Source: an uncultured Acidimicrobiia bacterium (GTDB taxonomy: Bacteria > Actinomycetota > Acidimicrobiia > Spongiisociales > UBA5794). From it: 64,000 nt of DNA. This document shows, piece by piece, positions 1 to 64,000 of this stretch. The stretch covers positions 359,325-423,324 of the forward strand of contig CAVPHV010000017.1 of NCBI GenBank assembly GCA_963704825.1, read 5' to 3'. The notes beneath the pieces are model-generated. The model was given only the letters and a program-made list of their open reading frames with translations, had not been told where the DNA came from and made no database searches. How positions within the stretch are numbered: the stretch's first letter is position 1; every line of letters starts with the position of its first letter. A program made the translations under genes and the position numbers.

Positions 1-374
1 ATCGGCCGGGGATGCCGGTGACCGGCGGCCAACAACCCATCGCGGGCGCTCTCACCGAGCGGCCACGACGGAGGGGTCTGCAATGCGGACTCGTCGAGGC
101 CGACTTCGTTCAGCATCGAGCGGACGATGGCGACGTGGATGGGAAAGCCGCCGTGGCTCGCAGAGGCGATCGCCATCTGCTCTGGCTTCAAAGAAGCCCC
201 ACACTCTTGAGCGACGGTTGCCTGGATGGGCTTGATCGCCGACCGGTAGAAGAGTGGTTCGTCGGGGTCGCCCCACGCGGCGAGGACTCTGCCGGAGGCG
301 TCGAGGGCGATGGCCGTTCCGTCGAACGTCGACTCGATGAGGTCGGAGCGGACCGTGCGGGCAAGCGTGGTCAT
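1..374 (-). CDS. Asparaginase-II-family-like protein (PF06089-like). N-terminal about 124 aa only; the C-terminus runs off the window start. No stop in window, so it is absent from the ORF track.
   Basis: Minus-strand ATG at 374..372. Translation MTTLARTVRSDLIESTFDGTAIALDASGRVLAAWGDPDEPLFYRSAIKPIQATVAQEC... carries the G-x-P-D-x-x-(I/F)-(F/Y)-(P/R)-S-A-(I/V)-K-P-(I/L)-Q-A pattern typical of asparaginase II-type proteins. Same strand as the downstream minus-strand genes. Confidence 0.5.
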   Translation of the reverse strand, partial: MTTLARTVRSDLIESTFDGTAIALDASGRVLAAWGDPDEPLFYRSAIKPIQATVAQECGASLKPEQMAIASASHGGFPIHVAIVRSMLNEVGLDESALQTPPSWPLGESARDGLLAAGHRHPRP

Positions 375-427
375 CTGACTCGCTCGGCAAATCTCAGACC
401 AGTGCGGGCGGACCAGGTCACGGCCAC

Positions 428-889
428 TCAGTCGTGGGAGAGCAACTCGTCGACGTTGGCCAAGCCTTCTTGGTAGCGCCGGGTGATCTCTTCGAGGATG
501 ATCTCCATGGCCTCGTACACGTAGCGCCGCTGCCTCGAGATGTCCTCCTCGGTGGAGGTGAGCATCTCTTGGATCTCGTCGAGCTCGGCGTTGTCGATCG
601 TGGGGAGATGGGTGAGGAAGTCGTCGCCCAGAACCCGATCGATGGCGCGCCTGCCTTCGCCGGGGTCGGGAGGCTCGATCGGAAGGGGCTTGGCAACCTC
701 GGTGCGCAGCGGCGTTCCGATGTCACTTCCGGCCAGGATCTCGGGCAGGGCCTCGATGAGGCTCCTGGTTTCCTCGCCGGTGCGGCGGCGTTGCTCAAAC
801 GACAGCAGATCCATCCGACCGTGGAGCAAACGGCGGTAGTAGGAGAACTCGGTGTCGAGTTCGGCGCAGAGATCGCGGCGCGCCCGCAA
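428..889 (-). CDS. Conserved coiled-coil protein with two degenerate RsiG-type c-di-GMP-binding-like motifs (RsiG / 'aerial mycelium formation'-annotated family candidate).
   Basis: 153 aa. Contains DTEFSYYRRLLHGRMD and EEDISRQRRYVYEAME, which fit E/D-x3-S-x2-R-x3-(Q/H/Y)-x3-(D/E). Predicted helical, acidic. Confidence 0.5.
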   Translation of the reverse strand: MRARRDLCAELDTEFSYYRRLLHGRMDLLSFEQRRRTGEETRSLIEALPEILAGSDIGTPLRTEVAKPLPIEPPDPGEGRRAIDRVLGDDFLTHLPTIDNAELDEIQEMLTSTEEDISRQRRYVYEAMEIILEEITRRYQEGLANVDELLSHD

Positions 890-1046
890 TTCCTCGAGCG
901 ACTCCGCGGCGAGGTCCGCGGTGAACTCGGGATCCTTGACGATGTCGATGCGACGACGGGTCTGTTCCAGGGCTAATCCCTTTCTACGGGAGCTGGTGCC
1001 GGCACGCAGGGTACCAAGCCCGGAGATGATCTGGGGCCAAGTGGCG

Positions 1047-2138
1047 TCACCCGCAGTAATACCGGACCGTTGGGTACGGATTCACCGGGGCGCCACCACC
1101 GGGGTGAATCTGGAAATGGAGGTGCGGTGAGGTACCGATGGCGTTGCCGGTGTTGCCGACATATCCGATGGTTTGGCCGGTCGAGACCCGCTGTCCGGAC
1201 TTGATGCCGGGGGCGTAGCCGTCCATGTGGGCGTAGTAGAAGGAAAAGCCGTAATCGGTGTTGACCCTGGCGACGGTTCCGCCGAGGTTGTTGGTGTAGA
1301 GCCGGACCGACCCGTTGCCAACGGCGACGAGCGGCGTACCCCGGGCCGCGAACATGTCGGTGCCCTTGTGGGTGCGGCCTCCAGAGCGGGGGAATCCCCA
1401 GTCGTTGATGAATCCGACCTGTCCCTTGACCGGGCATACAAAACCCGGCGTTGCGGCGGGGGAGAGTCCACCTCCGGCTCCCTGGCGGCGGGTCAGCTCT
1501 GCCAGCTTGCGGCGCCGTTCTGCGGCCTGCCAGGCGGCGTAGGCTTCGCGTGCTTCGCGGTCTGCCGCGGCGTACGCGGTCGAGGCGGCGGCCTGCGCCG
1601 CATCGAGCCGGTCGACGACGGCTTGAGCCTCGTCGCGCAGCGTTTCCACCTCCGCCTGATTCCGGGCCAGTTGCTCGGAGAGCCTGCCCATTTCGCGGCT
1701 GACCGCATCGAGCCGGTCCAGATCGACGATGTCGTGTTCTGTCGCCCGGCTGATGAGTACTTGGCTGGTGAGCACTTCCTGGATGGACCCTGCTTCCAGG
1801 GCGACGTTCATGAGTTCGGCTCCGCCGTTCACGTAGGCGTCGATCACCAGTGAGCGAGCGCGATCCTCGAGGTCGATAGCTTCAGCCTCGTATTCCCCGA
1901 CGCGGTCGTAGAGGACGGTGATGCGCCAGTTGAGGTCTTCGAGCCTGCTGTTGATCTCTTGATACTCGAGGAGGGCGGCGTCGAGTTCCTCGTTGATGGC
2001 AACCAGCGTGGCCGCAGCCTCGTCTCGGGCCTGTTCGGTGCGCTCGACATCATCCCGGGTCTGCGCGCCGGCTGAGATGGGAATTGCGACCAGGACCGCA
2101 AAGACCAGGAGGATGGTGAGCGCGCGAAGACTTCGCAT
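1047..2138 (-). CDS. Secreted M23 (LytM-type) metallopeptidase with an N-terminal coiled-coil domain.
   Basis: Signal peptide MRSLRALTILLVFAVLVAIPISAGA (start chosen at the internal Met, 2138, of the 407-aa ORF). C-terminal M23 signature HxxxD...HLHF (GTDMFAARGTP...SPHLHFQIH). Long Ala/Glu/Leu-rich coiled coil in between. Confidence 0.8.
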   Translation of the reverse strand: MRSLRALTILLVFAVLVAIPISAGAQTRDDVERTEQARDEAAATLVAINEELDAALLEYQEINSRLEDLNWRITVLYDRVGEYEAEAIDLEDRARSLVIDAYVNGGAELMNVALEAGSIQEVLTSQVLISRATEHDIVDLDRLDAVSREMGRLSEQLARNQAEVETLRDEAQAVVDRLDAAQAAASTAYAAADREAREAYAAWQAAERRRKLAELTRRQGAGGGLSPAATPGFVCPVKGQVGFINDWGFPRSGGRTHKGTDMFAARGTPLVAVGNGSVRLYTNNLGGTVARVNTDYGFSFYYAHMDGYAPGIKSGQRVSTGQTIGYVGNTGNAIGTSPHLHFQIHPGGGAPVNPYPTVRYYCG

Positions 2139-2367
2139 CGGGCTCATATCGGTCGGCATGCTACCACTCACTCGGTTCTGGTTCATCGGTCCAGCCTTCA
2201 TACGCTGGGGGAACGGTGCTGCGAGCGGCCGGCAGCGGTCGGGAGGAACGTCCATCCATGGGTCATTCATCGGTGCAACATGGCGTCGGGTTCAGCAAGT
2301 CTTACAGAAATGTTTTTCGCGTTCTGGCCGGAGGAATCGTCCCACGATTGGATTCCGGGGGGCGGCC

Positions 2368-3363
2368 CTACGCAAAGACCGTGATTGCAGCCCAGAAGAG
2401 GGGAACCGCCACGATGGCTCCGTCGAACATCGTCAGGACCCCCGGGGCGCGCACGGTGTGAACGACGGGCCCGGAACGCACCATCGAGCCCAGGGTGCGG
2501 CCGGCGATGTAGCCGCCACCGACGGCAACGGCTGCGAGCATCACGGTCGCCAGGGGCAGGGTGTCGGTGGTCAGCGCCGCCACGAGGCCGGCGAGCAGGG
2601 CGCCGGCAATCGCGGCCAGGTTGGGGTCCATCATGGCGGTGTCTGGGGCAAACCGCTGGGCGGCCCAGGCGGCGAGACCGGTGATCGCGATGATCGCCAG
2701 CATCATCATGACCACCTCGCCTTCGTCGCGCAGCCGCAAGAGGATGATGCTTCCGGTGGCGAGGGCGGCGGTACTGCCGAGCACCAGGGTCACGGCGACG
2801 CTGTCGAGCGAGCGCAGCCGGTCATCGAACACCGACCAGGCCAGGATCACGCAGATCCCCACGGCGAGTCCTCCGGAAAATCCGTCATTGCCCCAGGCGT
2901 AGGCGCCGTTGCCGGCGGCGGCGGCGGCCAGAAAAGCGGGGATGGCACCAATGGCGAGGCGGCGCATGGCCAACACGTCGCGCACATCCCAAATCCACGC
3001 CAGGGCGACGACAACCACCACGAAGGTGAGGAGTTCGACCGACACAACATTGGCGACGACCACGGAGATCAGCAGGGCGAGGACGAGCAGCGCTTGCATG
3101 GTCTCCTGGGAGCTTGCGATGGCGGTGGCTCCCCCCGACACCGGCGGGATCAGAGCGATCTCGTCCTTGTCGTTGACGGTGGTGCTGTCGGTGGCTGGTT
3201 CACCGTTCACCCACACCTTGGCGACCTGCAAACCGCGCTCGAAGTTGGGTCCATACTCAGCGACGGCCGCGGAGACCACGGCGCCGACGGTCTCACCGGG
3301 AAGGTCGACAATCGACGTACCCGCAGCCTCACGTAGATTTGCAAACAGGCGGAGCTTTGCCAT
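2368..3363 (-). CDS. Fusion of an N-terminal MoaD/ThiS-like beta-grasp domain (ends in Gly-Gly) to a roughly 7-TM membrane domain with weak resemblance to the CdsA/CTP-transferase_1 family.
   Basis: N-terminus MAKLRLFANLREAAGTSIVDL...VWVNGEPA...DEIALIPPVSGG matches the MoaD pattern (LFFA.LRE..G, V.VNG, DE.A.-PPV-GG). An uninterrupted ORF continues into hydrophobic helices. ...GGGYIAGRTLG...APGVLTMFDGAIVAVPLF faintly resembles CdsA C-terminal motifs but the catalytic residues are not conserved. Confidence 0.65.
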   Translation of the reverse strand: MAKLRLFANLREAAGTSIVDLPGETVGAVVSAAVAEYGPNFERGLQVAKVWVNGEPATDSTTVNDKDEIALIPPVSGGATAIASSQETMQALLVLALLISVVVANVVSVELLTFVVVVVALAWIWDVRDVLAMRRLAIGAIPAFLAAAAAGNGAYAWGNDGFSGGLAVGICVILAWSVFDDRLRSLDSVAVTLVLGSTAALATGSIILLRLRDEGEVVMMMLAIIAITGLAAWAAQRFAPDTAMMDPNLAAIAGALLAGLVAALTTDTLPLATVMLAAVAVGGGYIAGRTLGSMVRSGPVVHTVRAPGVLTMFDGAIVAVPLFWAAITVFA

Positions 3364-3376
3364 CGCCAGGACGTTA

Positions 3377-4171
3377 CTACCGGTTCTGGCGGATATCCGC
3401 GCACCATAGTGCGCTCATGTCCGCCAAAACGGGGACGGGGTGGCTGGTCGCCACCGAACGCAGCACCGTGGCGCGGACCCTGCGCAGGATGGTCGCGCCG
3501 ATGGTGTGGTGTCGCCAGGTCAGCCCGGCCCGGCCGAGGCGGAAGGTCGCGGGATCGGTCTCTTCGAGGATGGCAACCAGGGCCGTCTCGGAAGCATGAT
3601 CGGCGGCGAGTGCGGCGGCTCCCACCATGTTGAGGATTCCGGGGCGATCTGTGGTGCGCACCACATGATCGAGGCCCCAGGCGACGAAGGGCACACCGGT
3701 GCGTTCGGAGTCGCTGATGAACCGAGCCGCAACTACCGAGTCCTGGGCGGATCCCGTCGCGACGTCGACCAGGGCGGCCACCGGTATCGCCATGGCAGTG
3801 GTCGCTTCGGCAATCCCTGCCCGCCCCGGTGGAGCGGCAAGGACGATGCGAGCGGCTGGTTCCATCGCCGCCGAGAATGCCTGCTTCGCGGTGACGGCCG
3901 CGCCGAGGTCGCCGTCGATAACGATGGTGATCGGCCACGAGGCCTCGGTGGCGGCCATCGTGGTCACCAGCTCCCCCGACAATTCGATGAGCCGAGAGGC
4001 GGGGCAGAGGAAGCTTCCCAGTACGGGGGCTGCGGTGGTGGCACGAGCGGCTCGGTAGCCGGCGACGGCGTCGCGCAACGCCGGCTGATCGGGGCCGAGC
4101 ATGCTGGCGTCGTCGATCAGCGATACCAACAGGTCTCGGCTCGCGTTTGGTAGCGGCAGACGGCTGGACAT
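3377..4171 (-). CDS. Hypothetical protein (264 aa), Ala-rich, co-operonic with the MoaD-membrane fusion gene.
   Basis: Start at internal ATG 4171 with an AGGAG-like SD 6-10 nt upstream. There is a 14-nt gap to the downstream gene. No family recognised by eye. Confidence 0.5.
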   Translation of the reverse strand: MSSRLPLPNASRDLLVSLIDDASMLGPDQPALRDAVAGYRAARATTAAPVLGSFLCPASRLIELSGELVTTMAATEASWPITIVIDGDLGAAVTAKQAFSAAMEPAARIVLAAPPGRAGIAEATTAMAIPVAALVDVATGSAQDSVVAARFISDSERTGVPFVAWGLDHVVRTTDRPGILNMVGAAALAADHASETALVAILEETDPATFRLGRAGLTWRHHTIGATILRRVRATVLRSVATSHPVPVLADMSALWCADIRQNR

Positions 4172-4460
4172 GGGGACTCCTGGGATGGCCGGCGCCGGTG
4201 GCGAAGTCGTCGGTACGGTAACGAAGAACGGGGGCATGACGCGGGTTGAACCAGTGACTAGCCCAATTGGCACTGCTCACAAACCTCTTTGCCCCCTCAG
4301 GTAGTCACGGATACGGTGATGGTGGTGCAGGGACAACACCCTTGGTGGGTGGGGCGGGGCGACCGGTGGGCACGGTCGAACCTGACGGGGAGGTAGACGT
4401 GGAGATCAGGAGCAGACACACGGGGATGACATGCCCCGTTTTGGATAGGACGCCGCCAGC

Positions 4461-5174
4461 ATGACAACGCAGGCTCGCTCCGCCACCAATGTGACCCTGC
4501 CGTTGCATGCGCTCTTCGAGGCCATGTCCGACGGTGTCCTGATCATCGACGCCGCCGGCGTCCGCACCTACGCCAACCCGGCGCTGACCGAGCTTCTGGG
4601 CTGTGATCCGCGTGAGCCGTTGGGTTCGAGCGAGGTGCCGCCGTGGATTCCCGAGGATCAGCGCACCCGCTATCGCGACTACGTCGGTGACGGATCGCGC
4701 GCCGTGCGCAGCGCCACGATCGCCCTCGAATGGGCTGTCATCGACGCCAGCGGCGAGCGAATCCCGGTGGTGCTGCGGCTGCTCCCGGTGCGAGCTTCGA
4801 TGGGTTCGCCGGCCGCCACGCTGTGGATGGTGCAGCAAGAGGCTCCGGTAGCTCCGGCGTCGGAAGCTGTCGCCGGCCGGGTCCACCTCCTGGAGAAGGG
4901 GCTGGAGCGGATCGCTTCAGACCTTGCCAGGCTAGGGTTTGCCGGCAACGGCGCTCCTCGGCCCACTGCGGGGTTCCCCGGTGCGGAGCGCCTGTCGCCA
5001 CGCGAGTCGGAGATCGTCGGACTCCTGCTCGAGGGTCATCGAGTCGTGTCCATCTCCACCGAGCTTTGTGTCAGCGAACACACGGTGCGCAACCACCTCA
5101 AGTCTGTCTTCCGCAAGCTCGGCGTGCATTCCCAGGCCGAATTGGTGCGGCGGGCTCGCAACGGCTCCTCCTGA
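4461..5174 (+). CDS. PAS domain / LuxR-family (GerE-type HTH) transcriptional regulator.
   Basis: N-terminal PAS-like segment (LFEAMSDGVLIIDAAGVRTYANPALTELLG). C-terminal LSPRESEIVGLLLEGHRVVSISTELCVSEHTVRNHLKSVFRKLGV is a LuxR HTH. Transcribed divergently from the 4171 gene. Confidence 0.8.
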   Translation: MTTQARSATNVTLPLHALFEAMSDGVLIIDAAGVRTYANPALTELLGCDPREPLGSSEVPPWIPEDQRTRYRDYVGDGSRAVRSATIALEWAVIDASGERIPVVLRLLPVRASMGSPAATLWMVQQEAPVAPASEAVAGRVHLLEKGLERIASDLARLGFAGNGAPRPTAGFPGAERLSPRESEIVGLLLEGHRVVSISTELCVSEHTVRNHLKSVFRKLGVHSQAELVRRARNGSS

Positions 5175-5221
5175 GCTGACCTGACGGGAACCGATCAGCG
5201 CGTGGTGTCGTTGCCATCGTT

Positions 5222-5683
5222 GTGACCGCCATCACCTTGAGCACGATGTCGATCGAGGACTGTCCTGCGGTTGCCGAGTTGTGTTTCGAATTGGGCTACA
5301 ACGTGACCGCGACCCAGGTGGAAGAGGCCTGGGTGAGTCTGCAGCCCAACCGGGACGCGGTCGTGCTGGTCGCCGTCTCGGATGGCAAGATCGTTGGCTG
5401 GGTTCAAGGCACAATCTCGACCTCCATCCAAACCGGCCGCTTCCTCGAGGTCGGTGGCCTTGTGGTCACGACCGGGCAGCGCGGCACCGGCGTCGGTCGC
5501 CGATTGCTGGCGGGGGTTGAGGCGTGGGCCGCGGCCAGAGGGCTTGATCGGGTGCGGCTGCGATCCAATGTGGTGCGCCGGGAAGCGCACACGTTCTACG
5601 AGAGAATCGGCTACGAGAGGGAGAAGACCTCCTACACGTTCTCCAAGTCTGTTGGCGTCGAGCTGCCAGACTGCGGTCGATGA
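5222..5683 (+). CDS. GNAT-family N-acetyltransferase.
   Basis: Motif A (Q/R)xxGxG: GQRGTGVGRRLLAGVEAWAAARG; C-terminal ...FYERIGYE. Confidence 0.8.
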   Translation: MTAITLSTMSIEDCPAVAELCFELGYNVTATQVEEAWVSLQPNRDAVVLVAVSDGKIVGWVQGTISTSIQTGRFLEVGGLVVTTGQRGTGVGRRLLAGVEAWAAARGLDRVRLRSNVVRREAHTFYERIGYEREKTSYTFSKSVGVELPDCGR

Positions 5684-6576
5684 GCCGCACCATCACCATC
5701 GTCGAGTCGGGGCCGCGCGACGGCCTGCAGAGCGAGCAGCGGGTTCTGCCCACCGTCGACAAGGTCGAGATGATCAACCGAATGGTGGCGGCCGGGGTTG
5801 CCCGGATCGAAGTCGCTTCTTTTGTGCATCCCCGCCTCGTACCCCAGATGGCCGATGCCGAGGAGGTGGTCGCCGTCCTCGGCCCGAGCCCGGCCCATGC
5901 GTCGTATTCGGGGCTCGTGCTGAACCGGCGCGGCTTGGACCGGGCCCTGGCAACGACGGTGGACGAGATCGGGTTTGTCGTAGCCGCCGCCGAGGGATAC
6001 AACCAGGCGAATCAGCGAGCGTCGGTCGACCAGACCATGGCTGAGATCGAGGCAATGATCCCCGAAGCACACGGCGCCGGCCGGTTCGGCAGTGTGACCA
6101 TCAGCGTCGCCTGGGGTGATCCGTATGACGGTGAGGTGCCCATTGCCAACGTCGTGGAGCTGGCGGCACGTGCCGCCGCAGCGGGCGCCGACGAGGTTGC
6201 GCTCGGCGACACCATCGGGGTCGCTGTGCCGGCGACCGTGGCGGCGGTCCTCGGCGCCATCCAGAATGCGGTTCCGGATCTGGCGTTGCGCTGTCACTTT
6301 CACAACACTCGGCAGACCGGGCTCGCCAACGTGGTGGCTGCGCTCAACGCCGGGGTCACCGTGTTCGACACCTCGGTCGGAGGCATCGGCGGGTCGCCGT
6401 TTGCACCCGGCGCCGGCGGCAACGTGGCTACCGAGGACCTCCTGTTCCTGGCATCCCGCAGCGATCTGGAAACGGGAGTCGACCTCGCGGCCACGGTGCA
6501 CACGGCTCGCTGGCTCAGCGAACGGCTCGGCCACGAACTCCCCGGGTCCGGTCACCGCCTCGATCCGTGGCCGTAG
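5680..6576 (+). CDS. Hydroxymethylglutaryl-CoA lyase (HMGL-like family).
   Basis: Hallmarks ESGPRDGLQ, DTIG, HFHNTRQTGLANVVAAL and GGIGGSPFAPGAGGNVATEDL. Its ATG overlaps the GNAT stop by 4 nt (ATGA). Confidence 0.85.
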   Translation: MSRTITIVESGPRDGLQSEQRVLPTVDKVEMINRMVAAGVARIEVASFVHPRLVPQMADAEEVVAVLGPSPAHASYSGLVLNRRGLDRALATTVDEIGFVVAAAEGYNQANQRASVDQTMAEIEAMIPEAHGAGRFGSVTISVAWGDPYDGEVPIANVVELAARAAAAGADEVALGDTIGVAVPATVAAVLGAIQNAVPDLALRCHFHNTRQTGLANVVAALNAGVTVFDTSVGGIGGSPFAPGAGGNVATEDLLFLASRSDLETGVDLAATVHTARWLSERLGHELPGSGHRLDPWP

Positions 6577-6634
6577 GCGCCGTCCCGGAATGTCCTGTGG
6601 TTTGGCATACTGGAGGTGACGACGAGGAGCGCCG

Positions 6635-7177
6635 ATGGCTGAACTCGAATGGGAGCCGATGGATGGTGGCTACACGAGTGGGCGCTATCACATTGCTCCG
6701 CTCGACGGTGGCTCCAAGCACCATTGGCGGTTGTTCACGATTGACCATTCGGTTCCGGCCGCCGACTTCAAGACGCTGAGCATTGCCCGGCAAGCGGCCG
6801 TGGGATTGGAGCGAGCCCGCATCCGTCGCTCCCGGATTCTGACGGATCTGACCGTCGGCGTTGCCGCCGCAATCGTCGCCGTGGCGGCAGGTGCGGTCAT
6901 GAAGGAGCTTCTCGGGTTTGTCGTGATGATGGCGGCGGTTTGGCTTGCTGTGCGCTCGTTCGTCGGCGCGATGTCCGAGCATCTCGGCGATGCCTGGAGC
7001 TGGAATCGCGCCCCGGGAACCCCGCGGCGGATCACCCCGTTCGATCGAGCGTGGGCCGGGGTGGTCGATACGACCAAGGACAAGGTCGTCGAACGGATCA
7101 GTGTCGTCGCGCAGGACAGTTCCGGCGCCGGCGCCGAGCCCAAGATTCGTATCCTTCCTCCCGAGCCGCCCGGGTAA
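6635..7177 (+). CDS. Hypothetical membrane-anchored protein (180 aa).
   Basis: Two central hydrophobic helices (LTVGVAAAIVAVAAGAVMKELLGFVVMMAAVWLAV). No recognisable motif. Confidence 0.45.
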   Translation: MAELEWEPMDGGYTSGRYHIAPLDGGSKHHWRLFTIDHSVPAADFKTLSIARQAAVGLERARIRRSRILTDLTVGVAAAIVAVAAGAVMKELLGFVVMMAAVWLAVRSFVGAMSEHLGDAWSWNRAPGTPRRITPFDRAWAGVVDTTKDKVVERISVVAQDSSGAGAEPKIRILPPEPPG

Positions 7178-7188
7178 CCTGCCGGGCC

Positions 7189-8046
7189 ATGACTTCGGTT
7201 CCGATTTCCTTTCTGTCCGACTTCGGGCACGCCGACGAGTTCGTCGGCGTGGTGCACGGTGTCGTCGCCCGCATCGCCCCCGAGGTGCGGGTCATCGACG
7301 TGACCCATGGCATCCCGCGCGGCGACGTCCGAGCCGGAGCGCTGGCTTTGCTGCGGGCCATCCAATACCTGCCGGGCGGCGTGGCTCTCGCCGTGGTTGA
7401 TCCCGGAGTGGGTGCCGGACGGCGTGGCATCGCGGCCCGCACCGAGTGGGGCTACTTCGTTGGCCCCGACAATGGTTTGCTGGCGCCGGCCGTGGCGATG
7501 GTGGGCGGCGCCGACATGATCGTTTCGCTGGAGAATCCCGAGCTGCGCCTTCCCGCCGAGGGTGCCACTTTCGACGGCCGGGATCTGTTCGGCCCGGCCG
7601 CGGCGGTGCTCGCCTCGGAGCAGGCGGATTTCGAAGACCTTGGCCCGGCCGTTGCGCTCGAGACGGTCATGCCGCTCATGATTCCGTTGGTCGATGTGGC
7701 CCCCGGTCGGGTCGAGGGCCGGGTGCTGTGGGTTGATCACTTCGGCAACGCCCAAACCAATATCGCCCCCCACGACCTCGCCGCGGCGGGGCTGGCCAAA
7801 GGCGACGATTTGGTGCTGCGGATCGGGGCGATGGAGTTCCCGATCGGCTGGGTCGATGCCTACGGCGATGTCGCTTCAGGCGAAGGCCTGCTCCACATCG
7901 ACTCCTACGGCCAGCTGGCCGTTGCGGTCCGGGAGGGACGCGCCGATGACAAGTATCCGCTGGAGGCAAACCTCGTTGTGACGGTCAAGGCGCCGGCGGA
8001 CGAGCCCGGCCGGGTCGACATTCAGGGCGTTGCCCCGGCCAGGTAG
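7189..8046 (+). CDS. S-adenosyl-L-methionine hydroxide adenosyltransferase (DUF62; fluorinase/chlorinase-like SAM hydrolase family).
   Basis: Start at internal Met MTSVPISFLSDFGHADEFVGVVHGV... (SDFG..D.FVG signature). C-terminal HIDSYGQLAVAV. The N-terminal 83 aa of the longer ORF 6940.. overlap the upstream gene and were discarded. Confidence 0.8.
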   Translation: MTSVPISFLSDFGHADEFVGVVHGVVARIAPEVRVIDVTHGIPRGDVRAGALALLRAIQYLPGGVALAVVDPGVGAGRRGIAARTEWGYFVGPDNGLLAPAVAMVGGADMIVSLENPELRLPAEGATFDGRDLFGPAAAVLASEQADFEDLGPAVALETVMPLMIPLVDVAPGRVEGRVLWVDHFGNAQTNIAPHDLAAAGLAKGDDLVLRIGAMEFPIGWVDAYGDVASGEGLLHIDSYGQLAVAVREGRADDKYPLEANLVVTVKAPADEPGRVDIQGVAPAR

Positions 8047-8122
8047 AGCTGCCAGAGGAAGGCGCCGACGATGAGCACCAGGAGTCCGACGATGACGGCG
8101 GCGGTGACGGGTCGCATGAGCC

Positions 8123-8395
8123 GTGGACGATAGCGGCGCCGGCTCCCCAGCCGGTGGCCACGACTTCACCTTCCTCACCAGGCAAGGGTGCCCGATGTGC
8201 GACGAGGCCCTGGAACTCGTCCGGCGTCATGCCCGCGGCTCGGTCGAGGTGGTTGACGTCGACCTCGACCTCGACTTGCTCGAGCGCTACAACGAACTTG
8301 TTCCGGTCGTGCTCGACGCAACGGGGCGGGTGCTGGCGACCGGGCCGCTCAGCTCTGGACAGGCAAAGCGTCTGGTGCGCCGGTTCAACCGCTGA
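8123..8395 (+). CDS. Glutaredoxin-like / thioredoxin-fold protein (DUF836-like), GTG start.
   Basis: F.F.TRQGCPMCDEALELV...VEVVDVD...ERYNELVPVV has a CPxC active site and a glutaredoxin-family pattern. The last about 19 codons lie inside copy 1 of the 56-bp tandem repeat. Confidence 0.65.
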   Translation: MDDSGAGSPAGGHDFTFLTRQGCPMCDEALELVRRHARGSVEVVDVDLDLDLLERYNELVPVVLDATGRVLATGPLSSGQAKRLVRRFNR

Positions 8396-8569
8396 CCGGG
8401 CCGTTCAGCTCCGGGCAGGCAAAGCGTCTGGTACGCAGGTTCAACCGCTGACCGGGCCGCTCAGCTCCGGGCAGGCAAAGCGTCTGGTACGCAGGTTCAA
8501 CCGCTGACCGGGCCGCTCAGCTCCGGGCAGGCAAAGCGTCTGGTACGCAGGTTCAACCGCTGACCGGGT
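8338..8569. repeat. MIRU-like VNTR: about 4.1 tandem direct copies of a 56-bp unit (consensus ~GACCGGGCCGCTCAGCTCCGGGCAGGCAAAGCGTCTGGTACGCAGGTTCAACCGCT), each carrying an in-frame TGA.
   Basis: Copy starts at about 8338, 8394, 8450, 8506 and 8562 (period 56). Copy 1 is slightly diverged and forms the 3' end plus stop of the Grx-like CDS. Every further copy re-encodes LTGPLSSGQAKRLVRRFNR* in a shifted frame (56 = 2 mod 3). No spacers, so not CRISPR. Confidence 0.85.
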
Positions 8570-8610
8570 GCTGATTCTGGCGCCGCGACCCCCCACTATC
8601 CTCCAAAAAC

Positions 8611-9237
8611 GTGAAGACGAGCATCCCGAAAGCCACCATTGCCAGGCTGCCGCTCTACCTGCGGTGCCTCAGCGACCTCGCTGCGGCACAGACGACCTGC
8701 TCGTCCGATCAGTTGGCGACCAATGCCGGAGTCAACTCCGCCCAGGTGCGCAAAGACCTGTCCTATTTGGACGTCAGCGGGGTGCGCGGGGTGGGCTACT
8801 CCGTGGTCGAACTGCGCCACCAGTTGTCTACCGCCCTTGGCTTGAACCAGGGGTATGCGGTGGCGATCGTCGGCGCCGGCAATCTGGGGACGGCGTTGAG
8901 CAATTACGGTGGGTTCGCCGCGTGGGGCTTCACTGTGGCAGGGGTGTTCGACATCGATGCGGCAAAGGTCGGCACCGAGGTTGGCGGCCACCTGGTGCGT
9001 CCGCTGGTCGACTTGGAGGAGATCGTGCAGCAGCGCGACATCGCCATCGGCATCGTCGCCACGCCGGCAAATGCCGCTCAGCAGGTCGCCGACAGGTTCA
9101 TCGCCTCCGGGCTGCGGTCAATCCTCAACTTTGCGCCGACGGTGCTCCAGGTGCCCGACAACGTGTCGGTACGACGAGTGGATCTCTCCACCGAATTGCA
9201 GATTCTCACGTTCCATCTTCAGCAGGACGCCGGCTGA
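8611..9237 (+). CDS. rex: Redox-sensing transcriptional repressor Rex.
   Basis: N-terminus IPKATIARLPLYLRCL (winged HTH); Rossmann GAGNLGTAL. Typical 208-aa size. Confidence 0.9.
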   Translation: MKTSIPKATIARLPLYLRCLSDLAAAQTTCSSDQLATNAGVNSAQVRKDLSYLDVSGVRGVGYSVVELRHQLSTALGLNQGYAVAIVGAGNLGTALSNYGGFAAWGFTVAGVFDIDAAKVGTEVGGHLVRPLVDLEEIVQQRDIAIGIVATPANAAQQVADRFIASGLRSILNFAPTVLQVPDNVSVRRVDLSTELQILTFHLQQDAG

Positions 9238-9284
9238 CCGTCGGCTTTGGAGGCGGTGCCGCGTTGATCAGATGGGGCGCCCGT

Positions 9285-9794
9285 TCAGGCGGACTCTTCC
9301 GCCGCGTTCTCATAGCGGTCGAGTGCCGCGACGAACATCAGGAACAGGATCAGTGAGCCGAGGGTGAGCGCAATCGCAGGCACCCGAACCTGGAAGGCGT
9401 TCAGCCCTTCAACATCGGAGGGCCGCAGCCCGCGCGGGGCGTAGACCACGAACAGGGCGCTGCCGATGACCAGCCAACCAAACGTGGCGGCGCCGGTGAC
9501 GAGGAAGGCGAGGCGGGCGCCCAGGTTGGTGTAGAGCAGTAGGTAGCCGCTGCCGATGAACGCGATGATCGAGGTCACGGTGATGAGTACCCCTCGGGTC
9601 GCAACCGAGAAGGCCGTTACCCGGCCGGTGTCGGGATCGACCTGCTTGAAGATGGCGTCGTAGATGTCCCCGAACAGGCCCCGCACCGGCGGAATGAACG
9701 AAAGGATGGCGACGATGATGGCAAAGACGCCAAGCCACTCGAGGGCAGTCAGCCCTGCTTCATCACTATGGAATCGCCGGCGCAGGTTGCTCAC
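9285..9794 (-). CDS. Small integral membrane protein (169 aa, about 4 TM), last gene of the bc-complex operon.
   Basis: Its ATG overlaps the stop of the upstream cytochrome c gene (ATGA). The N-terminal GLTALEWLG is superficially Flp/TadE-prepilin-like (G-x-T-A-x-E-[YF]), probably coincidental. Four hydrophobic helices. Confidence 0.5.
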   Translation of the reverse strand: MSNLRRRFHSDEAGLTALEWLGVFAIIVAILSFIPPVRGLFGDIYDAIFKQVDPDTGRVTAFSVATRGVLITVTSIIAFIGSGYLLLYTNLGARLAFLVTGAATFGWLVIGSALFVVYAPRGLRPSDVEGLNAFQVRVPAIALTLGSLILFLMFVAALDRYENAAEESA

Positions 9795-11464
9795 ATCGAC
9801 CTTTCATACTGGACGATGAGTCGGATGTCTTCCTCAGACAGGATCTGCCCAAATGCGGGCATCCAGCCATTGCCGATCCCGTTGACGCCGTAGTTCCTGG
9901 CCAGCTCGGAACCCTCGATGATGAACTTGACCTGGTCGTCCGCATTCGGGAACTGGCTGACGGAGGCACCACCGACAAGCGATGGCCCCCAGGCCCCGCT
10001 GCCGGCTTCCTGCTCGAAGGCAACCCCGGCGCTGTAGCCGGCGGTGTGACAGCGGGCGCAGTAGCCGTTGAACAGACCGACGGCCCGCTCGCTGTCGGCC
10101 ACGCTGAGCCCGGTGTTGGCAGCCACCTCGTCGAAGTCGACCGCCCACAGTTGCTCTGCCTCGGCGTCACGTAGGAAGTTGAGGCCCTCGACTGCAGTGT
10201 TCAGGAAGACCTCTTGGCGCTCGGTCACCACGCCAAGGGTGAGATGTGCGGTGCTGAGGTCATTCATCCAAGCGTCGAGCGAGTCGATGTCGGCAATGGC
10301 CACTCCCGCAGCGTCGGTCATCGTGAAAGCCTTGCTCGGGTCGAGCATGAGGTCGTACAGGTGTGGATACAAGCCGACGTTGGGCACGATCGTCACCTCA
10401 TACGTGATGTTCCCGTCGTCGTCCTCGACCGGGGACACCACCCGCACCACCACGGTGTCCGCGGTGATGGCGGCCAGCGAGTTCGGATCCCGCTCACCGT
10501 CCACGGACCCGGCGATGAGGCGTTCGGCTTCGTCGCTGATTCCGTCGCGGTCGGTGTCGAGCCCGGCCTGGTTGCAGGATGACCCGACCATGGCGGCGGA
10601 CTCATCGGTGCAGGTCCCGTCGCCGGCCAGGATGAAAGCGATGTTGGTCGGTGTGGCGCCTGCCTGCTCCAGTGTCTCGAACTTTGCCGGGGCGTCATTC
10701 AAGTCGGCGATGACTGCTTGTTCGGCGGCAATACGGGCGGCGACTGCCTCGGCGCCGCCGGCGATGCGGGCCAGGGCGGCGTCCACCGTCGGTTGGATCT
10801 TGGCGAGGGCATCGCCCTGGGAGATTTGGAACGACTCGATGAAGGCCATGACCTGGTCGACTTCCTGGGTGCTCATGGCGCCGCCGCCTTCGAGACCGTT
10901 GGCCGGCATCGGGGTGCCGGCGCGCCCGTAGACGACCCAGAACTCGACCTCTTCTTCGCTATAGCGGTAGAAGACATCGTTGAGCGAGGGAACGGCCCAC
11001 GAGGTCTCCAACCCGCTGCGTTCCTCCGTGTAGGCCGCGCCGCCACCGCCCCCGTCGGCGCCGTGGCAGTTGGTGCACACGAAGTTGGTGTACCACCTGT
11101 GGCCCTCTTCGATGTAGAGCTCGCTTTGGGCCTCCGCCGCCTCAGCCTGGCGGTCTGACTCGATGATGTAGTAGACCGGGATGAGGAGAGCAAGAACGCC
11201 GGCTGCAACTACGGCCGACGTCAGGATCTTGGTTAGCCGTCTGTTCTCCAGCTCATCGTCGGAGAGGTACGGCTGAAGGTTGGGCGGGGTTTCGTCGGCC
11301 TTCTTCTTGCCGACCCGCCTGCTGTTGATGATGAGGTAGCCCACCCAGATCAGGAAGGCGCCGATGACCACGATGAGCACAAACGCGCCGAGCCCGACGT
11401 TGGCAGGACCGGCCGGTGTGCTGTCGGTCTCCGCCGTCGCGAGGATGATCGATGCCGCCGTCAC
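9791..11464 (-). CDS. Membrane-anchored dihaem cytochrome c (about 557 aa) with a roughly 300-aa insert between the two haem domains.
   Basis: Two CxxCH motifs (CTNCHGADG and CARCHTAGYS). N-terminal TM VGLGAFVLIVVIGAFLIWVGYLII. The insert contains DTDRDGISDEAE (DxDxDG Ca-binding-like). Start assigned to GTG 11464, overlapping the Rieske stop (GTGA); the 620-aa ORF start at 11653 lies deep inside the Rieske gene. Confidence 0.75.
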   Translation of the reverse strand: MTAASIILATAETDSTPAGPANVGLGAFVLIVVIGAFLIWVGYLIINSRRVGKKKADETPPNLQPYLSDDELENRRLTKILTSAVVAAGVLALLIPVYYIIESDRQAEAAEAQSELYIEEGHRWYTNFVCTNCHGADGGGGGAAYTEERSGLETSWAVPSLNDVFYRYSEEEVEFWVVYGRAGTPMPANGLEGGGAMSTQEVDQVMAFIESFQISQGDALAKIQPTVDAALARIAGGAEAVAARIAAEQAVIADLNDAPAKFETLEQAGATPTNIAFILAGDGTCTDESAAMVGSSCNQAGLDTDRDGISDEAERLIAGSVDGERDPNSLAAITADTVVVRVVSPVEDDDGNITYEVTIVPNVGLYPHLYDLMLDPSKAFTMTDAAGVAIADIDSLDAWMNDLSTAHLTLGVVTERQEVFLNTAVEGLNFLRDAEAEQLWAVDFDEVAANTGLSVADSERAVGLFNGYCARCHTAGYSAGVAFEQEAGSGAWGPSLVGGASVSQFPNADDQVKFIIEGSELARNYGVNGIGNGWMPAFGQILSEEDIRLIVQYERSM

Positions 11465-12360
11465 ACGCACGATGGTCCCTGCGGATAGGCAATGGTCTTG
11501 ATGGTGGCCCGGGAGGTCTCGAGGACCTGGCCCGTCTGAACGACGAGGTCGCCGTTGTCGTTGATCTCGACGGCGAAGCGGTCCATGTTGCGCGGCGCCG
11601 GTCCATCCACGTACTCGCCGTGGAAGTTGTACTTGGAGCCGTGACAGGGGCATTCAAAACCCTGCGACGACAGACACTCGGGGACCCGGCAGCCGAGGTG
11701 GACACAGCGCTGCCAGAGTGCCATCAGGCCCGGCTCGCTGCCGTCGGTGGCGACCACGGGAAGACCAGCGAATGAGCTGGCATCCTGGACATTGGAGTCG
11801 AACGGAACGATCCACGATTGGGCCGCGGCCACGAAGACCGGCTGGACGGAGCCGTCGGCTTGGATCATCTGGAGCTGCAGCTCGGTGAAGTTGCCTGCGT
11901 TGATTGGTGAGCCAAAGCCACCCTTCAGCTTCGGCCACAGGAAGGCCAGGAAGCTCAGCGATAGTCCTCCGAGGAAGGCACCGACGAACAGACCGAACAA
12001 TGCTCGGTTCAGGAACTTGCGGCGGGTGACGCCGTACTCGGCGGACGTGATCGGGATCCTCTCCAGTGCCGGATCTGGCGGCGGGGCCGCCGGCCCAGTA
12101 GCCGTCTCAGACTCGGCCGTTGTGGCGGTGTCGTCTTCAGCGGTTGCCGTCAACGTGGCAACCGCGGTTCCGCCTCCGTCGGCAGCAGACGCCTGTCGTC
12201 GGCGGTCGGAGCGAACCGCACGCTTGTCGAGCTTGCCGGTTGCGGCCGAGGTGATGGGTTCGGCGGACGGGCCGCGGCGCCATGCCACAGTGAACACCGC
12301 GAGGGCCGCCAGCCCTGCGGCGGCGACAATGCCAATGACGAAGATGGTGGTTGCGCTCAT
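11461..12360 (-). CDS. Rieske [2Fe-2S] iron-sulfur subunit of a cytochrome bc-type complex (Tat signal).
   Basis: CVHLGCRV...CPCHGSKY Rieske boxes. Twin-arginine RRKFLNRALFGLFVG. Start taken at the internal ATG 12360 (MSATTIFVIG...), which overlaps the upstream stop (ATGA). Confidence 0.85.
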   Translation of the reverse strand: MSATTIFVIGIVAAAGLAALAVFTVAWRRGPSAEPITSAATGKLDKRAVRSDRRRQASAADGGGTAVATLTATAEDDTATTAESETATGPAAPPPDPALERIPITSAEYGVTRRKFLNRALFGLFVGAFLGGLSLSFLAFLWPKLKGGFGSPINAGNFTELQLQMIQADGSVQPVFVAAAQSWIVPFDSNVQDASSFAGLPVVATDGSEPGLMALWQRCVHLGCRVPECLSSQGFECPCHGSKYNFHGEYVDGPAPRNMDRFAVEINDNGDLVVQTGQVLETSRATIKTIAYPQGPSCV

Positions 12361-13577
12361 CAGAAATCGAAGAAGACGCCGTCGACCCAGGGGAACGTGA
12401 AGTTGAATCCCGGTCCTCGGAAGAACGACCCGTAGATGGTCAGCACTGCGGCTGCGAACAGGAAGAAGCTGAAGATCATGATGGCCAGCTTTCGGTCGGA
12501 CGGCCGCACCGATGGGTTGCGGTCGACGTAGGGAATCATGGCGAGCCCAATGGCACCGAAGGTCGGGACGATGATCCCGGCGACCTGAGGGTCGAAGTAA
12601 GAGAGCAGTTCTTGGAGTCCGAGGAAGTACCACGGCGCCTTGGATGGGTTGGGCTGTTCGTTGAAGTTGGCGAACTCGAGTAACGGGGCGTCAACAAACA
12701 CCGAGAAGACGAACAATGCCGCCAGCACCACCATGAGAGCGACAAACTCGATGGCGAGCAGATGCGGCCAGACGCTCACCTTGTCATGCGGTTCGGACTT
12801 GACCTGTTGGATCGCCCCGGCTTTGACGACGGTCAGCAAACGTTGGGTGCGGACGCCCTCTGGAATCGCCTGTGCGGCGGCAGGTGCGGCGGCAGCCGCC
12901 GCACCACCGGCGGCGGGGACGGCCGCGGGTGGCGGGGCAGGTGCGCCGCCTGCCATCGTGGGAACGGCGGTGCCGTCCTTCCTCGCTCTGGCCACCATCG
13001 CCCGTTGCAGGAGAGGTACCGGTACTCCGTAGGTTGCGGACTCGGCATCGAGGTCGCGCACCGGCCCGGTGGGTGCTGCCAATGGAGCGGGGGCGGCTGC
13101 GGCGGGTTGAGCAGCGGGCGGCGCTTCGGCCACGGCCGCCTCTCCTGCGGGCGTTGCACCCATGAGTTCAGCCATGACCTCATCGACCGAGCGACCTTCC
13201 CTCTTGGCCCGCGCCTCGGCGGATCGTCGGACGAGGTGTTCGGGGAGACCCGGCCCGCCGCCGGTCGGTGCCGCGGCGGCAGGTGCAGCCGGTTCGGGGG
13301 CGGCGGCCGGTGGAGCAGCCCCGGTCAGCTCGGCCATCACTTCCTCAACGGAGCGGCCCTCCTTCTTGGCGCGAGCCTCGGCGGTCCGGCGGAGGAGGGC
13401 TTCGGGGATCTGTGCGGCCTCGCCACTTGCGGCGGCAGGTGCAGCAGGTTCGGGTGCGGCGGGCGGTGGAGCGGCTTCACCCTTCATCTCTGCCAGCACT
13501 TCGTCGACGCTCCGCCCCTCGGCCTTGGCACGGGCCTCGGCGGATCGCCTCAGAATGCTTTCGGGTATCTCTGCCAC
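12360..13577 (-). CDS. Cytochrome b6f subunit-IV-like / cytochrome b C-terminal-domain protein with a long N-terminal Ala/Pro-rich extension carrying 3.5 copies of a roughly 25-aa motif.
   Basis: C-terminal about 140 aa have 3 TM helices and the P(E)WY motif (APWYFLGLQELL). N-terminal repeats IPESILRRSAEARAKAEGRSVDEVLAEMKG / IPEALLRRTAEARAKKEGRSVEEVMAELTG / LPEHLVRRSAEARAKREGRSVDEVMAELMG are separated by AP-rich linkers. Confidence 0.75.
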   Translation of the reverse strand: MAEIPESILRRSAEARAKAEGRSVDEVLAEMKGEAAPPPAAPEPAAPAAASGEAAQIPEALLRRTAEARAKKEGRSVEEVMAELTGAAPPAAAPEPAAPAAAAPTGGGPGLPEHLVRRSAEARAKREGRSVDEVMAELMGATPAGEAAVAEAPPAAQPAAAAPAPLAAPTGPVRDLDAESATYGVPVPLLQRAMVARARKDGTAVPTMAGGAPAPPPAAVPAAGGAAAAAAPAAAQAIPEGVRTQRLLTVVKAGAIQQVKSEPHDKVSVWPHLLAIEFVALMVVLAALFVFSVFVDAPLLEFANFNEQPNPSKAPWYFLGLQELLSYFDPQVAGIIVPTFGAIGLAMIPYVDRNPSVRPSDRKLAIMIFSFFLFAAAVLTIYGSFFRGPGFNFTFPWVDGVFFDF

Positions 13578-13586
13578 GCGGTCTCC

Positions 13587-14369
13587 TTAGAGCGGACCCG
13601 AGATGCCGCCGTCTTTGCGCACTCGCCAGAAGTGCACGGCCATGAACACCACGATCACGAACGGGAAGAACAAGACGTGGAGGACGTACCACCGCAGCAG
13701 CGTGTCCGGCGTGATCTGGACGCCGCCGATCAACGCAAAGGACACTTGATCTCCCAACACCGGCGCATAGGCCCCCATGTTGGTGCCGACGGTCACCGCC
13801 CATACAGCCAATTGGTCCCACGGCAGCAGGTAGCCGGTGAACGAGAGGAGCAGGGTGAGGAGAAGGAGGATGATGCCGACCACCCAGTTGAATTCGCGGG
13901 GCGGCTTGTAGGCGCCGTGGTAGAAGACCCGAGCCATGTGGAGGAACACGGTCAGCACCATCAGGTGGGCACCCCATCGGTGCATGTTGCGTACCAACTG
14001 ACCAAAGGCCACGTCGGTCGAAAGCGCCTGGATGTCCTGGAAGGCGGCCGGTGACGTCGGCCGGTAGTAGAACATCAGGAAGATGCCGGTGATCGTGAGC
14101 AGGATGAACAGGAAGAACGAGAGTCCGCCGAGACAGAGGGTGTAGGAGAGCCGGACGCCGTGGCGCTTCACCTTCACCGGGTGGAGGTGGTAGAGCACGT
14201 TGTTCATGATCACATAGGAGCGGTTGCGGGGGCTGTCCGAGTAGCCAGCGCGCAGCGGTGAGCCGGGGCGGAAGATGCTCGACCACACCTGGCTGGATTG
14301 GATGCTCTCACCGACTTGGACCAGGCGCTCTTTCAGCCCGACCTTGCCGTCTCCGTTCCCGTTCGCCAC
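13587..14369 (-). CDS. Cytochrome b6-type (short, 260 aa) cytochrome b N-terminal domain protein.
   Basis: Four TM helices with bis-haem His pairs (MHRWGAHLMVLTVFLHM and RWYVLHVLFFPFVIVVFMAVHFWRVRKDGGISGP), typical of PetB/QcrB (Bacillus-type). Confidence 0.85.
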   Translation of the reverse strand: MANGNGDGKVGLKERLVQVGESIQSSQVWSSIFRPGSPLRAGYSDSPRNRSYVIMNNVLYHLHPVKVKRHGVRLSYTLCLGGLSFFLFILLTITGIFLMFYYRPTSPAAFQDIQALSTDVAFGQLVRNMHRWGAHLMVLTVFLHMARVFYHGAYKPPREFNWVVGIILLLLTLLLSFTGYLLPWDQLAVWAVTVGTNMGAYAPVLGDQVSFALIGGVQITPDTLLRWYVLHVLFFPFVIVVFMAVHFWRVRKDGGISGPL

Positions 14370-14433
14370 CCGACCTCCTCAAAGGCGTCGATAGTCTCAC
14401 CCACGGCAAGCGCCGGTCAAAATCGACCGTCGC

Positions 14434-14880
14434 TCACCAACGTACTCCGTATGCATACCCGTTCTTGAAGTCGCGAGCTCCTGTGTCGTACTCCCACGGC
14501 GCCAGACCGTGCTCATCTGCTTCCGCCGACAGCGAGCCGGCGAATTTGCCGAGCGAGATCACGCCGGTGGGGCAGCGGTCGATGCAGAGTGCACATCTGG
14601 TGCACTCATCCTCGTCGACCACGAAAAACCCCTTGTTCTCGGCATTTGACCCGGGGTCATCAACGTTGACCCCCTCGGCGATGGCGTCAACCGACAAGTA
14701 GTGGATGCACTTCCAGGGACAGATGTCGACACATCCCTCACACAGAATGCACTCGGCCTGGTTGATGTGAAGGAACTGCTTCGGCTTGACTGCTGCGATC
14801 AGGTACGCCCCGTCGACGGCGGCGAGTTGATAGTCGTCGCGCATCGGCGGGGTTTCGAACCAGACGTCGCTCTTGGCCAT
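14434..14880 (-). CDS. 2x[4Fe-4S] ferredoxin-like protein encoded inside the bc-complex operon.
   Basis: Two CxxCxxCxxxCP motifs (CILCEGCVDICP and CTRCALCIDRCP). Start at internal ATG 14880 (MAKSDVWF...). There is a 5-nt gap to the upstream gene. Confidence 0.75.
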   Translation of the reverse strand: MAKSDVWFETPPMRDDYQLAAVDGAYLIAAVKPKQFLHINQAECILCEGCVDICPWKCIHYLSVDAIAEGVNVDDPGSNAENKGFFVVDEDECTRCALCIDRCPTGVISLGKFAGSLSAEADEHGLAPWEYDTGARDFKNGYAYGVRW

Positions 14881-14885
14881 CTTCG

Positions 14886-15404
14886 CTACCTCTCGACCTT
14901 GGTCATGGGCCGACCATACGTCGAGACCGGTTGCGGCGGCGGACCGGATGCGATCTTCTTCTGCTGGTCCTGCCACTTGATCATCACGAAGGCGATGGCG
15001 CCGGTGATGGCGACGGAGTAGCCGGCCACGATCATGTCCTTGATGACTGCGTAGCTGATGGAAACGTCGTTGTTGAGCACAAGCACAGGGGGAATCGTGA
15101 GGAAGTTCTTCTGGGGCGTCCACTCCCATACCGCCTGAGTGAGCGTGAGCCATTGGTTGGGGATGACGCCGTAGAGGATGACCATCAGGCCGGTGAAGAG
15201 TGCGGCACCGAGCGAGGCGCGGGCCCAGGTCATCTTCCGCTTGTAGAGGAAGGCGAGTGTGGCGCTCGCCATGGCGAGGAGCACGCCGCCCAGGGCGACG
15301 AGTTGACCGAACAGTACGAAGCCCCACCCACGGGGGATTGCGGGGTAGATCTCCCGGCCGAGGTCGTCGAACTCGTTGAGACCGGTGAAGTGCGCAATGA
15401 GCAC
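14886..15404 (-). CDS. Integral membrane protein (172 aa, about 4 TM), first gene of the bc-complex operon; GTG start.
   Basis: Hydrophobic helices (WGFVLFGQLVALGGVLLAMASATLAF..., LGAALFTGLMVILYGVI...). No recognisable family. Confidence 0.5.
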   Translation of the reverse strand: MLIAHFTGLNEFDDLGREIYPAIPRGWGFVLFGQLVALGGVLLAMASATLAFLYKRKMTWARASLGAALFTGLMVILYGVIPNQWLTLTQAVWEWTPQKNFLTIPPVLVLNNDVSISYAVIKDMIVAGYSVAITGAIAFVMIKWQDQQKKIASGPPPQPVSTYGRPMTKVER

Positions 15405-15630
15405 TCCGATGACCAGCGTGACCAGGCCAACGAAGATGCCGGCGATGCCTGCCCTGAAGTAGTTTCGATGCTCCAGTTCGCCCTCCTGGTCCGTGCGGTG
15501 CGCACCTTACCGCGCCGAGATCGCCCCGGCCGCCGTCATTCTATGCAGACCGATGCCACTCTCGAAGCTCGACAGAGTTTTTCCCTTCCTGTCTGATAGC
15601 TAGGCTGCGCCCCGCCCGACGGGACGACCA

Positions 15631-17607
15631 ATGGAGGACGCGCGAGCGGTGGCCGCAGAGACGAAGACCGACGCTTCCGAGCCCGTACAGTCTGTGGCGG
15701 TATCTGGGTACTCCGGAGCAGCCCGCGCCCACATCTTTGTAGCGCTCGGCTCGCTCTTTGCCGGCGTCATGCTTGCCCTGGTTGCCGTGACGCAACTGGT
15801 CCTTCCCGATGTGTTCTCCGGCGTCGGCATGCTGAGCTACGGCAGGGTGCTTCCCGCTGCGACCAACGTTCTCGTCTACGGCTGGCTGACGGTTGGATTG
15901 ATCGGCGCCGCCTACTACATCGTTTCCGAGGTCGCCGGAGTCAAACTCCAGTTCGAGCCGCTCGCCCGAGTGGGCGCTCTGTTGCTCGCCATCGGTGTCA
16001 TCGCCGGCGCCGGCGGGATCGCACTCGGTTGGAGTGAGGGACGCACCTACGTCGAGATGCCGCTGTGGGCGGACTTCTTCGTTCTCCTCGGCTTGCTGAT
16101 CGCGGTGCGGGTCATCACCGCAACCATCTCCGATCGCACCAACCGCGAGATGGGTCCGGCCCTGTGGTTCCTCGGCGCCGCACCACTGTGGCTGTTGTTT
16201 GCCTTCGTGGTCGGCAACATCCCCGGCCTGGTCGGGATGAACAGCGTCATCCAGACCGCCTTCTACCGCGGCGCCCTTGCCGGGCTCTGGTTGTCGGTAG
16301 CCGGCTTCGGGATCGTGTACTACCTCATACCGAAGGTGACCGGCCGCGGACCGGCCAAGCCGACCAAGCTCGCGGTCATGGGTTTCTGGTCGCTCGGGTT
16401 CGTCTGGGCGTTTGCCGGAGCCGCCAACCTCACGTACACCCCGGCCCCCGGCTGGCTGCAGACCATCGGTGTCGTGTTCTCGATCGCGCTCTTCCTTCCG
16501 CTCGCCATGCTGTTCACAGATCTGGTTGGTCTGATGCGTGGCCGCTGGGGTCGGGCACGCGACCGGATGACGATGCGCTTCATCGGGGCGGGAGCAATCC
16601 TGTTGCTGGTGACGGCGGTCATCAACCTGCTCCAGGCGCTGCGGGCATCGAACGCCGTTGTCGGCTACACCATCTGGGGTGCCGCCTTCGAGTACGCCAC
16701 GTTCTACGGGGCATTCACGCTGTGGCTGGCCGCCTTCATCTACGCCGCGGCCGGTGATCTGCTCGGAGGTGTCTTCAAGCCTTCGGTGGCGAGAGGGCAC
16801 TACCGCCTCACGACGTTCTCGATCACCGTCATCCTGGCGACGACGCTGATCGGAGGCCTGCAAACCGGGTTCTTGTGGATCGCCGACGCCAACAGTCCCG
16901 AAAGTACCGTGGCTTACGGGCCAGGGTGGAAGGCCGTCGTTGAATCGCTTCAGCCGCACTACTGGATCTTGTTCCTGGCGATGGTTCTGTTTGTCTTCGC
17001 TCAGGTCCGCTTTGTCGCCGGCGGGGTCGCCGCGGCCATCAACGCGAGACCGGCGGAGCCGGAGACGGCCGACCACGACGACCTCGAAGGACCCGACCTC
17101 GCGGATGCCGGCTGGATGGCGACCAACGGAGTGTCCGCCCGCCACCTGTGGCTCGGGTCGACTGGTCTCCTTGTGCTGGCGGCCCTGCTGGTGGTGCTGC
17201 TGCCCTCGCTCGAGGCTTCTCACGTGGACGGGACCATCCTCTCGGACCGCTCCCGCAACTACCGCTCCGATGACTTCTTGGAGCGCGGCCGCGGGTTGTA
17301 CCTGGCCGAGGGGTGCTGGTACTGCCACACCCAGGACGTCCGGCCCATCGTCACGGACGTGGAATTGGGTGCGGTCAGCCAGCCCGGCGATTACGCAAAT
17401 GAGGTTCCGGCCTTGCTCGGCACGGCTCGGGTGGGACCCGACCTGATGCACGCCGCGACCCGGGAGGAAGCCGGTTCGAGCGCGTTCCTTTTTGATCACT
17501 TGACCGACCCGCGGGTCGACCGCCCCTGGTCGATCATGCCGAGTTATGACTACCTGTCGGAGAACGACCGGTTGGCCCTCGCCGCCTACATCACGAGTCT
17601 GGACTGA
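15631..17607 (+). CDS. cbb3-type oxidase subunit I (CcoN)-like 12-TM domain lacking all canonical haem/CuB histidine ligands, fused to a CcoO/FixO-like monohaem cytochrome c domain.
   Basis: Block-wise similarity to CcoN as I remember it: [34 protein letters not shown] vs [53 protein letters not shown] vs [33 protein letters not shown] vs GPHHLHYT. The C-terminus [22 protein letters not shown]...VGPDL...IMPSYDYL matches the CcoO haem-c site. Confidence 0.75.
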   Translation: [658 protein letters not shown]

Positions 17608-17610
17608 GCG

Positions 17611-18483
17611 ATGGAAGATCAGATCCAAAGAGTTGCCGAACAAACCGGGGTCCCTAGTGGCCTGTTACAACGCGCCGCCGCCGCCCGCGCCACCGCGGCA
17701 GGCACCTCGACCGAGGTCATCGTGGCGAAGTGGGCCGGCGAGGACGCGGCAGCTCCGGCAGCAGCCACGGCCGCTCCCGCTCCGGCCGCGCCGCCGGTCG
17801 CTCCGGCCCCGGCGCAGCCGCCGGCAGACAGTTCGACGCCGGCAGTTGAGGTGCTTGAACCGGTCGCCGCGGCTCCCAGCACGGTCGGAGCGGATGCGTC
17901 GGAACCTGAACCGGAGCCCGAGCCTGCAGCCGCAGGCGGGTTCCCCAAGTGGCTGGCCGCCGCCTTCATTGTGATCCCTGCCATTGCGCTGTTCTATGCC
18001 CTGCTCTTCCCGAATGGTCCTGACTGCGGTTCGGCCGGTCAGTTGGCCGTCGATCCCGGCACCGGTGTCGCCGTGAACTGTGACGGCAGCGCGTTCGGGT
18101 CCGAGGAGTTCAGCTACTTCGGCACCGGCGAGGTCATCTACGCCGAACGGTGTGCCGCGTGCCATGGTGCCAACGGCGCCGGTGGCGCCAACTTTCCCGC
18201 TCTGGCCGGTGGGGCCGTGGTTGCGACCTTTGGCTCCTGCACCGATCACGTTGCGTGGGTTGGGTTGGGAACGGCCGGATTCCAGGAAGCCGGCATCGCC
18301 ACCTACGGCGACAGTGAGAAACCCGTGGGCGGCGCCGGGGTTCCCATGCCGGGCTTTGAGGGTGTCATCTCCGAGCAAGATCTGATTGCGGTCGCCCTCT
18401 ACGAGCGAGTCGCCTTCGGCGGCGAGGATCTTGCGGTTGCTGAGGAACTCTGCGTCGGCCAAGAGGCCGTGGCTTCTCCGTAG
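17611..18483 (+). CDS. Membrane-anchored monohaem cytochrome c (CcoP-like) with an N-terminal motif related to the subunit-IV repeats.
   Basis: CAACHGANGAGG (CxxCH) with flanking FPALAGG as in CcoP. Central TM FPKWLAAAFIVIPAIALFYALLF. The N-terminal LLQRAAAARATAAGTSTEVIVAKWAGE resembles LLRRSAEARAKAEGRSVDEVLAEMKGE. ATG is 4 nt after the upstream stop. Confidence 0.7.
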   Translation: MEDQIQRVAEQTGVPSGLLQRAAAARATAAGTSTEVIVAKWAGEDAAAPAAATAAPAPAAPPVAPAPAQPPADSSTPAVEVLEPVAAAPSTVGADASEPEPEPEPAAAGGFPKWLAAAFIVIPAIALFYALLFPNGPDCGSAGQLAVDPGTGVAVNCDGSAFGSEEFSYFGTGEVIYAERCAACHGANGAGGANFPALAGGAVVATFGSCTDHVAWVGLGTAGFQEAGIATYGDSEKPVGGAGVPMPGFEGVISEQDLIAVALYERVAFGGEDLAVAEELCVGQEAVASP

Positions 18484-18511
18484 TCTCGGCGCGCTCGGTA
18501 CGCTCCCTGCC

Positions 18512-19774
18512 ATGACTTCACCGGATGTACTGGTTGTCGGCGGCGGCCCCGCCGGGGCCTCTGCCGCCTATTGGATGGCGCAGCGTGGGGTGTCCGTCCT
18601 GGTCGTCGAGAAGAAGACCTACCCGCGTGAGAAGACCTGCGGTGACGGGCTGACCCCGCGGGCGGTCAAGCAACTGATCGACATGGGGTTCGATTTCGAC
18701 ATTCCCGAACTCCATCGGATCGACGGGCTGCGCGCCTACGCCGGTGACCTGATGCTGGAGCTGCCCTGGCCGGAGCGCACCACCTATCCATCGTGGGGCG
18801 CCGTCATCCGCCGTGCCGACCTCGATGGGCGGGTCGCCATGCTCGCCGAAAAGCAGGGGGCGGTGATTCAGCAGGGGACCGAGGCCACGGCCATTGTCGA
18901 CGACGGCAGACTGGTCGCGGTCGACCTGAAGGTCGGCAACGGCTCGGGAGAGTCAGAGATCACCCGGGTCACGCCCCGGCTGGTTGTCATCGCCGATGGG
19001 TCGCTGTCGCGTTTCGGGCGAAAGCTCGGCACGGCGCGACGTCGCGACTACCCATACGGTCTTGCCGTGCGCGCCTACTACTCGAGCCCCAACTCGGGCG
19101 ATCGATTCCTCGAGAGCCAGCTCAACATCACCGACCGCAACGGCCGTCACATGCCGGGGTACGGCTGGATCTTCCCGCTCGGCGACGGCACCATCAACAT
19201 CGGCGCCGGAGCCCTTTCCACCTTCAAGGGGTGGAAAGACCTCAATACGACCGAACTCCTCGAGGCTTATGTATCCGGCCTGCCATCGCGTTGGGAGGTC
19301 ACGGCGGCGTCGCTGCTCACCGAGCCGACCGGGGGCAAGCTGCCGATGGCCTTCTCGATCGGACCCAAGGTCGGTCCGAATTGGGTTGTGGTCGGAGACG
19401 CGTCAGGGGCGGTCAATCCCTTCAACGGCGAAGGAATCGACTACGCCTACGAGACGGGACGCCTGGCCGCCGGCTATGTCGCCGACGCTCTGGCGACGGG
19501 CGACAGTGGACCCCTCTACGGCTACGCCCAAGCGATCGAGCAGGAATACGGCGATTACCACAAGGTCGCCAGGATCTTTGCGCTGGCGATCGGGAACCCG
19601 GCCGTGATCAAGACCCTCACCCAGGTGGGAATGCGTTCCCGTCCACTGATGGAGTGGGTACTGAAGGTCATGGCCAACCTGCTCGAACCGGAGGAGCGCG
19701 GGATGACCGAGCGGGTCTACGGAGCCATTGAACGGGTCGTCAAGATCGCCCCCGAGCCCAACCGATCTCGGTAA
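18512..19774 (+). CDS. FAD-dependent geranylgeranyl reductase-family oxidoreductase (candidate menaquinone/isoprenoid side-chain reductase, MenJ-like).
   Basis: Start at internal ATG 18512 (MTSPDVLVVGGGPAGASAAYWMAQRGVSVLVVEKK: GxGxxG FAD fold). ...TCGDGL... and GDASGAVNPFNGEGI are typical of the GGR family. Confidence 0.8.
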   Translation: MTSPDVLVVGGGPAGASAAYWMAQRGVSVLVVEKKTYPREKTCGDGLTPRAVKQLIDMGFDFDIPELHRIDGLRAYAGDLMLELPWPERTTYPSWGAVIRRADLDGRVAMLAEKQGAVIQQGTEATAIVDDGRLVAVDLKVGNGSGESEITRVTPRLVVIADGSLSRFGRKLGTARRRDYPYGLAVRAYYSSPNSGDRFLESQLNITDRNGRHMPGYGWIFPLGDGTINIGAGALSTFKGWKDLNTTELLEAYVSGLPSRWEVTAASLLTEPTGGKLPMAFSIGPKVGPNWVVVGDASGAVNPFNGEGIDYAYETGRLAAGYVADALATGDSGPLYGYAQAIEQEYGDYHKVARIFALAIGNPAVIKTLTQVGMRSRPLMEWVLKVMANLLEPEERGMTERVYGAIERVVKIAPEPNRSR

Positions 19775-19803
19775 CCGGTGCCTCATCCCGTTAGGCTTGG
19801 GGG

Positions 19804-22800
19804 GTGACGACGTCGGGGGATTTCAGCGAAGTCGATCTTGACCAGTTGGTCGAGCAGATCGTCGCTGCCGATGAGGTGGCGAGTGATGTGCTGGCGGCGT
19901 TCGCCCGGGCCTATCTGAGCCGAGTCCCGCAGGAGCGTCTCGCCGCCTGGCCGCCGGACGAGCTTGGGGCTCACGTTCGCCACCTCTTTGAATTCGCCGC
20001 CGACCGCCGCGGCGACGACGTCGAGGTTCGTGTCTTCAACCCAACCGTCGAGACCGCCGGCTATGCGCTGAGCGGAGCCGTCGTCGAGGTGGCGGCGCCG
20101 GACATGGCGTTCCTGGTGGACTCGATCACCAACGAGATCCAGTCGCACGGTTTCAACGTCGAACGTGTCGTCCATCCCGTGGTCGGCACCGGACGCGACG
20201 CCACCGGGCGCTTGGTCGAGATCAGGCCGGCCCGCACCTCGATGTTGCGCGAGTCGATCCAGCACTACGAGCTGAGCCGGCCGATCGGGGAGCACGACGC
20301 TGCGGAATTGGAGACAGGCGTGCGGCGGGTGTTGCTCGACGTCGCTCGCGCCGTTGACGACTTCGAGCCGATGCAGGGCGCCATCTACCGCATGATCAAG
20401 GTGACTCGGGACGGTGCGGCCCGCTATTCGAAAGAGGAGATCGATGAGGATGTTGCCTTTCTCGAATGGCTGCTCGACCTCAACTTCGTGTTCCTGGGCT
20501 ACCGCGAGTATCGGATCGCACCGGGGGTGACCGAACCCGAGTTGTCGGTGGTTCCGGGTTCCGGTCTCGGCATCCTGCGCGACGACACCGAGTCGGGTTT
20601 TGCATCGCCGGTTCCGATGTCTGAGGTACGGCCCTCGCTGCGGGCCCGGTACGAGAGCGGCGATCTGCTGGTGATCAGCAAGACGAACTCGCCATCCCGG
20701 GTCCACCGCAATGCGAAGATGGACTACGTCGGCGTCCGGCACGTTGGACCCGACGGGACCGTGATCGGCGAAGCGCGGATGGTCGGCCTGTTCACCTCGA
20801 AGGCGTATATGGCGGCGGCCGATTCGATCCCGCTGCTGCACCGCAAGCTCACCCAGATCATCGAGGCGGAGGACTTGATCGAGGGCTCGCACTCCTACAA
20901 GGAGGTCGTCGGGCTCTTCAACAGCTTCCCCAAGGACGAATTGTTCACCACACCGACGCCCGACATTCGGCGCAGCATTGTCGGTCTGCTCCAACTTCAA
21001 GAGCAGCGCCACGTCCGGCTCTTTGTACGGCGCGATCTGCTGCGGCGCAGCGCGTCGGTGCTGGTGGTGATGCCACGAGACAGGTTCAACGCCGCCCTGC
21101 GTCACCGGCTCCAGGCCCTGTTGCTTGAGCGGTTCGGCGGGACCTCCATCGACTACCGATTGTCGCTCGGCGACGCCGATACGGCCCGGCTGCACTTCAC
21201 GGTATGGGTTGCCGGAGGAGAGGTTCCCGACGTGTCAATCGAGGTTCTCGAGGCAGAGGTCGTTGCCGAGGCACAGACCTGGGAGGAGCGCCTCGCCGGA
21301 GAGGTCGATGCCCGCTACGGCTCCGAACGCGGTCGGGCGTTGCTCGACGAGTGGGCCGGCAAGTTTCCCGATCACTACCGGGCATCCATCCCGTTGTCGA
21401 TTGCAGCCGGTGACCTCGGCAAACTCGACGAACTGGTAGCCGGCTCAGGGAGGGCGGTTGTCGGACTTCAGAACGAACCTGGGCCGGGCGAGCAGCTCAC
21501 CCGGCTCGCCGTGTATCGCTCAGACGGCAAGTTGGAACTCTCTGCCATCATGCCGACCCTCGAGGCGCTCGGGCTTCGGGTGGTCGAAGAAGTGCCCACG
21601 CGGCTCCGCGGCGGGGACGGCGGGCTCTTCATCCACGACTTCGGGGTGCTCGACCTCGATGGAGCCATGCTCGACCTCGACGATGTCGCCGACCGGGTGG
21701 CCGACACTGTGGTTGCGGTTCTCGCGGGTCAAGCCGAATCCGATTCTCTCAACCGGTTGATCATCAGCGCCGGACTCGACCATCGCCAAGTGACGATCCT
21801 GCGGGCCTATCGCACCTACTGGCGGCGGGTCAGTCCAGGATTCACGGTTGAGTACATCAACGACGCCTTTGCCGCCCATCCCGAGATCGCCGCGGATCTG
21901 GTCGAGTTGTTCGCCACTCGCTTCGACCCCGGGCTCGGCGAGGCAGAAGAGGCTCCTACCCTGGCTCGGATCCTTTTCGAGTTGGACCAGGTCTCCAGCC
22001 TCGACGAGGACCGCATTCTGCGCGGCTTTCTGGGACTCGTGCTCGCCACCAAGCGGACCAATGTGTACCTGCCCGGCGCCGACAGCCTCAGCTTCAAGTT
22101 CCGTTCGAGCGAGGTGCCGGCCATGCCGGAGCCGGCTCCGCTGTTCGAGATCTTCGTTTACGCCGGCGAGGTCGAAGGCATCCACCTGCGGGGCGGACGG
22201 GTGGCTCGTGGTGGTATCCGCTGGTCGACCCGCAAAGAGGACTACCGCACAGAGGTGCTCGGGCTGATGAAGGCGCAGATGACCAAGAACGCCGTCATCG
22301 TTCCCACCGGATCAAAGGGCGGCTTTGTGCTGCGTCGGCCGCCGGCGGATCCGGCCGAACTGCGCGACGCGGTGCTCGCCGGCTACATGATTTTCATCCG
22401 CGGGTTGCTGGACGTCACCGACAACCTGGTGGAAGGGACGGCGGTGCATCCCGCCGGAGTTCGAATCCATGATGACGGCGATCCTTACTTGGTGGTTGCG
22501 GCCGACAAGGGCACCGCCACGTTCTCCGACACCGCTAACGAGATCGCCGCGGCCTACGACTTCTGGCTGGGCGATGCGTTCGCGTCCGGCGGTTCGGCCG
22601 GATACGACCACAAGGCCCTCGGCATCACGGCTCGGGGCGCATGGGAGTCGGTCAAGTGGCACTTCCGCGAACTGGGTATCGACATCATGCACGAGCCCTT
22701 CACCGTGGTCGGCATCGGCGACATGTCGGGTGATGTCTTTGGAAACGGGATGCTGTTGTCACCACACATCCGGCTCGTCGCCGCCTTCGATCACCGCCAC

Positions 22801-24588
22801 ATCTTCATCGACCCCGATCCCGATCCGGCGACGTCCTTCGCCGAACGCCGCCGGATGTTCGCTCTGCAAAGGTCGAGTTGGGAGGACTACGACGACTCGC
22901 TGATCTCGGCCGGGGGCGGGGTGTTCTCTCGCACCGCAAAACGGATCGACCTGACCGATGAGATACGGCTGGCTCTCGGCACCAACGCCCACCAGCTGAC
23001 ACCCGACGAGCTGATCCAGGCCATTCTGAGAGCACCGATTGACTTGCTGTGGAACGGCGGCATCGGAACGTACGTCAAGGCAGCCGCCGAGACCAGCGAG
23101 CAGGTCGGAGACCGCGTCAACGATGCCTTGCGCGTCAACGGCTTCGAACTGCGTTGCAGGGTGATCGGAGAAGGCGGCAACCTCGGGCTGACTCAGCCGG
23201 GTCGCATCGAGTTCGCTCGCGGCGGCGGTCGGGTCAACACCGACTTCATCGACAACTCCGGCGGGGTCCATTGTTCGGACCGCGAGGTGAATCTGAAGAT
23301 CCTGCTGGGTTTGGCCGAGGTGCGCGGCGAGCTGGATCGCGGGGGACGCGACGCCCTCGTCACCGACGTCGTTGACGATGTGGTCTCCGCCATCGTCTAC
23401 GACAATTTCCTCCAGGCGCAGATCATGGCCCAGGAGGTCCACGGCTCGGCTCAATCCCTCGAGGCGTACGAGGATCTGATGTCGCTGTTGGAGAGCGAGG
23501 GAGCACTCGATCGTCGCATTGAGCGGTTGCCCACCACCGAAGAGATGAGCGAGCGGGCTCGCCTCGGCGAAGGAATGCCCGCCCCGGAACTTGCCGTGCT
23601 GCTCGCCTATTCGAAGCGCAGTTTGCGCGACTGGCTGCTCGACTCGGAGTTGCCGGATTGGGACGACTTCAGCGATGAAGCGCGTGGGTACTTCCCTGCC
23701 GAGGTTGTGCGCCGATTTGGTGATCTGATCCCCGAGCATCCACTGCGTCGTGAGCTGGTGGCGACCATCGTGGCCAACCGGGTCGTCAACTCGGAAGGGG
23801 CGACGTTCGTGACCCGGCTCATGGCCGAGACCGGGGCAGCCCCCGAGCAGGTGGTGCGGGCATATCACATCGCCAGGGGCGTCACCGACGCCCCCAATCG
23901 CTGGCGAGCCGTCGAGTCGCTGGTCGGCCGGGTCCCTGCCGAGGTCGAGCGTGATTTGTTGGAGGGAATCGACGGATTGGTCGAGAACATTGCTCGGTGG
24001 TACCTGACTAATCCGTCTGCCGAGTTCATGAGCGAGGTGACGGCGACCGCCAAACCGGCATTCGACGAGATGGCAGAGATCATTGCCGAGATCGGGCCGG
24101 CCCAGTGGCGGGCCGATCGTGACGCCGCAGTAGTCGTCTGGGCCGAGCAAGGCGTTCCCGCCGAGGTCGCCATCCGCCACGTCTACCAAGAGGAGTTGAT
24201 CCACGCTCCCGATGTGATCGTGGTGGCGCAGCGCACCGGGCGTTCGGTGCGCGACGTCGCCCAACTGTTCCTGCTCATCGGTCCGGTGTTCGAGATCGAC
24301 TGGCTCGAGGAGCAGGTCGCCGCGTTGCCCGCTGCCGGCCGCTGGCACCGCCGGGCCATCAAGACCGTCGAAGACGATCTTGTCCTGCTGCGGCGCCAAC
24401 TCGCCGAGCACATCCTGGCGGTCTCGGACGACGCCGTTCCACACGCCGCGCTCGACCACTACCTCGTTGAGCACACCCACGAACTCGGCCGCCTCACACG
24501 CTTCATGCGCTCTCTCGCCATCGATGGCGTGGACGACGTGGCCTCGGTGATCGTCGCCATCCGCCAAATCCGATCCCTGGCCACCTGA
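19804..24588 (+). CDS. gdh: NAD-specific glutamate dehydrogenase, large (about 180 kDa) bacterial type (Bac_GDH, PF05088).
   Basis: 1594 aa. Catalytic core motifs PTGSKGGFVL, VVAADKGTATFSD, GGSAGYDHKALGITARGAWESV, GDMSGDVFGNGML and NSGGVHCSDREVNLKIL. Confidence 0.9.
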   Translation: MTTSGDFSEVDLDQLVEQIVAADEVASDVLAAFARAYLSRVPQERLAAWPPDELGAHVRHLFEFAADRRGDDVEVRVFNPTVETAGYALSGAVVEVAAPDMAFLVDSITNEIQSHGFNVERVVHPVVGTGRDATGRLVEIRPARTSMLRESIQHYELSRPIGEHDAAELETGVRRVLLDVARAVDDFEPMQGAIYRMIKVTRDGAARYSKEEIDEDVAFLEWLLDLNFVFLGYREYRIAPGVTEPELSVVPGSGLGILRDDTESGFASPVPMSEVRPSLRARYESGDLLVISKTNSPSRVHRNAKMDYVGVRHVGPDGTVIGEARMVGLFTSKAYMAAADSIPLLHRKLTQIIEAEDLIEGSHSYKEVVGLFNSFPKDELFTTPTPDIRRSIVGLLQLQEQRHVRLFVRRDLLRRSASVLVVMPRDRFNAALRHRLQALLLERFGGTSIDYRLSLGDADTARLHFTVWVAGGEVPDVSIEVLEAEVVAEAQTWEERLAGEVDARYGSERGRALLDEWAGKFPDHYRASIPLSIAAGDLGKLDELVAGSGRAVVGLQNEPGPGEQLTRLAVYRSDGKLELSAIMPTLEALGLRVVEEVPTRLRGGDGGLFIHDFGVLDLDGAMLDLDDVADRVADTVVAVLAGQAESDSLNRLIISAGLDHRQVTILRAYRTYWRRVSPGFTVEYINDAFAAHPEIAADLVELFATRFDPGLGEAEEAPTLARILFELDQVSSLDEDRILRGFLGLVLATKRTNVYLPGADSLSFKFRSSEVPAMPEPAPLFEIFVYAGEVEGIHLRGGRVARGGIRWSTRKEDYRTEVLGLMKAQMTKNAVIVPTGSKGGFVLRRPPADPAELRDAVLAGYMIFIRGLLDVTDNLVEGTAVHPAGVRIHDDGDPYLVVAADKGTATFSDTANEIAAAYDFWLGDAFASGGSAGYDHKALGITARGAWESVKWHFRELGIDIMHEPFTVVGIGDMSGDVFGNGMLLSPHIRLVAAFDHRHIFIDPDPDPATSFAERRRMFALQRSSWEDYDDSLISAGGGVFSRTAKRIDLTDEIRLALGTNAHQLTPDELIQAILRAPIDLLWNGGIGTYVKAAAETSEQVGDRVNDALRVNGFELRCRVIGEGGNLGLTQPGRIEFARGGGRVNTDFIDNSGGVHCSDREVNLKILLGLAEVRGELDRGGRDALVTDVVDDVVSAIVYDNFLQAQIMAQEVHGSAQSLEAYEDLMSLLESEGALDRRIERLPTTEEMSERARLGEGMPAPELAVLLAYSKRSLRDWLLDSELPDWDDFSDEARGYFPAEVVRRFGDLIPEHPLRRELVATIVANRVVNSEGATFVTRLMAETGAAPEQVVRAYHIARGVTDAPNRWRAVESLVGRVPAEVERDLLEGIDGLVENIARWYLTNPSAEFMSEVTATAKPAFDEMAEIIAEIGPAQWRADRDAAVVVWAEQGVPAEVAIRHVYQEELIHAPDVIVVAQRTGRSVRDVAQLFLLIGPVFEIDWLEEQVAALPAAGRWHRRAIKTVEDDLVLLRRQLAEHILAVSDDAVPHAALDHYLVEHTHELGRLTRFMRSLAIDGVDDVASVIVAIRQIRSLAT

Positions 24589-24606
24589 GCACCCGGCCTC
24601 GCTAGC

Positions 24607-24635
24607 TTGGACACCATCACCACGACCCCTAATCT
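24607..24635 (+). promoter_or_regulatory. Candidate sigma-70-type promoter of the nuoA-N operon: -35 TTGGAC, 17-nt spacer, -10 TAATCT; AGAGG SD 11 nt upstream of the nuoA GTG.
   Basis: Read directly in the 71-nt gdh-nuoA intergenic region. Sequence-only prediction. Confidence 0.3.
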
Positions 24636-24659
24636 CCCGACCCAGAGGTTCTCCACCAC

Positions 24660-25091
24660 GTGACGCTTGCTGCCTACCTACCAATCGCGCTCATGTTCCT
24701 GCTGGGAACAGGATTCGCCGCGGTCATGATGTGGTTCTCCTGGCTGATTGCGCCGAACAACCCGACTCCGGAGAAGCTGGCCCCGTACGAGTGTGGGATC
24801 GTGCCGCTCCAAGAGCCGGCAGAACGCTTCCCGGTCAAGTTCTATCTGGTTGCGATGTTGTTTGTGATCTTCGACGTCGAGATCATCTTCCTCTTTGCCT
24901 GGGCGGTCAGATTCGACCAGTTCGGGTGGCCCGGCGTCCTCGCCGTCGGCATCTTCATCGCCCTCCTGGCCGAGACCCTGGTCTATGCCTGGAAGCGTGG
25001 CGCGCTCGACTGGAACGTGGCGCGCCGCGAACGCTACCGCCGCGAAGTTGTTCGGGGTGACACGAAGTCCGTGGTGGAGGACGCCGCCTGA
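24660..25091 (+). CDS. nuoA: NADH-quinone oxidoreductase subunit A (with a roughly 25-aa C-terminal extension), GTG start.
   Basis: [10 protein letters not shown]...[22 protein letters not shown] signature. First gene of the 14-gene operon. Confidence 0.9.
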
Positions 25092-25561
25092 TGGCAGGAG
25101 CATCACAGCCGTCCGGGTTCCTTCTCGGCACTCTGGAGAAGGGCGTGAATTGGGCTCGTACCCGGTCGATGTGGGGCGCCACGTTTGGTCTGGCGTGCTG
25201 CGCCATCGAGATGATGGGGACCGGCGCGTCGCACAACGACCTCGGGCGTTTTGGCATGGAGGTGTGGCGCGCCTCGCCGCGTCAGGCAGATCTCATGGTG
25301 GTGGCAGGACGCGTCTCCCAGAAGATGGCGCCGGTGTTGCGCCAGGTGTACGACCAGATGGCGGAGCCGAAGTGGGTCATCTCGATGGGGGCGTGTGCCT
25401 CGACCGGCGGGATGTTCAACAACTATGCAATCGTCCAAGGGGTCGACGAGGTCGTTCCCGTCGACATCTATGTGCCCGGGTGCCCGCCGGGACCGCAGTC
25501 GCTGATGCACGGCATCTTGACGCTGCACGAAAAAATCATGGCCGGCGAGATCGTTCGGTGA
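25091..25561 (+). CDS. nuoB: NADH-quinone oxidoreductase subunit B.
   Basis: [22 protein letters not shown] and VPGCPP are N2-cluster Cys motifs. Its ATG overlaps the nuoA TGA. Confidence 0.9.
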
Positions 25562-25571
25562 GTGGATTGCG

Positions 25572-26108
25572 ATGACTGACGACACCACCACGGAGCCGGC
25601 AGAGACCGCCGAAGACGCCGACGCCGTAGCTGAGGCCCTGATCGAGGACGCCGCGTTGAGCGCGCTCGACGCAGCCGAACTCGAGGTCGCCGCCGACGGG
25701 AAAACCGTCACCGCCCGGATCGACCGCGAAGGCTACGTGGCGTTGATGACCGCGGCCCGTGACGTGGGGTTCGACACCTTTGTAGATCTCTGTGCCGTCG
25801 ATTACTTCCGGCGCCAACCCCGGTTCGAGGTCGTCGTGATCGTGTTTGCGCTCGAGCAACGCCGCCGGTTGCTCGTGAAGGTCGGGGTTCCGGGCGGCGA
25901 GCCGAGCCTCGATTCACTGACGTCCCTGTGGCCGGGCGCCAACTTCTACGAGCGCGAGGCGTACGACCTCTTCGGCATCCACTTCTCCGGCCACCCAGAT
26001 CTGACCAGGATCCTGCTGCCCGACGATTGGGAGGGCCATCCGCTGCGCAAGGACTACGCGGTTGGATCGGTGCCCGTGCAGTTCAAGGGAGCGCACCAGA
26101 CGCCATGA
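25572..26108 (+). CDS. nuoC: NADH-quinone oxidoreductase subunit C (30-kDa subunit).
   Basis: ERE(A/V)YD(L/M)FGI motif ([20 protein letters not shown]). Confidence 0.85.
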
Positions 26109-27538
26109 GTGACACTCCGAACATCGTTACCGGCGACTTCGAAGCGCCCACCATCGAACCGCCGCCCGAGTCCGGGGCCGCGCCGGGTACGGCGGGCAAG
26201 CAGCGGCGTGAGATCCACGACGTCTGGATTGCAGGCACCGAAGAGCCCCGGGTGGCCCAATCGACCGACGAGGGCGCGCAGGAATTGCTGCCGGCCGGCC
26301 AGGAGCCAGCTGCTGCGGTCCAGCGCGGGACCGTGGTCGATGACGACTATCTCTTTGGGTACGACTCGGACCAGGAAGAGCGCCAGATCATCAACATGGG
26401 CCCACAGCACCCGTCGACCCACGGGGTCCTTCGGCTGCAAATGGAGCTCGAGGGTGAGACTATCTGCCGGGTCAAGCCGATCATCGGCTACCTCCACACC
26501 GGGATGGAGAAGACGGCTGAGACCCTCACCTGGCTCCAAGGTCCGACCAACGTGACCCGGATGGACTACCTGTCGCCGTTCTTCAACGAGTTGGCATTCT
26601 CCATGGCGGCCGAGGACCTGCTCGGCGTCGATATCCCGGCTCGGGGTCAGGCAATCCGGATCCTGATGACCGAGCTGAACCGGATTTCGAGCCACCTGAT
26701 CTGGCTGTCGACCCAGGGCATGGACATCGGGGCCCTTTCGCTCATGCTGTATGGCTGGCGGGAGCGTGAGTTGCTGCTTGCCTTCTTCGAGAAGACAACC
26801 GGACTGCGGATGAACCACAACTACATCCGACCCGGCGGCGTCGCCGCCGACCTGCCCGACGGCTGGGAGGACGACGTCGAAGAGATCCTCGCGGTCATCC
26901 CGAAGGCCATGGAGGAGTACGACGAACTGATCGCCGCGAACCCGATCTTCCTGGACCGTACCCAGGGCATCGGTGTGCTCACCATGGAGGAATGCAAGGC
27001 GTACGGCGTCACCGGGCCGATTGCTCGGGCGTCGGGGATCGCAGTCGATCTGCGCAAGATCTTCCCTTACAGCGGCATCGAGCAGTACGAGTTCGATGTA
27101 CCGGTCGGCAAGACCGGTGACACCTACGACCGCTATCTCGTCCGGATGGAGGAAATGCGTCAGTCGTTGCGCATCGTGCGTCAGGTACTCGAGACGATGC
27201 CGGCTGGTGACTACCGCACCGAGGACCGCAAGGTCACTCCGCCGCCCCGCAAGCGGATCGATGAGTCGATGGAAGCGCTCATCCACCACTTCAAGATCTT
27301 CACCTCAGGGTTCAAGGTGCCGGCCGGCGACGTCTACCGCGCCGTCGAGTCGCCGCGTGGCGAGCTCGGCATGTACATCGTCTCGACCGGGGGTACCCGG
27401 CCGTGGCGGGTCCACGCCCGGGCGCCTTCCTTCAACCATGTCCAAGCGCTGCCGGCGATGATGACCGATTCGCTGGTGGCCGACATCATCGCCACGCTTG
27501 CCAGCGTCGACCCGGTGTTGGGGGACGTCGACCGATGA
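26105..27538 (+). CDS. nuoD: NADH-quinone oxidoreductase subunit D (49-kDa), with a roughly 70-aa N-terminal extension.
   Basis: [16 protein letters not shown] and the C-terminal ...[20 protein letters not shown] overlap with nuoC. Confidence 0.9.
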
Positions 27539-28164
27539 CACATCCCACCGCGCCGTGGAGCGGACCGAACCAGGAACGGGCCAAGCGTCTGCTCGAGCTG
27601 TATCCCGACTCGCGCTCGGCCGTGATGCCGTTGCTGTACGTGGGCTCGCTCGAACACGGCTCCGTCACCGACGCTGTGATGCGTGAAGTCGCAGAGATGA
27701 CCGGCCTGACCGCGGCACAGGTGCAATCGGTGGCGAGCTTCTACACGATGTATAGGCGCAACGGCGTCGGCCGCTATCTCATCTCGGTGTGCAGTTCGAT
27801 CTCGTGCTTCCTGCTCGGCGCCGACGACGTGCTGGCTGCGGTCGAGGCAGAGAGCGCCGTCCCCGATGGCGAGACCGGCGAGGACGGCATGTTCTCGGTC
27901 GAGCATGTCGAATGCATCGGTGCCTGCGGTGGGGCCCCGGCGGTTCAGGTCAACTACGAATTGATCGAAGGCGTTACCCCGGAGAAGGGTGCGGAGTTGT
28001 GCCGCTGGCTGCGCGACAGCAAGCCTGGCGTGGTCGGTGGCGACGAACTGCAGCAGCTCTTCGGCGGCCGCCGATCCTTCGAGTGGGGACCTATCGAGCC
28101 AGAAGGAGCGGTGCTCGCCGCGCCGGCGTTCGACCCATACGGCACGGCGGAGGAGGCGCGATGA
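27535..28164 (+). CDS. nuoE: NADH-quinone oxidoreductase subunit E (24-kDa, [2Fe-2S]).
   Basis: CSSISCFLLGADDV...VECIGACGGAPAVQVN has the four Cys of the thioredoxin-like [2Fe-2S] site. ATGA overlap with nuoD. Confidence 0.9.
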   Translation: MTHPTAPWSGPNQERAKRLLELYPDSRSAVMPLLYVGSLEHGSVTDAVMREVAEMTGLTAAQVQSVASFYTMYRRNGVGRYLISVCSSISCFLLGADDVLAAVEAESAVPDGETGEDGMFSVEHVECIGACGGAPAVQVNYELIEGVTPEKGAELCRWLRDSKPGVVGGDELQQLFGGRRSFEWGPIEPEGAVLAAPAFDPYGTAEEAR

Positions 28165-29474
28165 CCACCCGCATCCTCACCACCCGAATGGACGAGTACC
28201 CCACAGACTCGAACACCCTCGGGCGCTATCGCGGGACCGGCGGCTACGTGGCGCTCGAGAAGGCTCTGGGCACGATGACGCCCGACGAGGTCAAGGAGAC
28301 GGTCAAGGCGTCCAATATCCGCGGTCGCGGCGGCGCCAACTTCCCGACCGGGATCAAGTGGGGCTTTCTCCCGCCGACCAAGCCCCGCTATCTGGTGATC
28401 AACGGCGACGAGTCCGAGCCGGGTACCTTCAAGGACCGCCAGTTGCTCGAACGTGACCCGCACCAATTGGTCGAGGGCATCATCCTCTCCGCTTTTGCCC
28501 TCGAGGTCCACCACGCCTTCATCTACATCCGTGGTGAGTACCCGAAGCCCGCCCGCCGGGTGCAGCGGGCCATCGACGAGGCCTACGAAGCCGGCTTCCT
28601 CGGCACCAACATTCTCGGCAGCGGGTTTGATCTGGAGATCACGGTTCACCTCGGCGCCGGCGCGTACATCTGCGGAGAGGAGACGGCACTGCTCAATTCG
28701 CTCGAAGGCCGCCGTGGCGAACCTCGCATCAAGCCACCCTTCCCTGCCGTTGAGGGCCTCTACGCCCGTCCGACCATCGTCAACAACGTCGAAACACTGT
28801 CCGACATCCCCTGGATCGTGGCCAACGGTGGCCCGGCCTACGCCGCCATCGGGCCGGCTACCTCGGCAGGGACGCGGATGTTCTCAATGTCGGGACACAT
28901 CAACAAGCCGGGCAACTACGAGCTGGTGATGGGGATGACGTGGCAAGACCTCATCTTCGATATCTGCGGTGGCATCCGCGATGGCAACGAGCTGAAGTGC
29001 TGGATTCCGGGCGGGGCTTCGGCTCCCTGGTTTGTTCCCGACCTGCACCTCGACACGCCGCTGACCATCGACGACGTGGGCAAGAACGGTTCCATGCTTG
29101 GATCGGGCGCCGTCATTGTCATGGACGAAACCACCAACGTCGTGGCTGCGGCGCACCGGATCGTGCGCTTCTTCGCCCACGAGTCGTGTGGCCAGTGCAC
29201 CCCGTGCCGCGAAGGCACCACTTGGATGGAGCAGATCCTGTGGCGAATTCTCAACGGCCACGGCCGCCCGGCGGACCTCGACCTCCTCCTCGACGTTTCC
29301 GACAACATCAGCCCGGGATTGCGGTGGCCGCCGGCGCAGACGACGATCTGCCCTCTTGGTCCATCCGCGGTGTCGCCCATTCGGTCGATCATGACCTACT
29401 TCCGCGATGAGGTGGAGTCGATGGCGGCCGCGAGCGCCGAGCTCGCCGACGAGGAAGGGGTGCCGGTTGGCTGA
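28161..29474 (+). CDS. nuoF: NADH-quinone oxidoreductase subunit F (51-kDa; FMN, NADH and N3 [4Fe-4S]).
   Basis: GRGGANFPTG (FMN), ICGEETALLNSLEG and ESCGQCTPCREGT (N3 cluster). ATGA overlap with nuoE. Confidence 0.9.
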   Translation: MTTRILTTRMDEYPTDSNTLGRYRGTGGYVALEKALGTMTPDEVKETVKASNIRGRGGANFPTGIKWGFLPPTKPRYLVINGDESEPGTFKDRQLLERDPHQLVEGIILSAFALEVHHAFIYIRGEYPKPARRVQRAIDEAYEAGFLGTNILGSGFDLEITVHLGAGAYICGEETALLNSLEGRRGEPRIKPPFPAVEGLYARPTIVNNVETLSDIPWIVANGGPAYAAIGPATSAGTRMFSMSGHINKPGNYELVMGMTWQDLIFDICGGIRDGNELKCWIPGGASAPWFVPDLHLDTPLTIDDVGKNGSMLGSGAVIVMDETTNVVAAAHRIVRFFAHESCGQCTPCREGTTWMEQILWRILNGHGRPADLDLLLDVSDNISPGLRWPPAQTTICPLGPSAVSPIRSIMTYFRDEVESMAAASAELADEEGVPVG

Positions 29475-31920
29475 GCAGCCCGAAGCGGTGACGATCACGA
29501 TCGACGGCGTTGCCCGTGAGGTTCCCGCCGGCCAACTGGTGATTGCCGCGGCGCAGGCCGGCGGCACGTACATCCCGCGCTTCTGCTGGCACCCCAGGAT
29601 GAAGCCGGTTGGGATGTGCCGGATGTGCCTGGTCGAAATCGACACCCCACGGGGCAAGATGCTCACCACGTCGTGCACGACGCCAGTCGCCGACGGTATG
29701 GCGGTCGACACCGAGTCCGAGGTCGTGCAGAAGGCTCAAGAAGGCATCCTCGAGTTCCTCCTCATCAACCACCCGCTCGATTGCCCGGTTTGTGACCGCG
29801 GCGGCGAATGCCCCCTCCAGGACCAGACCGTGGCGTACGGGCCGGGCGAGAGCCGGTTCGTCGAGGAGAAGCGCCACTACCAAAAACCCATCGAAATCTC
29901 GGATCTCGTGCTGCTCGATCGGGAGCGCTGCATCCTGTGCGCTCGATGCACGCGTTTCAGCGACGAGATCTCCGGCGACCCTTTGATCGAATTCAAAGAC
30001 CGCGGCAGCTACACCCAGGTGATCACGTTTCCCGGCGAGCCGTTTGTGTCCTACTTCTCGGGCAACACGGTGCAGATCTGCCCGGTTGGGGCGCTGACTG
30101 CCAAGCCGTACCGCTTCCGGGCCCGCCCCTGGGACCTCGAGGCGGTTGAGAGCGTCTCGCCGGTCGATTCGTTTGGATCGAAGGTCTCGGTGCAGTCGAG
30201 CCAGAACGAGATCGTGAGGATCAACGGCGTCGACAACGACGCAACCAACCAGAGCTGGCTATCGGACAAAGATCGATTCGCCTTCCAGTACCTCCAGTCC
30301 GCGGAACGGGTCACCGAACCGTTGATTCGCGACGGTGACGGATTCCGCGCCGCGTCGTGGGGTGAGGCGCTCGAACTGGTCTCCGAGCAACTCAGTGCGT
30401 TGATCGGGACCGAGATCGCCGGTCTCGGCGGCGCCCGCAACACCAATGAAGAGGTCTTTGCGTTCCAGAAGTTCCTCAGGACCGAGATCGTCACCCCGCA
30501 CCTCGACGCCCAACTCGACGACGGACTCGACCACGAACTGATGGCCGGGATCAGCCCGCGGGCCACCGTCGATGACTTGGAGAAGGCTCGGACCGTTCTG
30601 CTGTGGGCCGGCGACCTCAAGGAGGAGTTGCCGGTGCTGTATCTGCGGGTGCGACGAGCGGCGACGGCGCTGGGCGCCAACCTGATCGTGGTGCATCCCC
30701 GGGCGACGGGTCTCGACGATGTTGCGGCTCACAAGATCACCTACAAGCCCGGAGAGGGCCCCGACATTCTGCGCAAGTTGGCCGCGGGAGCGGTTGGTGA
30801 TGGTGACTTCCATGCCGCTCGCCAACTGCTCGAGGATGGGCCGGTGGTTGTCCTCTGTGGACGCACCGGGCTCACCGAGGATCCCCGCCTGGCCGAGGCG
30901 GTCGCCGCCTTCGCCGGAACCCTTCCCGACGCCACCGTGCTGCCGGTGGTGCGGCGCGGCAACGTGTTCGGCGCCATCGACATGGGAATGGCGCCCACCC
31001 TGCTGCCGGGTCGGGTACCCACCACCAACACCGCCGGCCGCACCGCTCTCGAAGACCGCTGGGGACCGATCCCGGAGGGAATCGGCTACGACGCAGCCGG
31101 CATCCTCGAGGCGCTCGCCGCCGGCGAACTCAAGGCACTGGTCATGCTCGGTGTCGATCCCGTCCGTGACTTCCCTCGGCCCCGACTGGCTCGGGCCGCG
31201 CTGGAAGCCGCCGAGTTTGTCGTCGCCTTCGATCTCTTCCTCAGCCATTCGTCCCGTCTCGCCGACGTGGTGTTGCCCGTCGCGGGGTTCGCTGAGGTGG
31301 AGGGCACCGTGACCAACCTCGAGGGGAGGGTGCAGAAGGTCAACCGCCTCACCCCTCGCCCCGGGCAGGCTCGCCCCGTCTGGTCGGTGCTCGAAGACCT
31401 CGCCCGCCGCATGGGCGGCGCACTCGGGGCGTTGTCGGCTGAGACACTCTCCAAGGAGATCGCCGCGGTCGCCCCTGCCTACCGGGGGGTCACCTGGGAT
31501 CTGCTCGACTGGGGCGAGGGTCGCGAAGGACTGGTCGTGCCGCTCGCGGAGGGTGAGCAGGTGTTGGCGTACGAGCCGGTTGATGCCGGGCTGCGGGCGT
31601 CGACCAGCCGCTTGACGCTGCACCTCGGCCGAGTGCTCTACGACGACGGGATGATGACCCGCATGAGCCCGGCGATTGCCGGCCTCATGCCGGATGCCCG
31701 GGTGTATTTGCATCCCCGCGACGCCGGTTCGCTCGCCGTCGGTCCCGGTCAGCGTGCCGAGGTTTCCGGTGATGAAGGCACGGTGACGCTCGAGGTCGGG
31801 ATCGACCCAACGCTGGCGGTCGGCGCGGTGTACGTGCCGTTCAACCTTCCGGCCACGGCCGACCTCGGTATCTCCGATGCAGTCAAGATCACTCCGTTGC
31901 GAACGGAGGGCGGGGCCTGA
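29467..31920 (+). CDS. nuoG: NADH-quinone oxidoreductase subunit G (75-kDa).
   Basis: VTITIDG...IPRFCWHPRMKPVGMCRMCLVEI ([2Fe-2S]); HPLDCPVCDRGGECPLQD; RCILCARCTRF. Start uncertain: TTG 29467 overlaps nuoF by 8 nt, GTG 29488 is the alternative. The ORF-track ATG 29407 is unlikely because it overlaps nuoF by 68 nt. Confidence 0.85.
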   Translation: MAEQPEAVTITIDGVAREVPAGQLVIAAAQAGGTYIPRFCWHPRMKPVGMCRMCLVEIDTPRGKMLTTSCTTPVADGMAVDTESEVVQKAQEGILEFLLINHPLDCPVCDRGGECPLQDQTVAYGPGESRFVEEKRHYQKPIEISDLVLLDRERCILCARCTRFSDEISGDPLIEFKDRGSYTQVITFPGEPFVSYFSGNTVQICPVGALTAKPYRFRARPWDLEAVESVSPVDSFGSKVSVQSSQNEIVRINGVDNDATNQSWLSDKDRFAFQYLQSAERVTEPLIRDGDGFRAASWGEALELVSEQLSALIGTEIAGLGGARNTNEEVFAFQKFLRTEIVTPHLDAQLDDGLDHELMAGISPRATVDDLEKARTVLLWAGDLKEELPVLYLRVRRAATALGANLIVVHPRATGLDDVAAHKITYKPGEGPDILRKLAAGAVGDGDFHAARQLLEDGPVVVLCGRTGLTEDPRLAEAVAAFAGTLPDATVLPVVRRGNVFGAIDMGMAPTLLPGRVPTTNTAGRTALEDRWGPIPEGIGYDAAGILEALAAGELKALVMLGVDPVRDFPRPRLARAALEAAEFVVAFDLFLSHSSRLADVVLPVAGFAEVEGTVTNLEGRVQKVNRLTPRPGQARPVWSVLEDLARRMGGALGALSAETLSKEIAAVAPAYRGVTWDLLDWGEGREGLVVPLAEGEQVLAYEPVDAGLRASTSRLTLHLGRVLYDDGMMTRMSPAIAGLMPDARVYLHPRDAGSLAVGPGQRAEVSGDEGTVTLEVGIDPTLAVGAVYVPFNLPATADLGISDAVKITPLRTEGGA

Positions 31921-32975
31921 TGTTGAGCGGTTGGGAGATCTTCCTCGAGGCAGCGATCAAGGTGGTCGCCATCTTCATCATGCTCCTGGTGACGGTGATC
32001 ATGCTCGTGTGGATCGAGCGCAAGATCGTCGCCGACATGCAGAACCGGATCGGCCCCAGCCGGGCCGGGCCCTTTGGCATCCTGCAGACCGTGGCCGACG
32101 GTACCAAGCTGTTGTTCAAGGAGTCGATGACGCCGCGCAAGGTCGATTTCCCGCTCTACATCATCGCCCCGATCGCGGCGCTGGTCCCGGCGTTGCTGAT
32201 CTTCCTCGTCGTCCCGATTGGGCGCCCGTTCTACATCGGTGACCGGCTGATCACCTTGCAGGGCACCGACCTCAACATCGCGGTGCTCTACGTGCTCGCC
32301 CTGTCGTCGCTGGCGGTGTACGCCGTCGTGCTCGCCGGGTGGTCGTCGGGTTCCAAGTACCCGTTGCTCGGTTCGGTCCGGGCCTCGGCCCAGATGATCT
32401 CGTATGAAGCTGCAATGGGGCTGGCGCTGGTTCCCGTCATCATCTTCACCGGCACCACGTCGATGTCGGGCATCGTGGAATCCCAGGCGGGTGATTGGCT
32501 CGGCTTCCTCGGCGTGTGGAACGTCGTGTTGATCCCGTCGTTTGTGGTGTTCTTCGTCGCCGGCGTCGCCGAAACCAACCGGGCTCCATTCGACTTGGTC
32601 GAAGCCGAGTCAGAGATCGTCGGTGGGTATCACACCGAGTACAGCGGCTTCCGCTTCGCGTTGTTCTTCCTCGCCGAGTACATCAACATCTTCAACATCT
32701 CGGCGCTGACGGTGACGATCTTCCTGGGCGGCTGGGCGGGCCCCGACTTCGGCACCCCGGCGGCCATCTCGTGGATCTTCCCGATCTTCTGGTTCTTCTT
32801 CAAGACGCTCGGCCTCGTGTTTGTGTTCGTGTGGATTCGGGCTTCGCTGCCTCGGATGCGATACGACCAGCTGATGGCCTTCGGGTGGAAGCGGATGATC
32901 CCGCTGTCGCTGATTTGGATTGTGTTGTCGACGCTGGCCATCGGTGTACGCCGATTTGGCCTGCCGTGGTCGTGA
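31920..32975 (+). CDS. nuoH: NADH-quinone oxidoreductase subunit H.
   Basis: WIERKIVADMQNRIGPSRAGPFGILQ... and GWSSGSKYPLLGSVRASAQMISYE. Overlaps the nuoG stop. Confidence 0.9.
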   Translation: MLSGWEIFLEAAIKVVAIFIMLLVTVIMLVWIERKIVADMQNRIGPSRAGPFGILQTVADGTKLLFKESMTPRKVDFPLYIIAPIAALVPALLIFLVVPIGRPFYIGDRLITLQGTDLNIAVLYVLALSSLAVYAVVLAGWSSGSKYPLLGSVRASAQMISYEAAMGLALVPVIIFTGTTSMSGIVESQAGDWLGFLGVWNVVLIPSFVVFFVAGVAETNRAPFDLVEAESEIVGGYHTEYSGFRFALFFLAEYINIFNISALTVTIFLGGWAGPDFGTPAAISWIFPIFWFFFKTLGLVFVFVWIRASLPRMRYDQLMAFGWKRMIPLSLIWIVLSTLAIGVRRFGLPWS

Positions 32976-32985
32976 GGGGATAGCG

Positions 32986-33753
32986 ATGGGCTGGTTCTCC
33001 GACATGCTGGGGCCCTTCTCAGGGTTTGCCACGACGTTCCGCCAGATGTTCAAACCACGGGTGACGATTCAGTACCCCAAAGAGATGCGCACCAAACCGC
33101 AGCGCTTCCACGGCCGCCACGTGCTCAATCGGTACTCCGACGGCATGGAGAAGTGCATTGGTTGCGAGCTGTGCGCCGGGGTGTGTCCGGCCCGCTGTAT
33201 CTATGTGCGGGGGGCCGACAATCCGCCGGACAATCCGGTCAGCCCGGGCGAGCGCTTCGGCTTCGTCTACGAGATCAACATGTTGCGCTGCATCTTCTGC
33301 GGCCTGTGCGTCGAGGCTTGCCCGACCGAGGCGATCACGATGACCCACCTCTTCGAGATGAGCGTCACCGACCGCGACGACGCCATCTACACCAAGGACG
33401 AACTGCTGGTCGACGTCGACGGGACACCACGCCATCCCCAACCGGACGGTCCGTTGATCGACATCGGTGAGTTGAAGCTCGGTGACGGCTGGATGCGGGC
33501 GACCGCACCGTCGGGCCGGGCCGCCTACGAAGGCGTGGTGGCCTGGACCGCGTCGGCCACCGCAGGGCTCCGACCACCCGAGCGGGGCCAGAGCGGAGAT
33601 CACGAACCGGTGCTGCTTGATCCCGAGAAGCCCGATGCGACTCCCCAAGCCACGTCTGAGGAACCGCCGGCCGTTGCGGATGCGGCGAAAGAGGCCGCAG
33701 CAGACGGACCCGAAGCCGGGCCGGAAGCGGTCACGGAGGAAGAGTCTTCGTGA
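32986..33753 (+). CDS. nuoI: NADH-quinone oxidoreductase subunit I (2x[4Fe-4S]) with an acidic, Pro/Ala-rich C-terminal tail of about 100 aa.
   Basis: CIGCELCAGVCP and CIFCGLCVEACP. Start at internal ATG (MGWFSDMLGPF), which is preceded by a GAGGGGA SD. Confidence 0.85.
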   Translation: MGWFSDMLGPFSGFATTFRQMFKPRVTIQYPKEMRTKPQRFHGRHVLNRYSDGMEKCIGCELCAGVCPARCIYVRGADNPPDNPVSPGERFGFVYEINMLRCIFCGLCVEACPTEAITMTHLFEMSVTDRDDAIYTKDELLVDVDGTPRHPQPDGPLIDIGELKLGDGWMRATAPSGRAAYEGVVAWTASATAGLRPPERGQSGDHEPVLLDPEKPDATPQATSEEPPAVADAAKEAAADGPEAGPEAVTEEESS

Positions 33754-34394
33754 ACGCCGAACTCGTCGTATTCGTCATCTTCGCCATAGCGGCCCTGGCC
33801 GGGGCGTTTGTCCTCGTTTTGGCGCGCAACCCGGTTTACTCGGCAATGGGTTTGCTGATGACGATGTGCTCGATGGCGGTGTTCTACATCCTCAACGAAG
33901 CACCGTTCATCGCTGCCGTCCAGGTGCTGATCTATGCCGGGGCGGTGATGACGCTGTTCCTGTTTGTGATCATGTTCATCGGCGTCGACAAATCGTTCGA
34001 TCCCACGGAGACGATTCCGTTCCAGCGTCCCATCGCGATCGTGCTTGGTGTCGGGCTCTTCATTCTGGTGGCGCTGGGCGCCCAGGGAGTCTGGGTCACC
34101 GGGCAGTCACTGTTCGCCGGCGAGGCGCTCGGCACCATCGAGAACGTGTCAGATGAGCTATTCGGCAACTGGCTGCTGCCCTTCGAGGCCACCGTGCTGT
34201 TGCTGACCATCGCCGCGGTCGGGACCGTGGCGCTGGCCCGATTTGAGATCTCGGAGCCTCGGCCGGTCGTTGCAGCCGTCACAGTGGACGAAGAGGATGC
34301 GGCGGAGCCTCAGCCCGAAGACGCCTCTGCACCGCCTGAGGATTCGCCGGCCGCGTCGACGGACGATGCGCCATCAGCAGGGGAGGAGAGCTGA
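33750..34394 (+). CDS. nuoJ: NADH-quinone oxidoreductase subunit J, GTG start overlapping the nuoI stop.
   Basis: [50 protein letters not shown]. Confidence 0.85.
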
Positions 34395-34699
34395 TGGAAG
34401 TCACCGCAGGCTGGTACATGCTCCTTGCTGCGGGGCTTTTCGCCATTGGCGCCATCGGGCTGCTGGTGCGACGCAACGCGCTGGTCATGTTCATGTCGAT
34501 CGAGCTGATGCTGAACTCGGTCAACCTCACCTTTGTCGCCGCCGGGCGGGAGTTGGGCCTGCTCGAAGGCCAGCTCGCGGTCCTCTTCGTCATGGTGGTC
34601 GCCGCGGCTGAGGTGACCGTCGGCCTGGCCATCATCGTTGCCGTGTTCCGCTATCGGAGCTCAGCCGATGTCGACGATCTCGCGGAGCTGAAGGGGTAG
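34394..34699 (+). CDS. nuoK: NADH-quinone oxidoreductase subunit K.
   Basis: 101 aa, 3 TM, conserved [18 protein letters not shown]. Overlaps the nuoJ stop. Confidence 0.9.
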
Positions 34700-34701
34700 C
34701 C

Positions 34702-36581
34702 ATGGTGTCCGCGATCTGGCTCGTCATCGCCCTCCCCCTCGCCGGGGCCGCCTTCCTGCTGCTGTTCGGCAAACGGATCCGTGAACCCTGGCCCGGCTGG
34801 ATCGCCAGCGCAACGATGGGTGCTGCCTTCGTGGTTGGCGTGGCGGCGACTTCCGGGTTCGTCGACGGGTCGCCAGCATCCGGAGACGGTCGGATTGTTC
34901 GAGTGGATTCCCGGACTCGGGCGTCAATGCCAGCATTCTGTGGGATCCGCTCTCGGCGACGATGGTGCTGATTGTCACCGGGGTCGGTGCCCTGATCCAC
35001 GTCTACTCGATCGGCTACATGCACGGCGACCCCGGGTACGGTCGCTATTTCGCCTACCTCAACCTGTTTGCCGCCTCGATGCTGGTGCTGGTCCTAGCCG
35101 ACAACTACGGCTTCCTGTTCCTCGGGTGGGAGTTGGTCGGGCTCTGCTCCTACCTTCTGATCTCGTTCTGGTTCGAGAAGCCGTCGGCGGCGGCCGCCGG
35201 CAAGAAGGCGTTTGTGGTCAACCGGATCGGCGATTTCGGATTCATCATCGCGATGATGCTCATGTTCGCCACCTTCGGCACCCTGTCCTATGTCACCGTG
35301 TTCGCCGAGGCGCCGATCCTGCTCACCGAAGGGACCGCCACCGCCATCACCCTGCTGTTGCTGGTCGGCGCCGCGGGCAAGTCGGCTCAGTTGCCACTCT
35401 ATGTGTGGCTGCCCGACGCGATGGAGGGCCCCACCCCGGTATCGGCCCTCATCCACGCCGCGACCATGGTGACCGCAGGGGTCTATCTCGTTGCTCGCTC
35501 CGGAGCCCTGTTCCAGCTGGCGCCGTTCTCAGCGGGCACGGTCGCCACCGTTGGCGCCCTCACCGCGGTGTTCGCCGCAGTCATCGCCATCGGCCAGAAG
35601 GACATCAAGCGGGTCCTCGCCTACTCGACGATCAGCCAGCTCGGCTACATGTTCATGGGCGTCGGCGCCGGGGCCTACGTGGCCGGAGTCTTCCACCTGA
35701 TGACCCACGCTTTCTTCAAGGCACTGTTGTTCATGGGTGCCGGCTCGGTGATCCACGCCATGCGCGGCGAGCAGAACATGGAGAAGATGGGCGGGCTGCG
35801 CAAGGCGATGCCGTGGACGTTCATCACAATGGTGATTGCCTGGCTCGCCATCATCGGCATCCCTCCGTTCGCCGGGTTCTGGTCCAAGGACGAGATCCTG
35901 GCGTTCACCTTCGAAAAGGGCGGCGGCTTCCTGGCGCTGTGGGTGATCGGCCTGATCACGGCCGGGCTCACCGCCTTCTACATGAGCCGGATGATGTTCC
36001 TGACCTTCTGGGGAAAGCAGCGTTGGGCCGAGGGCGAAGATCCTCACGAGTCGCCCGTCACGATGGTGGTCCCGTTGGTGGCACTCGCCGGCCTCACCGT
36101 TGTCGGCGGTCTGATCAACACCCCGTTCCGGCTCAGCTTGGAGCACTTCCTCGAGCCCGCCTTCGAACAGTTCGCTGTCATCCTGCCCGGCGAAGGGTCG
36201 TTGGCCGAGATCACGCTGCTGGCTCTGGTGGTGCTGGCGGTCGTGGTGGTTGGTGCGGTGTGGGCCTACTTGCGGTATCTACGCGGTGAGGTTCCCGCCG
36301 AGACCGGGGTTGCCTGGGATCGGCTCGAGAACGGCTTCTATGTCGACGACTTCTACGGCAAGACCATCGTGTTGCCCGGCAAGAAGGTGGCCGAGGTTGC
36401 TGCGTTCGATGTGGACACCAAGGTCATCGACGGCGCGGTGAACGGTGCCGGCCGCGGCATCAAGGGCGCTTCGGAACGGCTCCGGCCGCTGCAGACCGGC
36501 TTGGTCCGCAGCTACGCCGCCGGGATCCTGTTGGGAGCCGTCGGCTTGCTGATCTGGCTGCTGGCGAGGGGGGCCTTCTAA
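34702..36581 (+). pseudogene. nuoL: nuoL (NADH-quinone oxidoreductase subunit L) interrupted by two +1 frameshifts about 45 nt apart near codons 58-75. The alternatives are a genuine pseudogene or local sequencing/assembly indels.
   Basis: NuoL N-terminus MVSAIWLVIALPLAGAAFLLLFGKRIREPWPGWIASATMGAAFVVGVAATSGFVDGSP is in frame 1 (ORF 34702..34971). HPETVGLFEWIPGLG is only in frame 2 (inside ORF 34781..). VNASILWDPLSATMVLIVTGVGALIHVYSIGYMHGD and the remaining 530 aa are in frame 3 (ORF 34962..36581). Extra nucleotides sit near 34876 and 34922. Confidence 0.7.
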
Positions 36582-38143
36582 TGGGTTTCCCGATTCTCGC
36601 CACATTGGTTCTGTTGCCCGCCGCCGGGGCGCTGGTCATCGGGCTGATCCCGTCGCACCGCCGCGACCTGCTGTTGCCCGTCGCCGTTGGGATCAGCACG
36701 TTGCCGCTTGCCCTGGTCGGCTACCTGATCTGGGAGTTCGCCACCGCCGACGCCGCGTTCCAGTTCACCCAGCGCCTTATCTGGTTCGAGTCGTGGGATG
36801 CGGGGTGGAATGTCGGCGTCGACGGCATCTCGCTGTTCCTGCTGGCGCTCACCGCGCTCTTGTTCCCGCTGTCGCTGCTCGCTTCGGTGTCGATCACCGA
36901 CCGGGTCAAGACCTACCTGATTGCCATGCTGATTCTCGAGACGGGGTTGCTCGGTGCCTTCGTGGCCCTCGACCTGCTGCTGTTCTTTGCGTTCTTCGAG
37001 ATCACGCTGGTGCCGATGTTCCTGCTGATCGGGATCTGGGGGAGTGGCAACCGGGTCTACGCCGCCATCAAGTTCTTCCTGTACACGGCGCTGGGTTCGG
37101 CCTTCCTGCTCGGCGGCATCATCGCGCTCGCCATCATCGGCAAGGATCAATTGGGAGGGATCACCTTCGACCTCGGCAGACTGCTCACTCTCGACCTCTC
37201 GTCCCAGACCCAGTTCTGGCTGTTCCTGGCCTTCGCCGCAGCCTTTGCCGTCAAGGTGCCGCTGTTCCCGTTCCACACCTGGCTGCCCGACGCCCACACC
37301 GAGGCGCCGACGGCAGGGTCGGTGCTGCTCGCCGGCGTGCTGCTGAAGCTCGGCACCTACGGCTTCATTCGCTTCAACCTGACCCTTTTCCCCGACGCTG
37401 CGGTGCGTCTGGCGCCATGGCTGGCCGGCCTCGCCGTGATCGGCATCATCTACGGCGCCCTGGTCGCCATCGTCCAGCCGGACGTGAAGCGCCTGGTGGC
37501 GTACTCCTCGGTGAGTCACCTCGGCTTCATCGTGCTCGGCATCTTTGCCCTCACCGCCCAGGGTCTCCAAGGTGGCGTGATCCAGATGGTCAACCACGGT
37601 CTCATCACCGGTGCGCTGTTCTTGCTGATCGGCATGATCTACGACCGGCGCCACACCCGGCTCATCTCCGATTACGGCGGGCTGGCCAGAGTCATGCCGC
37701 TCTACGCCGGGGCCTTCCTGTTCGTGGCCTTTGCCTCCATCGGGCTGCCCGGGTTGGCCGGGTTCATCGGTGAGTTCGAGGTGCTGCTGGGCAGTTACCT
37801 GAGCCTGCCGGTGTACGCCATCATCGCCGCCTTCGGAGTGGTGCTCGCCGCCGTCTACCTGCTGTGGGCGTACGAGCGGATGTTTACCGGTCCGCTGACC
37901 AAACCCGAAAACGAGAACCTGGTCGACCTCAGCGGGCGGGAGATACTGATCCTCGTTCCGCTGGTGGCCCTGATCGTCTTCCTCGGTGTCTACCCCAAAC
38001 CGGTGCTCGACCGCATCGAGCCTTCGGTCGACGTCATCCTCGAGCGAATCGAAGCCACCACCGACTACGAGGTGCCCGAGTTCGGCACCTTTGATGAGGT
38101 CGAACAGGTAGCGGAGTCCGGAGGGGAGCTCCACGATGAGTAA
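36581..38143 (+). CDS. nuoM: NADH-quinone oxidoreductase subunit M.
   Basis: 520 aa, about 14 TM, NuoM/antiporter-like motifs (FFEITLVPMFLLIGIWG, HTWLPDAHTEAPTAGSVLLAG). Confidence 0.9.
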   Translation: MGFPILATLVLLPAAGALVIGLIPSHRRDLLLPVAVGISTLPLALVGYLIWEFATADAAFQFTQRLIWFESWDAGWNVGVDGISLFLLALTALLFPLSLLASVSITDRVKTYLIAMLILETGLLGAFVALDLLLFFAFFEITLVPMFLLIGIWGSGNRVYAAIKFFLYTALGSAFLLGGIIALAIIGKDQLGGITFDLGRLLTLDLSSQTQFWLFLAFAAAFAVKVPLFPFHTWLPDAHTEAPTAGSVLLAGVLLKLGTYGFIRFNLTLFPDAAVRLAPWLAGLAVIGIIYGALVAIVQPDVKRLVAYSSVSHLGFIVLGIFALTAQGLQGGVIQMVNHGLITGALFLLIGMIYDRRHTRLISDYGGLARVMPLYAGAFLFVAFASIGLPGLAGFIGEFEVLLGSYLSLPVYAIIAAFGVVLAAVYLLWAYERMFTGPLTKPENENLVDLSGREILILVPLVALIVFLGVYPKPVLDRIEPSVDVILERIEATTDYEVPEFGTFDEVEQVAESGGELHDE

Positions 38144-39653
38144 CACGTCGTTCCTTCCGATCGCCCCAGAAGTGATTCTCCTGCTCGGCGCGGTCTTGGT
38201 GCTGATGGCCGAGGTGACGCTCACGGCGGGTCGCAAGGCGTGGGCCGGACTGGCCGCCGTCTCGCTGATCGGGGCCGCAGCCTTCTCGTGGCTGCAGTGG
38301 CTGAAGGTCGACGACCTGGTCGCCGAAGGGTCTTCGCAGCTCTTCTTCTCCATGGACATACCCGGTGTCACCCGGCTACCGATGGTCGTGATGGACTACT
38401 TCTCGGCCTTCGGCGGCTTGGTCATTTTCGGCGTGGCGGCTCTGGCATTCTTGGCGGCATGGCAACTCATCGCCGGTTTGGGGTCACGTGGTGCCGAGTT
38501 CACCGCGCTTGCGCTGCTGGCGGTCGCCGGGCTGCACATGATGACGATGTCGGCCAACCTCATCCTGCTGTTCATGGGTCTCGAAACCGCTTCGATCGCC
38601 CTCTACGTCATCGCCGGCTTCACCCGAAATTACCTGCGGTCGGATGAGGCAGCGACGAAATACTTCCTGCTCGGGTCGTTTGCCTCGGCGTTGTTCCTGT
38701 ACGGCGTTGCCCTGATCTTCGCCGCCACCGGTTCGACGTCGCTGTACGGCAATGGAGGGATCAACGAGTTCCTTGCCACCAACGTGCTCACCAGCAACGG
38801 CATCCTGCTCGCCGGTATCGGCCTCGTGATCGTCGGTCTCGGCTTCAAGGTGTCGGCGGCTCCCTTCCACCAGTGGGCGCCGGATGTGTACCAGGGTGCT
38901 CCCGGCGGCGCGGTGCCGCTGATGTCGGCCGGGGTCAAGGTCGCCGGGTTCGCCGCCCTGGCGCGGATCCTGGTCGGTGGCCTGCATGGGATGCAGCCGG
39001 ATTGGGCGCCGGCGCTGGCGCTGGTCGCGGCGATCTCGGTTGCGATCGGTATTGGCTTTGCCATCGCCCAGACCGACCTGAAGCGGATGCTGGCGTACTC
39101 CGGGGTGGCCCATGCCGGGTTCATCCTCACCGGCCTGGTGGCCGGGGTCGACGGGGTGCCGGCGATGTGGTTCTACGTGGCGACGTATGCCGTGCAGTTG
39201 GTCGGTGCGTTCACCGTGGCCGCCGTGCTGAGTGGCCCCCAGGGCGGTCCAACACCATTCGAAGACTTGCGCGGTCTGGCGTCACGGGCGCCGTCGCTGG
39301 CCGCGATGCTGGCGCTGTTCATGCTGGCGATGGGGGGTATCCCGCTTACGGCCGGCTTCGTCGCCAAGGTCGGCGTGTTCGGTGCGGCCATCGACGCCGG
39401 CTACGAATGGCTGGCGATCTTCGCACTGGTAGCCGCTGTTGCCGGGCTCTACTTCTATCTGCGGGTGATCGTGCTGATGTACTTCCAGGAGCCGGTCGTC
39501 GCCGAAGCCCCCGGTACCGCTACCGCGCAGCCCGAGCCCAGTACCGCGGCCGCCACGGTGTTGGGCATCGCCGCCGCCATCACCGTCGTTTTTGGGCTCA
39601 TCCCCTGGCCCCTACTCGACGTGGTCAAGAATGCCCTGCCGCTGCCGTTCTAA
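38136..39653 (+). CDS. nuoN: NADH-quinone oxidoreductase subunit N.
   Basis: 505 aa, antiporter-like (LFMGLETASIALYVIAGF, FHQWAPDVYQGAPG). Last gene of the operon. Confidence 0.9.
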   Translation: MSNTSFLPIAPEVILLLGAVLVLMAEVTLTAGRKAWAGLAAVSLIGAAAFSWLQWLKVDDLVAEGSSQLFFSMDIPGVTRLPMVVMDYFSAFGGLVIFGVAALAFLAAWQLIAGLGSRGAEFTALALLAVAGLHMMTMSANLILLFMGLETASIALYVIAGFTRNYLRSDEAATKYFLLGSFASALFLYGVALIFAATGSTSLYGNGGINEFLATNVLTSNGILLAGIGLVIVGLGFKVSAAPFHQWAPDVYQGAPGGAVPLMSAGVKVAGFAALARILVGGLHGMQPDWAPALALVAAISVAIGIGFAIAQTDLKRMLAYSGVAHAGFILTGLVAGVDGVPAMWFYVATYAVQLVGAFTVAAVLSGPQGGPTPFEDLRGLASRAPSLAAMLALFMLAMGGIPLTAGFVAKVGVFGAAIDAGYEWLAIFALVAAVAGLYFYLRVIVLMYFQEPVVAEAPGTATAQPEPSTAAATVLGIAAAITVVFGLIPWPLLDVVKNALPLPF

Positions 39654-39668
39654 CGGTGGGGCGTTGGG

Positions 39669-40166
39669 CTAGACCGGGATGAGTTGCCCGTTGGCGTCGA
39701 AGTAGGCCCAACCATCCATGTCGGGCGGCTCGACCCCGAGTTGGGTCAGGATCGTCGCCACCTGGGAGCGGTGCTCGGTACCGTGATTGATGGCCTGCAC
39801 CAGGAACAGCGATACCGGCATGCTCCAGGTACCCACCGGGTCGTCACCGCTGACGTGGACGTCGCGTTCTTGGAAGGAACCTGTCGCCGCCTCGAGGAGT
39901 TGGGCGTCGCCCTGCGCCATCCGTTCAGCGAGAGCTTCGAACCCCGGAAATGGGTCCTCGGTGAGCGGTTCGGGCCGCTCGGTGTCGAGGAGTCGCGCCG
40001 CATACCCGACCTGGGCGTTGGCGATGTGGACCAGCGTGGCGCCGATGGTCCCGTAGGTACCGACGACCGTGGCGTCGAGGTGCTTCGGCGATAGCTGTTC
40101 GCACACCTCGATGAGTCGCCCATTCATCATGGCGTTGTGGCGGAAGAATTCTGCGAGGAGATCCAC
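39669..40166 (-). CDS. DinB_2/YfiT-like metal-dependent (mycothiol-type) family protein.
   Basis: His triad context ...GTIGATLVHI...NHGTEHRSQ... is typical of DinB_2-superfamily proteins. Convergent with nuoN. Confidence 0.65.
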   Translation of the reverse strand: MDLLAEFFRHNAMMNGRLIEVCEQLSPKHLDATVVGTYGTIGATLVHIANAQVGYAARLLDTERPEPLTEDPFPGFEALAERMAQGDAQLLEAATGSFQERDVHVSGDDPVGTWSMPVSLFLVQAINHGTEHRSQVATILTQLGVEPPDMDGWAYFDANGQLIPV

Positions 40167-40295
40167 GCCAGCAGGCTAGTGATGGACGGGCCCGTGGTGC
40201 CGGTGGATTGTCGCTTGGCAGGGTTCCTTCAAGTAGGCGTGGTTGTGTCCAGTTGGGGCGGGTTTGTGTCACTAGGTGGTGATAGTGTCGAACGT

Positions 40296-41519
40296 ATGTT
40301 CGATATAGATGACACACAGGCGGCTACCGTTTCGGGTGATCCAATGGTGCGCCTCAAAGAGGACCTCAAGGCCCTGGCGGGGGTGGATCGGTCCGGTTGG
40401 ACCGGCGACGCCCTCTCCGAAGAGTTGGTGGGGATGCTCAAAGCGCAGGAACGCCTCGACGCGGAGATCGTCAGGACCATGGCCCAGTGGCGGCGGATGC
40501 GGGCGTGGGAGGCCGACGGGTCCCTGTCTGCGGTGGCGTGGCTGACGCATCGGGCCCCGGTTGGGGCGTCGGAGGCGCGGCGGTTGGTCAAGACCGCCAG
40601 GATCGTCGACGACGCCCCGTTGTTGGGCGACGCGTTGGCGGGCGGGGAGACCACGACGGCGCATGTGAGGGCGTTGGCGGGGGTGATGTCGGATCGGCGC
40701 CGCACCGTGCTACCTGATCATGAACAGGTGCTGGCTGAACACGCCGAGTCGCTGTCGGTCAAGGAGTTCACGGTGTTGGCGCGGCGGTGGGCGGCGATCG
40801 CCGATGACTACCTCGCCGGTGACACCCACGACGAGCACCAACCCCGCAACCGGTTGCATGCGTCGGTGACGATGGATGGCCGGGTGGCGGGGAATTTCGA
40901 CCTCGAACCCGTCGCCGGCGCTGAACTGTTGAACGTGTTGGACCATCTGGCACCCCCCGACCCGAAGGATGCCCCCGACGGGGTACGTTCCCTCTCGGAG
41001 CGGCGTGGTGACGCCGTTGCGGACCTGGCGCATTGGTATCACCAGGGTGCCGAACCCGGTGGCAACCCACCAAACCTCGACACCATCATCGACATCGCCA
41101 CCTTGAACGGTGACACCCCCGAACTCGCCCGGGCCCGCTGCGACGTCGAAGGGATCGGGCCGGTCACCCAAGCCACGCTGGAACGGATCGGGTGTGGCGC
41201 CACGCTCCGTCGAGTGGTGATGGCCGGAGAGTCGGTCATGTTGGATATGGGCCGCAAGACCCGCCTCGCCACGCCGGCCCAAACCCGGGCGGTGCGGATC
41301 CGCGACGCCGGGTGCATCTTCCCGTCATGTGACCGGCCCGCGCAGTGGTGCGACATCCACCACGTCTACGGATGGACCCACCACGGTGGCGAAACCAACG
41401 TCGAGAACCTCGTCTGCCTCTGCACCCGTCACCACACCCTGGTTCACAACTCGCAATGGACCATTGGGATCAACCCCGACGGCACCTTCACCACCACCCA
41501 CCCCACCCGAGCCCCCTAG
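40296..41519 (+). CDS. DUF222-family HNH endonuclease (REP13E12-type selfish/repeat-element gene of Actinobacteria).
   Basis: C-terminal HNH motif ...DAGCIFPSCDRPAQWCDIHHVYGWTHHGGETNVENLVCLCTRHHTLVHN. The N-terminal DUF222-like region is rich in Arg/Ala. Start taken at internal ATG 40296 inside a locally lower-GC segment (gtatgttcgatatagatgacacac). Confidence 0.8.
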   Translation: MFDIDDTQAATVSGDPMVRLKEDLKALAGVDRSGWTGDALSEELVGMLKAQERLDAEIVRTMAQWRRMRAWEADGSLSAVAWLTHRAPVGASEARRLVKTARIVDDAPLLGDALAGGETTTAHVRALAGVMSDRRRTVLPDHEQVLAEHAESLSVKEFTVLARRWAAIADDYLAGDTHDEHQPRNRLHASVTMDGRVAGNFDLEPVAGAELLNVLDHLAPPDPKDAPDGVRSLSERRGDAVADLAHWYHQGAEPGGNPPNLDTIIDIATLNGDTPELARARCDVEGIGPVTQATLERIGCGATLRRVVMAGESVMLDMGRKTRLATPAQTRAVRIRDAGCIFPSCDRPAQWCDIHHVYGWTHHGGETNVENLVCLCTRHHTLVHNSQWTIGINPDGTFTTTHPTRAP

Positions 41520-41560
41520 CCGAACCACGCCTACTCGCCGGCGGCATCTAGCCTGCCGAC

Positions 41561-42814
41561 ATGAGTCGGCTCCGTACCCGCGTCGTGTTCTTCTCGGTCG
41601 GCGTCCTTGCCGTGCTCGGGGTGATGGTGCCGCGGGTGGTCGCCGCCGTCATCGACACCTCGATCTTCATCGTCCAGGAAGACGACGTCATCGACGAGGA
41701 CGTTTATGTCGGCGCCGATCGGGGCCGGATCGACGGCGTCATCGCCGGGGACCTCATCATCGGTCTTGCCGGCGACCTGATGATCTCGGGCCGAGTCGAG
41801 GGCGATGTCCTTGTCGCCGCCGGCGGCCGGGTGACCGTTGCCGACACCGGCGCCGTTGGAGGCTCGGTGCGGGGTGCGGTGCGTGAGGTCGTCGTCGACG
41901 GCTCGGTTGGAGTCGACGTCGCCGTCGGAGCTTTGTCGACCACCGTCAACGGGTCCATCGGTCGGGATGTCATCATGGCGGGGGGCACATTGCTCCACGA
42001 CGGCCCGGTCGGCCGAGACATCCAGGGTTGGATGTTCACCGCCGTCATCGACGGTGCGGTCGGCAACGATGTCGACATCCGGGTGCAGTCACTCGAGATC
42101 GGCCCCAGCGCGGACGTCACCGGCGACTTGGTCTACCGCTCGACTCAAGAGGCCACTACCTCGGTGAGTGCCGAGGTCGGCGGCCAATTCGCCCGACTCG
42201 AACCCCGCTCACCGTTTGTCGTCGACCTCTACCTGACCTTGGCAACGGTGCTGAGCTTCCTCGCCTTCCTCCTCATCGGGATCCTGACGATCTGGCTCTT
42301 CCGTTCGACGACGCCTCGCGCCGCCGCCGTCATCCAGAAGAAGCCCTGGAAGACTCTTGGCATCGGCTTTGTCGCCGCCGTGGCCCTCCCGGTGCTCGGG
42401 ACCCTGCTCGTGGTGCTGGCGGCGCCGTTCCTGGCCAAGGCCGCCGTCATGACGCTGCTCGTCCTGCTGTCGTTGCTGGTGTTCATCTTTGGTCCGATCC
42501 CAGCCCTCATCGCCTTCGGAAACTGGGCGCTGCGGCGCCGCGGCGGGCTCTTCGGGGCCTTTGTGTTCGGCGCCGCGGTCTGGCGCTTCGGGGTCACCTT
42601 CATCCCACTGGTCGGCCTGGCGCTGACTCTGGCCGCCATGACGTGGGGTGTCGGCGGCTGGCTTCTCGCCGCCTGGGAGTCACGCCGCCGACATGTCCCT
42701 CCGGACCCGTTGCTTCCCCCGGCCATCGTGCCGGAAGCAGAGGACACCGTCGACGCCGACTGGGAACCGCCCCTGCCGCCCGCCCCGGTAGGCAGGCCCC
42801 GCGAGCCGGGTTGA
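41561..42814 (+). CDS. Secreted/membrane protein with bactofilin-like (polymer-forming, DUF583-like) beta-helical repeats followed by a 5-6-TM C-terminal domain.
   Basis: Signal-anchor MSRLRTRVVFFSVGVLAVLGVMV. Repeats of G-x-V-x-G-x-V of the type GDLIIGLAGDLMISGRVEGDVLVAAGGRVTV and GAVGGSVRGAV. C-terminal hydrophobic helices. Confidence 0.5.
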   Translation: MSRLRTRVVFFSVGVLAVLGVMVPRVVAAVIDTSIFIVQEDDVIDEDVYVGADRGRIDGVIAGDLIIGLAGDLMISGRVEGDVLVAAGGRVTVADTGAVGGSVRGAVREVVVDGSVGVDVAVGALSTTVNGSIGRDVIMAGGTLLHDGPVGRDIQGWMFTAVIDGAVGNDVDIRVQSLEIGPSADVTGDLVYRSTQEATTSVSAEVGGQFARLEPRSPFVVDLYLTLATVLSFLAFLLIGILTIWLFRSTTPRAAAVIQKKPWKTLGIGFVAAVALPVLGTLLVVLAAPFLAKAAVMTLLVLLSLLVFIFGPIPALIAFGNWALRRRGGLFGAFVFGAAVWRFGVTFIPLVGLALTLAAMTWGVGGWLLAAWESRRRHVPPDPLLPPAIVPEAEDTVDADWEPPLPPAPVGRPREPG

Positions 42815-42889
42815 GCCATAGTGCCCTCCCCTGCCGAGCGGGCATTCCCCGTTAGGTCGGACGCCGCTTGCCGAGCGCGCGGCAGAGCG

Positions 42890-44857
42890 CTACTCGGCCT
42901 GGTCCTCGACCACGGCGAGAACTTGGTCGGCGTCCACTTGCTGGTCGACCGCAACCGGAATCGAGGTGACGATGCCGTCACTGGGCGAGCGCACGGCATG
43001 CTCCATCTTCATGGCTTCGATGACGACCACGATGTCGCCGGCCGCAACGGTGTCGCCCTCCCTGCGGGTGATCTGGACCACCTTGCCCGGCATCGGTGAC
43101 AGCAGCGACCCGGGGGCATCAACCACTTCCGGTTCGGGGAAGCGGCTTATCTGGGTGAGCTCGGTGTGTCCCAGCGGGCTGCTGACCCACATCTCGCGGG
43201 CGACTCGCGCCACCCGGTAGCGGCGCCGGATGCCGTCCGCCGTCATGTCTATCTCGTCGGGCGTCGCGGCGTGAAGAACGGTCTCGACCGGTAGGCCGTC
43301 GAGGTGGACGATCAGGCCATCACGGCTGAACAGGTACCCGACGGCGACCGGACCCTGTGGGGTGTCCCATCCCTGGATCTGCAACTGCGACGGGGCGTTG
43401 CGCCATCCCGATGGGATCGTGCCCAGCACCGGGGCGCGTTGACGGCGGGCCTCTTGACCGGCGAGGGTGGCTGCCAGCGCGTGGAGGCGATGATCGGCGG
43501 TGAGCGGCGCGGAAAGGGCCACCACATCGATGCGGTCGATGAACTGCGTGTCGGTCTCACCGGCAAGGAACTCGGGCGACTGGAGGATGCGCACCAGCAG
43601 TCGGCGGTTTGTGGTCGGCCCGTAGATCTCGGCCTCGGCGAGTGCCTTGGCAAGGGTCAGCGCCGCTTCCTCCCTGGTCTGGGCGTGGGCGACGACCTTG
43701 GCGAGCATCGGGTCGTAGTGAACCGAGATCTCGGTTCCGTCGCCGACCCCACTGTCGACCCTGACGTGATCGGGAACCCGGAAGCGATGGAGCGTACCGG
43801 TGACGGGCAGGAAGTCGTTCGCCGGATCCTCGGCGTAGAGGCGTGCCTCAATGGCGTGCCCATTGATCTCGGGATCGGTGACGTCGCGCGGCAGCGGCCT
43901 GCCCTCGGCCACCAGGATCTGAATCCGCACCAGGTCGAGGCCGGTGATCATCTCGGTGACGGGGTGCTCCACCTGGAGGCGTGTGTTCATCTCGAGGAAG
44001 AAGAACTCATCGCCGATCAGCATGAACTCCACGGTGCCGGCGCCGACATACCCCACGGCCCGGCCCGCCTCGACCGCGGCGCGGCCCATCGCTTCGCGCA
44101 GGTCGGTCGTCATCACCGGCGACGGGGCCTCTTCGATGATCTTCTGGTGGCGGCGCTGGATCGAGCACTCCCGCTCGAACAGGTCGACGATGGTGCCGTG
44201 GGTGTCGCCGACCACCTGGATCTCGACATGGCGGGCACCAACCAAGTAGCGCTCCAGGAACACCGTCTCATCCCCGAACGCCCCGGCAGCTTCCCGCTTG
44301 GCGCCGGCAACGGCGTCCGCCAAATCGGCGGGATCGGCAACGATCCGCATACCCTTGCCGCCGCCACCGGCCGACGCCTTCACCAGGACCGGGTACCCGA
44401 TGGCCTCGGCGGTGGCCGCCAGGGTCGCTCCATCCATGGTGGTGACATCGACCCCCTCGAGGATCGGGACCCCGGCTTCCTTCATGATCCGCTTCGACTC
44501 GATCTTGGAACCCATCGCCGCAATCGCTTCGGGGGTGGGGCCGATGAACGTGACCCCGGCCGCGGCGCACGCCGCGGCGAACTCGGCGTTCTCGGCAAGG
44601 AAGCCGTAGCCGGGGTGAATCGCATCGGCGCCGGTCAATGCCGCGGCATCGAGGATCAGATCCTGACGGAGATAGGTGTCAGTTGGCGAGAACCCAGGGA
44701 GGCGCACCGCCTCGTCGGCGGCATGGACAAACGGGGCGTCCGCATCGGCATCCGAATACACCGCCACCGTCGCGATGCCCAACTCCCGGCAGGTGCGGGC
44801 GATGCGGCACGCGATCTCACCCCGGTTGGAGATCAGGATCTTGGCGATGCGTTCCAT
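42890..44857 (-). CDS. Biotin-dependent acyl-CoA carboxylase alpha subunit (biotin carboxylase + BCCP); likely methylcrotonoyl-CoA carboxylase alpha (MccA/LiuD-like).
   Basis: Start at internal ATG (MERIAKILISNRGEIACRIARTCRELGI). ATP-grasp motifs. C-terminal biotinyl-Lys EAMKMEH. Confidence 0.85.
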   Translation of the reverse strand: MERIAKILISNRGEIACRIARTCRELGIATVAVYSDADADAPFVHAADEAVRLPGFSPTDTYLRQDLILDAAALTGADAIHPGYGFLAENAEFAAACAAAGVTFIGPTPEAIAAMGSKIESKRIMKEAGVPILEGVDVTTMDGATLAATAEAIGYPVLVKASAGGGGKGMRIVADPADLADAVAGAKREAAGAFGDETVFLERYLVGARHVEIQVVGDTHGTIVDLFERECSIQRRHQKIIEEAPSPVMTTDLREAMGRAAVEAGRAVGYVGAGTVEFMLIGDEFFFLEMNTRLQVEHPVTEMITGLDLVRIQILVAEGRPLPRDVTDPEINGHAIEARLYAEDPANDFLPVTGTLHRFRVPDHVRVDSGVGDGTEISVHYDPMLAKVVAHAQTREEAALTLAKALAEAEIYGPTTNRRLLVRILQSPEFLAGETDTQFIDRIDVVALSAPLTADHRLHALAATLAGQEARRQRAPVLGTIPSGWRNAPSQLQIQGWDTPQGPVAVGYLFSRDGLIVHLDGLPVETVLHAATPDEIDMTADGIRRRYRVARVAREMWVSSPLGHTELTQISRFPEPEVVDAPGSLLSPMPGKVVQITRREGDTVAAGDIVVVIEAMKMEHAVRSPSDGIVTSIPVAVDQQVDADQVLAVVEDQAE

Positions 44858-44883
44858 GGGTCTTGTGGTTCCTTGGGTCTGGG

Positions 44884-46482
44884 TCACATCCGGAAAATGC
44901 CCCACTCGTTGGTGCCGGCGACGACGTTGGAGTGGACCGCCGACAGGGTCATTCCGAGCACGGTGCGAGTGTCGCGGGGGTCGATGATCCCGTCGTCACG
45001 GTTATTGGCGGTCATGAACACCGCCTCCTCCTCACGATGGATCTGGGTCTCGATCATCTGGCGCACCACGGCGTCGTGGTCCTCATCAAAGACCTCGCCC
45101 CGAGCCTCGGCGGCAGCGCGGTTGACGATCGACATCACCCCGGCCAACTGCTCGCCACCCATGACCGACACCTTGGCCGACGGCCACATGAACAGGAAAC
45201 GCGGGTTGTAGGCCTGGCCGGACATGCCGTAGTTGCCTGCGCCATACGAGGCTCCGGCGATGATCGAGATGTGGGGCACGGTGGAGTTGGCGACCACGTT
45301 GATCATCTTGGCCCCATCCTTGATGATGCCGCCCTGCTCGTATTTGGCCCCCACCATGTAACCGGTCACGTTGTGGAGGAAGATGATCGGCAGGTCGTAA
45401 ACGTTGCACAGTTGGATGAACTCGGTTGCCTTGTTGGCCTCGTCCGAGAACAGCACCCCCTGCTGGTTGGCGATGATGCCGCAGGCGTAACCGTGGACCG
45501 AGCCCCAGCCGGTGATCAGCGACGTGCCGTACTCCCGCTTGTACTCGTCGAAGCGGGACCCGTCGAGCACCCTGGCCAAGACCTCTCGCATGTCCATCGG
45601 CTTCTTCAGGTCGGGTGGGACCAGGCCCAGGATCTCATCGGAGTCGTAGAGGGGATCATCGGCAGGTTCGGTCGGCCCGTAGCCGAGCTTGCGCCAATTG
45701 AGGTGGCGTACGATCTGGCGGCCGATGCGGATTGCGTCGTGTTCGTCGAGCGCCAGGTAGTCGGAGAGCCCCGACGTTCGGCTGTGCATCTCAGCGCCGC
45801 CGAGTTCCTCGTCGGTCGACTCTTCTCCCGTCGCCATCTTGACCAGCGGCGGTCCGCCGAGAAAGACTTTGGCCCGATCCTTCACCATGACGGCGTAGTC
45901 GGCCATTCCCGGCACGTAGGCGCCGCCGGCGGTTGAATTGCCGAATACAAGGGCAATCGTCGGGATCCGGGCCTTCGAGAGCTGAGTCATGTTGCGGAAC
46001 CACTTGCCGCCCGGCACGAACACCTTGTGTTGGTTGGGGAGGTCGGCGCCACCGGATTCGACGAGGTTGATCAGCGGCAGCCGGTTCTCCATCGCCAGGT
46101 CTTGGGACCGCAGCGACTTCCCCAGCGTGTAAGGGTTCGATGATCCGCCGCGTACCGTCGGGTCGTGACCCGAGATGACACACTCGACCCCCGAAACCAC
46201 TCCGATACCGTGGACGCTCGAAGCACCGGTGTGGAACTCGGTTTCGGCGGCCGACAGCATCGACAATTCGAGGAAAGGCGAATCACGGTCGAGCAACAAC
46301 TCCAGCCGTTCCCGAACGAGCAGCTTGCCCCGCTTGCGGTGCCGGTCGACGTATTTGTCGCCGCCGCCGTCGAGCGCCTGCTGCTGGAGGGCATCGATGG
46401 CGGCGATCTTGGCGCGCAGCGCATCCCGGTTGGCGCGGAACTCCTCCGAGTTGGGATCAACCTTGGAGTGAAGCGGCGGCAT
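44884..46482 (-). CDS. Carboxyltransferase (beta) subunit, methylcrotonoyl-CoA carboxylase beta type (MccB/LiuB-like, 532 aa).
   Basis: Start at internal ATG (MPPLHSKVDPNSEEFRANRDAL...). Overall block similarity to LiuB-type beta subunits (GKLLVRERLELLLDRDSPFLELS, VVSGVECVISGHDPTVRGGS, GNSTAGGAYVPGMAD). Confidence 0.85.
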   Translation of the reverse strand: MPPLHSKVDPNSEEFRANRDALRAKIAAIDALQQQALDGGGDKYVDRHRKRGKLLVRERLELLLDRDSPFLELSMLSAAETEFHTGASSVHGIGVVSGVECVISGHDPTVRGGSSNPYTLGKSLRSQDLAMENRLPLINLVESGGADLPNQHKVFVPGGKWFRNMTQLSKARIPTIALVFGNSTAGGAYVPGMADYAVMVKDRAKVFLGGPPLVKMATGEESTDEELGGAEMHSRTSGLSDYLALDEHDAIRIGRQIVRHLNWRKLGYGPTEPADDPLYDSDEILGLVPPDLKKPMDMREVLARVLDGSRFDEYKREYGTSLITGWGSVHGYACGIIANQQGVLFSDEANKATEFIQLCNVYDLPIIFLHNVTGYMVGAKYEQGGIIKDGAKMINVVANSTVPHISIIAGASYGAGNYGMSGQAYNPRFLFMWPSAKVSVMGGEQLAGVMSIVNRAAAEARGEVFDEDHDAVVRQMIETQIHREEEAVFMTANNRDDGIIDPRDTRTVLGMTLSAVHSNVVAGTNEWGIFRM

Positions 46483-46557
46483 GACCTGGAGGTTAGTGGG
46501 GAGGCAGGCGGGGATCGCGGCCGGCCGGCTGTCAGCCGGCCGCGGCGACCGCGGCAC

Positions 46558-47586
46558 TCAGGCCGGGAAGACCACGACTTCGTCGACACCGACCTCGACC
46601 CTGTCGCCCGAGGTGAAGATGGGGCTGGCACCGATGCGGGACTGGAGGCGGCGGCCATCGTCGAACTCGAGGACAAGGAGTTGATCGTGGCCGTAGAACT
46701 CCTGCTCGACGATCCTGGCGGGGCCATCGGCCGCGGCGATGGGGTGGATCCACTCGGGGCGGATCATCACCCGAACCTCGCCCCGCAGGTCTGAGACCTG
46801 AGGGAAGGCCCCGAGCTCGGTCTGCACTGAGCCGATGCCGGCGATGCCGGCGATGAACTCGCTCTCGCCGATGAACCCGGCCACCCACGGATCTGCGGGG
46901 CGGCGGTAGAGCTGGTGGGGCGACCCGACCTGAAGGATCCGGCCGGAACGCATCACGGCAACCACGTCGGCGATTGCCAGTGCCTCCTCTTGATCGTGGG
47001 TGACGAACACGGCGGTCGCTCCCGCCTCTTTGAGAATGCGGCGGACGTCGCGGCGCATCCGGTCGCGCAGCGTCGCATCGAGATTGGAGAACGGCTCGTC
47101 CAACAGCACCACCTCGGGCCGCGGGGCCAAAGCCCGGGCCAGGGCCACCCGTTGCTGTTCGCCGCCGGAAAGCTCATGCGGCATTCGGTCACCGAAATCG
47201 CTCAGCCCAACGAGGTCGAGGACCTCGGCAACCCGGGACGCGGTGTCACGGTCGACGAGGCCGTACCCGACGTTGCGGGCCACGGTCATGTGGGGGAAGA
47301 GGGCGTAGTCCTGGAACACCATGCCCACTCGGCGGCGCTCCGGCGGAAGGTTGACGGACGCTGAGACGACGGTGGTCGCTCCGATCGTGACCGAGCCGGC
47401 GTCGGGGTCTTCGAAGCCGGCGATGACCCGCAGCGCCGAGGTCTTCCCGCACCCCGACGGGCCCAACAGGCTGAGAACCTGGCCCCGGGTGATCTCCAAC
47501 TCGAACTCGTCGAGCGCCAATGTGTCGTTGTAGCGCTTGACGAGGCGATGGCAGTGGATGGCGGATATGGCGGGTGGGGTAGTCAT
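46558..47586 (-). CDS. ABC transporter ATP-binding protein (FbpC/PotA-like, with a C-terminal TOBE-like domain).
   Basis: Walker A GPSGCGKTS, signature LSGGEQQRVALARAL, Walker B VVLLDEPFSNLD. Start at internal ATG overlapping the permease stop (ATGA). Confidence 0.85.
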   Translation of the reverse strand: MTTPPAISAIHCHRLVKRYNDTLALDEFELEITRGQVLSLLGPSGCGKTSALRVIAGFEDPDAGSVTIGATTVVSASVNLPPERRRVGMVFQDYALFPHMTVARNVGYGLVDRDTASRVAEVLDLVGLSDFGDRMPHELSGGEQQRVALARALAPRPEVVLLDEPFSNLDATLRDRMRRDVRRILKEAGATAVFVTHDQEEALAIADVVAVMRSGRILQVGSPHQLYRRPADPWVAGFIGESEFIAGIAGIGSVQTELGAFPQVSDLRGEVRVMIRPEWIHPIAAADGPARIVEQEFYGHDQLLVLEFDDGRRLQSRIGASPIFTSGDRVEVGVDEVVVFPA

Positions 47587-49217
47587 GCGCTCGGGTCTCG
47601 AAGGCGGCTCAGGATCAGATAAGTGGGCACGGCCGACACGACGACCAGCAGCAGAGCGGGTGCGGCGGCACGGGCATAGAACAGCTCGTTGGCCGTCGAC
47701 CATATCCGCACGGCAAGCGTATCAAAACCGGTAGGCCGCAATAGCAGCGTCGCCGGCAGTTCCTTCATGGTGGTGAGGAAGACTAGAGCACCCCCGGCGA
47801 GCAACCCCCGCCAGATGAGCGGCACGGTGATCTCGCGCATTGTCCGCATCGGGCCGCGGCCCAAGGCCCGGGCGGCGTCTTCGAGATGAGGGTTCACCTG
47901 GAGCAGGGCGGCACCGCCGGAACCCGTCGCCTGGGCGAGGAAGAGGATGGCGTAGACGATTACCAGCACGAGGAAGCTCTGATAGAGCGGTCCCAGGTAC
48001 TGCGCACCGAACAGCACGACGGCGAGCGCCACCGTGATGTGGGGGAGCGAGAAGACCACGTACACAGCGCGGTCCAGTGCCACCGAGGGACGGCTGCGGT
48101 AGCGCACGGTCAGTACGACCACGGGGATGGCAGCCGCAATTGCGATCAGCGCTGCCGCGGTTGATCCGCTGAGTGATCCGAGCACCGCTCCCCAGCGCAT
48201 GTCGATGACGTCGCCGCGCGCCACCCCGCGCAGCCACCAGATCAGCAGTGTTGTCAGGGGCAGCAGCAGGCCGATGGCTACGACGCTTCCCAGGAAGGCG
48301 TAGACCGCGAGTCGTGCCCGCTTGCTCACCTGGATGCGGCGCATCGGCCGGGTCGGCCGTCGTGAGAAGTAGGCGGCTCGGCCCCGGGACTTCTGCTCGG
48401 CCCACAGCACGATGAGGGCGATCACGACGAGTACCACCGACAACACCGCCGCCGGGGTGCGGTCCAGCCGGCCTTGGTACTGGGCGTAGATGACTCGGGT
48501 GAAGCTGTCGAAGCGCATCAGAGAGACCGCACCGAAGTCCGAGAGCGTATAGAGGGCGACCAGCAGAGACCCTGCCGCGATCGACGGGCGTAGCTGGGGG
48601 AGCACGACGGTACGGAACGCCCGCCAACTCGATGCCCCAAGACCTCGCGCCGCCTCCTCGTAGGCCGGGTCGACCCGTCGCAGTGCGGTCCGGGTGATCA
48701 GAAAGACGTAGGGGTAGGTCGACAACGTCAGCGCCATCCAGGCGCCCCAGAATCCCGAGATGGCCGGCAGTCCCACCCCGGTCAATTCGGCGAACAGGCC
48801 GCGGCCTCCGAAGAATGAGATCAGGGTCAGAGCGATCACGTACGACGGAACAACGAGGGGAAGCATCACAAGGACGGTCCATACCCGCCGCCCCCACAAT
48901 TCGATCCTGAAGGTGATCCAGGCCGCGGAAACGCCGATCAGGGCGGCGGTCGCCGTAACCGCAGCCGTGAAGAGCAGCGAGCGGACGATGAGTTCCAGGG
49001 TTCGGGTGCTGAACAGGATGTTCCACGCCGTCGAACTGGACGCGATGACATCGGCCCCCAGGAAGGCCATCGGGATCGCAACCGGAACCAGCACCAGCCA
49101 TGCCGCCAGCCACAGCCACCACGGAGCCCGCCTGCCGCGACGAGCCCGGGGCGGCGGCCGGTCCCGGTACCCGATTGCACGGTCGGGACCGGGTCCTTCC
49201 TCGAGGACGACGGTCAC
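47583..49217 (-). CDS. ABC transporter permease, duplicated (two-module) FbpB/ThiP-type (iron(III)/thiamine family).
   Basis: 544 aa, about 12 TM, two EAA-like loops. Overlaps the SBP stop and the ATPase start. Confidence 0.8.
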   Translation of the reverse strand: MTVVLEEGPGPDRAIGYRDRPPPRARRGRRAPWWLWLAAWLVLVPVAIPMAFLGADVIASSSTAWNILFSTRTLELIVRSLLFTAAVTATAALIGVSAAWITFRIELWGRRVWTVLVMLPLVVPSYVIALTLISFFGGRGLFAELTGVGLPAISGFWGAWMALTLSTYPYVFLITRTALRRVDPAYEEAARGLGASSWRAFRTVVLPQLRPSIAAGSLLVALYTLSDFGAVSLMRFDSFTRVIYAQYQGRLDRTPAAVLSVVLVVIALIVLWAEQKSRGRAAYFSRRPTRPMRRIQVSKRARLAVYAFLGSVVAIGLLLPLTTLLIWWLRGVARGDVIDMRWGAVLGSLSGSTAAALIAIAAAIPVVVLTVRYRSRPSVALDRAVYVVFSLPHITVALAVVLFGAQYLGPLYQSFLVLVIVYAILFLAQATGSGGAALLQVNPHLEDAARALGRGPMRTMREITVPLIWRGLLAGGALVFLTTMKELPATLLLRPTGFDTLAVRIWSTANELFYARAAAPALLLVVVSAVPTYLILSRLRDPSA

Positions 49218-50209
49218 AGCAGTCCGGCCTCCGCAACCAGATCGGTGGCTCGGTCGAGGACGGTGGCGAGCAGGGAGAGGTCGATGTCCGGCGGGTTGAG
49301 CGAGCCGAGCGCCGGAAGATCGGGATGTGCCTCGACCCCGGCAACCAGCGGATACTCAAATGTCTCGTGGGCAAAATACCGCTGGGCGTCGTCGGAGAGC
49401 AGAAAGGCCACGAACGCAGCCGCGCCGTCGGTGGACTCCAAGACCCCGACGCCGGCAGGCATGACCAGGGAGCCCGCGCTGCCGCCCGGCAGGAAGTAGT
49501 TGGCGGCGACGACCGAGTCGGCGCCTTCTTCGTCGATTCGCCTGAACAGGTAGTAGTGATTGACCAGGCCGCTGTCGACCTCGCCGTCGTCCACTGCGGA
49601 GACGATGACCGCGTTGCCCGAGTAGGTAGGCGACTCGTTGGCCTTCATCGCTTCGAGCCAGGCGAGGGTGGCATCCTCACCGTCGAGAAGGATCTTGGCG
49701 GCGACGAAGGCCAGAAACGACCCATTGGTGGGAGCAATGGCGACCCGACCCTTCCACTGCGGTTCGACGAAGCCGTCCTCGGTGGAGGGCAGGTCGTCGG
49801 GGTCGACCTTGGTCGTGTCATACACCACCGAACGAGCCCGTCCCGAGACGCCGGTCCACAGGCCGTTGGGGTCGCGGAGCTCGGCGGGGACGACGGCGAT
49901 GGTTGCGGCGTCGAGCGGTACAAAGAGGTCGGCGAGGGCGACGGCGCCAAGCGAGGCTGGTTCTTGGGCGAAGAACACGTCGGCCGGGGAGTTGTCGCCC
50001 TCGGCAAGGATCTGGGCGGCGAGCTCGGCGCTGTCGCCGTAGCGCACTTCAACGGAACGCCCGGTTGACTCCTCGAAGAGTTCGATCAGGGGGGCGACCA
50101 GCTCTTCGCTGCGGCCTGAGTAGACGGTCAGGGTGTCATCGGAGTCGCCGCAGGCGGTTGCCGCGACGGCGAGCGCGACCGACAGGATGAGGAACCGGAT
50201 ACGCATCAC
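49214..50209 (-). CDS. ABC transporter substrate-binding lipoprotein, FbpA/AfuA (iron(III))- or thiamine-type periplasmic binding protein.
   Basis: Lipobox LAVAATAC|G. TVYSGRSEELVAPLIELFEESTGRSVEVRYGDSAELAAQI matches the PBP2_Fbp-like fold family. Confidence 0.75.
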   Translation of the reverse strand: MMRIRFLILSVALAVAATACGDSDDTLTVYSGRSEELVAPLIELFEESTGRSVEVRYGDSAELAAQILAEGDNSPADVFFAQEPASLGAVALADLFVPLDAATIAVVPAELRDPNGLWTGVSGRARSVVYDTTKVDPDDLPSTEDGFVEPQWKGRVAIAPTNGSFLAFVAAKILLDGEDATLAWLEAMKANESPTYSGNAVIVSAVDDGEVDSGLVNHYYLFRRIDEEGADSVVAANYFLPGGSAGSLVMPAGVGVLESTDGAAAFVAFLLSDDAQRYFAHETFEYPLVAGVEAHPDLPALGSLNPPDIDLSLLATVLDRATDLVAEAGLL

Positions 50210-50242
50210 ATCTCCAACGGGTGCCAGCCGCCAGGCTATTCA

Positions 50243-50258
50243 CACTACCGCCGTAGTG
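50243..50258 (-). promoter_or_regulatory. Perfect palindrome CACTAC-cgcc-GTAGTG about 35 nt upstream of the ABC-transporter SBP start codon; candidate operator.
   Basis: Seen in the 60-nt intergenic space. It does not match IdeR/Zur/Fur boxes that I know. Confidence 0.2.
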
Positions 50259-50269
50259 CAAATAGGTGG

Positions 50270-51445
50270 TCAGCCATCGCCACCGTGGGCACGTCGAGCC
50301 GCCGCCTCGCGGCGGGTCTTGCGCAGACCGTGGCGCCAGGTCACCCATGCACCCAGACCGAGGGGAATGGGAACCAGGAACGTGGCGCCGCGGAAGATGA
50401 GCACGCCGGCGACGATCTCGGCCGTGGTGGTCGGGTCGGCGCCGAGCGCCAGGATGGCCGAAAACCCGAGTTCGGCCACGCCGGCGCCGCCCGGCGTGAT
50501 CGGGACCGCAATCAACAGCCGGACAAACGCGAAGGCGAGCAGCACCCGATAGAAACTCACGTCGGCACCCGAAACGCCGACGAAGCGCAGCGACGCCCAA
50601 AGCAGCAGGAACGTGGCGATGTGCCCGGCAAGAATCGATAGGCCAACCCACCAGCCTCGACTCTTGAGGAGAGCAACCGTCTTGTGGCGGAAGCCGAGGA
50701 ACACCTCGATCCAATCGCGGTGGACGAAGGTCCAGTTCTCCGGCAACCGCTTGCAGATCCGATTGGCCAGTCTGCCAATGCCGGTGGCTGCCGTATCCGA
50801 ACGCAAGATGAGCCAGACGATGATGGCGAGGGTGATCATCACCACCACGGCGGCGGCGACGGCAATCTGAAGTCGCGTATCGAGATCGCCACGGATGACG
50901 GCGAGCGAGGCGACTGCGGTCGGTAGGGCGAGTCGCAAAAAGAGATCCCAGAAGCCGTAGACGAGCAAGCCGGCGGCCACGGCGTCGCCCTTGACCTTCC
51001 ACGAGTTCAGCATGGCGATCTGGATACCGAAGGCAAAGGCGCCGCCGGCCGGGACGGTGTTGGCCACCGCCGTCGAGGCTAGGTGGATCTCGGCGGCATT
51101 GCGGAACTTGATGGTGGGGAAGGCGCCCATGAAGGCCAGCCAGAACGGGACCAGGGTCAGGATGGTGAGCGCGATCAGGCCAAGTACGTGCCCCAACGTG
51201 AGGTATTTGATTGCCTCCCACGCATCGCGGTAGTCGGCGATCTTGGGGAGCAGGAACGCAAAGACGATGACGACGACGACCAGCGAAACGAGGCCGAGGC
51301 CGATGCGCAGCCAAATACCGCGCATCTTCTTCTTCGCCTTCGCCTCTTCTTCCGAAGGACGTGAAGCGCCCGGGGTGGCGTCCGCAGCGTTTGGGTTGTC
51401 GCCGGGGGTCAGCTCAGATTCGTCCGTTGGTGGGGTGGCGTCCAT
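50270..51445 (-). CDS. Lysylphosphatidylglycerol-synthase-TM-domain-like (UPF0104 / flippase-like) membrane protein.
   Basis: 391 aa, about 8 TM, acidic/Ala-rich N-terminal tail. Architecture and helix pattern fit the LPG_synthase_TM family. Confidence 0.6.
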   Translation of the reverse strand: MDATPPTDESELTPGDNPNAADATPGASRPSEEEAKAKKKMRGIWLRIGLGLVSLVVVVIVFAFLLPKIADYRDAWEAIKYLTLGHVLGLIALTILTLVPFWLAFMGAFPTIKFRNAAEIHLASTAVANTVPAGGAFAFGIQIAMLNSWKVKGDAVAAGLLVYGFWDLFLRLALPTAVASLAVIRGDLDTRLQIAVAAAVVVMITLAIIVWLILRSDTAATGIGRLANRICKRLPENWTFVHRDWIEVFLGFRHKTVALLKSRGWWVGLSILAGHIATFLLLWASLRFVGVSGADVSFYRVLLAFAFVRLLIAVPITPGGAGVAELGFSAILALGADPTTTAEIVAGVLIFRGATFLVPIPLGLGAWVTWRHGLRKTRREAAARRAHGGDG

Positions 51446-51489
51446 GGACTGCCACTATCCCACGACGGGTTCGAGCTGCGCCGCCAGGT

Positions 51490-51741
51490 TTACTGTCCCC
51501 GGCGAATCAGGCGCCAGATGGCCAGCACGATGATGGCGCCGACGATGGAGCCGATGAGACCGCTCATGCGAATGTCGAAACCGTCGCCCGCGATGAGGCT
51601 GGCGAGCAGACCGCCGACGAACGAACCAACCAGGCCGACGACCAGCGCCTCGGTCCAGTTGACCTTCTGACCGCGGTTGACGACCAGCTCGGCGATCCAT
51701 CCGGCTGCAATGCCGATAACGAGGATGGCCAGAATCAACAT
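51490..51741 (-). CDS. GlsB/YeaQ/YmgE-family (transglycosylase-associated) small membrane stress protein.
   Basis: 83 aa from internal ATG. MLILAILVIGIAAGWIAELVV...GLVGSFVGGLLASLIAG...GSIVGAIIVLAIWRLI is the typical three-helix Gly-zipper pattern. Confidence 0.7.
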   Translation of the reverse strand: MLILAILVIGIAAGWIAELVVNRGQKVNWTEALVVGLVGSFVGGLLASLIAGDGFDIRMSGLIGSIVGAIIVLAIWRLIRRGQ

Positions 51742-51926
51742 GTTCACACTCCAAGGGGTTTGCGGGTCGGCGCAGTCTACGAGCCGCCGGAGCGCTCGAC
51801 CAGTCTGGGCTCCGGCGACGGCCGGATGGCTTTGCGGCGGGCGGGATTCCGGCGCTGGCGCTGGCGCCGACGCCGAAGATGGCTCCGCCGATGGCGGCCA
51901 CACGATTCTCCTAGGCTGACCGGCAC

Positions 51927-53264
51927 ATGACGGCGCCACCTCCGCCCCCCCAAAGTCGCAAGGACCGCTTCATTCGCACCCTCGCCTATCGGCTGGTGTG
52001 GCTGCTCTATCGCGACGTCGAGGTGTTTTTCGCCCCCGGCCAGGTGACCGACGGTCCCGAGGTGGGTGTGTCGAATCACTTCGGGGGGTTCGCCGATCCG
52101 CTGCTGTTGATGTCGGTGCTGCCGCGCCGGCCGCGGATCGTCGCCAGAGACAAGATCTGGAAGATCCCCGTGGTCGGTTGGATCATGACGTGGGTCGGCG
52201 GCATTCCGGTGCATCGCGCCGTCGACAAAGGCCGGTCCGGAAACGACCAGATGTTTGGCTCTTGCTACAAGGCGTTGCATGAGGGCGACGAGATCATGAT
52301 CTTTCCCGAGGGGGTGACCCGGGACGACCCTTCGATCGCCCCGGTCAAGACCGGTGCCGCACGAATTGCGATGGGAGCCCGCAGCGACGGGGTGACGGGC
52401 ATCAGGATCACTCCCGCCGGGATCCACTACGAGAACAAGGCGGCGCTGCGCAGCAGGGTTTCCATCCACGTGGGCGAGCAGCTCGACCTCGACGCCGACA
52501 TCGGGCAGTTCGTTAAGCCCGGCGAACCCGACGACACCTCGAACCACGATGCGGTGCGGGCGCTCACGGCGGACATCGAGCAGCGACTTCGCCGGGTCGC
52601 CCCCAACTTCGATGACTGGACCGAGGCCAGGGCGTTGACGTTCGGGTCCGAGGTGTTGCTGCGCACCACCCAGGATGACCCGGGTGCGCCGGTCCCAATC
52701 TCGGAGCGAGACCGGGTTGCCGCCCTCCTCGGCAGACGCCCCGAACCGGCCCGGGCCGAGGTCGTCGCTGCGGTGGGGGCCTATGAGTCTGTTCTCGAAG
52801 CGGTCGGGCTCAGCGACGAGGACCTCTATCAGAACTCGTCAACCGGGAAGTTCCTTTGGCACGTCGTGTGGAATCTGCTCGTCGCTCTGCTGCTGCTGCC
52901 GTTTGGGTTGATCGGCATCGCGGTCAACTGGATCCCGATGCTGCTGTTGTGGCTTCTCGGCAGGCTGCGAGTGGCTCCGGCGGTGAAGGCGACGGTCCTC
53001 CCGATGGGAGCGATTCTGCTCTTCGGGATCACCTGGGGATTGACCGCCTGGGGTGCCGACCAGCTGTTCGGATTGGAAGGGGTGGGAGCAATCCTGCTCT
53101 TGATGCCGATCTACCTGTTTGCCGTAATCGTGCTCTCCGAACGGCTGGTGCTGATTTGGCAGTCGTGGCGGACCTGGATCCGCAAAGGGAGGGCCGGCAA
53201 CCTGAAGGAGCGCATCCTGGCCGACCGCCGGCAGGTCGTCGATGCGGTTGCTGATGCGTTATAA
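51927..53264 (+). CDS. 1-acyl-sn-glycerol-3-phosphate (lysophospholipid) acyltransferase, PlsC family, with a C-terminal membrane extension.
   Basis: Motif I NHFGGFAD (HxxxxD), motif III FPEGVTRD, motif IV PVKTGAARIA. Confidence 0.8.
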   Translation: MTAPPPPPQSRKDRFIRTLAYRLVWLLYRDVEVFFAPGQVTDGPEVGVSNHFGGFADPLLLMSVLPRRPRIVARDKIWKIPVVGWIMTWVGGIPVHRAVDKGRSGNDQMFGSCYKALHEGDEIMIFPEGVTRDDPSIAPVKTGAARIAMGARSDGVTGIRITPAGIHYENKAALRSRVSIHVGEQLDLDADIGQFVKPGEPDDTSNHDAVRALTADIEQRLRRVAPNFDDWTEARALTFGSEVLLRTTQDDPGAPVPISERDRVAALLGRRPEPARAEVVAAVGAYESVLEAVGLSDEDLYQNSSTGKFLWHVVWNLLVALLLLPFGLIGIAVNWIPMLLLWLLGRLRVAPAVKATVLPMGAILLFGITWGLTAWGADQLFGLEGVGAILLLMPIYLFAVIVLSERLVLIWQSWRTWIRKGRAGNLKERILADRRQVVDAVADAL

Positions 53265-54033
53265 GGACGAGCTGCTTCCTGACGACCTCTGGCGGCCATC
53301 GCGCTGGAGGTTCGAGGTTCCCGATCGTCCGCCGGGGATACCGTGGGCGATGCTGGCAACGCTGACGATCGTCATCGTCTACAACCCGGTTGGCAACGAG
53401 GCGCTGGCCGCCTGGGCCTACATCCCGGCCAATCTCGTCGTCGGTGTGGTGCTCATCGCGGTCGCCCGCTGGTCGGGGCTCTCCTGGGATCTGATGGGTA
53501 TGCGCCCCGACCGCCTCGCCACGGGCGCCAAGGTCGGACTTGTTGCGGCCGGAGTGATTCTGCTGGTCGTGGCCTTCGGGATCGTGCTTCCCCCGGTGCG
53601 GGAGTACTTTGCCGACGACCGCTTTGTTGGTGAGGGGTGGGGTGACATGCTCTACCAGGCGATGGTGCGGATCCCGATTGGGACGGCGGCCTTCGAGGAA
53701 GTGGTGTTCCGCGGCGTGCTGCTCGGGTTCTTCCTGCAACGCATGGCCGTATGGAAGGCGGCGACCCTCTCGTCGGTCTTGTTCGGTCTGTGGCATATCC
53801 TGCCGACGTTCGACAGTATCGAAACCAACCCCGGAGGAGACCTGCTCGAGGGCGGGTTGGCCGTCACCGCCGCCGTCGTCGGCGCCGTGCTCGTCACGGG
53901 TGTCGCCGGCTACGCCTTCGCCTGGCTCCGGCTGCGAGCCAACAGCCTGCTCGCTCCGATCCTGGCGCACTTCGCCATCAACAGTGTCGCCTACGTGGCG
54001 GGATGGATGGTGGTCCGCTACGGATGGGCCTGA
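53242..54033 (+). CDS. CPBP-family intramembrane metalloprotease (CAAX protease/Abi family).
   Basis: Motifs EExxFR (FEEVVFRG), FxxxH (FGLWHI) and HxxxN (HFAINS). Overlaps the PlsC-like gene by 23 nt. Confidence 0.8.
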   Translation: MRLLMRYKDELLPDDLWRPSRWRFEVPDRPPGIPWAMLATLTIVIVYNPVGNEALAAWAYIPANLVVGVVLIAVARWSGLSWDLMGMRPDRLATGAKVGLVAAGVILLVVAFGIVLPPVREYFADDRFVGEGWGDMLYQAMVRIPIGTAAFEEVVFRGVLLGFFLQRMAVWKAATLSSVLFGLWHILPTFDSIETNPGGDLLEGGLAVTAAVVGAVLVTGVAGYAFAWLRLRANSLLAPILAHFAINSVAYVAGWMVVRYGWA

Positions 54034-54049
54034 GGCGGGGCGATCGCCG

Positions 54050-55471
54050 CTACTTGATCAGCACGTAGACGGTCTCGCCGGGGGTGCCGTTGGCGCCGTC
54101 GCGCAGGGTCTCGGGCAGCGCCAGGCTGGGGATCATGATGGCGGTCAGCGCTTCGATCTGGGCGCCTCCGGCGTTGCCGGATCCGCCGACGGTTTCTGCC
54201 GGGTCGTAGACGATGCCGCAGCTCTTGCTCTTGCACTTCCACAACGTGGTCTGCAGGTAGACCGGGCGGAAGTCGCGGATCGTACGGTCGGTATTCCCGT
54301 TGCCGAGATCGTCCTCCCAGAAGATCGGCACCCAGGCCCACCGGACGGCGTCCTGGAGTTCCTCGGTGAAGATCGGGCCGTCGTCAGAACTCCAGGTGTC
54401 GAGGCAGGCGACCATGGCGTCGTGGTCGGCGACACCGCCGCACAGGTTCTGTCCGTTGGTGTTGAGGAACTGCCACAGTGGCGTGTCGTCGAGGCCGGCG
54501 CCTCCGACGTTGCGGAGATTCTCGCCCCGCGCCAGTCGGCCGGAGACGCCATCGCCGGGGAACCCGGTGACGAGGCCGGTTTGGAGCACGCCCGTCTTGT
54601 TGCCGGTCTCGGTGGTCAGGGTGTAGGGCTCGAGGTGGTGGTCGCCGCTGGTGCACACGTCGCGATCGACCAATGGTGTCTCTCCGGCGGTGGCCGCCTT
54701 CGACAGCTTGTGATCGGCGCCCTGGGCGACGTTGCGCGACAAGCGGCCGATGGTGTTGCCGGTGCACGTGGTCGAGGTACCCAGCGAGTCGCTCCCGAAC
54801 TGGGTGATGTCGAGGAACCCGAAGTTCCCCGTATCGGGGCCGTCGCACGGCGGAACCCCCTTGGGGTTGGCGCCGCTCTTGAGGCAGACCTCGATGTCGC
54901 CGCTGACGGCCCACGGGAGGCCAAAGGGCAACACCCCGCCTGCCTTGGTCGACGGGATCAGTTCGACTTCGGCCTCGCCCGACGTCGCGATGGTCTGATG
55001 GCCGAGCACCTGGGCGAACGCGGTCTGCATTTCGATGTCGGGCAGCCGAACTCGCATCTTGGTCAGGTCGGCGTTGAACGACACGCAATCCGAACTGTTG
55101 GTCTTGGTGTATTCGCCGGGCTTCTCGGCGTCGACACACGCCGCCCAGGCGGTCTCCCACTCGTCGAACGTCAGGTCGGGTTCGATGGTGTTGTAGGTGA
55201 TCCGAATGACTTCGGTTTCGGCGTCGTCCATTGCCTGACCTTCGGGCTTGTCCGCAACGAACTGGGCGCCGGCAAGGGCTCCGGTGTCGGCCGCGGCCTG
55301 GTTCTCACGAACCTGCGACCATGCCATGGCCCCGTCAACGGCGATGGCGGCGAAGCCGAACAGCATGACGAGCGAAAGGGCGACGAGGATGAGGGTGGCC
55401 CCCTCCTCGTCACGGCGGAGGCGGTCCCTCAGGGACACGTGTAGCTCCCTCCCGCACCATCGACCCACCAA
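54050..55471 (-). CDS. TadG-like (Flp-pilus assembly, TadE-domain N-terminus) large pseudopilin-like protein.
   Basis: N-terminal EGATLILVALSLVMLFGFAAIAVDGAMAW is the TadE-like motif. The remainder is Thr/Gly/Asp-rich extracellular. Confidence 0.6.
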   Translation of the reverse strand: MVGRWCGRELHVSLRDRLRRDEEGATLILVALSLVMLFGFAAIAVDGAMAWSQVRENQAAADTGALAGAQFVADKPEGQAMDDAETEVIRITYNTIEPDLTFDEWETAWAACVDAEKPGEYTKTNSSDCVSFNADLTKMRVRLPDIEMQTAFAQVLGHQTIATSGEAEVELIPSTKAGGVLPFGLPWAVSGDIEVCLKSGANPKGVPPCDGPDTGNFGFLDITQFGSDSLGTSTTCTGNTIGRLSRNVAQGADHKLSKAATAGETPLVDRDVCTSGDHHLEPYTLTTETGNKTGVLQTGLVTGFPGDGVSGRLARGENLRNVGGAGLDDTPLWQFLNTNGQNLCGGVADHDAMVACLDTWSSDDGPIFTEELQDAVRWAWVPIFWEDDLGNGNTDRTIRDFRPVYLQTTLWKCKSKSCGIVYDPAETVGGSGNAGGAQIEALTAIMIPSLALPETLRDGANGTPGETVYVLIK

Positions 55472-55899
55472 TCGGTTTCACCGCTCAGTGGCTGCTCGAT
55501 GCGAAATTCGATCGTTGATTCGATGTCGAGGTTTCCGAAGATGCCGTCGAGCATGCCGGTGATGGTCTGGTAGGTGCTCGAGATCGTGATCTGGGCGAGG
55601 CCGCCGGTGCTGCCTTCGGCTGAGATCGGCGTGATTGTGACCTCAGGAGTGGTGGCCGGGTAGACGATGTCCATCCGGGCGCACGCCTCTTGGGCAACGG
55701 CTTGGACGTCGCCGTAGTTGACGGCCGCCAGGCGGGCCGCTTCACGGGTGCCGTGGCGCACGTCGTTCTGCTGGGCGAAGGCCCAAGAGGCCTCGAGAAT
55801 GCCAAACAGCATCACGATCAGCAGGGGGAGGATGATGGCGAACTCGACGAGCGCGGCGCCTTCCTCGGATTTCTTGCCCTTGGTGAGCAGCCGAAACAT
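55429..55899 (-). CDS. TadE-like pseudopilin (TadE/TadF family).
   Basis: Start at internal ATG (MFRLLTKGKKSEEGAALVEFAIILPLLIVMLFGILEASWAF) with a GGGAG SD upstream. 156 aa. Confidence 0.7.
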   Translation of the reverse strand: MFRLLTKGKKSEEGAALVEFAIILPLLIVMLFGILEASWAFAQQNDVRHGTREAARLAAVNYGDVQAVAQEACARMDIVYPATTPEVTITPISAEGSTGGLAQITISSTYQTITGMLDGIFGNLDIESTIEFRIEQPLSGETDWWVDGAGGSYTCP

Positions 55900-56057
55900 C
55901 GGCCGACTCCCTTCGTAGTGTTCGTCCGTTCCGCAGCCTCTCGGCAGGGAACCCTGTCCATACCCAGGTTGTCGACCCGAAATGGGGTCAAACTTGAGGT
56001 CCAAAAGGTGAATAGTCATGACCGCCGGAGCGGCGCGGTGGTGACGAGACCGTCGGG

Positions 56058-57152
56058 TCAGCCCGCCACGAGCAGCGGGATGCGGCGTTCGGCGTCGGTG
56101 AGGGCGCCGTGGTTGCCGACCATGCGGTCGTCGCTGCGGCGGTGCAGCAGCAGGTAGTCGTCGTTGGCGACGAGGACGCCGTCGGGGGCACGATCGGCGA
56201 ACGCGGGATGGTTGGGCCCGGGACCCCACCAATGAGCCATGTCGGCGATCGGCACCCACGTCGCCGGGAGTCGGGCGGCCAGGGACTCGCCATCACCACG
56301 GACGAGCATGGCCCGTCCGTCGCCGTAGAAGACCCGGCCCTGATGATCGGATTTTGCAATCCGGGTCTGGCGAACCTTGGGAAAGTCGATGTGGCCGTGG
56401 TCGGCGGTCCCCACCGCCACCGCATGGGCCGGCAGCGTGAGGACCAGTTGCTCCCACCCCCAGGCGACCGTGCGTACCGCCTCGGCGTACTCGTCGGACC
56501 GTTGTCCATGGATATGCGCGGCGAAGTCCACATTGGGCAGGTAGGCGACGACGAGTCTGCCGGGCTCGGCGGCCAGTTGCGCCGTTGCCTCAACCCACTG
56601 CGCATACGTGGTGATGCCTTCGAAGCGGCATCCGCGATACAGGGCTTTCGTGAGTGGTGATCCCTCGAACCCGGCGGGCTGGACGGTGATGGCCTCGATG
56701 GATGCGGCACGGAGTCGCTCCCACAGATTCGGAGCCGGCAGCAGTTGGCTGGTGTCGTAGGCGACTGCGTCTCCAAACAGGGTCGTCCACTTGATGGTGT
56801 TGACCACCGCGGCCACTTCGGGGATCCACGACTGATACCCGAGCAGGCCGTGCTGGGACGGTGGCAGGCCCGTGGCGATCGTTGCCAGGCTGACCGTGGT
56901 GGTGGCCGGGAAGGGTGAGTCGATCGCTGCGCCGCGGGAGTCTCGTAACGCTTTCGCTGCGGGGTGGGAGAGTTGTTGGTCGCCGAGGCCGTCGAAGACC
57001 ACCAACACGTAGGACTCGGCATCTGGGATCAGGCCGGCGAGATCGGCGTGCAAGGGCACGAAGGCCGCCGAACCGGTGAGCCGGGTTTCCAGTTCGGCGA
57101 CGAGATTCGGCAACGATCCGCCCGAGTAGTCGGGAACCGTGATGGATGGCAT
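56058..57152 (-). CDS. Alkaline-phosphatase-superfamily protein (type I phosphodiesterase/nucleotide pyrophosphatase-like).
   Basis: Start at internal ATG (MPSITVPDYSGGSLPNL...). VVFDGLGDQQL and ...GTADHGHID... are metal-ligand motifs typical of the AP/NPP superfamily. Confidence 0.65.
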   Translation of the reverse strand: MPSITVPDYSGGSLPNLVAELETRLTGSAAFVPLHADLAGLIPDAESYVLVVFDGLGDQQLSHPAAKALRDSRGAAIDSPFPATTTVSLATIATGLPPSQHGLLGYQSWIPEVAAVVNTIKWTTLFGDAVAYDTSQLLPAPNLWERLRAASIEAITVQPAGFEGSPLTKALYRGCRFEGITTYAQWVEATAQLAAEPGRLVVAYLPNVDFAAHIHGQRSDEYAEAVRTVAWGWEQLVLTLPAHAVAVGTADHGHIDFPKVRQTRIAKSDHQGRVFYGDGRAMLVRGDGESLAARLPATWVPIADMAHWWGPGPNHPAFADRAPDGVLVANDDYLLLHRRSDDRMVGNHGALTDAERRIPLLVAG

Positions 57153-57363
57153 GAGGAGAGTTTCGGCGGTTGCGAGGCCGTCCACAACTCGCCACGATGC
57201 AGCTGCAATCGGACACCCCGGTGGTGTCCGCGAAGGGTGGTTCCTGCTCTGTGCGGCCAAATGCCGTGGCATGACTTTGGGGCTTCCAAGGCACTTCCTA
57301 TACTCGCCCCGGACGCTGGGGTGAGCCCCAGGGAAGGCCGCTACCTGCTGAGGGGTTTGACGG

Positions 57364-57747
57364 GTGCTCGAATCGTATTTTGAGGGCTACATCACGGTCG
57401 CGGTATTCGCGGGAGTTGGTGCTCTGATTGTCGGTGCCGGACTCTTCGTCTCCAAGTTGATCCGGCCCAACAACCCCAACCTCATGAAGGCCCAGGCCTA
57501 TGAGTGCGGCATCGACCCCGTCGGGTTCGGGTGGAGCCAATCGCACATCCGCTACTACATCTTTGCGCTGCTGTTCCTGATCTTCGACGTCGAGGCGGTG
57601 TTCATCTTTCCCTGGGCTTCGCAGCTGGAGACGTTCGCCGATGCGGGGCTCGGTGGGTTCGTGCTCGTCGAGATGCTGATCTTCATTGGGATTCTCGTGC
57701 TCGGTCTCGTGTATGCGATCCGCAAAGGGGTCGTCCGGTGGGAGTGA
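57364..57747 (+). CDS. nuoA: NADH-quinone oxidoreductase subunit A, paralog 2 (11-subunit-type cluster), GTG start.
   Basis: [10 protein letters not shown]...[22 protein letters not shown]. Confidence 0.85.
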
Positions 57748-58235
57748 TCGACAAGTTCGGTCGACTGAAGCCGGTTTCCTGGCTGCTCAACTGGTCCCGG
57801 ACCTACTCCTTGTGGTATTTCCAGTTCGGTCTTGCCTGCTGCGCCATCGAGGTCATGGCCGCGGCAGGCCCCCGCTACGACATGATGCGCTTTGGCATCA
57901 TCCCGCTCCCGGCTTCACCACGGCAGTCGGACCTGATGGTTGTCGCCGGCACCGTCACCGACAAGATGGCTCCCGCCGTGCGGCGTCTCTACGACCAGAT
58001 GCCCGATCCGAAGTACGTGATTTCGATGGGTTCTTGCGCCAACTGTGGCGGCCCCTACTGGGACTCGTATTCGGTTACCAAGGGTGTCGATCAGATCATC
58101 CCCGTTGACGTCTACGTGCCCGGTTGCCCGCCGCGGCCGGAAGCGTTGATGCAAGGCATATTGCTGCTGCAGCAGCAGATCAGGAACGAAGACATTCCGG
58201 ACAAGTGGAGCCAGAGTGACCGACTCCCCGCCTGA
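57744..58235 (+). CDS. nuoB: NADH-quinone oxidoreductase subunit B, paralog 2 (GTG start overlapping the nuoA stop).
   Basis: [22 protein letters not shown] and VPGCPP. Confidence 0.85.
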
Positions 58236-58881
58236 CGGCGACCTGGTCGACGAAGCGGCCGACTCGGTCGAGGCCGACGCCGACGAGACAGAACTCGAGG
58301 AGATTGGCTTCGCCGCGGAACTGGCCGAAATGGTTGGTGCCTCGTTGTGGGTCGACGAGTTCGACACGATCCGCATCTACGTGGCCAGAGACGCCTGGGT
58401 CGAGTCTCTGCGGCTGGCCCGCGACGAAGCCGGGCTCACGTTCTTCGGGTGGCTGTCCGCCATCGACTGGTCAACCGAGGTGGCCGTCGGCGAGCAAGTC
58501 AGCGAGCCGGATGAACTGATCGAGCGGTACGAGGTGGTGTGCCGGCTTTCGTCGGTCACCAGCGCAAAGGGCGCCCACTTCTTCACCGAGGTGCCCAAAG
58601 ACGACGCCGTCATCGACTCGATCGTTTCGTTGTTCGCCGGCGCCGAGTGGCATGAGCGAGAAGCGGCCGAGATGTTCGGCATCACGTTCGTCGGCCACCC
58701 CTATCCGCTCAAGCTGTATCTGCCCGACTCGTTCCAGGGCTTTCCGCTGCGCAAGTCCTACCCGCTGCTGTCCCGCGAGCTCAAGCCGTGGCCGGGGACG
58801 GTTGATGTCGAGAGCATGCCCGAAGCCGGCGGCCCATCGACGACCAACGTCGAGGCCGGAGACAACGGAGGCGACGAGTGA
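58216..58881 (+). CDS. nuoC: NADH-quinone oxidoreductase subunit C, paralog 2 (GTG start).
   Basis: [40 protein letters not shown]. Confidence 0.85.
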
Positions 58882-60074
58882 CCGACGTCGACGCTCGCGC
58901 CGCAATGCACCTCTCCGATGCTTCGGTCTCGGTAGAACTCGAGACTCAGGGTATGACGCTCAACATCGGGCCGCAGCACCCGTCGACCCACGGGGTGCTG
59001 CGCCTCGTTGCCAAGGTCGAGGGCGAGCGAGTGATGAGCGTTCAGCCGGTGATCGGCTACATGCACCGGGGGTACGAGAAGCTGACTGAGGTCAGGACGT
59101 ATGCCCAGATCACCGCGTTGGTCAACCGGATCGACTGGGTTTCCGGGTTCGCCAACGAGATCCCATGGATCCGCTCGGTCGAGAAGCTGATGCAGATCGA
59201 GGTGCCCGAACGGGCCCAGTGGATCCGCCTCATCCTCACCGAGATGACCAGGATCTCGTCCCATCTGCTCTTCATGTCGTCCTATCCGCTCGAGCTCGGT
59301 GCGGCGACTCCGCTGATGTACGCCCTGCGCGAACGCGAATACGTGATGGACCTCATCGAGAGTGTCACCGGGGGCCGCTTCCACCCGAACTTCAACCGAG
59401 TTGGCGGTGTCAAGCCGGCAGCGGGTGGTGGTTCCGCCCAGAAGAAGGTCTCACAGGATCTGCCGGCCGGCTTCTTCCAGGGCGCCCGGGAGGCGATGGA
59501 CCGGGTCGATTCGGTGATGGACGAACTCGACGAACTCGTCACCGGGAACGAATTGATCCGAGCCAGAACCATCGGGGTCGGGGTCATTCCACCCGAAAAG
59601 GCCATCGAGTTCGGGCTGTCGGGTCCAAACGCCCGGGCGTCCGGCATCGACTTCGATCTGCGCCGCGACGGCGAGCCCTACCTGCCATACGAACAGGTCG
59701 ACTTCGACGTCATCACCGAGCAGGCCGGCGACTCCTACGCCAGGTACCTCGTCCGCAAGGAAGAGATACGCCAGGCGGTCCGCATCGTGCGCCAGGCGAT
59801 CGACACCATCAAGCCGGGGCCACTCCAGGCCAAGGTGCCGAGAGTGCTCAAAGTGCCCAAAGGGCAGGCGTACGTTCGTACGGAGAACCCGAAGGGAGAG
59901 ATGGGCTTCTACCTGATCTCGGAGGGTGGCCGCATTCCCTACCGGGTCAAGATCCGTTCGGCTTCGTTCTGCAACCTCTCGATCCTCTCCTGGATCCTCG
60001 AGGGCGCCCTCGTTCCCGACCTGGTCGCCATCATGGGCAGCCTCGACTTCGTCCTCGGAGACGTAGATCGATGA
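58878..60074 (+). CDS. nuoD: NADH-quinone oxidoreductase subunit D, paralog 2.
   Basis: [16 protein letters not shown]... 398 aa (canonical length; no N-terminal extension, unlike cluster 1). Confidence 0.9.
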   Translation: MTDVDARAAMHLSDASVSVELETQGMTLNIGPQHPSTHGVLRLVAKVEGERVMSVQPVIGYMHRGYEKLTEVRTYAQITALVNRIDWVSGFANEIPWIRSVEKLMQIEVPERAQWIRLILTEMTRISSHLLFMSSYPLELGAATPLMYALREREYVMDLIESVTGGRFHPNFNRVGGVKPAAGGGSAQKKVSQDLPAGFFQGAREAMDRVDSVMDELDELVTGNELIRARTIGVGVIPPEKAIEFGLSGPNARASGIDFDLRRDGEPYLPYEQVDFDVITEQAGDSYARYLVRKEEIRQAVRIVRQAIDTIKPGPLQAKVPRVLKVPKGQAYVRTENPKGEMGFYLISEGGRIPYRVKIRSASFCNLSILSWILEGALVPDLVAIMGSLDFVLGDVDR

Positions 60075-60101
60075 GGGCTCCCTACGTTGCTGCGCGAGCG
60101 A

Positions 60102-60151
60102 GGAGTTTCGGCTCCGCCGAAACTCCCAACGGCACTTCCGAAGGAAGTGCC
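60102..60151 (+). promoter_or_regulatory. Two consecutive perfect stem-loops in the 79-nt nuoD2-nuoH2 spacer. HP1 is GGAGTTTCGG-ctccg-CCGAAACTCC (60102..60126). HP2 is GGCACTTCC-gaa-GGAAGTGCC (60131..60151), and its 3' arm contains the GGAAG Shine-Dalgarno of nuoH2.
   Basis: Read directly. No U-tract follows, so they are not classical intrinsic terminators. They sit at the position where nuoEFG lie in the 14-gene operon. Confidence 0.5.
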
Positions 60152-60153
60152 GC

Positions 60154-61161
60154 ATGAACTTCTGGTTGGAGCTGGTCATCAAGACGGTGTTGGTGCTGAT
60201 CTTGGTGGTGCTGCCGGTGGCGCTGGTGGTCATCTTTGGGGAACTCAAGATCTCCGCTCACATCCAGAGCCGGATCGGGCCCTACTTCGCCGGGGGGCGT
60301 TTTGGATGGGCGCAGCCGCTCGCCGATGGTGCCAAGTTCATTCAGAAGGAGGATCTGATCCCGGCGGGTGCGGACAACGCCGTCTTCCGCTTTGCCCCGT
60401 ATGTGGTGCTGATGGGGACGTTCGCCACCTTTGTGGTCATCCCGTTTGGTCCCGACCTCGCGGCGGAGAACCTCGATGTCGGGATCTTCTTCCTGCTGGC
60501 GGTTTCGTCGATCTCAACGCTTGGGGTGCTGATGGCCGGCTGGTCGTCGGCCAACAAGTACTCCCTGATCGGTGGCTTGCGGGCGGCCGCCCAGCTGATC
60601 GCCTACGAATTGCCGCTGGTATTGGCCGCCCTCGCCGTTGTCGTCCAGGCCGGCACGCTGTCACTCCCGGGCATCGTCGAAGCGCAGGCCAACATGGAGA
60701 TCTTCGGGCTCGGCATCCACCTGCCTTACGTGCTGACCGGCCAGATTCTCAGCTTCATCATCTTCACCATCGCCGCGCTTGCGGAGCTCTCACGGATCCC
60801 GTTCGATATGCCGATCGCCGAATCCGAGCTCACCATGGGCTATCTGACCGAGTACTCGGGACTGCGCTTCACGATGTTCTTCCTTGGTGAGTACGCCGCG
60901 ATGATCTCGCTTGCTGCGGTCGCCTCGACCCTCTTCCTCGGGGGCTACTACCTCCCCGGCTTGAATGCGGACGCTCTCAAGGTCGCCGGGCCGTTCATTC
61001 TGCTCGGCAAAACCCTGGTTCTCTGCTTCGTGTTCATCTGGATGCGCTGGTCGTGGCCAAGGTTGCGTGAGGATCAGCTTCAATCGTTGGCCTGGAAATG
61101 GCTCATCCCGCTGGCCCTCGCCAATATCGTCGTCATCTCCATCCTCAAGGTGGTGTTCTGA
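60154..61161 (+). CDS. nuoH: NADH-quinone oxidoreductase subunit H, paralog 2.
   Basis: [34 protein letters not shown]... and [24 protein letters not shown]. Confidence 0.9.
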
Positions 61162-61640
61162 TGGCCCAGCCACCCAGCGGCGGCGGGTTTCCGCTCAAGG
61201 GCCTCATGACGGGGATGAAGGTCACCTTCTTCGAGCTGCTCAAGAAGCCGGTGACGGTCAACTATCCCAAGGAGAAGGAGATCCCGGTGGCGCGGGCGCG
61301 CGGCGTCATCGCTCTCGACACCGAAGCCTGCACCGTGTGCATGTTGTGTGCCCGGGAATGCCCCGACTGGTGCATCTACATCGAAGGTCACAAGGAAGAG
61401 GTTCCCCCGGCCAAGGAGGGCGGCCGGGTTCGCACCCGAGCCAAGCTCGACCGTTTTGATATCGACTACGCGTTGTGCATGTACTGCGGCATCTGCGTCG
61501 AGGTGTGCCCGTTCGACGCCCTCTTCTGGAGCCCCGACTACGAGTACAGCGAATTCTCGATCGCCGACATGTTGCACGACAAGGAACGCTTGACCGAGTG
61601 GCTGGAGACCGTACCCGATCCTCCGGCCTTGGAGAACTGA
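61161..61640 (+). CDS. nuoI: NADH-quinone oxidoreductase subunit I, paralog 2 (2x[4Fe-4S]).
   Basis: [12 protein letters not shown] and [12 protein letters not shown]. Start at internal ATG overlapping the nuoH2 stop. Confidence 0.85.
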
Positions 61641-61642
61641 CC

Positions 61643-62227
61643 ATGACGATGAGCGAGTGGCTGAGCCAGCCCGAGAACTACGTGTTCCTCGTGATCGCGT
61701 TGCCGATGGTCTTTGGCGCCTGGCGGGTGGTGACGACCCGCAACGTCGTGCATGCGGCCCTCTATCTGGTGCTGGCGCTCGGCGGCTCGGCGGCGCTGTT
61801 CCTGCTGATGGGCGCAGAGTTCGTGGCCTGGACCGTGGTATTGGTATACATCGGCGCCGTCGTCGTCTTGTTCCTCTTCGGGGTGATGATCACTCGAGCT
61901 CCGCTTGGGCGCCAAGAGCACCTCAGCCACGGCGCCAACGTCAGGGTGCCCGCCGCCGCCGTCTCGTTTGCGCTGTTCATCATCATGGGTGGCTCGATGC
62001 TGAGCTACTTCGGTGGTGAGGAGTTCACCGCCGATGCCGGGGTCACCCGCACCGCGGACATCGGCTTCGTCATCTTCGACCGTTTCGTGATCCCATTCGA
62101 GGTCGTCTCCCTGGTGCTGCTGGCGGCACTGATTGGCGGCATCGTGCTGGCTCGCAAGGATCCCGAACCGGACAACGCCTCGGGAGCCGACGTTGCGGTC
62201 GCATCCGCCGAAGGGAGTGACGCATGA
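61643..62227 (+). CDS. nuoJ: NADH-quinone oxidoreductase subunit J, paralog 2.
   Basis: Start at internal ATG ([30 protein letters not shown]...). NuoJ helix pattern. Confidence 0.8.
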
Positions 62228-62529
62228 TCATCATGCAGTTCCTGATCCTCGGCGCCACGTTGTTCTCACTCGGCGTCTACGGCGTGCTGACCCGGCGCAA
62301 TGCGGTCCTGGTGCTGCTCTCCGTTGAACTGATGCTTGCCGCCGTCAACATCAACTTCGTTGCGTTCGACCGCTTCCTCGGGGATGAAATGGCCGGTGGG
62401 CAGATCTTTGCGCTGTTCATCATTGCCATCGCCGCCGCCGAGGTGGGGATTGGTCTTGCCATCATCCTGCTGATCTACCGGAACCGGCACGACGCCAACG
62501 TCGACGACTTGGACCTGATGAAGCTATGA
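62224..62529 (+). CDS. nuoK: NADH-quinone oxidoreductase subunit K, paralog 2.
   Basis: 101 aa; [17 protein letters not shown]. Confidence 0.9.
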
Positions 62530-64000
62530 ACGCGATCCTCGCCAACGCTTCGCTGCTCCTCGCCACTGCGGCTGAGGAGGGCGCCGAGCACGCCGAAACC
62601 GTTCTTTCCGACGGGGGCACTCTGGCATCGGCCGCCTGGCTGATTCCGGTGGTGCCGATGGTCGTGACATTCCTGATCGTCTTCTTCGGCAAGCGGTCAC
62701 CGCTCAAGGGTTGGGGGATGGCCGTCGGGGCCATGGGCTTTGTCGCTCTCTACGGCACGGTGCTCTTCGGCCAGGCGATGTTCGGCGATCCCATCGGGTA
62801 TCAGGGTGCCGTCGCCATCGGCGATATTGGGACGGCCACGGTCGATGGTCACACCAGCCTGCTGCATCTCGAGTGGGGATGGATGGTCGACGGACTGTCG
62901 TCGATGATGTACTTCGTCGTCGGCGTGGTCGGCTTGCTGGTCTTCATCTATGCCAAGAGCTACATGAAGGGCGACATCCGTTTCACGTGGTTCTTTGCCA
63001 GCTTCTCGCTCTTCGCCGGAGGCATGCTGGTGCTGGTCTCGGCGCCGAACCTGATTCAGCTCATCGTCGGGTGGGAGCTGGTTGGGGTGGCCTCGTACCT
63101 GCTGATCGGGCACTACTGGGAGGACCACGAGAACTCGTCGGCGGCGATCAAGGCGTTCCTCGTCAACAAGGTCGCCGACGTGGGTCTGTTCGTCGGCGCC
63201 ATCATGATCGGCCTCTCGGTGGGGTCGTTCCGGTTCACCGACATCATGGAGGTCGTTTCCGGTGGCGGCGGCACGCCGCTGGCCAGGGTTGGGTTCTGGG
63301 CCGGCGTCGCTCTCTTCATCGGGGCGATGGGCAAGAGTGCCCAGTTCCCGCTCCATGTGTGGCTGCCGGACGCCATGGCCGGGCCGACTCCGGTCTCGGC
63401 GCTGATGCACGCCGCCACCATGGTCACCGCAGGCGTATTCCTGATTGGGCGGATGTTCCCGTTTTACAACAGCCCTGAGTACGCCGAGGAGATGCGCTGG
63501 ATCATCGTCATCATCGGCTCACTCACCCTCCTCCTGCCCGGGCTGATCGCCCTCGTCCAGGATGACATCAAGAAGGTCCTCGCCTATTCCACGGTGTCCC
63601 AGCTCGGCTACATGATGGTGGCGATGGGTGCCGGCGCCTATACCGCAGGCCTGTTCCACCTCTTCACCCACGCCTTCTTCAAGGCGTTGCTGTTCCTCGG
63701 TGCCGGTTCGGTCATCCACGCCGTCCACTCCAACAACATGTCGGACATGGGCGGGCTGCGCAAGTACATGCCGTGGACGTTCTGGACGTTCCTGATCGGC
63801 TCGGCGTCCCTCGCCGGTATCTTCCCGCTCGCCGGGTTCTGGTCAAAGGATGAGATCTTGGCGTCGCTCCAGTACGCCGGCGAGAACTACTCGGTACAAG
63901 CCGGTGGGGGGGCGCTGGCGAACGTGGCGCTGGTGGTTGCCATCGTCGGAGCGTTTGTCACCGCGTTCTACATGACCAGAGCCGTTTCGCTGACCTTCTT
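62526..64000 (+). CDS. nuoL: NADH-quinone oxidoreductase subunit L, paralog 2 (intact over the 491 codons visible; 3' end beyond the window).
   Basis: ATG 62526 overlaps the nuoK2 stop (ATGA). Open frame to the window end with NuoL motifs (WEGVGLCSY-like [40 protein letters not shown]). Absent from the ORF track only because it has no stop in the window. Confidence 0.85.

Follow-up and report, generated by a model that had tools for sequence, protein, structure and literature searches.

The closest described relatives of the locus analysed here are found among the cbb3-type cytochrome oxidases and the Rieske/cytochrome b complexes. In cbb3 oxidases, which include natural CcoNO fusions (PRK14485), CcoN binds haem b through H60 and H347, haem b3 through H345, and CuB through H207, H257 and H258 (P. 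stutzeri numbering). Dead enzyme homologues are known as subunits of respiratory complexes, examples being the core proteins of mitochondrial bc1, which derive from MPP, and, in ACIII, a molybdopterin-like domain of ActB that has no cofactor. Complex III-IV 'superoperons' have been described in Acidobacteria (PMC8407424), and bc1-cbb3 supercomplexes have been solved (8smr, 6xkw, 9g83). An APWY clade of split cytochrome b complexes was defined by Kao and Hunte in 2014 (PMC4122944), and that paper counts Ilumatobacter, an Acidimicrobidae genome, as one of the few actinobacteria to have a split cytochrome b.

The window, by which we mean the whole 64,000-nucleotide stretch that was analysed, carries genes related to both kinds of complex. 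ORF analysis bore out the gene order and spacings given in an earlier note: on the plus strand a fused CcoNO gene is followed after a 3-nt gap by a cytochrome c gene described as CcoP-like and, after a further 28 nt, by a geranylgeranyl-reductase (GGR)-family gene, and this unit is divergent from a seven-gene Rieske/cytochrome b6 operon on the minus strand (9285-15476). Pfam families were assigned to all three plus-strand products (COX1 with FixO, cytochrome c, and FAD/GGR), and on the minus strand to a ferredoxin, cytochrome b6, subunit IV, a Rieske protein and a dihaem cytochrome c, leaving two membrane proteins that fall into no family. Searches for terminators after the GGR gene and after the GDH gene found none.

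The first gene of the bc operon, M1 (14886-15476), encodes a membrane protein some 196 aa long, for which neither Pfam nor NCBIfam gave a significant match. It is followed by a 2x[4Fe-4S] ferredoxin-type subunit of 148 aa (14434-14880; Fer4 families), which is present in all 47 loci having a downstream flank, and by cytochrome b6 (13587-14369; 260 aa; PF00033, 164 bits), which has its four His ligands. A CLGG motif of the haem-ci type is found in cytochrome b6 of nearly all Acidimicrobiia loci; b6-type complexes with haem ci bind it covalently through a Cys in a CxGG motif of helix A, for which the Cys of CLGG is a candidate. Subunit IV (12360-13577; 405 aa; PF00032) carries the APWY Qo motif, which reads APWYF in nearly all loci. 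The Rieske [2Fe-2S] protein (11461-12360; about 299 aa; PF00355) has CVHLGC and CPCHGS boxes. Next is a membrane-anchored dihaem cytochrome c of about 557 aa (9791-11464), in which two class-I domains with CTNCH and CARCH motifs (PF13442 and PF00034, two stretches each) flank an insert of about 250 aa; no PDB relative was found for it at E 0.01 or better. The last gene, M7 (9285-9794), encodes a membrane protein of 169 aa that has no Pfam or NCBIfam match and is conserved in position. The operon thus shows the features of the APWY clade, namely cytochrome b6 and subunit IV encoded separately, four His for haem b, the Rieske CxH/CxxH pair and APWY. The likeness to the published clade lies in the split b6 and subunit IV and in the Qo motif; the difference is that the paper, in the part cited here, covers cytochrome b only and makes no mention of pairing with a ligand-less CcoNO (PMC4122944).

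The CcoNO gene (15631-17607, plus strand) encodes a protein of 658 aa with matches to COX1 (PF00115, 123 bits) and FixO (PF02433, 72.2 bits; cut-off 29.6). A CcoN domain of 12 transmembrane helices (residues ~30-470) is followed by a linker, a transmembrane anchor and a CcoO haem-c domain with CWYCH and the Met of MPSY, the same topology as in live fused CcoNO (P0044-P0062). The subunit I fold is kept: cbb3 CcoN in the PDB matched at E 1e-20, the AlphaFold model of CcoNO has a pTM of 0.87, and Foldseek gave a TM of 0.88 to both 8smr_E and 3mk7_A (rmsd 2.5-3.4 A). The CcoO part likewise resembles that of cbb3 oxidases in its N-terminal anchor, CXXCH and distal Met ligand. In contrast to the oxidases, the window protein has no metal ligands in CcoN. 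When it was compared with solved cbb3 structures, all six histidines proved to be replaced (H60A, H207A, H257A, H258N, H345F and H347Y), as was the cross-link Tyr of helix VII (Y251W), so that its earlier description as ligand-less is accurate. No dihaem CcoP accompanies it, and its scores fall far below the NCBIfam cbb3 cut-offs (TIGR00780, 117.7 vs 583 bits; PRK14485, 199.8 vs 1080; for the CcoO domain TIGR00781, 65.6 vs 200.65).

The loss of ligands is a property of the family. All six histidines are absent from every member examined (40 proteins, 30 genome loci and 44 metagenome loci, the last comprising 44 of 44 full-length metagenome copies), and live controls keep them. The residues found instead vary freely (A, G, F, L, V, T, W, Y, Q, E or N), and W, F, Y, I or G occupies the Y251 position. 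A protein that, like that of the window, lacks these six His and the Tyr would bind neither haem b nor haem b3 nor CuB and could not reduce O2. The CXXCH of CcoO (as CWYCH) is invariant across the family and the Met ligand nearly so, with many of the surrounding residues also invariant; dN/dS is 0.08-0.09 for this domain, the most constrained part of the fusion, 0.10-0.14 for the CcoN domain and a similar 0.10-0.11 for the neighbouring GDH. Given also its constant place back to back with the bc operon, described below, CcoNO is probably a retained partner of the bc complex and not an oxygen reductase.

The adjacent gene (17611-18483, plus strand) encodes a membrane-anchored monohaem class-I cytochrome c of 290 aa (PF13442, 27.9 bits against a cut-off of 27; PF00034, 26.5 bits), with an N-terminal cytoplasmic motif, an Ala/Pro-rich linker, one transmembrane helix and a C-terminal domain with CAACH. 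It lies directly downstream of CcoNO in every locus where the contig continues. To call it CcoP-like overstates the resemblance: it has a single CXXCH vs two in dihaem CcoP, has no match to TIGR00782 (CcoP), is borderline for PF13442, and its PDB matches to CcoP, QcrC and other class-I cytochromes c are equally weak and non-specific. These matches place it no more precisely than among the class-I cytochromes c. The claim that its N-terminal motif recurs in subunit IV of the bc complex held up. This motif of about 30 aa is present in four N-terminal copies in subunit IV, and the two proteins, encoded on opposite sides of the spacer, gave four BLASTP matches to each other (E 4e-5 to 5e-4), with cross-hits in other loci too.

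Synteny, whose lack the earlier note had named as one ground for refutation, was compared in both directions and is conserved in both. The bc operon is divergent in 28 of 28 genome loci that have a ligand-less CcoNO and an upstream flank; conversely, when metagenome loci were retrieved by their first bc gene, 51/51 of those with at least 1.5 kb upstream had a divergent CcoNO. The pairing holds down to 33% CcoNO identity, and an unfused version of CcoNO keeps the same neighbours. In seven of the 79 paired loci (4 genome, 3 metagenome) the units are 1-8.7 kb apart, so a shared control region is not obligatory; where the inserts were examined they held heterogeneous, unrelated ORFs and no conserved extra component.

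The spacer between the units is probably shorter than the 226 bp (15405-15630) first reported. That figure depended on an annotatable GTG start of M1 at 15404. The homologous N-terminal transmembrane helix of M1 continues in frame to a conserved CTG at 15476, and for this reason the divergent intergenic region is most likely 154 bp (15477-15630). The CTG lies 5 nt past a Shine-Dalgarno sequence, AGGAGG (15482-15487), and distant M1 homologues have ATG or GTG at the equivalent position. A promoter-like site for the bc operon was found at 15538-15565 on the minus strand, with -35 TCGAGA, a 16-nt spacer and -10 TAGAAT (15543-15538). It is the only sigma-70-like match in 15350-15700, where 0.0 were expected, and is invariant in close relatives; its -10 box, as ATTCTA or ATTGTA on the plus strand, recurs in 77 of 89 homologous spacers. 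For the CcoNO unit, a candidate -10 box, TAGGCT (15601-15606, plus strand), lies within the conserved GCTAGGCT and is also invariant in close relatives. The form TAG[AG][GC]T occurs in 54 of the 89 spacers, and the 8-mers GCTAGGCT and GCTAGAGT in 21 and 22, respectively. These two conserved -10-like boxes support the presence of divergent promoters, the function of the box of the CcoNO unit being putative.

The 10-bp palindrome that had been singled out, GGTGCGCACC, does occur at 15497-15506, within what is probably the 5' leader of the bc operon, but it is a chance feature: the window holds 111 perfect 10-bp palindromes vs about 102 in shuffled sequence, and this one is broken in relatives of 84-89% identity. 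It was rejected as an operator. The leader has no Rfam match and its fold is not unusual (z = +0.69), and a riboswitch or structured leader was rejected. A Rex gene is a conserved neighbour of the locus. Control of the spacer by Rex was also considered and rejected; the spacer in the window lacks the canonical Rex box, and the 89 homologous spacers are no richer in it than shuffles. Of the single co-regulated module that had been proposed, the functional linkage stands, supported by gene order compared both ways, and the shared cytoplasmic motif and the two -10-like boxes fit a linked, divergently transcribed module. Co-regulation of the units is less secure, with no operator found, a palindrome at chance level and inserts in seven of 79 loci; it may occur, as may electron transfer from the bc complex to the haems of CcoO or of the CcoP-like protein.

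Live CcoN and CcoO genes adjoin Rieske/cytochrome b genes with APWY in Acidobacteriota, Ignavibacteria-type and Planctomycetota loci, and a 10-residue CcoO motif is common to the proteins of those loci and to the ligand-less CcoNO. For this reason the Acidimicrobiia module looks like a fossilised bc-cbb3 cluster, a resemblance based on gene neighbourhood and best-hit similarity (26-31% identity). Like the III-IV superoperons and bc1-cbb3 supercomplexes, it sets Rieske/cytochrome b genes beside genes of the heme-copper-oxidase family, here as gene linkage alone; unlike the superoperons, its oxidase partner is catalytically dead and its units are divergent rather than co-directional. The acidobacterial clusters also have a multihaem cytochrome, whereas the window operon has the ferredoxin, M1, M7 and the long dihaem c. 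With the MPP-derived core proteins and ActB it shares an enzyme fold that has no catalytic cofactors left and is found in or next to a quinol:cytochrome c oxidoreductase; in this case, however, the dead module is a heme-copper oxidase and is known from gene linkage rather than from membership of a complex.

The reading we prefer, to which we give a probability of roughly 0.55, is that of a class-wide Acidimicrobiia module in which the dead CcoNO and the monohaem c are attached to the bc complex and extend its c-haem chain. Most likely, an ancestral cluster joined an APWY-type split-cytochrome-b complex to a cbb3-type oxidase. In the Acidimicrobiia lineage CcoN and CcoO are fused and CcoN has lost haem b, haem b3 and CuB, yet purifying selection maintains it as a scaffold of 12 helices in the membrane. 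On the outer side this scaffold would carry a CcoO-type haem c that still functions. CcoNO and the adjacent monohaem c would most likely stay physically attached to the bc complex, the two units being transcribed outward from presumed back-to-back promoters in the spacer of about 154 bp. Electrons might pass from Rieske to dihaem c, to the CcoO haem and to the monohaem c, and from there to a separate terminal acceptor presumably encoded elsewhere. Against such a relay, the extra c-haems are not obviously needed, since a dihaem cytochrome c is already among the products of the bc operon itself. No terminal oxidase genes were found within the window, an absence that also counts against it. More tentatively, at odds a little short of even, the module may represent an undescribed assembly, a b6-type, ferredoxin-bearing Rieske/cytochrome b complex permanently joined to a fossil cbb3 oxidase whose empty CcoN shell only holds the CcoO haem c and the monohaem c as the electron exit.

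The constraint on individual residues bears on what else the fusion could be. The invariant residues of its transmembrane domain are nearly all Gly, Pro and Trp, and with the retained cbb3 fold and the obligate synteny this would suit a ligand-less CcoN that serves the bc complex as a purely structural or assembly subunit, or as an ion- or proton-conducting one, comparable to the core proteins of mitochondrial complex III, which are inactive and derive from a peptidase. On this view the CcoO haem would have no part in through-electron transfer, which sits poorly with CcoO being the most constrained domain, invariant in CXXCH and nearly so in Met, and with a second c-type cytochrome being always co-encoded; we regard this explanation as unlikely, though the strongest of the competitors. 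The same invariant residues, being structural, speak against the view that CcoNO still works as a redox enzyme or a sensor around a new active site, whether by binding cofactors through residues other than His or by acting on a different substrate, for example NO or a quinone. Heme-copper-oxidase relatives with altered sites are known, purifying selection is strong, and one subclade has a His two residues past the H60 position. Nevertheless, among the family members examined none of the ligand positions or their surroundings has a conserved His, Cys, Met, Asp or Glu, the replacements vary freely, and a new active site seems to us improbable.

It could also be argued that the two units are functionally independent and that their divergent layout persists by descent only. 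The seven loci that tolerate 1-8.7 kb between the units, filled with unrelated ORFs where examined, are compatible with this, and we infer co-regulation rather than observe it. But every one of the 79 informative loci, at identities as low as 33%, keeps the units adjacent, while the place of the GGR gene close by is not fixed; proteins of both units share a motif; and the unfused version has the same neighbours, all of which leaves independence with slim prospects. That the CcoN part is a decaying pseudogene remnant would explain the loss of every catalytic ligand, but is effectively refuted by a reading frame of about 650 codons that is intact in more than 100 loci, by its dN/dS of 0.10-0.14 and by a confidently predicted fold.

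Should the more tentative reading, that of an undescribed assembly with an empty CcoN shell, be correct, 'cbb3 oxidase' annotations across the abundant class Acidimicrobiia would be false. In NCBI and JGI records, members of the CcoNO family carry the name 'cbb3-type cytochrome c oxidase subunit I/II', and MAG studies credit Actinobacteriota bins with cbb3 oxidases (e.g. PMC8357290), which may or may not be of this family. High-affinity oxidase activity is impossible for a protein in which haem b, haem b3 and CuB are all missing, and therefore inferences about the oxygen niche of Acidimicrobiia may be wrong; those of high-affinity, microaerobic respiration drawn from the annotations would need revising. 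The module would be a clean case of a respiratory enzyme that has lost catalysis and is retained class-wide beside its former electron donor, with live counterparts in other phyla for comparison, and it gives research on supercomplexes and pseudoenzymes a concrete target among the APWY-clade bc complexes, which have been little studied. Full-text searches of open-access papers, a scope in which absence is no proof, turned up no account of a CcoN without ligands or of its pairing with a bc operon.

The third plus-strand gene (18512-19774) encodes an FAD flavoprotein of the GGR family, 420 aa long, with a Rossmann FAD fold and a GGR catalytic domain (TIGR02032, 225.7 bits against a cut-off of 158.8; PDB 3oz2, E 3e-22). 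It had been proposed as a menaquinone side-chain reductase; its closest named equivalog is indeed the menaquinone reductase MenJ, although the score is well below the equivalog cut-off (NF045655, 292.8 vs 700 bits). Its link to the unit is also looser than its adjacency in the window suggests: in relatives the distance is 0.1-9 kb, or no copy occurs within 10 kb, and its position relative to the cytochrome gene varies. Within the window, the flanks of the locus encode a large GDH, nuoA-N, carboxylases and an ABC transporter, and the best genome matches were to Acidimicrobiia MAGs, at identities of 44% or less.

The arrangement described in the earlier note, a plus-strand trio divergent from a seven-gene bc operon, was confirmed by open reading frames and Pfam matches, and the observation was largely right apart from the length of the intergenic spacer and the weight placed on a palindrome in it. 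In DNA of about 65% G+C, the plus strand carries a fused CcoN-CcoO protein (CcoNO; 15631-17607, 658 aa; COX1 and FixO), followed after 3 nt by a monohaem cytochrome c (17611-18483, 290 aa; class-I cytochrome c) and after a further 28 nt by a geranylgeranyl-reductase (GGR)-family flavoprotein gene (18512-19774, 420 aa; FAD-binding/GGR). The bc operon (9285-15476, minus strand) is tightly packed and encodes, outward from the spacer, a membrane protein with no family known (M1), a 2x[4Fe-4S] ferredoxin, cytochrome b6 (13587-14369), subunit IV (12360-13577), a Rieske protein, a long dihaem cytochrome c and M7, another membrane protein with no family known.

The fusion was aligned to solved cbb3 oxidases (E 1e-20) and placed in a 66-protein MAFFT alignment for a check of the oxidase ligands. 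In P. stutzeri numbering, the haem b ligands H60 and H347 are replaced by Ala and Tyr, the haem b3 ligand H345 by Phe, the CuB ligands H207, H257 and H258 by Ala, Ala and Asn, and the cross-link tyrosine Y251 by Trp. All seven positions are intact in the live CcoN proteins of the same alignment. The CcoO part retains CWYCH and the Met of MPSY, and most of the residues invariant in the family fall in it. In an AlphaFold model of CcoNO (pTM 0.87) the CcoN fold is retained, with TM 0.88 to CcoN of 8smr and of 3mk7. NCBIfam scores of CcoNO fall far under the cbb3 cut-offs; nonetheless, ligand-less members of the family carry cbb3 oxidase subunit names in the sources. One subclade (L006, L012, L106, L111, L116-L118, L131, L156 and L161) has a conserved His two residues past the lost H60 (RLRPAAIHF), without a partner His in helix X. 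An unfused form of the module was also seen in L085 (336-3607) and L086, with a ligand-less CcoN (P0041, 468 aa), a FixO of 278 aa and a cytochrome c of 347 aa; a 210-aa protein is divergent upstream in L086, and Glrx-like and SAM_HAT genes adjoin the module in L085, as they do in the window.

Conservation of the pairing was examined in both directions. A profile built from 22 family members found 80 loci in species-representative genomes, which were analyzed by tblastn with the window proteins and by the ligand check. Ligand-less fusions were present in 30 Acidimicrobiia/Actinomycetota loci, and in all 28 of these having upstream sequence the bc operon was divergent from CcoNO, with a gap of less than 500 bp in 24 of the 28. 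Over both searches, 7 of 79 paired loci have 1-8.7 kb between the two units, and the inserts examined contain unrelated ORFs. The monohaem cytochrome c directly follows CcoNO wherever the contig of these genome loci extends. In the reverse direction, an M1 profile was scanned against metagenomes; a divergent CcoNO was found in 51/51 loci whose sequence ran on for 1.5 kb or more beyond the start of M1, and every full-length CcoNO recovered (44/44) was ligand-less with CXXCH intact. The synteny is conserved whichever side is used as the query.

The other loci of the 80 belong to Acidobacteriota, Ignavibacteria/Bacteroidota-type and Planctomycetota genomes. Here CcoN and CcoO are live, usually separate genes, co-directional with and downstream of Rieske/cytochrome b genes and a multihaem cytochrome, whereas the window genes are divergent, fused and ligand-less. 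For example, L050 (6199-11935) and L057 (5043-11989) carry on one strand Rieske, cytochrome b, a 5- to 7-haem cytochrome c, CcoN and CcoO; the L050 cytochrome b is a single 438-aa ORF. The APWY Qo motif is common to the bc genes of the window and those linked to live oxidases, and a 10-residue CcoO motif is common to live CcoO and window CcoO. Kao & Hunte (PMC4122944) defined the APWY clade of cytochrome b and recorded a split cytochrome b in an Acidimicrobidae genome (Ilumatobacter); complex III-IV 'superoperons' are known from Acidobacteria (PMC8407424). The simplest reading is that the ancestor had a bc-cbb3 cluster whose oxidase chemistry was probably lost in the Acidimicrobiia. Elsewhere, in L087 (1-7700; JGI 3300056869), a degenerate COX1-family protein, P0065, directly follows Alternative Complex III (ACIII) genes (ActD, cytochrome c), with FixO and then a cytochrome c downstream; the MAFFT alignment shows P0065 to lack the haem ligands but to retain 2/3 CuB His. 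Degenerate CcoN-CcoO-cytochrome c modules may therefore pair with ACIII as well.

The earlier note proposed a co-regulated quinol-oxidising module in which the CcoNOP-like proteins accept electrons from the bc complex, and this interpretation is supported in part. We favor, at a probability of roughly 0.55, the view that a bc-cbb3 pairing has been fossilised, with CcoN as an empty shell that would be kept as a scaffold holding the working CcoO haem c; this haem and the monohaem cytochrome c would extend or terminate the chain of c haems that serves the bc complex. It is unlikely that the ligand-less CcoN has a purely structural or ion-conducting role. A new active site in CcoNO is a more doubtful proposition. 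Somewhat less probable again is independent functioning of the CcoNO and bc units.

Decay of the CcoN part as a pseudogene is very improbable, since dN/dS of the CcoN domain, computed against relatives at 84-90% identity, is 0.10-0.14 (CcoO domain, 0.08-0.09; neighboring glutamate dehydrogenase (GDH), 0.10-0.11; cytochrome b6, 0.04-0.06). CcoNO is a conserved pseudo-oxidase rather than a decaying gene. No description of a ligand-less CcoN or of its pairing with a bc operon was found in searchable open-access papers.

The N-terminal motif said to be common to the monohaem cytochrome c and subunit IV does match all four repeats of subunit IV. It is about 30 residues long, with a consensus near IPExLLRRSAEARAKAEGRSVDEVLAE, and has four copies at the N-terminus of subunit IV against a single copy in the monohaem cytochrome c (within 17611-17740, plus strand). 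Cross-matches between the two proteins recur in other loci, and the copy number of the motif differs from locus to locus (L006, L010-L012, L016-L018). No Pfam family was found for the motif, barring a weak VapB-antitoxin match. Subunit IV of b6f complexes has its N-terminus on the n-side, and the haem domain of the monohaem cytochrome c must be outside the membrane; from this topology we infer that the copies in both proteins are cytoplasmic. Cytochrome b6 has a CLGG motif like those to which haem ci is bound in b6f complexes. This motif is conserved across the Acidimicrobiia loci (L001-L030), but did not appear in the portion that could be aligned of the cytochrome b genes beside the live oxidases of Acidobacteriota. 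Electrons may also be exchanged at the cytoplasmic face, as the ferredoxin subunit encoded in the operon hints. A gene for the redox-sensing repressor Rex (8611-9237, plus strand; NCBIfam 299.7 bits) is convergent with the end of the bc operon, a position retained in most Acidimicrobiia loci. The spacer of the window lacks a canonical Rex operator, and such operators were no commoner in 89 homologous spacers than in shuffles.

The 226-bp intergenic region previously proposed rests on an M1 start at GTG 15404. However, the N-terminal transmembrane helix of M1, found in all homologs, extends in frame upstream of this codon, and distant homologs have an ATG or GTG at the equivalent upstream point. 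No ATG, GTG or TTG precedes GTG 15404 in the M1 frame (15404-15488, minus strand); in the window and three close relatives the sole candidate there is a conserved CTG (15476), 5 nt past an AGGAGG. This CTG and the Shine-Dalgarno sequence are invariant in four relatives. Translation of M1 therefore appears to begin at the CTG, which gives a probable spacer length of 154 bp; automatic gene callers shorten M1 to 172 aa. Two elements of the spacer are conserved. One is a minus-strand sigma-70-like site whose -10 box, TAGAAT, or TACAAT in its place, is present in 77 of the 89 homologous spacers. The other, on the plus strand, is GCTAGGCT or GCTAGAGT, with the underlying TAG[AG][GC]T in 54/89. The two boxes lie 63-115 bp apart in the 21 spacers where both were found, which supports putative back-to-back promoters; the predicted transcription starts would be near 15531 on the minus strand and near 15613 on the plus strand. 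Neither an Rfam family nor an unusual RNA fold was found in the leader. The 10-bp palindrome GGTGCGCACC is present (15497-15506) but was rejected as an operator, being at chance level (the window has 111 such palindromes and shuffled sequence about 102) and broken in relatives.

The 'CcoP-like' label of the monohaem cytochrome c found no specific support. As a candidate menaquinone reductase, the GGR-family flavoprotein passes the GGR family model with MenJ closest, but falls under the MenJ cut-off; among solved structures, an archaeal lipid reductase is the best match. Its linkage is looser than that of the monohaem cytochrome c: many loci have the gene immediately downstream, while in several it lies 0.7-1.3 kb further on, in three it is 5-9 kb off, and it is on the opposite side of the operon in one and absent within 10 kb in another. 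In the window it is followed (19804-39653, plus strand) by a large NAD-type GDH of 1594 aa, beyond which come successive ORFs at the nuo (complex I) position, where nuoA-E are called in a relative, L081 (90% identical). The GGR gene, GDH and these ORFs are separated by gaps of 29 and 71 nt without any terminator-like site; the plus-strand CcoNO unit may read through into GDH and the nuo-position ORFs.

Follow-up and report, generated by a model that had tools for sequence, protein, structure and literature searches.

In an Acidimicrobiia bacterium, an open reading frame on the forward strand (15631-17607, ATG to stop, 658 aa; coordinates are those of the window, i.e. the whole 64,000-nucleotide stretch of DNA that was analysed) encodes what appears from its sequence to be a pseudo-oxidase: a C-family (cbb3-type) subunit I without haem b, haem b3 and CuB, fused to a CcoO-type cytochrome c. 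On balance, we favour the view that the product of this fused gene, ccoN*O, is what remains, with haem c only, of an ancestral b6c-cbb3 supermodule, and that it may have been kept as a scaffold or as an electron relay. It would constitute a respiratory pseudoenzyme, the core subunit of a terminal oxidase devoid of redox cofactors and yet strongly selected in a conserved gene cluster, and it raises the question of the roles that an oxidase body can have beyond chemistry, such as scaffolding, positioning of cytochrome c or supercomplex assembly. An earlier, sequence-only reading of this DNA knew of no described ligand-free CcoN, and a full-text literature search, in which subscription journals are thinly covered so that absence is not proof, gave none either.

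Domain organization and ligand positions

The ccoN*O frame is unbroken, with a third-codon-position GC content of 0.78-0.90 over about 15720-17600. From the translation, the Pfam COX1 and FixO matches, an alignment with PDB chains and a fold match, the protein consists of a 12-TM CcoN-like domain without cofactors, a linker, a CcoO-like TM anchor and a monohaem cytochrome c domain, all encoded on the forward strand. The CcoN-like domain (residues 30-470, 15718-17040, 12 predicted helices) is documented by residue mapping, family alignment columns, helix prediction and dN/dS, and it matches Pfam COX1 (PF00115) over residues 31-450 with an E-value of 1.6e-35 and 123.3 bits (gathering cut-off 34.8). 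A cytoplasmic linker (residues 471-502, 17041-17136) joins TM12 to the CcoO-like anchor helix; its conservation is poor (0.41), the model has low confidence there (pLDDT <50 at residues 476-494) and dN/dS reaches up to 0.43. The CcoO-like part (residues 503-658, 17137-17607; TM anchor at 503-526, then the cytochrome c domain) matches the PDB CcoO chains 3mk7_B and 6xkw_o. It also matches Pfam FixO (PF02433; residues 550-646, E-value 5.6e-20, 72.2 bits vs a cut-off of 29.6), with an alignment confined to positions 49-144 of the 219-position profile (its haem-binding half), and the score of ccoN*O for TIGR00781 (CcoO) is 65.6 vs a cut-off of 200.65.

The AlphaFold2 model of the protein (pLDDT 83.3, pTM 0.89) was matched by Foldseek to the Pseudomonas stutzeri CcoN chain 3mk7_A with a target TM-score of 0.89 and an rmsd of 2.6 A at 21% identity; the NOR structures 3o0r_B and 4xyd_A were poorer fold matches than cbb3. 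According to this model, the CcoN fold is retained. ccoN*O resembles the cbb3 oxidase CcoN-CcoO-CcoP of P. stutzeri (3MK7/5DJQ) in its 12-TM subunit I fold and in its CcoO-type monohaem cytochrome c with an N-terminal anchor, followed by a gene for a membrane-anchored CcoP-like protein. Fused CcoNO proteins (PRK14485), known for example from Nitrospirota, Ca. Manganitrophus and Gammaproteobacteria MAGs, have the same order of N then O in one polypeptide and share with ccoN*O the motifs EGCxxCH(T/S)Q and MP(S/A).

Unlike the cbb3 oxidase, ccoN*O has kept none of the metal ligands. Residues were mapped with a phmmer alignment to P. stutzeri CcoN (3mk7_A; query 43-478 vs chain 26-468, E-value 4.7e-20), and in the parsed alignment all six metal-ligand histidines and the cross-linked tyrosine are replaced. 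The bis-His sites of the low-spin haem b have become A77 (H60) and Y355 (H347), the haem b3 site F353 (H345), the CuB sites G214 (H207), A265 (H257) and N266 (H258), and the His-Tyr cross-link position W259 (Y251). Residues 1-470 contain three histidines in all (H34, H390 and H443), none at a ligand position. The sequence-only reading had reached the same histidine substitutions by eye. Its alignment was correct, since the mapped residues fall in the motifs that it quoted (PAATN among them), and an offset of the ligand histidines is ruled out because HMMER, MAFFT (three alignments) and the fold match of the structure model all agree.

The loss extends to what we take, for P. stutzeri, to be the residues of the K-analogue proton channel and of the E323 hydrogen bond to the haem b3 ligand: four of the six mapped are replaced (S240A, H243G, Y317L and E323I). 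Y223 (now Y230) is kept, together with T215 (S222) in the channel and with YGR, E125 (E142) and W341 (W349) among the periplasmic-side motifs. The CcoO-like haem-c site, which had been described as intact, is indeed so: CWYCH occupies residues 562-566 (nt 17314-17328) within the reach of the FixO match, and the distal Met636 (nt 17536-17538), with M636-P637 present, lies in IMPSYD (635-640). Cys562, Cys565 and His566 do not vary among the family members, and Met636 is conserved in 95% of them.

At the former binuclear site, the family alignment, deeply diverged members included, has a conserved Arg (position 213, 265 or 266) and an Asp/Glu at 354; these are Arg213 and Glu354 in ccoN*O itself. 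Moreover, four of its six replacement residues at the ligand positions are small (A, G, A and N), so that side chains do not obviously fill the pockets, which could accommodate lipid or quinone.

With the six ligand histidines gone, CcoN*O is unable to bind haem b, haem b3 or CuB in the way an oxidase does, and cytochrome c:O2 activity with proton pumping is predicted to be absent. The histidines of the cNOR NorB site (six His plus the Glu ligands for FeB) are also missing. Judging from these residues, neither reduction of O2 or NO nor proton pumping is to be expected of CcoN*O itself. It could be argued that CcoN*O has remained a catalytic reductase of O2 or NO, with haems and metal bound via non-His or relocated ligands, since the fold and the CcoO/CcoP-type partners are retained and family members go by the name "cbb3-type cytochrome c oxidase subunit I/II" in public sources. 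However, we consider this highly improbable. The ligand columns vary in the family (A/G/S/F, G/A/S/T, A/R/S/T/I, N/D/R/S and F/L/V/Y/N among them) without a conserved Met, Tyr, Lys or Cys as a substitute, and the only moderately conserved histidines left, H34 (79%) and H390 (85%), are off the ligand positions. In addition, the equivalents of the cross-link Tyr and of E323 are gone, and the scores are far under the cut-offs of NCBIfam TIGR00780 for CcoN (117.7 vs 583.15) and of PRK14485 for the CcoNO fusion (199.8 vs 1080).

Selection and distribution of the ligand-free state

The absence of every catalytic residue could point to a decaying pseudogene or an assembly artefact. This reading, to which we give practically no chance, is refuted by several lines of evidence. 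The 658-codon frame is intact and has a coding GC3 signature. Against two relatives, the CcoN-like domain has a dN/dS of 0.123-0.134, similar to neighbouring housekeeping genes, the CcoO-like domain one of 0.089-0.101 and the whole gene one of 0.135-0.138; the values are 0.096-0.114 for the neighbouring GDH and 0.048 for cytochrome b6. Independent assemblies hold intact homologues down to 32% identity with an invariant CxxCH, and synteny is kept. The CcoN-like domain is thus under purifying selection, as judged from these substitution rates, and the earlier description of an intact, operon-embedded gene stands.

Orthologs with the same substitutions had been proposed as a check, and a histidine is found at none of the six ligand positions in any of 57 family members. 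At the sequence level, the ligand-free state of CcoN*O is a conserved state and not a chance pattern. It is common to all 17 Acidimicrobiia/Actinomycetota loci compared. Fused homologues of ccoN*O number 40 (32-100% identity). Among the best 150 representatives of protein clusters at 50% identity, 68 clusters lack all six histidines and 35 have a partial set; the ligand-free clusters that carry a name belong to Acidimicrobiia or Actinomycetota, and all relatives checked from other phyla keep the six histidines. In a rough NJ tree, ccoN*O falls within a large clade without ligand histidines, and ligand loss is also found in other branches of the C family. The search of representatives suggests, on sequence grounds, that the C family has often lost its ligands, and this sequence space appears to be uncharted.

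We define the ligand-free CcoN*(O) clade by the CcoN fold, 0 of 6 ligand histidines, an Arg at 213, 265 or 266 with Asp/Glu 354, a CcoO with CxxCH and, usually, a location beside a b6c-type operon; ccoN*O has all these features. Unfused ligand-free CcoN and CcoO occur in the same cluster type at one locus (L084), so the fusion appears to be secondary in the Acidimicrobiia lineage. In another lineage (L085), the neighbours of a ligand-free CcoN/CcoO pair are multihaem cytochromes and MenJ-like and nuo genes; the 8 kb read on either side contained no b6c operon, which counts against a b6c-linked relay.

Canonical relatives differ: they are only 23-32% identical to ccoN*O, all 65 keep the six histidines and 61 of the 65 keep the Tyr as aligned. 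Acidimicrobiia genes annotated as "cbb3 oxidase" probably do not reduce oxygen, as far as their ligand columns indicate, and reconstructions of Acidimicrobiia MAGs that take a ligand-free gene for a high-affinity oxidase and, from it, deduce microaerobic respiration are likely to be in error. A look at the six ligand columns would reveal misannotated cbb3 genes of this kind.

Gene neighbourhood of ccoN*O

The gene lies in a cluster conserved in 17 Acidimicrobiia/Actinomycetota loci and in L084, consisting of Rex, a divergent b6c-type operon, ccoN*O, a CcoP-like gene, a MenJ-like gene and nuo. The b6c-type operon encodes a Rieske protein, cytochrome b6, PetD, a dihaem cytochrome c and a ferredoxin, and a Rieske/cytochrome b6/PetD/dihaem-c operon is found beside ccoN*O in every Acidimicrobiia/Actinomycetota locus compared. 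This divergent adjacency persists among relatives that are just 33-43% identical; in one of the loci (L003), the b6c operon and ccoN*O are about 8.7 kb apart.

In the window, the two transcription units are separated by a divergent intergenic region of 226 bp (15405-15630). On the reverse strand, the b6c-type operon starts with a gene for a 172-aa protein with 3 predicted TM helices (14886-15404), present in 17/17 loci, and continues with a 2x[4Fe-4S] ferredoxin-like protein (14434-14880, 148 aa, two CxxCxxCxxxCP motifs, no TM helix; also a gene call in the related locus L081). A single frameshifted gene spanning the overlapping ORFs 14434-15327 and 14886-15404 was considered and rejected, as relatives and public gene calls show two genes. 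There follow a cytochrome b of the cytochrome b6 type, i.e. the N-terminal half (13587-14369, 260 aa; Pfam Cytochrome_B, E-value 3.6e-48), with 78-90% identity among the loci with a full-length match; a PetD/subunit IV-like protein (12360-13577, 405 aa; Pfam Cytochrom_B_C) with a 240-residue N-terminal extension that holds 4 copies of a motif of ~30 aa; and a Rieske [2Fe-2S] protein (11461-12360, 299 aa), supported by Pfam Rieske, a gene call and the CxH and CxxH motifs. The last two genes encode a membrane-anchored dihaem cytochrome c (9791-11470, 559 aa, CxxCH at 132 and 471, 2 TM helices) and a conserved 169-aa protein with about 4 predicted TM helices (9285-9794). Pfam gave no significant family for the 172-aa and 169-aa membrane proteins or for the shared ~30-aa motif. 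Beyond the operon, a Rex-type redox-sensing repressor is encoded on the forward strand (8611-9237; Pfam Put_DNA-bind_N and CoA_binding), and a rex gene is present in all loci whose flank extends far enough.

Downstream of ccoN*O and on the same strand, the gene for a CcoP-like membrane-anchored monohaem cytochrome c (17611-18483, 290 aa; identified by sequence, profile scores and the motif HMM) starts 3 nt past the ccoN*O stop, and the two are probably co-transcribed. The CcoP-like gene is found downstream of ccoN*O in 15 of the 17 loci; in the other two, the contigs end near ccoN*O. Its product has one copy of the ~30-aa motif at the N-terminus, an Ala/Pro linker, a TM helix at 115-133 and a single CxxCH at 181, whereas CcoP has two haems. 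It scores 18.3 for TIGR00782 (cut-off 179.95) and 27.9 for Pfam Cytochrome_CBB3 (cut-off 27). A MenJ-like geranylgeranyl (menaquinone) reductase gene follows 29 nt downstream (18512-19774, forward strand; also a gene call in L081), with an E-value of 5.6e-87 for NCBIfam MenJ but a score under its cut-off, and a score over that of TIGR02032; it is a recurrent neighbour, the L085 lineage included.

The divergent intergenic region contains no Rex operator (TTGTGAA-N4-TTCACAA, up to 3 mismatches), and a search of the whole window returned one match, at 57170, which is at chance level. Promoter and terminator matches in 15300-20000 are also at chance level, and Rfam and tRNA scans of the window found nothing. 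A-family oxidase signature motifs are absent from the window and from all Acidimicrobiia loci fetched; a terminal oxidase turned up neither in the window nor at a distance of up to 10 kb from any of the related loci.

The ~30-residue cytoplasmic motif occurs in both transcription units. An HMM of the motif, run on six-frame translations of 16 sequences (the window and 15 loci), matches only PetD-like, CcoP-like and unfused CcoO-like proteins, and the motif is common to the PetD-like and the CcoP/CcoO-like proteins in all loci with sufficient flank. Canonical relatives (fused or unfused, mainly Acidobacteriota) also have Rieske/b6/PetD genes within 10 kb in 35 of 65 loci, and ferredoxin homologues adjoin 17 of the 65 canonical cbb3 loci. 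A neighbourhood shared with His-complete relatives points to an old b6c-cbb3 supermodule, for whose evolution the ligand-free clade offers a natural experiment.

Proposed role and alternative readings

We propose that the ancestor had a b6c-cbb3 respiratory supermodule, and that in the Acidimicrobiia/Actinomycetota lineage O2 reduction by CcoN was lost while the cbb3-shaped body was kept for its continued role in holding and positioning the two c-type haems on the membrane's outer face. The unit formed by CcoN*O and its CcoP-like partner would dock to the b6c complex, possibly via the cytoplasmic motif shared with PetD, take electrons from the dihaem cytochrome c and hand them to a putative separate terminal oxidase encoded elsewhere; the lack of such an oxidase in the window and within 10 kb of the related loci leaves this acceptor putative here. 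In place of the metal centre, the Arg-Asp/Glu pair is predicted to form a buried salt bridge that ties helices VI/VII to X. A supercomplex scaffold or electron-transfer role had already been suggested by the sequence-only reading, and this suggestion gains support from the conserved pairing with the Rieske/cytochrome b6 operon and from the shared motif. Conservation of the CcoN-like domain is higher on the outer (P) side than on the cytoplasmic side (0.67 vs 0.56, p = 4e-7) and equals there that of the cytochrome c domain; this asymmetry is weak evidence, since the P side of canonical CcoN is likely also better conserved.

Alternatively, CcoN*O and the CcoP-like protein could form a stand-alone membrane-anchored cytochrome c carrier or electron store for another pathway, with the b6c adjacency being merely inherited gene order. 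The L085 pair, with its multihaem cytochrome, MenJ-like and nuo neighbours, and the distance between the two units in L003 are consistent with this possibility. We regard it as rather unlikely, because the cytoplasmic motif is specific to the PetD-like and CcoP/CcoO-like proteins and the divergent adjacency has been kept among strongly diverged relatives.

By analogy with other complexes, the cofactor-less 12-TM domain could also be an active membrane module, either a quinol-binding subunit that feeds the CcoO haem c in the manner of NrfD/ActC or an ion/proton path driven by conformational change at the buried Arg-Asp/Glu pair. NrfD/PsrC/ActC-type subunits, such as those of Alternative Complex III, are polytopic, contain no redox cofactors and lie under periplasmic haem-c or FeS subunits. 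Like them, CcoN* is a cofactor-free membrane subunit beneath a haem-c subunit; however, the folds are unrelated. The conservation of the Arg and of Asp/Glu354 in the membrane core of deeply diverged members argues for such a module, as do the middle thirds of the helices, which are as conserved as the periplasmic loops (0.687 vs 0.692), the pocket that the small residues at the former ligand positions could leave, and the recurrence of the MenJ-like menaquinone reductase and nuo genes even in the lineage without a b6c operon nearby. However, quinol oxidation is already supplied by the adjacent b6c complex, no quinone-site motif is recognizable, the canonical proton-path residues S240, H243, Y317 and E323 are gone, and a lone buried ion pair is most simply a structural stand-in for the metal centre. 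The active module is thus distinctly unlikely in our view. Its boldest form, in which the haem- and copper-free CcoN body is a new oxidase-derived energy-converting subunit, with menaquinol in the former haem pocket feeding the c-haems or with ion translocation coupled to conformational change at the Arg-Asp/Glu pair in a b6c supercomplex, is very unlikely; if true, the ligand-depleted C-family homologues would be large, functionally distinct and unrecognized protein families.

The retained scaffold or relay that we favour has parallels in other respiratory complexes. CydB/CydA' of the cytochrome bd oxidases and the peptidase-like core proteins of the mitochondrial bc1 complex are cofactor-less or inactive paralogues that have been kept and, as in ccoN*O, ligands were lost while selection continues within a respiratory complex. 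In those systems, however, an active subunit is present in the same complex, whereas the ccoN*O operon encodes no active haem-copper subunit, so that the whole oxidase module appears to be catalytically dead.

Metal-ligand positions and the haem-c site of CcoN*O

The ccoN*O gene (15631-17607, +) reads from ATG to stop in a single frame of 658 codons, and in this window of ~65% GC its third-position GC stays unbroken at 0.78-0.90 across ~15720-17600. The product, CcoN*O, fuses a CcoN-like domain (Pfam COX1, residues 31-450, E 1.6e-35) to a CcoO-like haem-c domain (Pfam FixO, residues 550-646, E 5.6e-20). Its top NCBIfam match is the fused CcoNO model PRK14485, scoring 199.8 bits where the cut-off is 1080, and TIGR00780 (CcoN) reaches 117.7 against a cut-off of 583. 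Among PDB sequences, phmmer matched cbb3 oxidase chains only: CcoN chains 9g6b_A, 3mk7_A, 6xkw_n and 8smr_E for the N-terminal part, and CcoO chains for residues 511-646. A confident AlphaFold2 model (pLDDT 83.3, pTM 0.89), computed from a family alignment of 27 sequences, comprises 12 helices joined through a disordered linker (476-494) to a thirteenth, the anchor (503-526), beyond which lies a small helical domain. Foldseek ranked 3mk7_A first for this model (target TM-score 0.89, rmsd 2.6 Å, 21% identity), with NOR as the next match and A/B-family oxidases behind it.

From an alignment made by eye, the sequence-only reading had described a CcoN-like subunit stripped of its metal-ligand histidines. 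We parsed the phmmer alignment with P. stutzeri CcoN one residue at a time, with numbering that closes at both ends, and the mapped residues lie in the very motifs quoted in that reading; the alignment by eye was therefore right. The observation is confirmed and the overall interpretation supported. The haem b ligands H60 and H347 correspond to A77 and Y355, the haem b3 ligand H345 to F353, the CuB ligands H207, H257 and H258 to G214, A265 and N266, and the cross-linking Y251 to W259. Further replacements, at positions that are functional in the P. stutzeri structure, are S240A, H243G, Y317L and E323I; Y223 (Y230), T215 (S222) and E125 (E142) are kept. The entire CcoN-like domain contains only three histidines (H34, H390 and H443). 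The CcoO-like part retains CWYCH (562-566) and the methionine of IMPSYD (M636). CcoN*O shares fold and Pfam domains with cbb3 oxidase but departs from it in every test tied to the active site, and for this reason it is not classed as a cbb3 oxidase, which is its closest relative and yet the least alike in working.

The residues of the former binuclear site are not random when family members are compared. Nearly all 57 members have Asp or Glu at position 354, which sits between the two former TM10 histidines, and all 57 carry an Arg at 213 (beside the former H207) or at 265 or 266 (the former H257/H258), its position varying by subclade. We read the Arg and Asp/Glu354 as a putative buried ion pair standing in for the metal centre. 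Catalysis via alternative ligands is a rival reading of the protein, but no conserved substitute ligands are present. It is also possible that CcoN*O is an active cofactor-less module, which would either pass electrons from a quinol site to haem c or conduct ions along the Arg/acid pair, but this reading is unsupported.

Conservation of the family and distribution of ligand loss

A word-indexed search returned 40 proteins with the CcoN*O architecture (32-100% identity), whose named sources are Acidimicrobiia or Actinomycetota MAGs. In a joint alignment, these proteins have no histidine in any of the six ligand columns; Cys562, Cys565 and His566 do not vary, and Met636 is conserved at 95%. Canonical relatives from the same search, fused and unfused, retain all six histidines. 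When loci were scanned with one genome per species (80 loci returned), the 17 from Acidimicrobiia/Actinomycetota all lacked every ligand histidine. The remaining 63, from phyla that include Acidobacteriota, Nitrospirota, Bacteroidota, Bacillota, Chloroflexota and Proteobacteria, kept all six, and almost all kept the tyrosine.

Comparison of window genes with the DNA of two close relatives gave dN/dS values of 0.134 and 0.123 for the CcoN-like domain and 0.101 and 0.089 for the CcoO-like domain. Values for neighbouring genes were 0.114 and 0.096 (glutamate dehydrogenase), 0.073 and 0.074 (MenJ-like) and 0.048 (cytochrome b6). A pseudogene reading of ccoN*O is refuted: the family is conserved under purifying selection, with no decay.

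When 1.84 billion representatives were searched exhaustively with a profile, 572 matched at E <= 1e-30, and ligands were scored in the best 150 of them. No ligand histidine was found in 68 clusters (33 fused N-O, 35 N only), one to five in 35 (24 fused, 11 N only) and all six in 24 (5 fused, 19 N only); the other 23 were fragmentary or gapped in a ligand column. In a rough neighbour-joining tree, CcoN*O is nested in one large clade without ligand histidines, and additional separate lineages show patchy loss. Ligand loss in the C family thus seems frequent, as judged from these sequences. Proteins P0117-P0215 of the profile search (e.g. P0150, P0162, P0163 and P0131) form a separate, diverse fused CcoNO-like group of 650-1000 aa with patchy ligand loss; in P0150, the three haem histidines are kept but the CuB positions hold Q, R and D. 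In the same tree, unfused proteins with 0-2 histidines are interspersed among canonical CcoN.

Gene neighbourhood

A gene for a 290-aa CcoP-like monohaem cytochrome c (17611-18483, +) starts 3 nt past the ccoN*O stop; in its product, a cytoplasmic N-terminus and an Ala/Pro-rich linker lead into a single TM helix, and there is one CxxCH. A MenJ-like geranylgeranyl reductase gene lies 29 nt further on, followed by a large NAD-glutamate dehydrogenase gene and a full nuo operon (24660-39653). Across a 226-bp gap, ccoN*O is divergent from a seven-gene b6c operon on the minus strand. This encodes, in order, a 172-aa 3-TM protein of unassigned family (14886-15404), a soluble 148-aa 2x[4Fe-4S] ferredoxin-like protein (14434-14880), cytochrome b6, a 405-aa PetD/subunit IV-like protein (12360-13577), a Rieske protein, a 559-aa dihaem cytochrome c with two TM helices (9791-11470) and a 169-aa membrane protein of unassigned family (9285-9794). 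A Rex repressor gene (8611-9237, +) adjoins the operon, as it does in every locus reaching that far; no site similar to the Streptomyces-type Rex operator was found in the intergenic 15405-15630 or near rex.

The complete arrangement is kept in 17/17 Acidimicrobiia/Actinomycetota loci, as far as contigs extend, with CcoN*O down to 33-43% identity and cytochrome b6 at ~80-90%. The three extra genes of the b6c operon, for the ferredoxin-like and the two small membrane proteins, are likewise kept in all 17; a cytoplasmic-side FeS subunit is unusual on a b6-type complex. In the Acidimicrobiia MAG locus L084, the same cluster contains an unfused ligand-free CcoN with individual CcoO-like and CcoP-like genes after it, and because of this the N-O fusion appears secondary. 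Among the 65 closest His-complete relatives, 35 have genes homologous to Rieske/b6/PetD no more than 10 kb away, and in 17 of the 65, in other phyla and next to canonical cbb3, the ferredoxin is also near the b6c genes. The simplest reading of these gene orders would be an old b6c-cbb3 gene supermodule whose oxidase chemistry was lost in the Acidimicrobiia lineage.

Cytoplasmic motif and proposed role

The PetD-like protein of the window carries, in its cytoplasmic N-terminus (residues 1-240), four copies of a motif of ~30 residues, IPExxLRRSAEARAKxEGRSVxEVhAEh, separated by Ala/Pro linkers, and a single copy lies at the N-terminus of the CcoP-like protein (residues 14-44). No Pfam family fits this motif. 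An HMM built from these five copies and run on six-frame translations of 16 sequences (the window and 15 related loci) matched only PetD-like (1-4 copies), CcoP-like (one, rarely two) and unfused CcoO-like (one) proteins; further sites are at 9362-10228 in L084 and 11439-12236 in L048, and all motif-bearing tails are predicted cytoplasmic. Only a b6c subunit and the cytochrome c subunits belonging to the dead oxidase share the motif, which speaks for a partner that both have in common or for their tethering to one another. The motif also weighs against CcoN*O being an independent cytochrome c carrier with a merely inherited b6c adjacency, a reading favoured by one distant lineage, the forest-soil contig L085 (ENA), in which no Rieske/b6 operon occurs within the 8 kb read on either side. 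There, an unfused ligand-free CcoN and a short CcoO-like gene (8001-12036) adjoin MenJ-like and nuo genes; upstream lie FHA/pyridine-nucleotide oxidoreductase, Fer4/cNMP-binding, multihaem cytochrome and CcmE genes.

CcoN*O is most likely what remains of a cbb3 oxidase that has kept haem c only. It would persist as a body anchoring and positioning the haems of CcoO and CcoP beside the b6c complex, with which it may associate physically, and would pass electrons on from the dihaem cytochrome c to a terminal oxidase whose genes lie elsewhere; no A-family oxidase motif is found in the window or any related locus. In the CcoN-like domain, conservation is higher in the outer loops and outer helix third than on the cytoplasmic side (0.67 vs 0.56, p = 4e-7), on par with the cytochrome c domain, but this lends weak support, because canonical CcoN probably has the same bias. 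Cofactor-less paralogous subunits occur elsewhere, as CydB/CydA' of bd oxidases and the inactive peptidase-like core proteins of bc1. The likeness of CcoN*O to these is conceptual; unlike them, it has no active partner encoded in its operon. A full-text literature search, with most subscription journals outside its scope, found no description of a ligand-free CcoN. The protein is of clear interest for bioenergetics and for the annotation of Actinomycetota MAGs.

Finally, we noted other features of the region. The dihaem cytochrome c (9791-11470, -) has a ~250-residue insert between its haem domains (residues ~215-460), in which an Asp-rich stretch, LDTDRDGISDEAE, shows a weak likeness, below significance (Pfam E 0.084), to the bacterial thrombospondin type 3 calcium-binding repeat. 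A second nuo-like cluster begins at 57364-61640 (+) with NuoA, NuoC, NuoD, NuoH and NuoI homologues; NuoH directly follows NuoD, so that the NADH-oxidising module (NuoE, F and G) appears to be absent. A single uninterrupted ORF encodes the 1594-aa NAD-glutamate dehydrogenase in the window (19804-24588) and in the related locus L082; on the ENA contig with an identical CcoN*O (L081), public gene calls divide the dehydrogenase (14174-18960) into three genes, probably an assembly or gene-calling difference.
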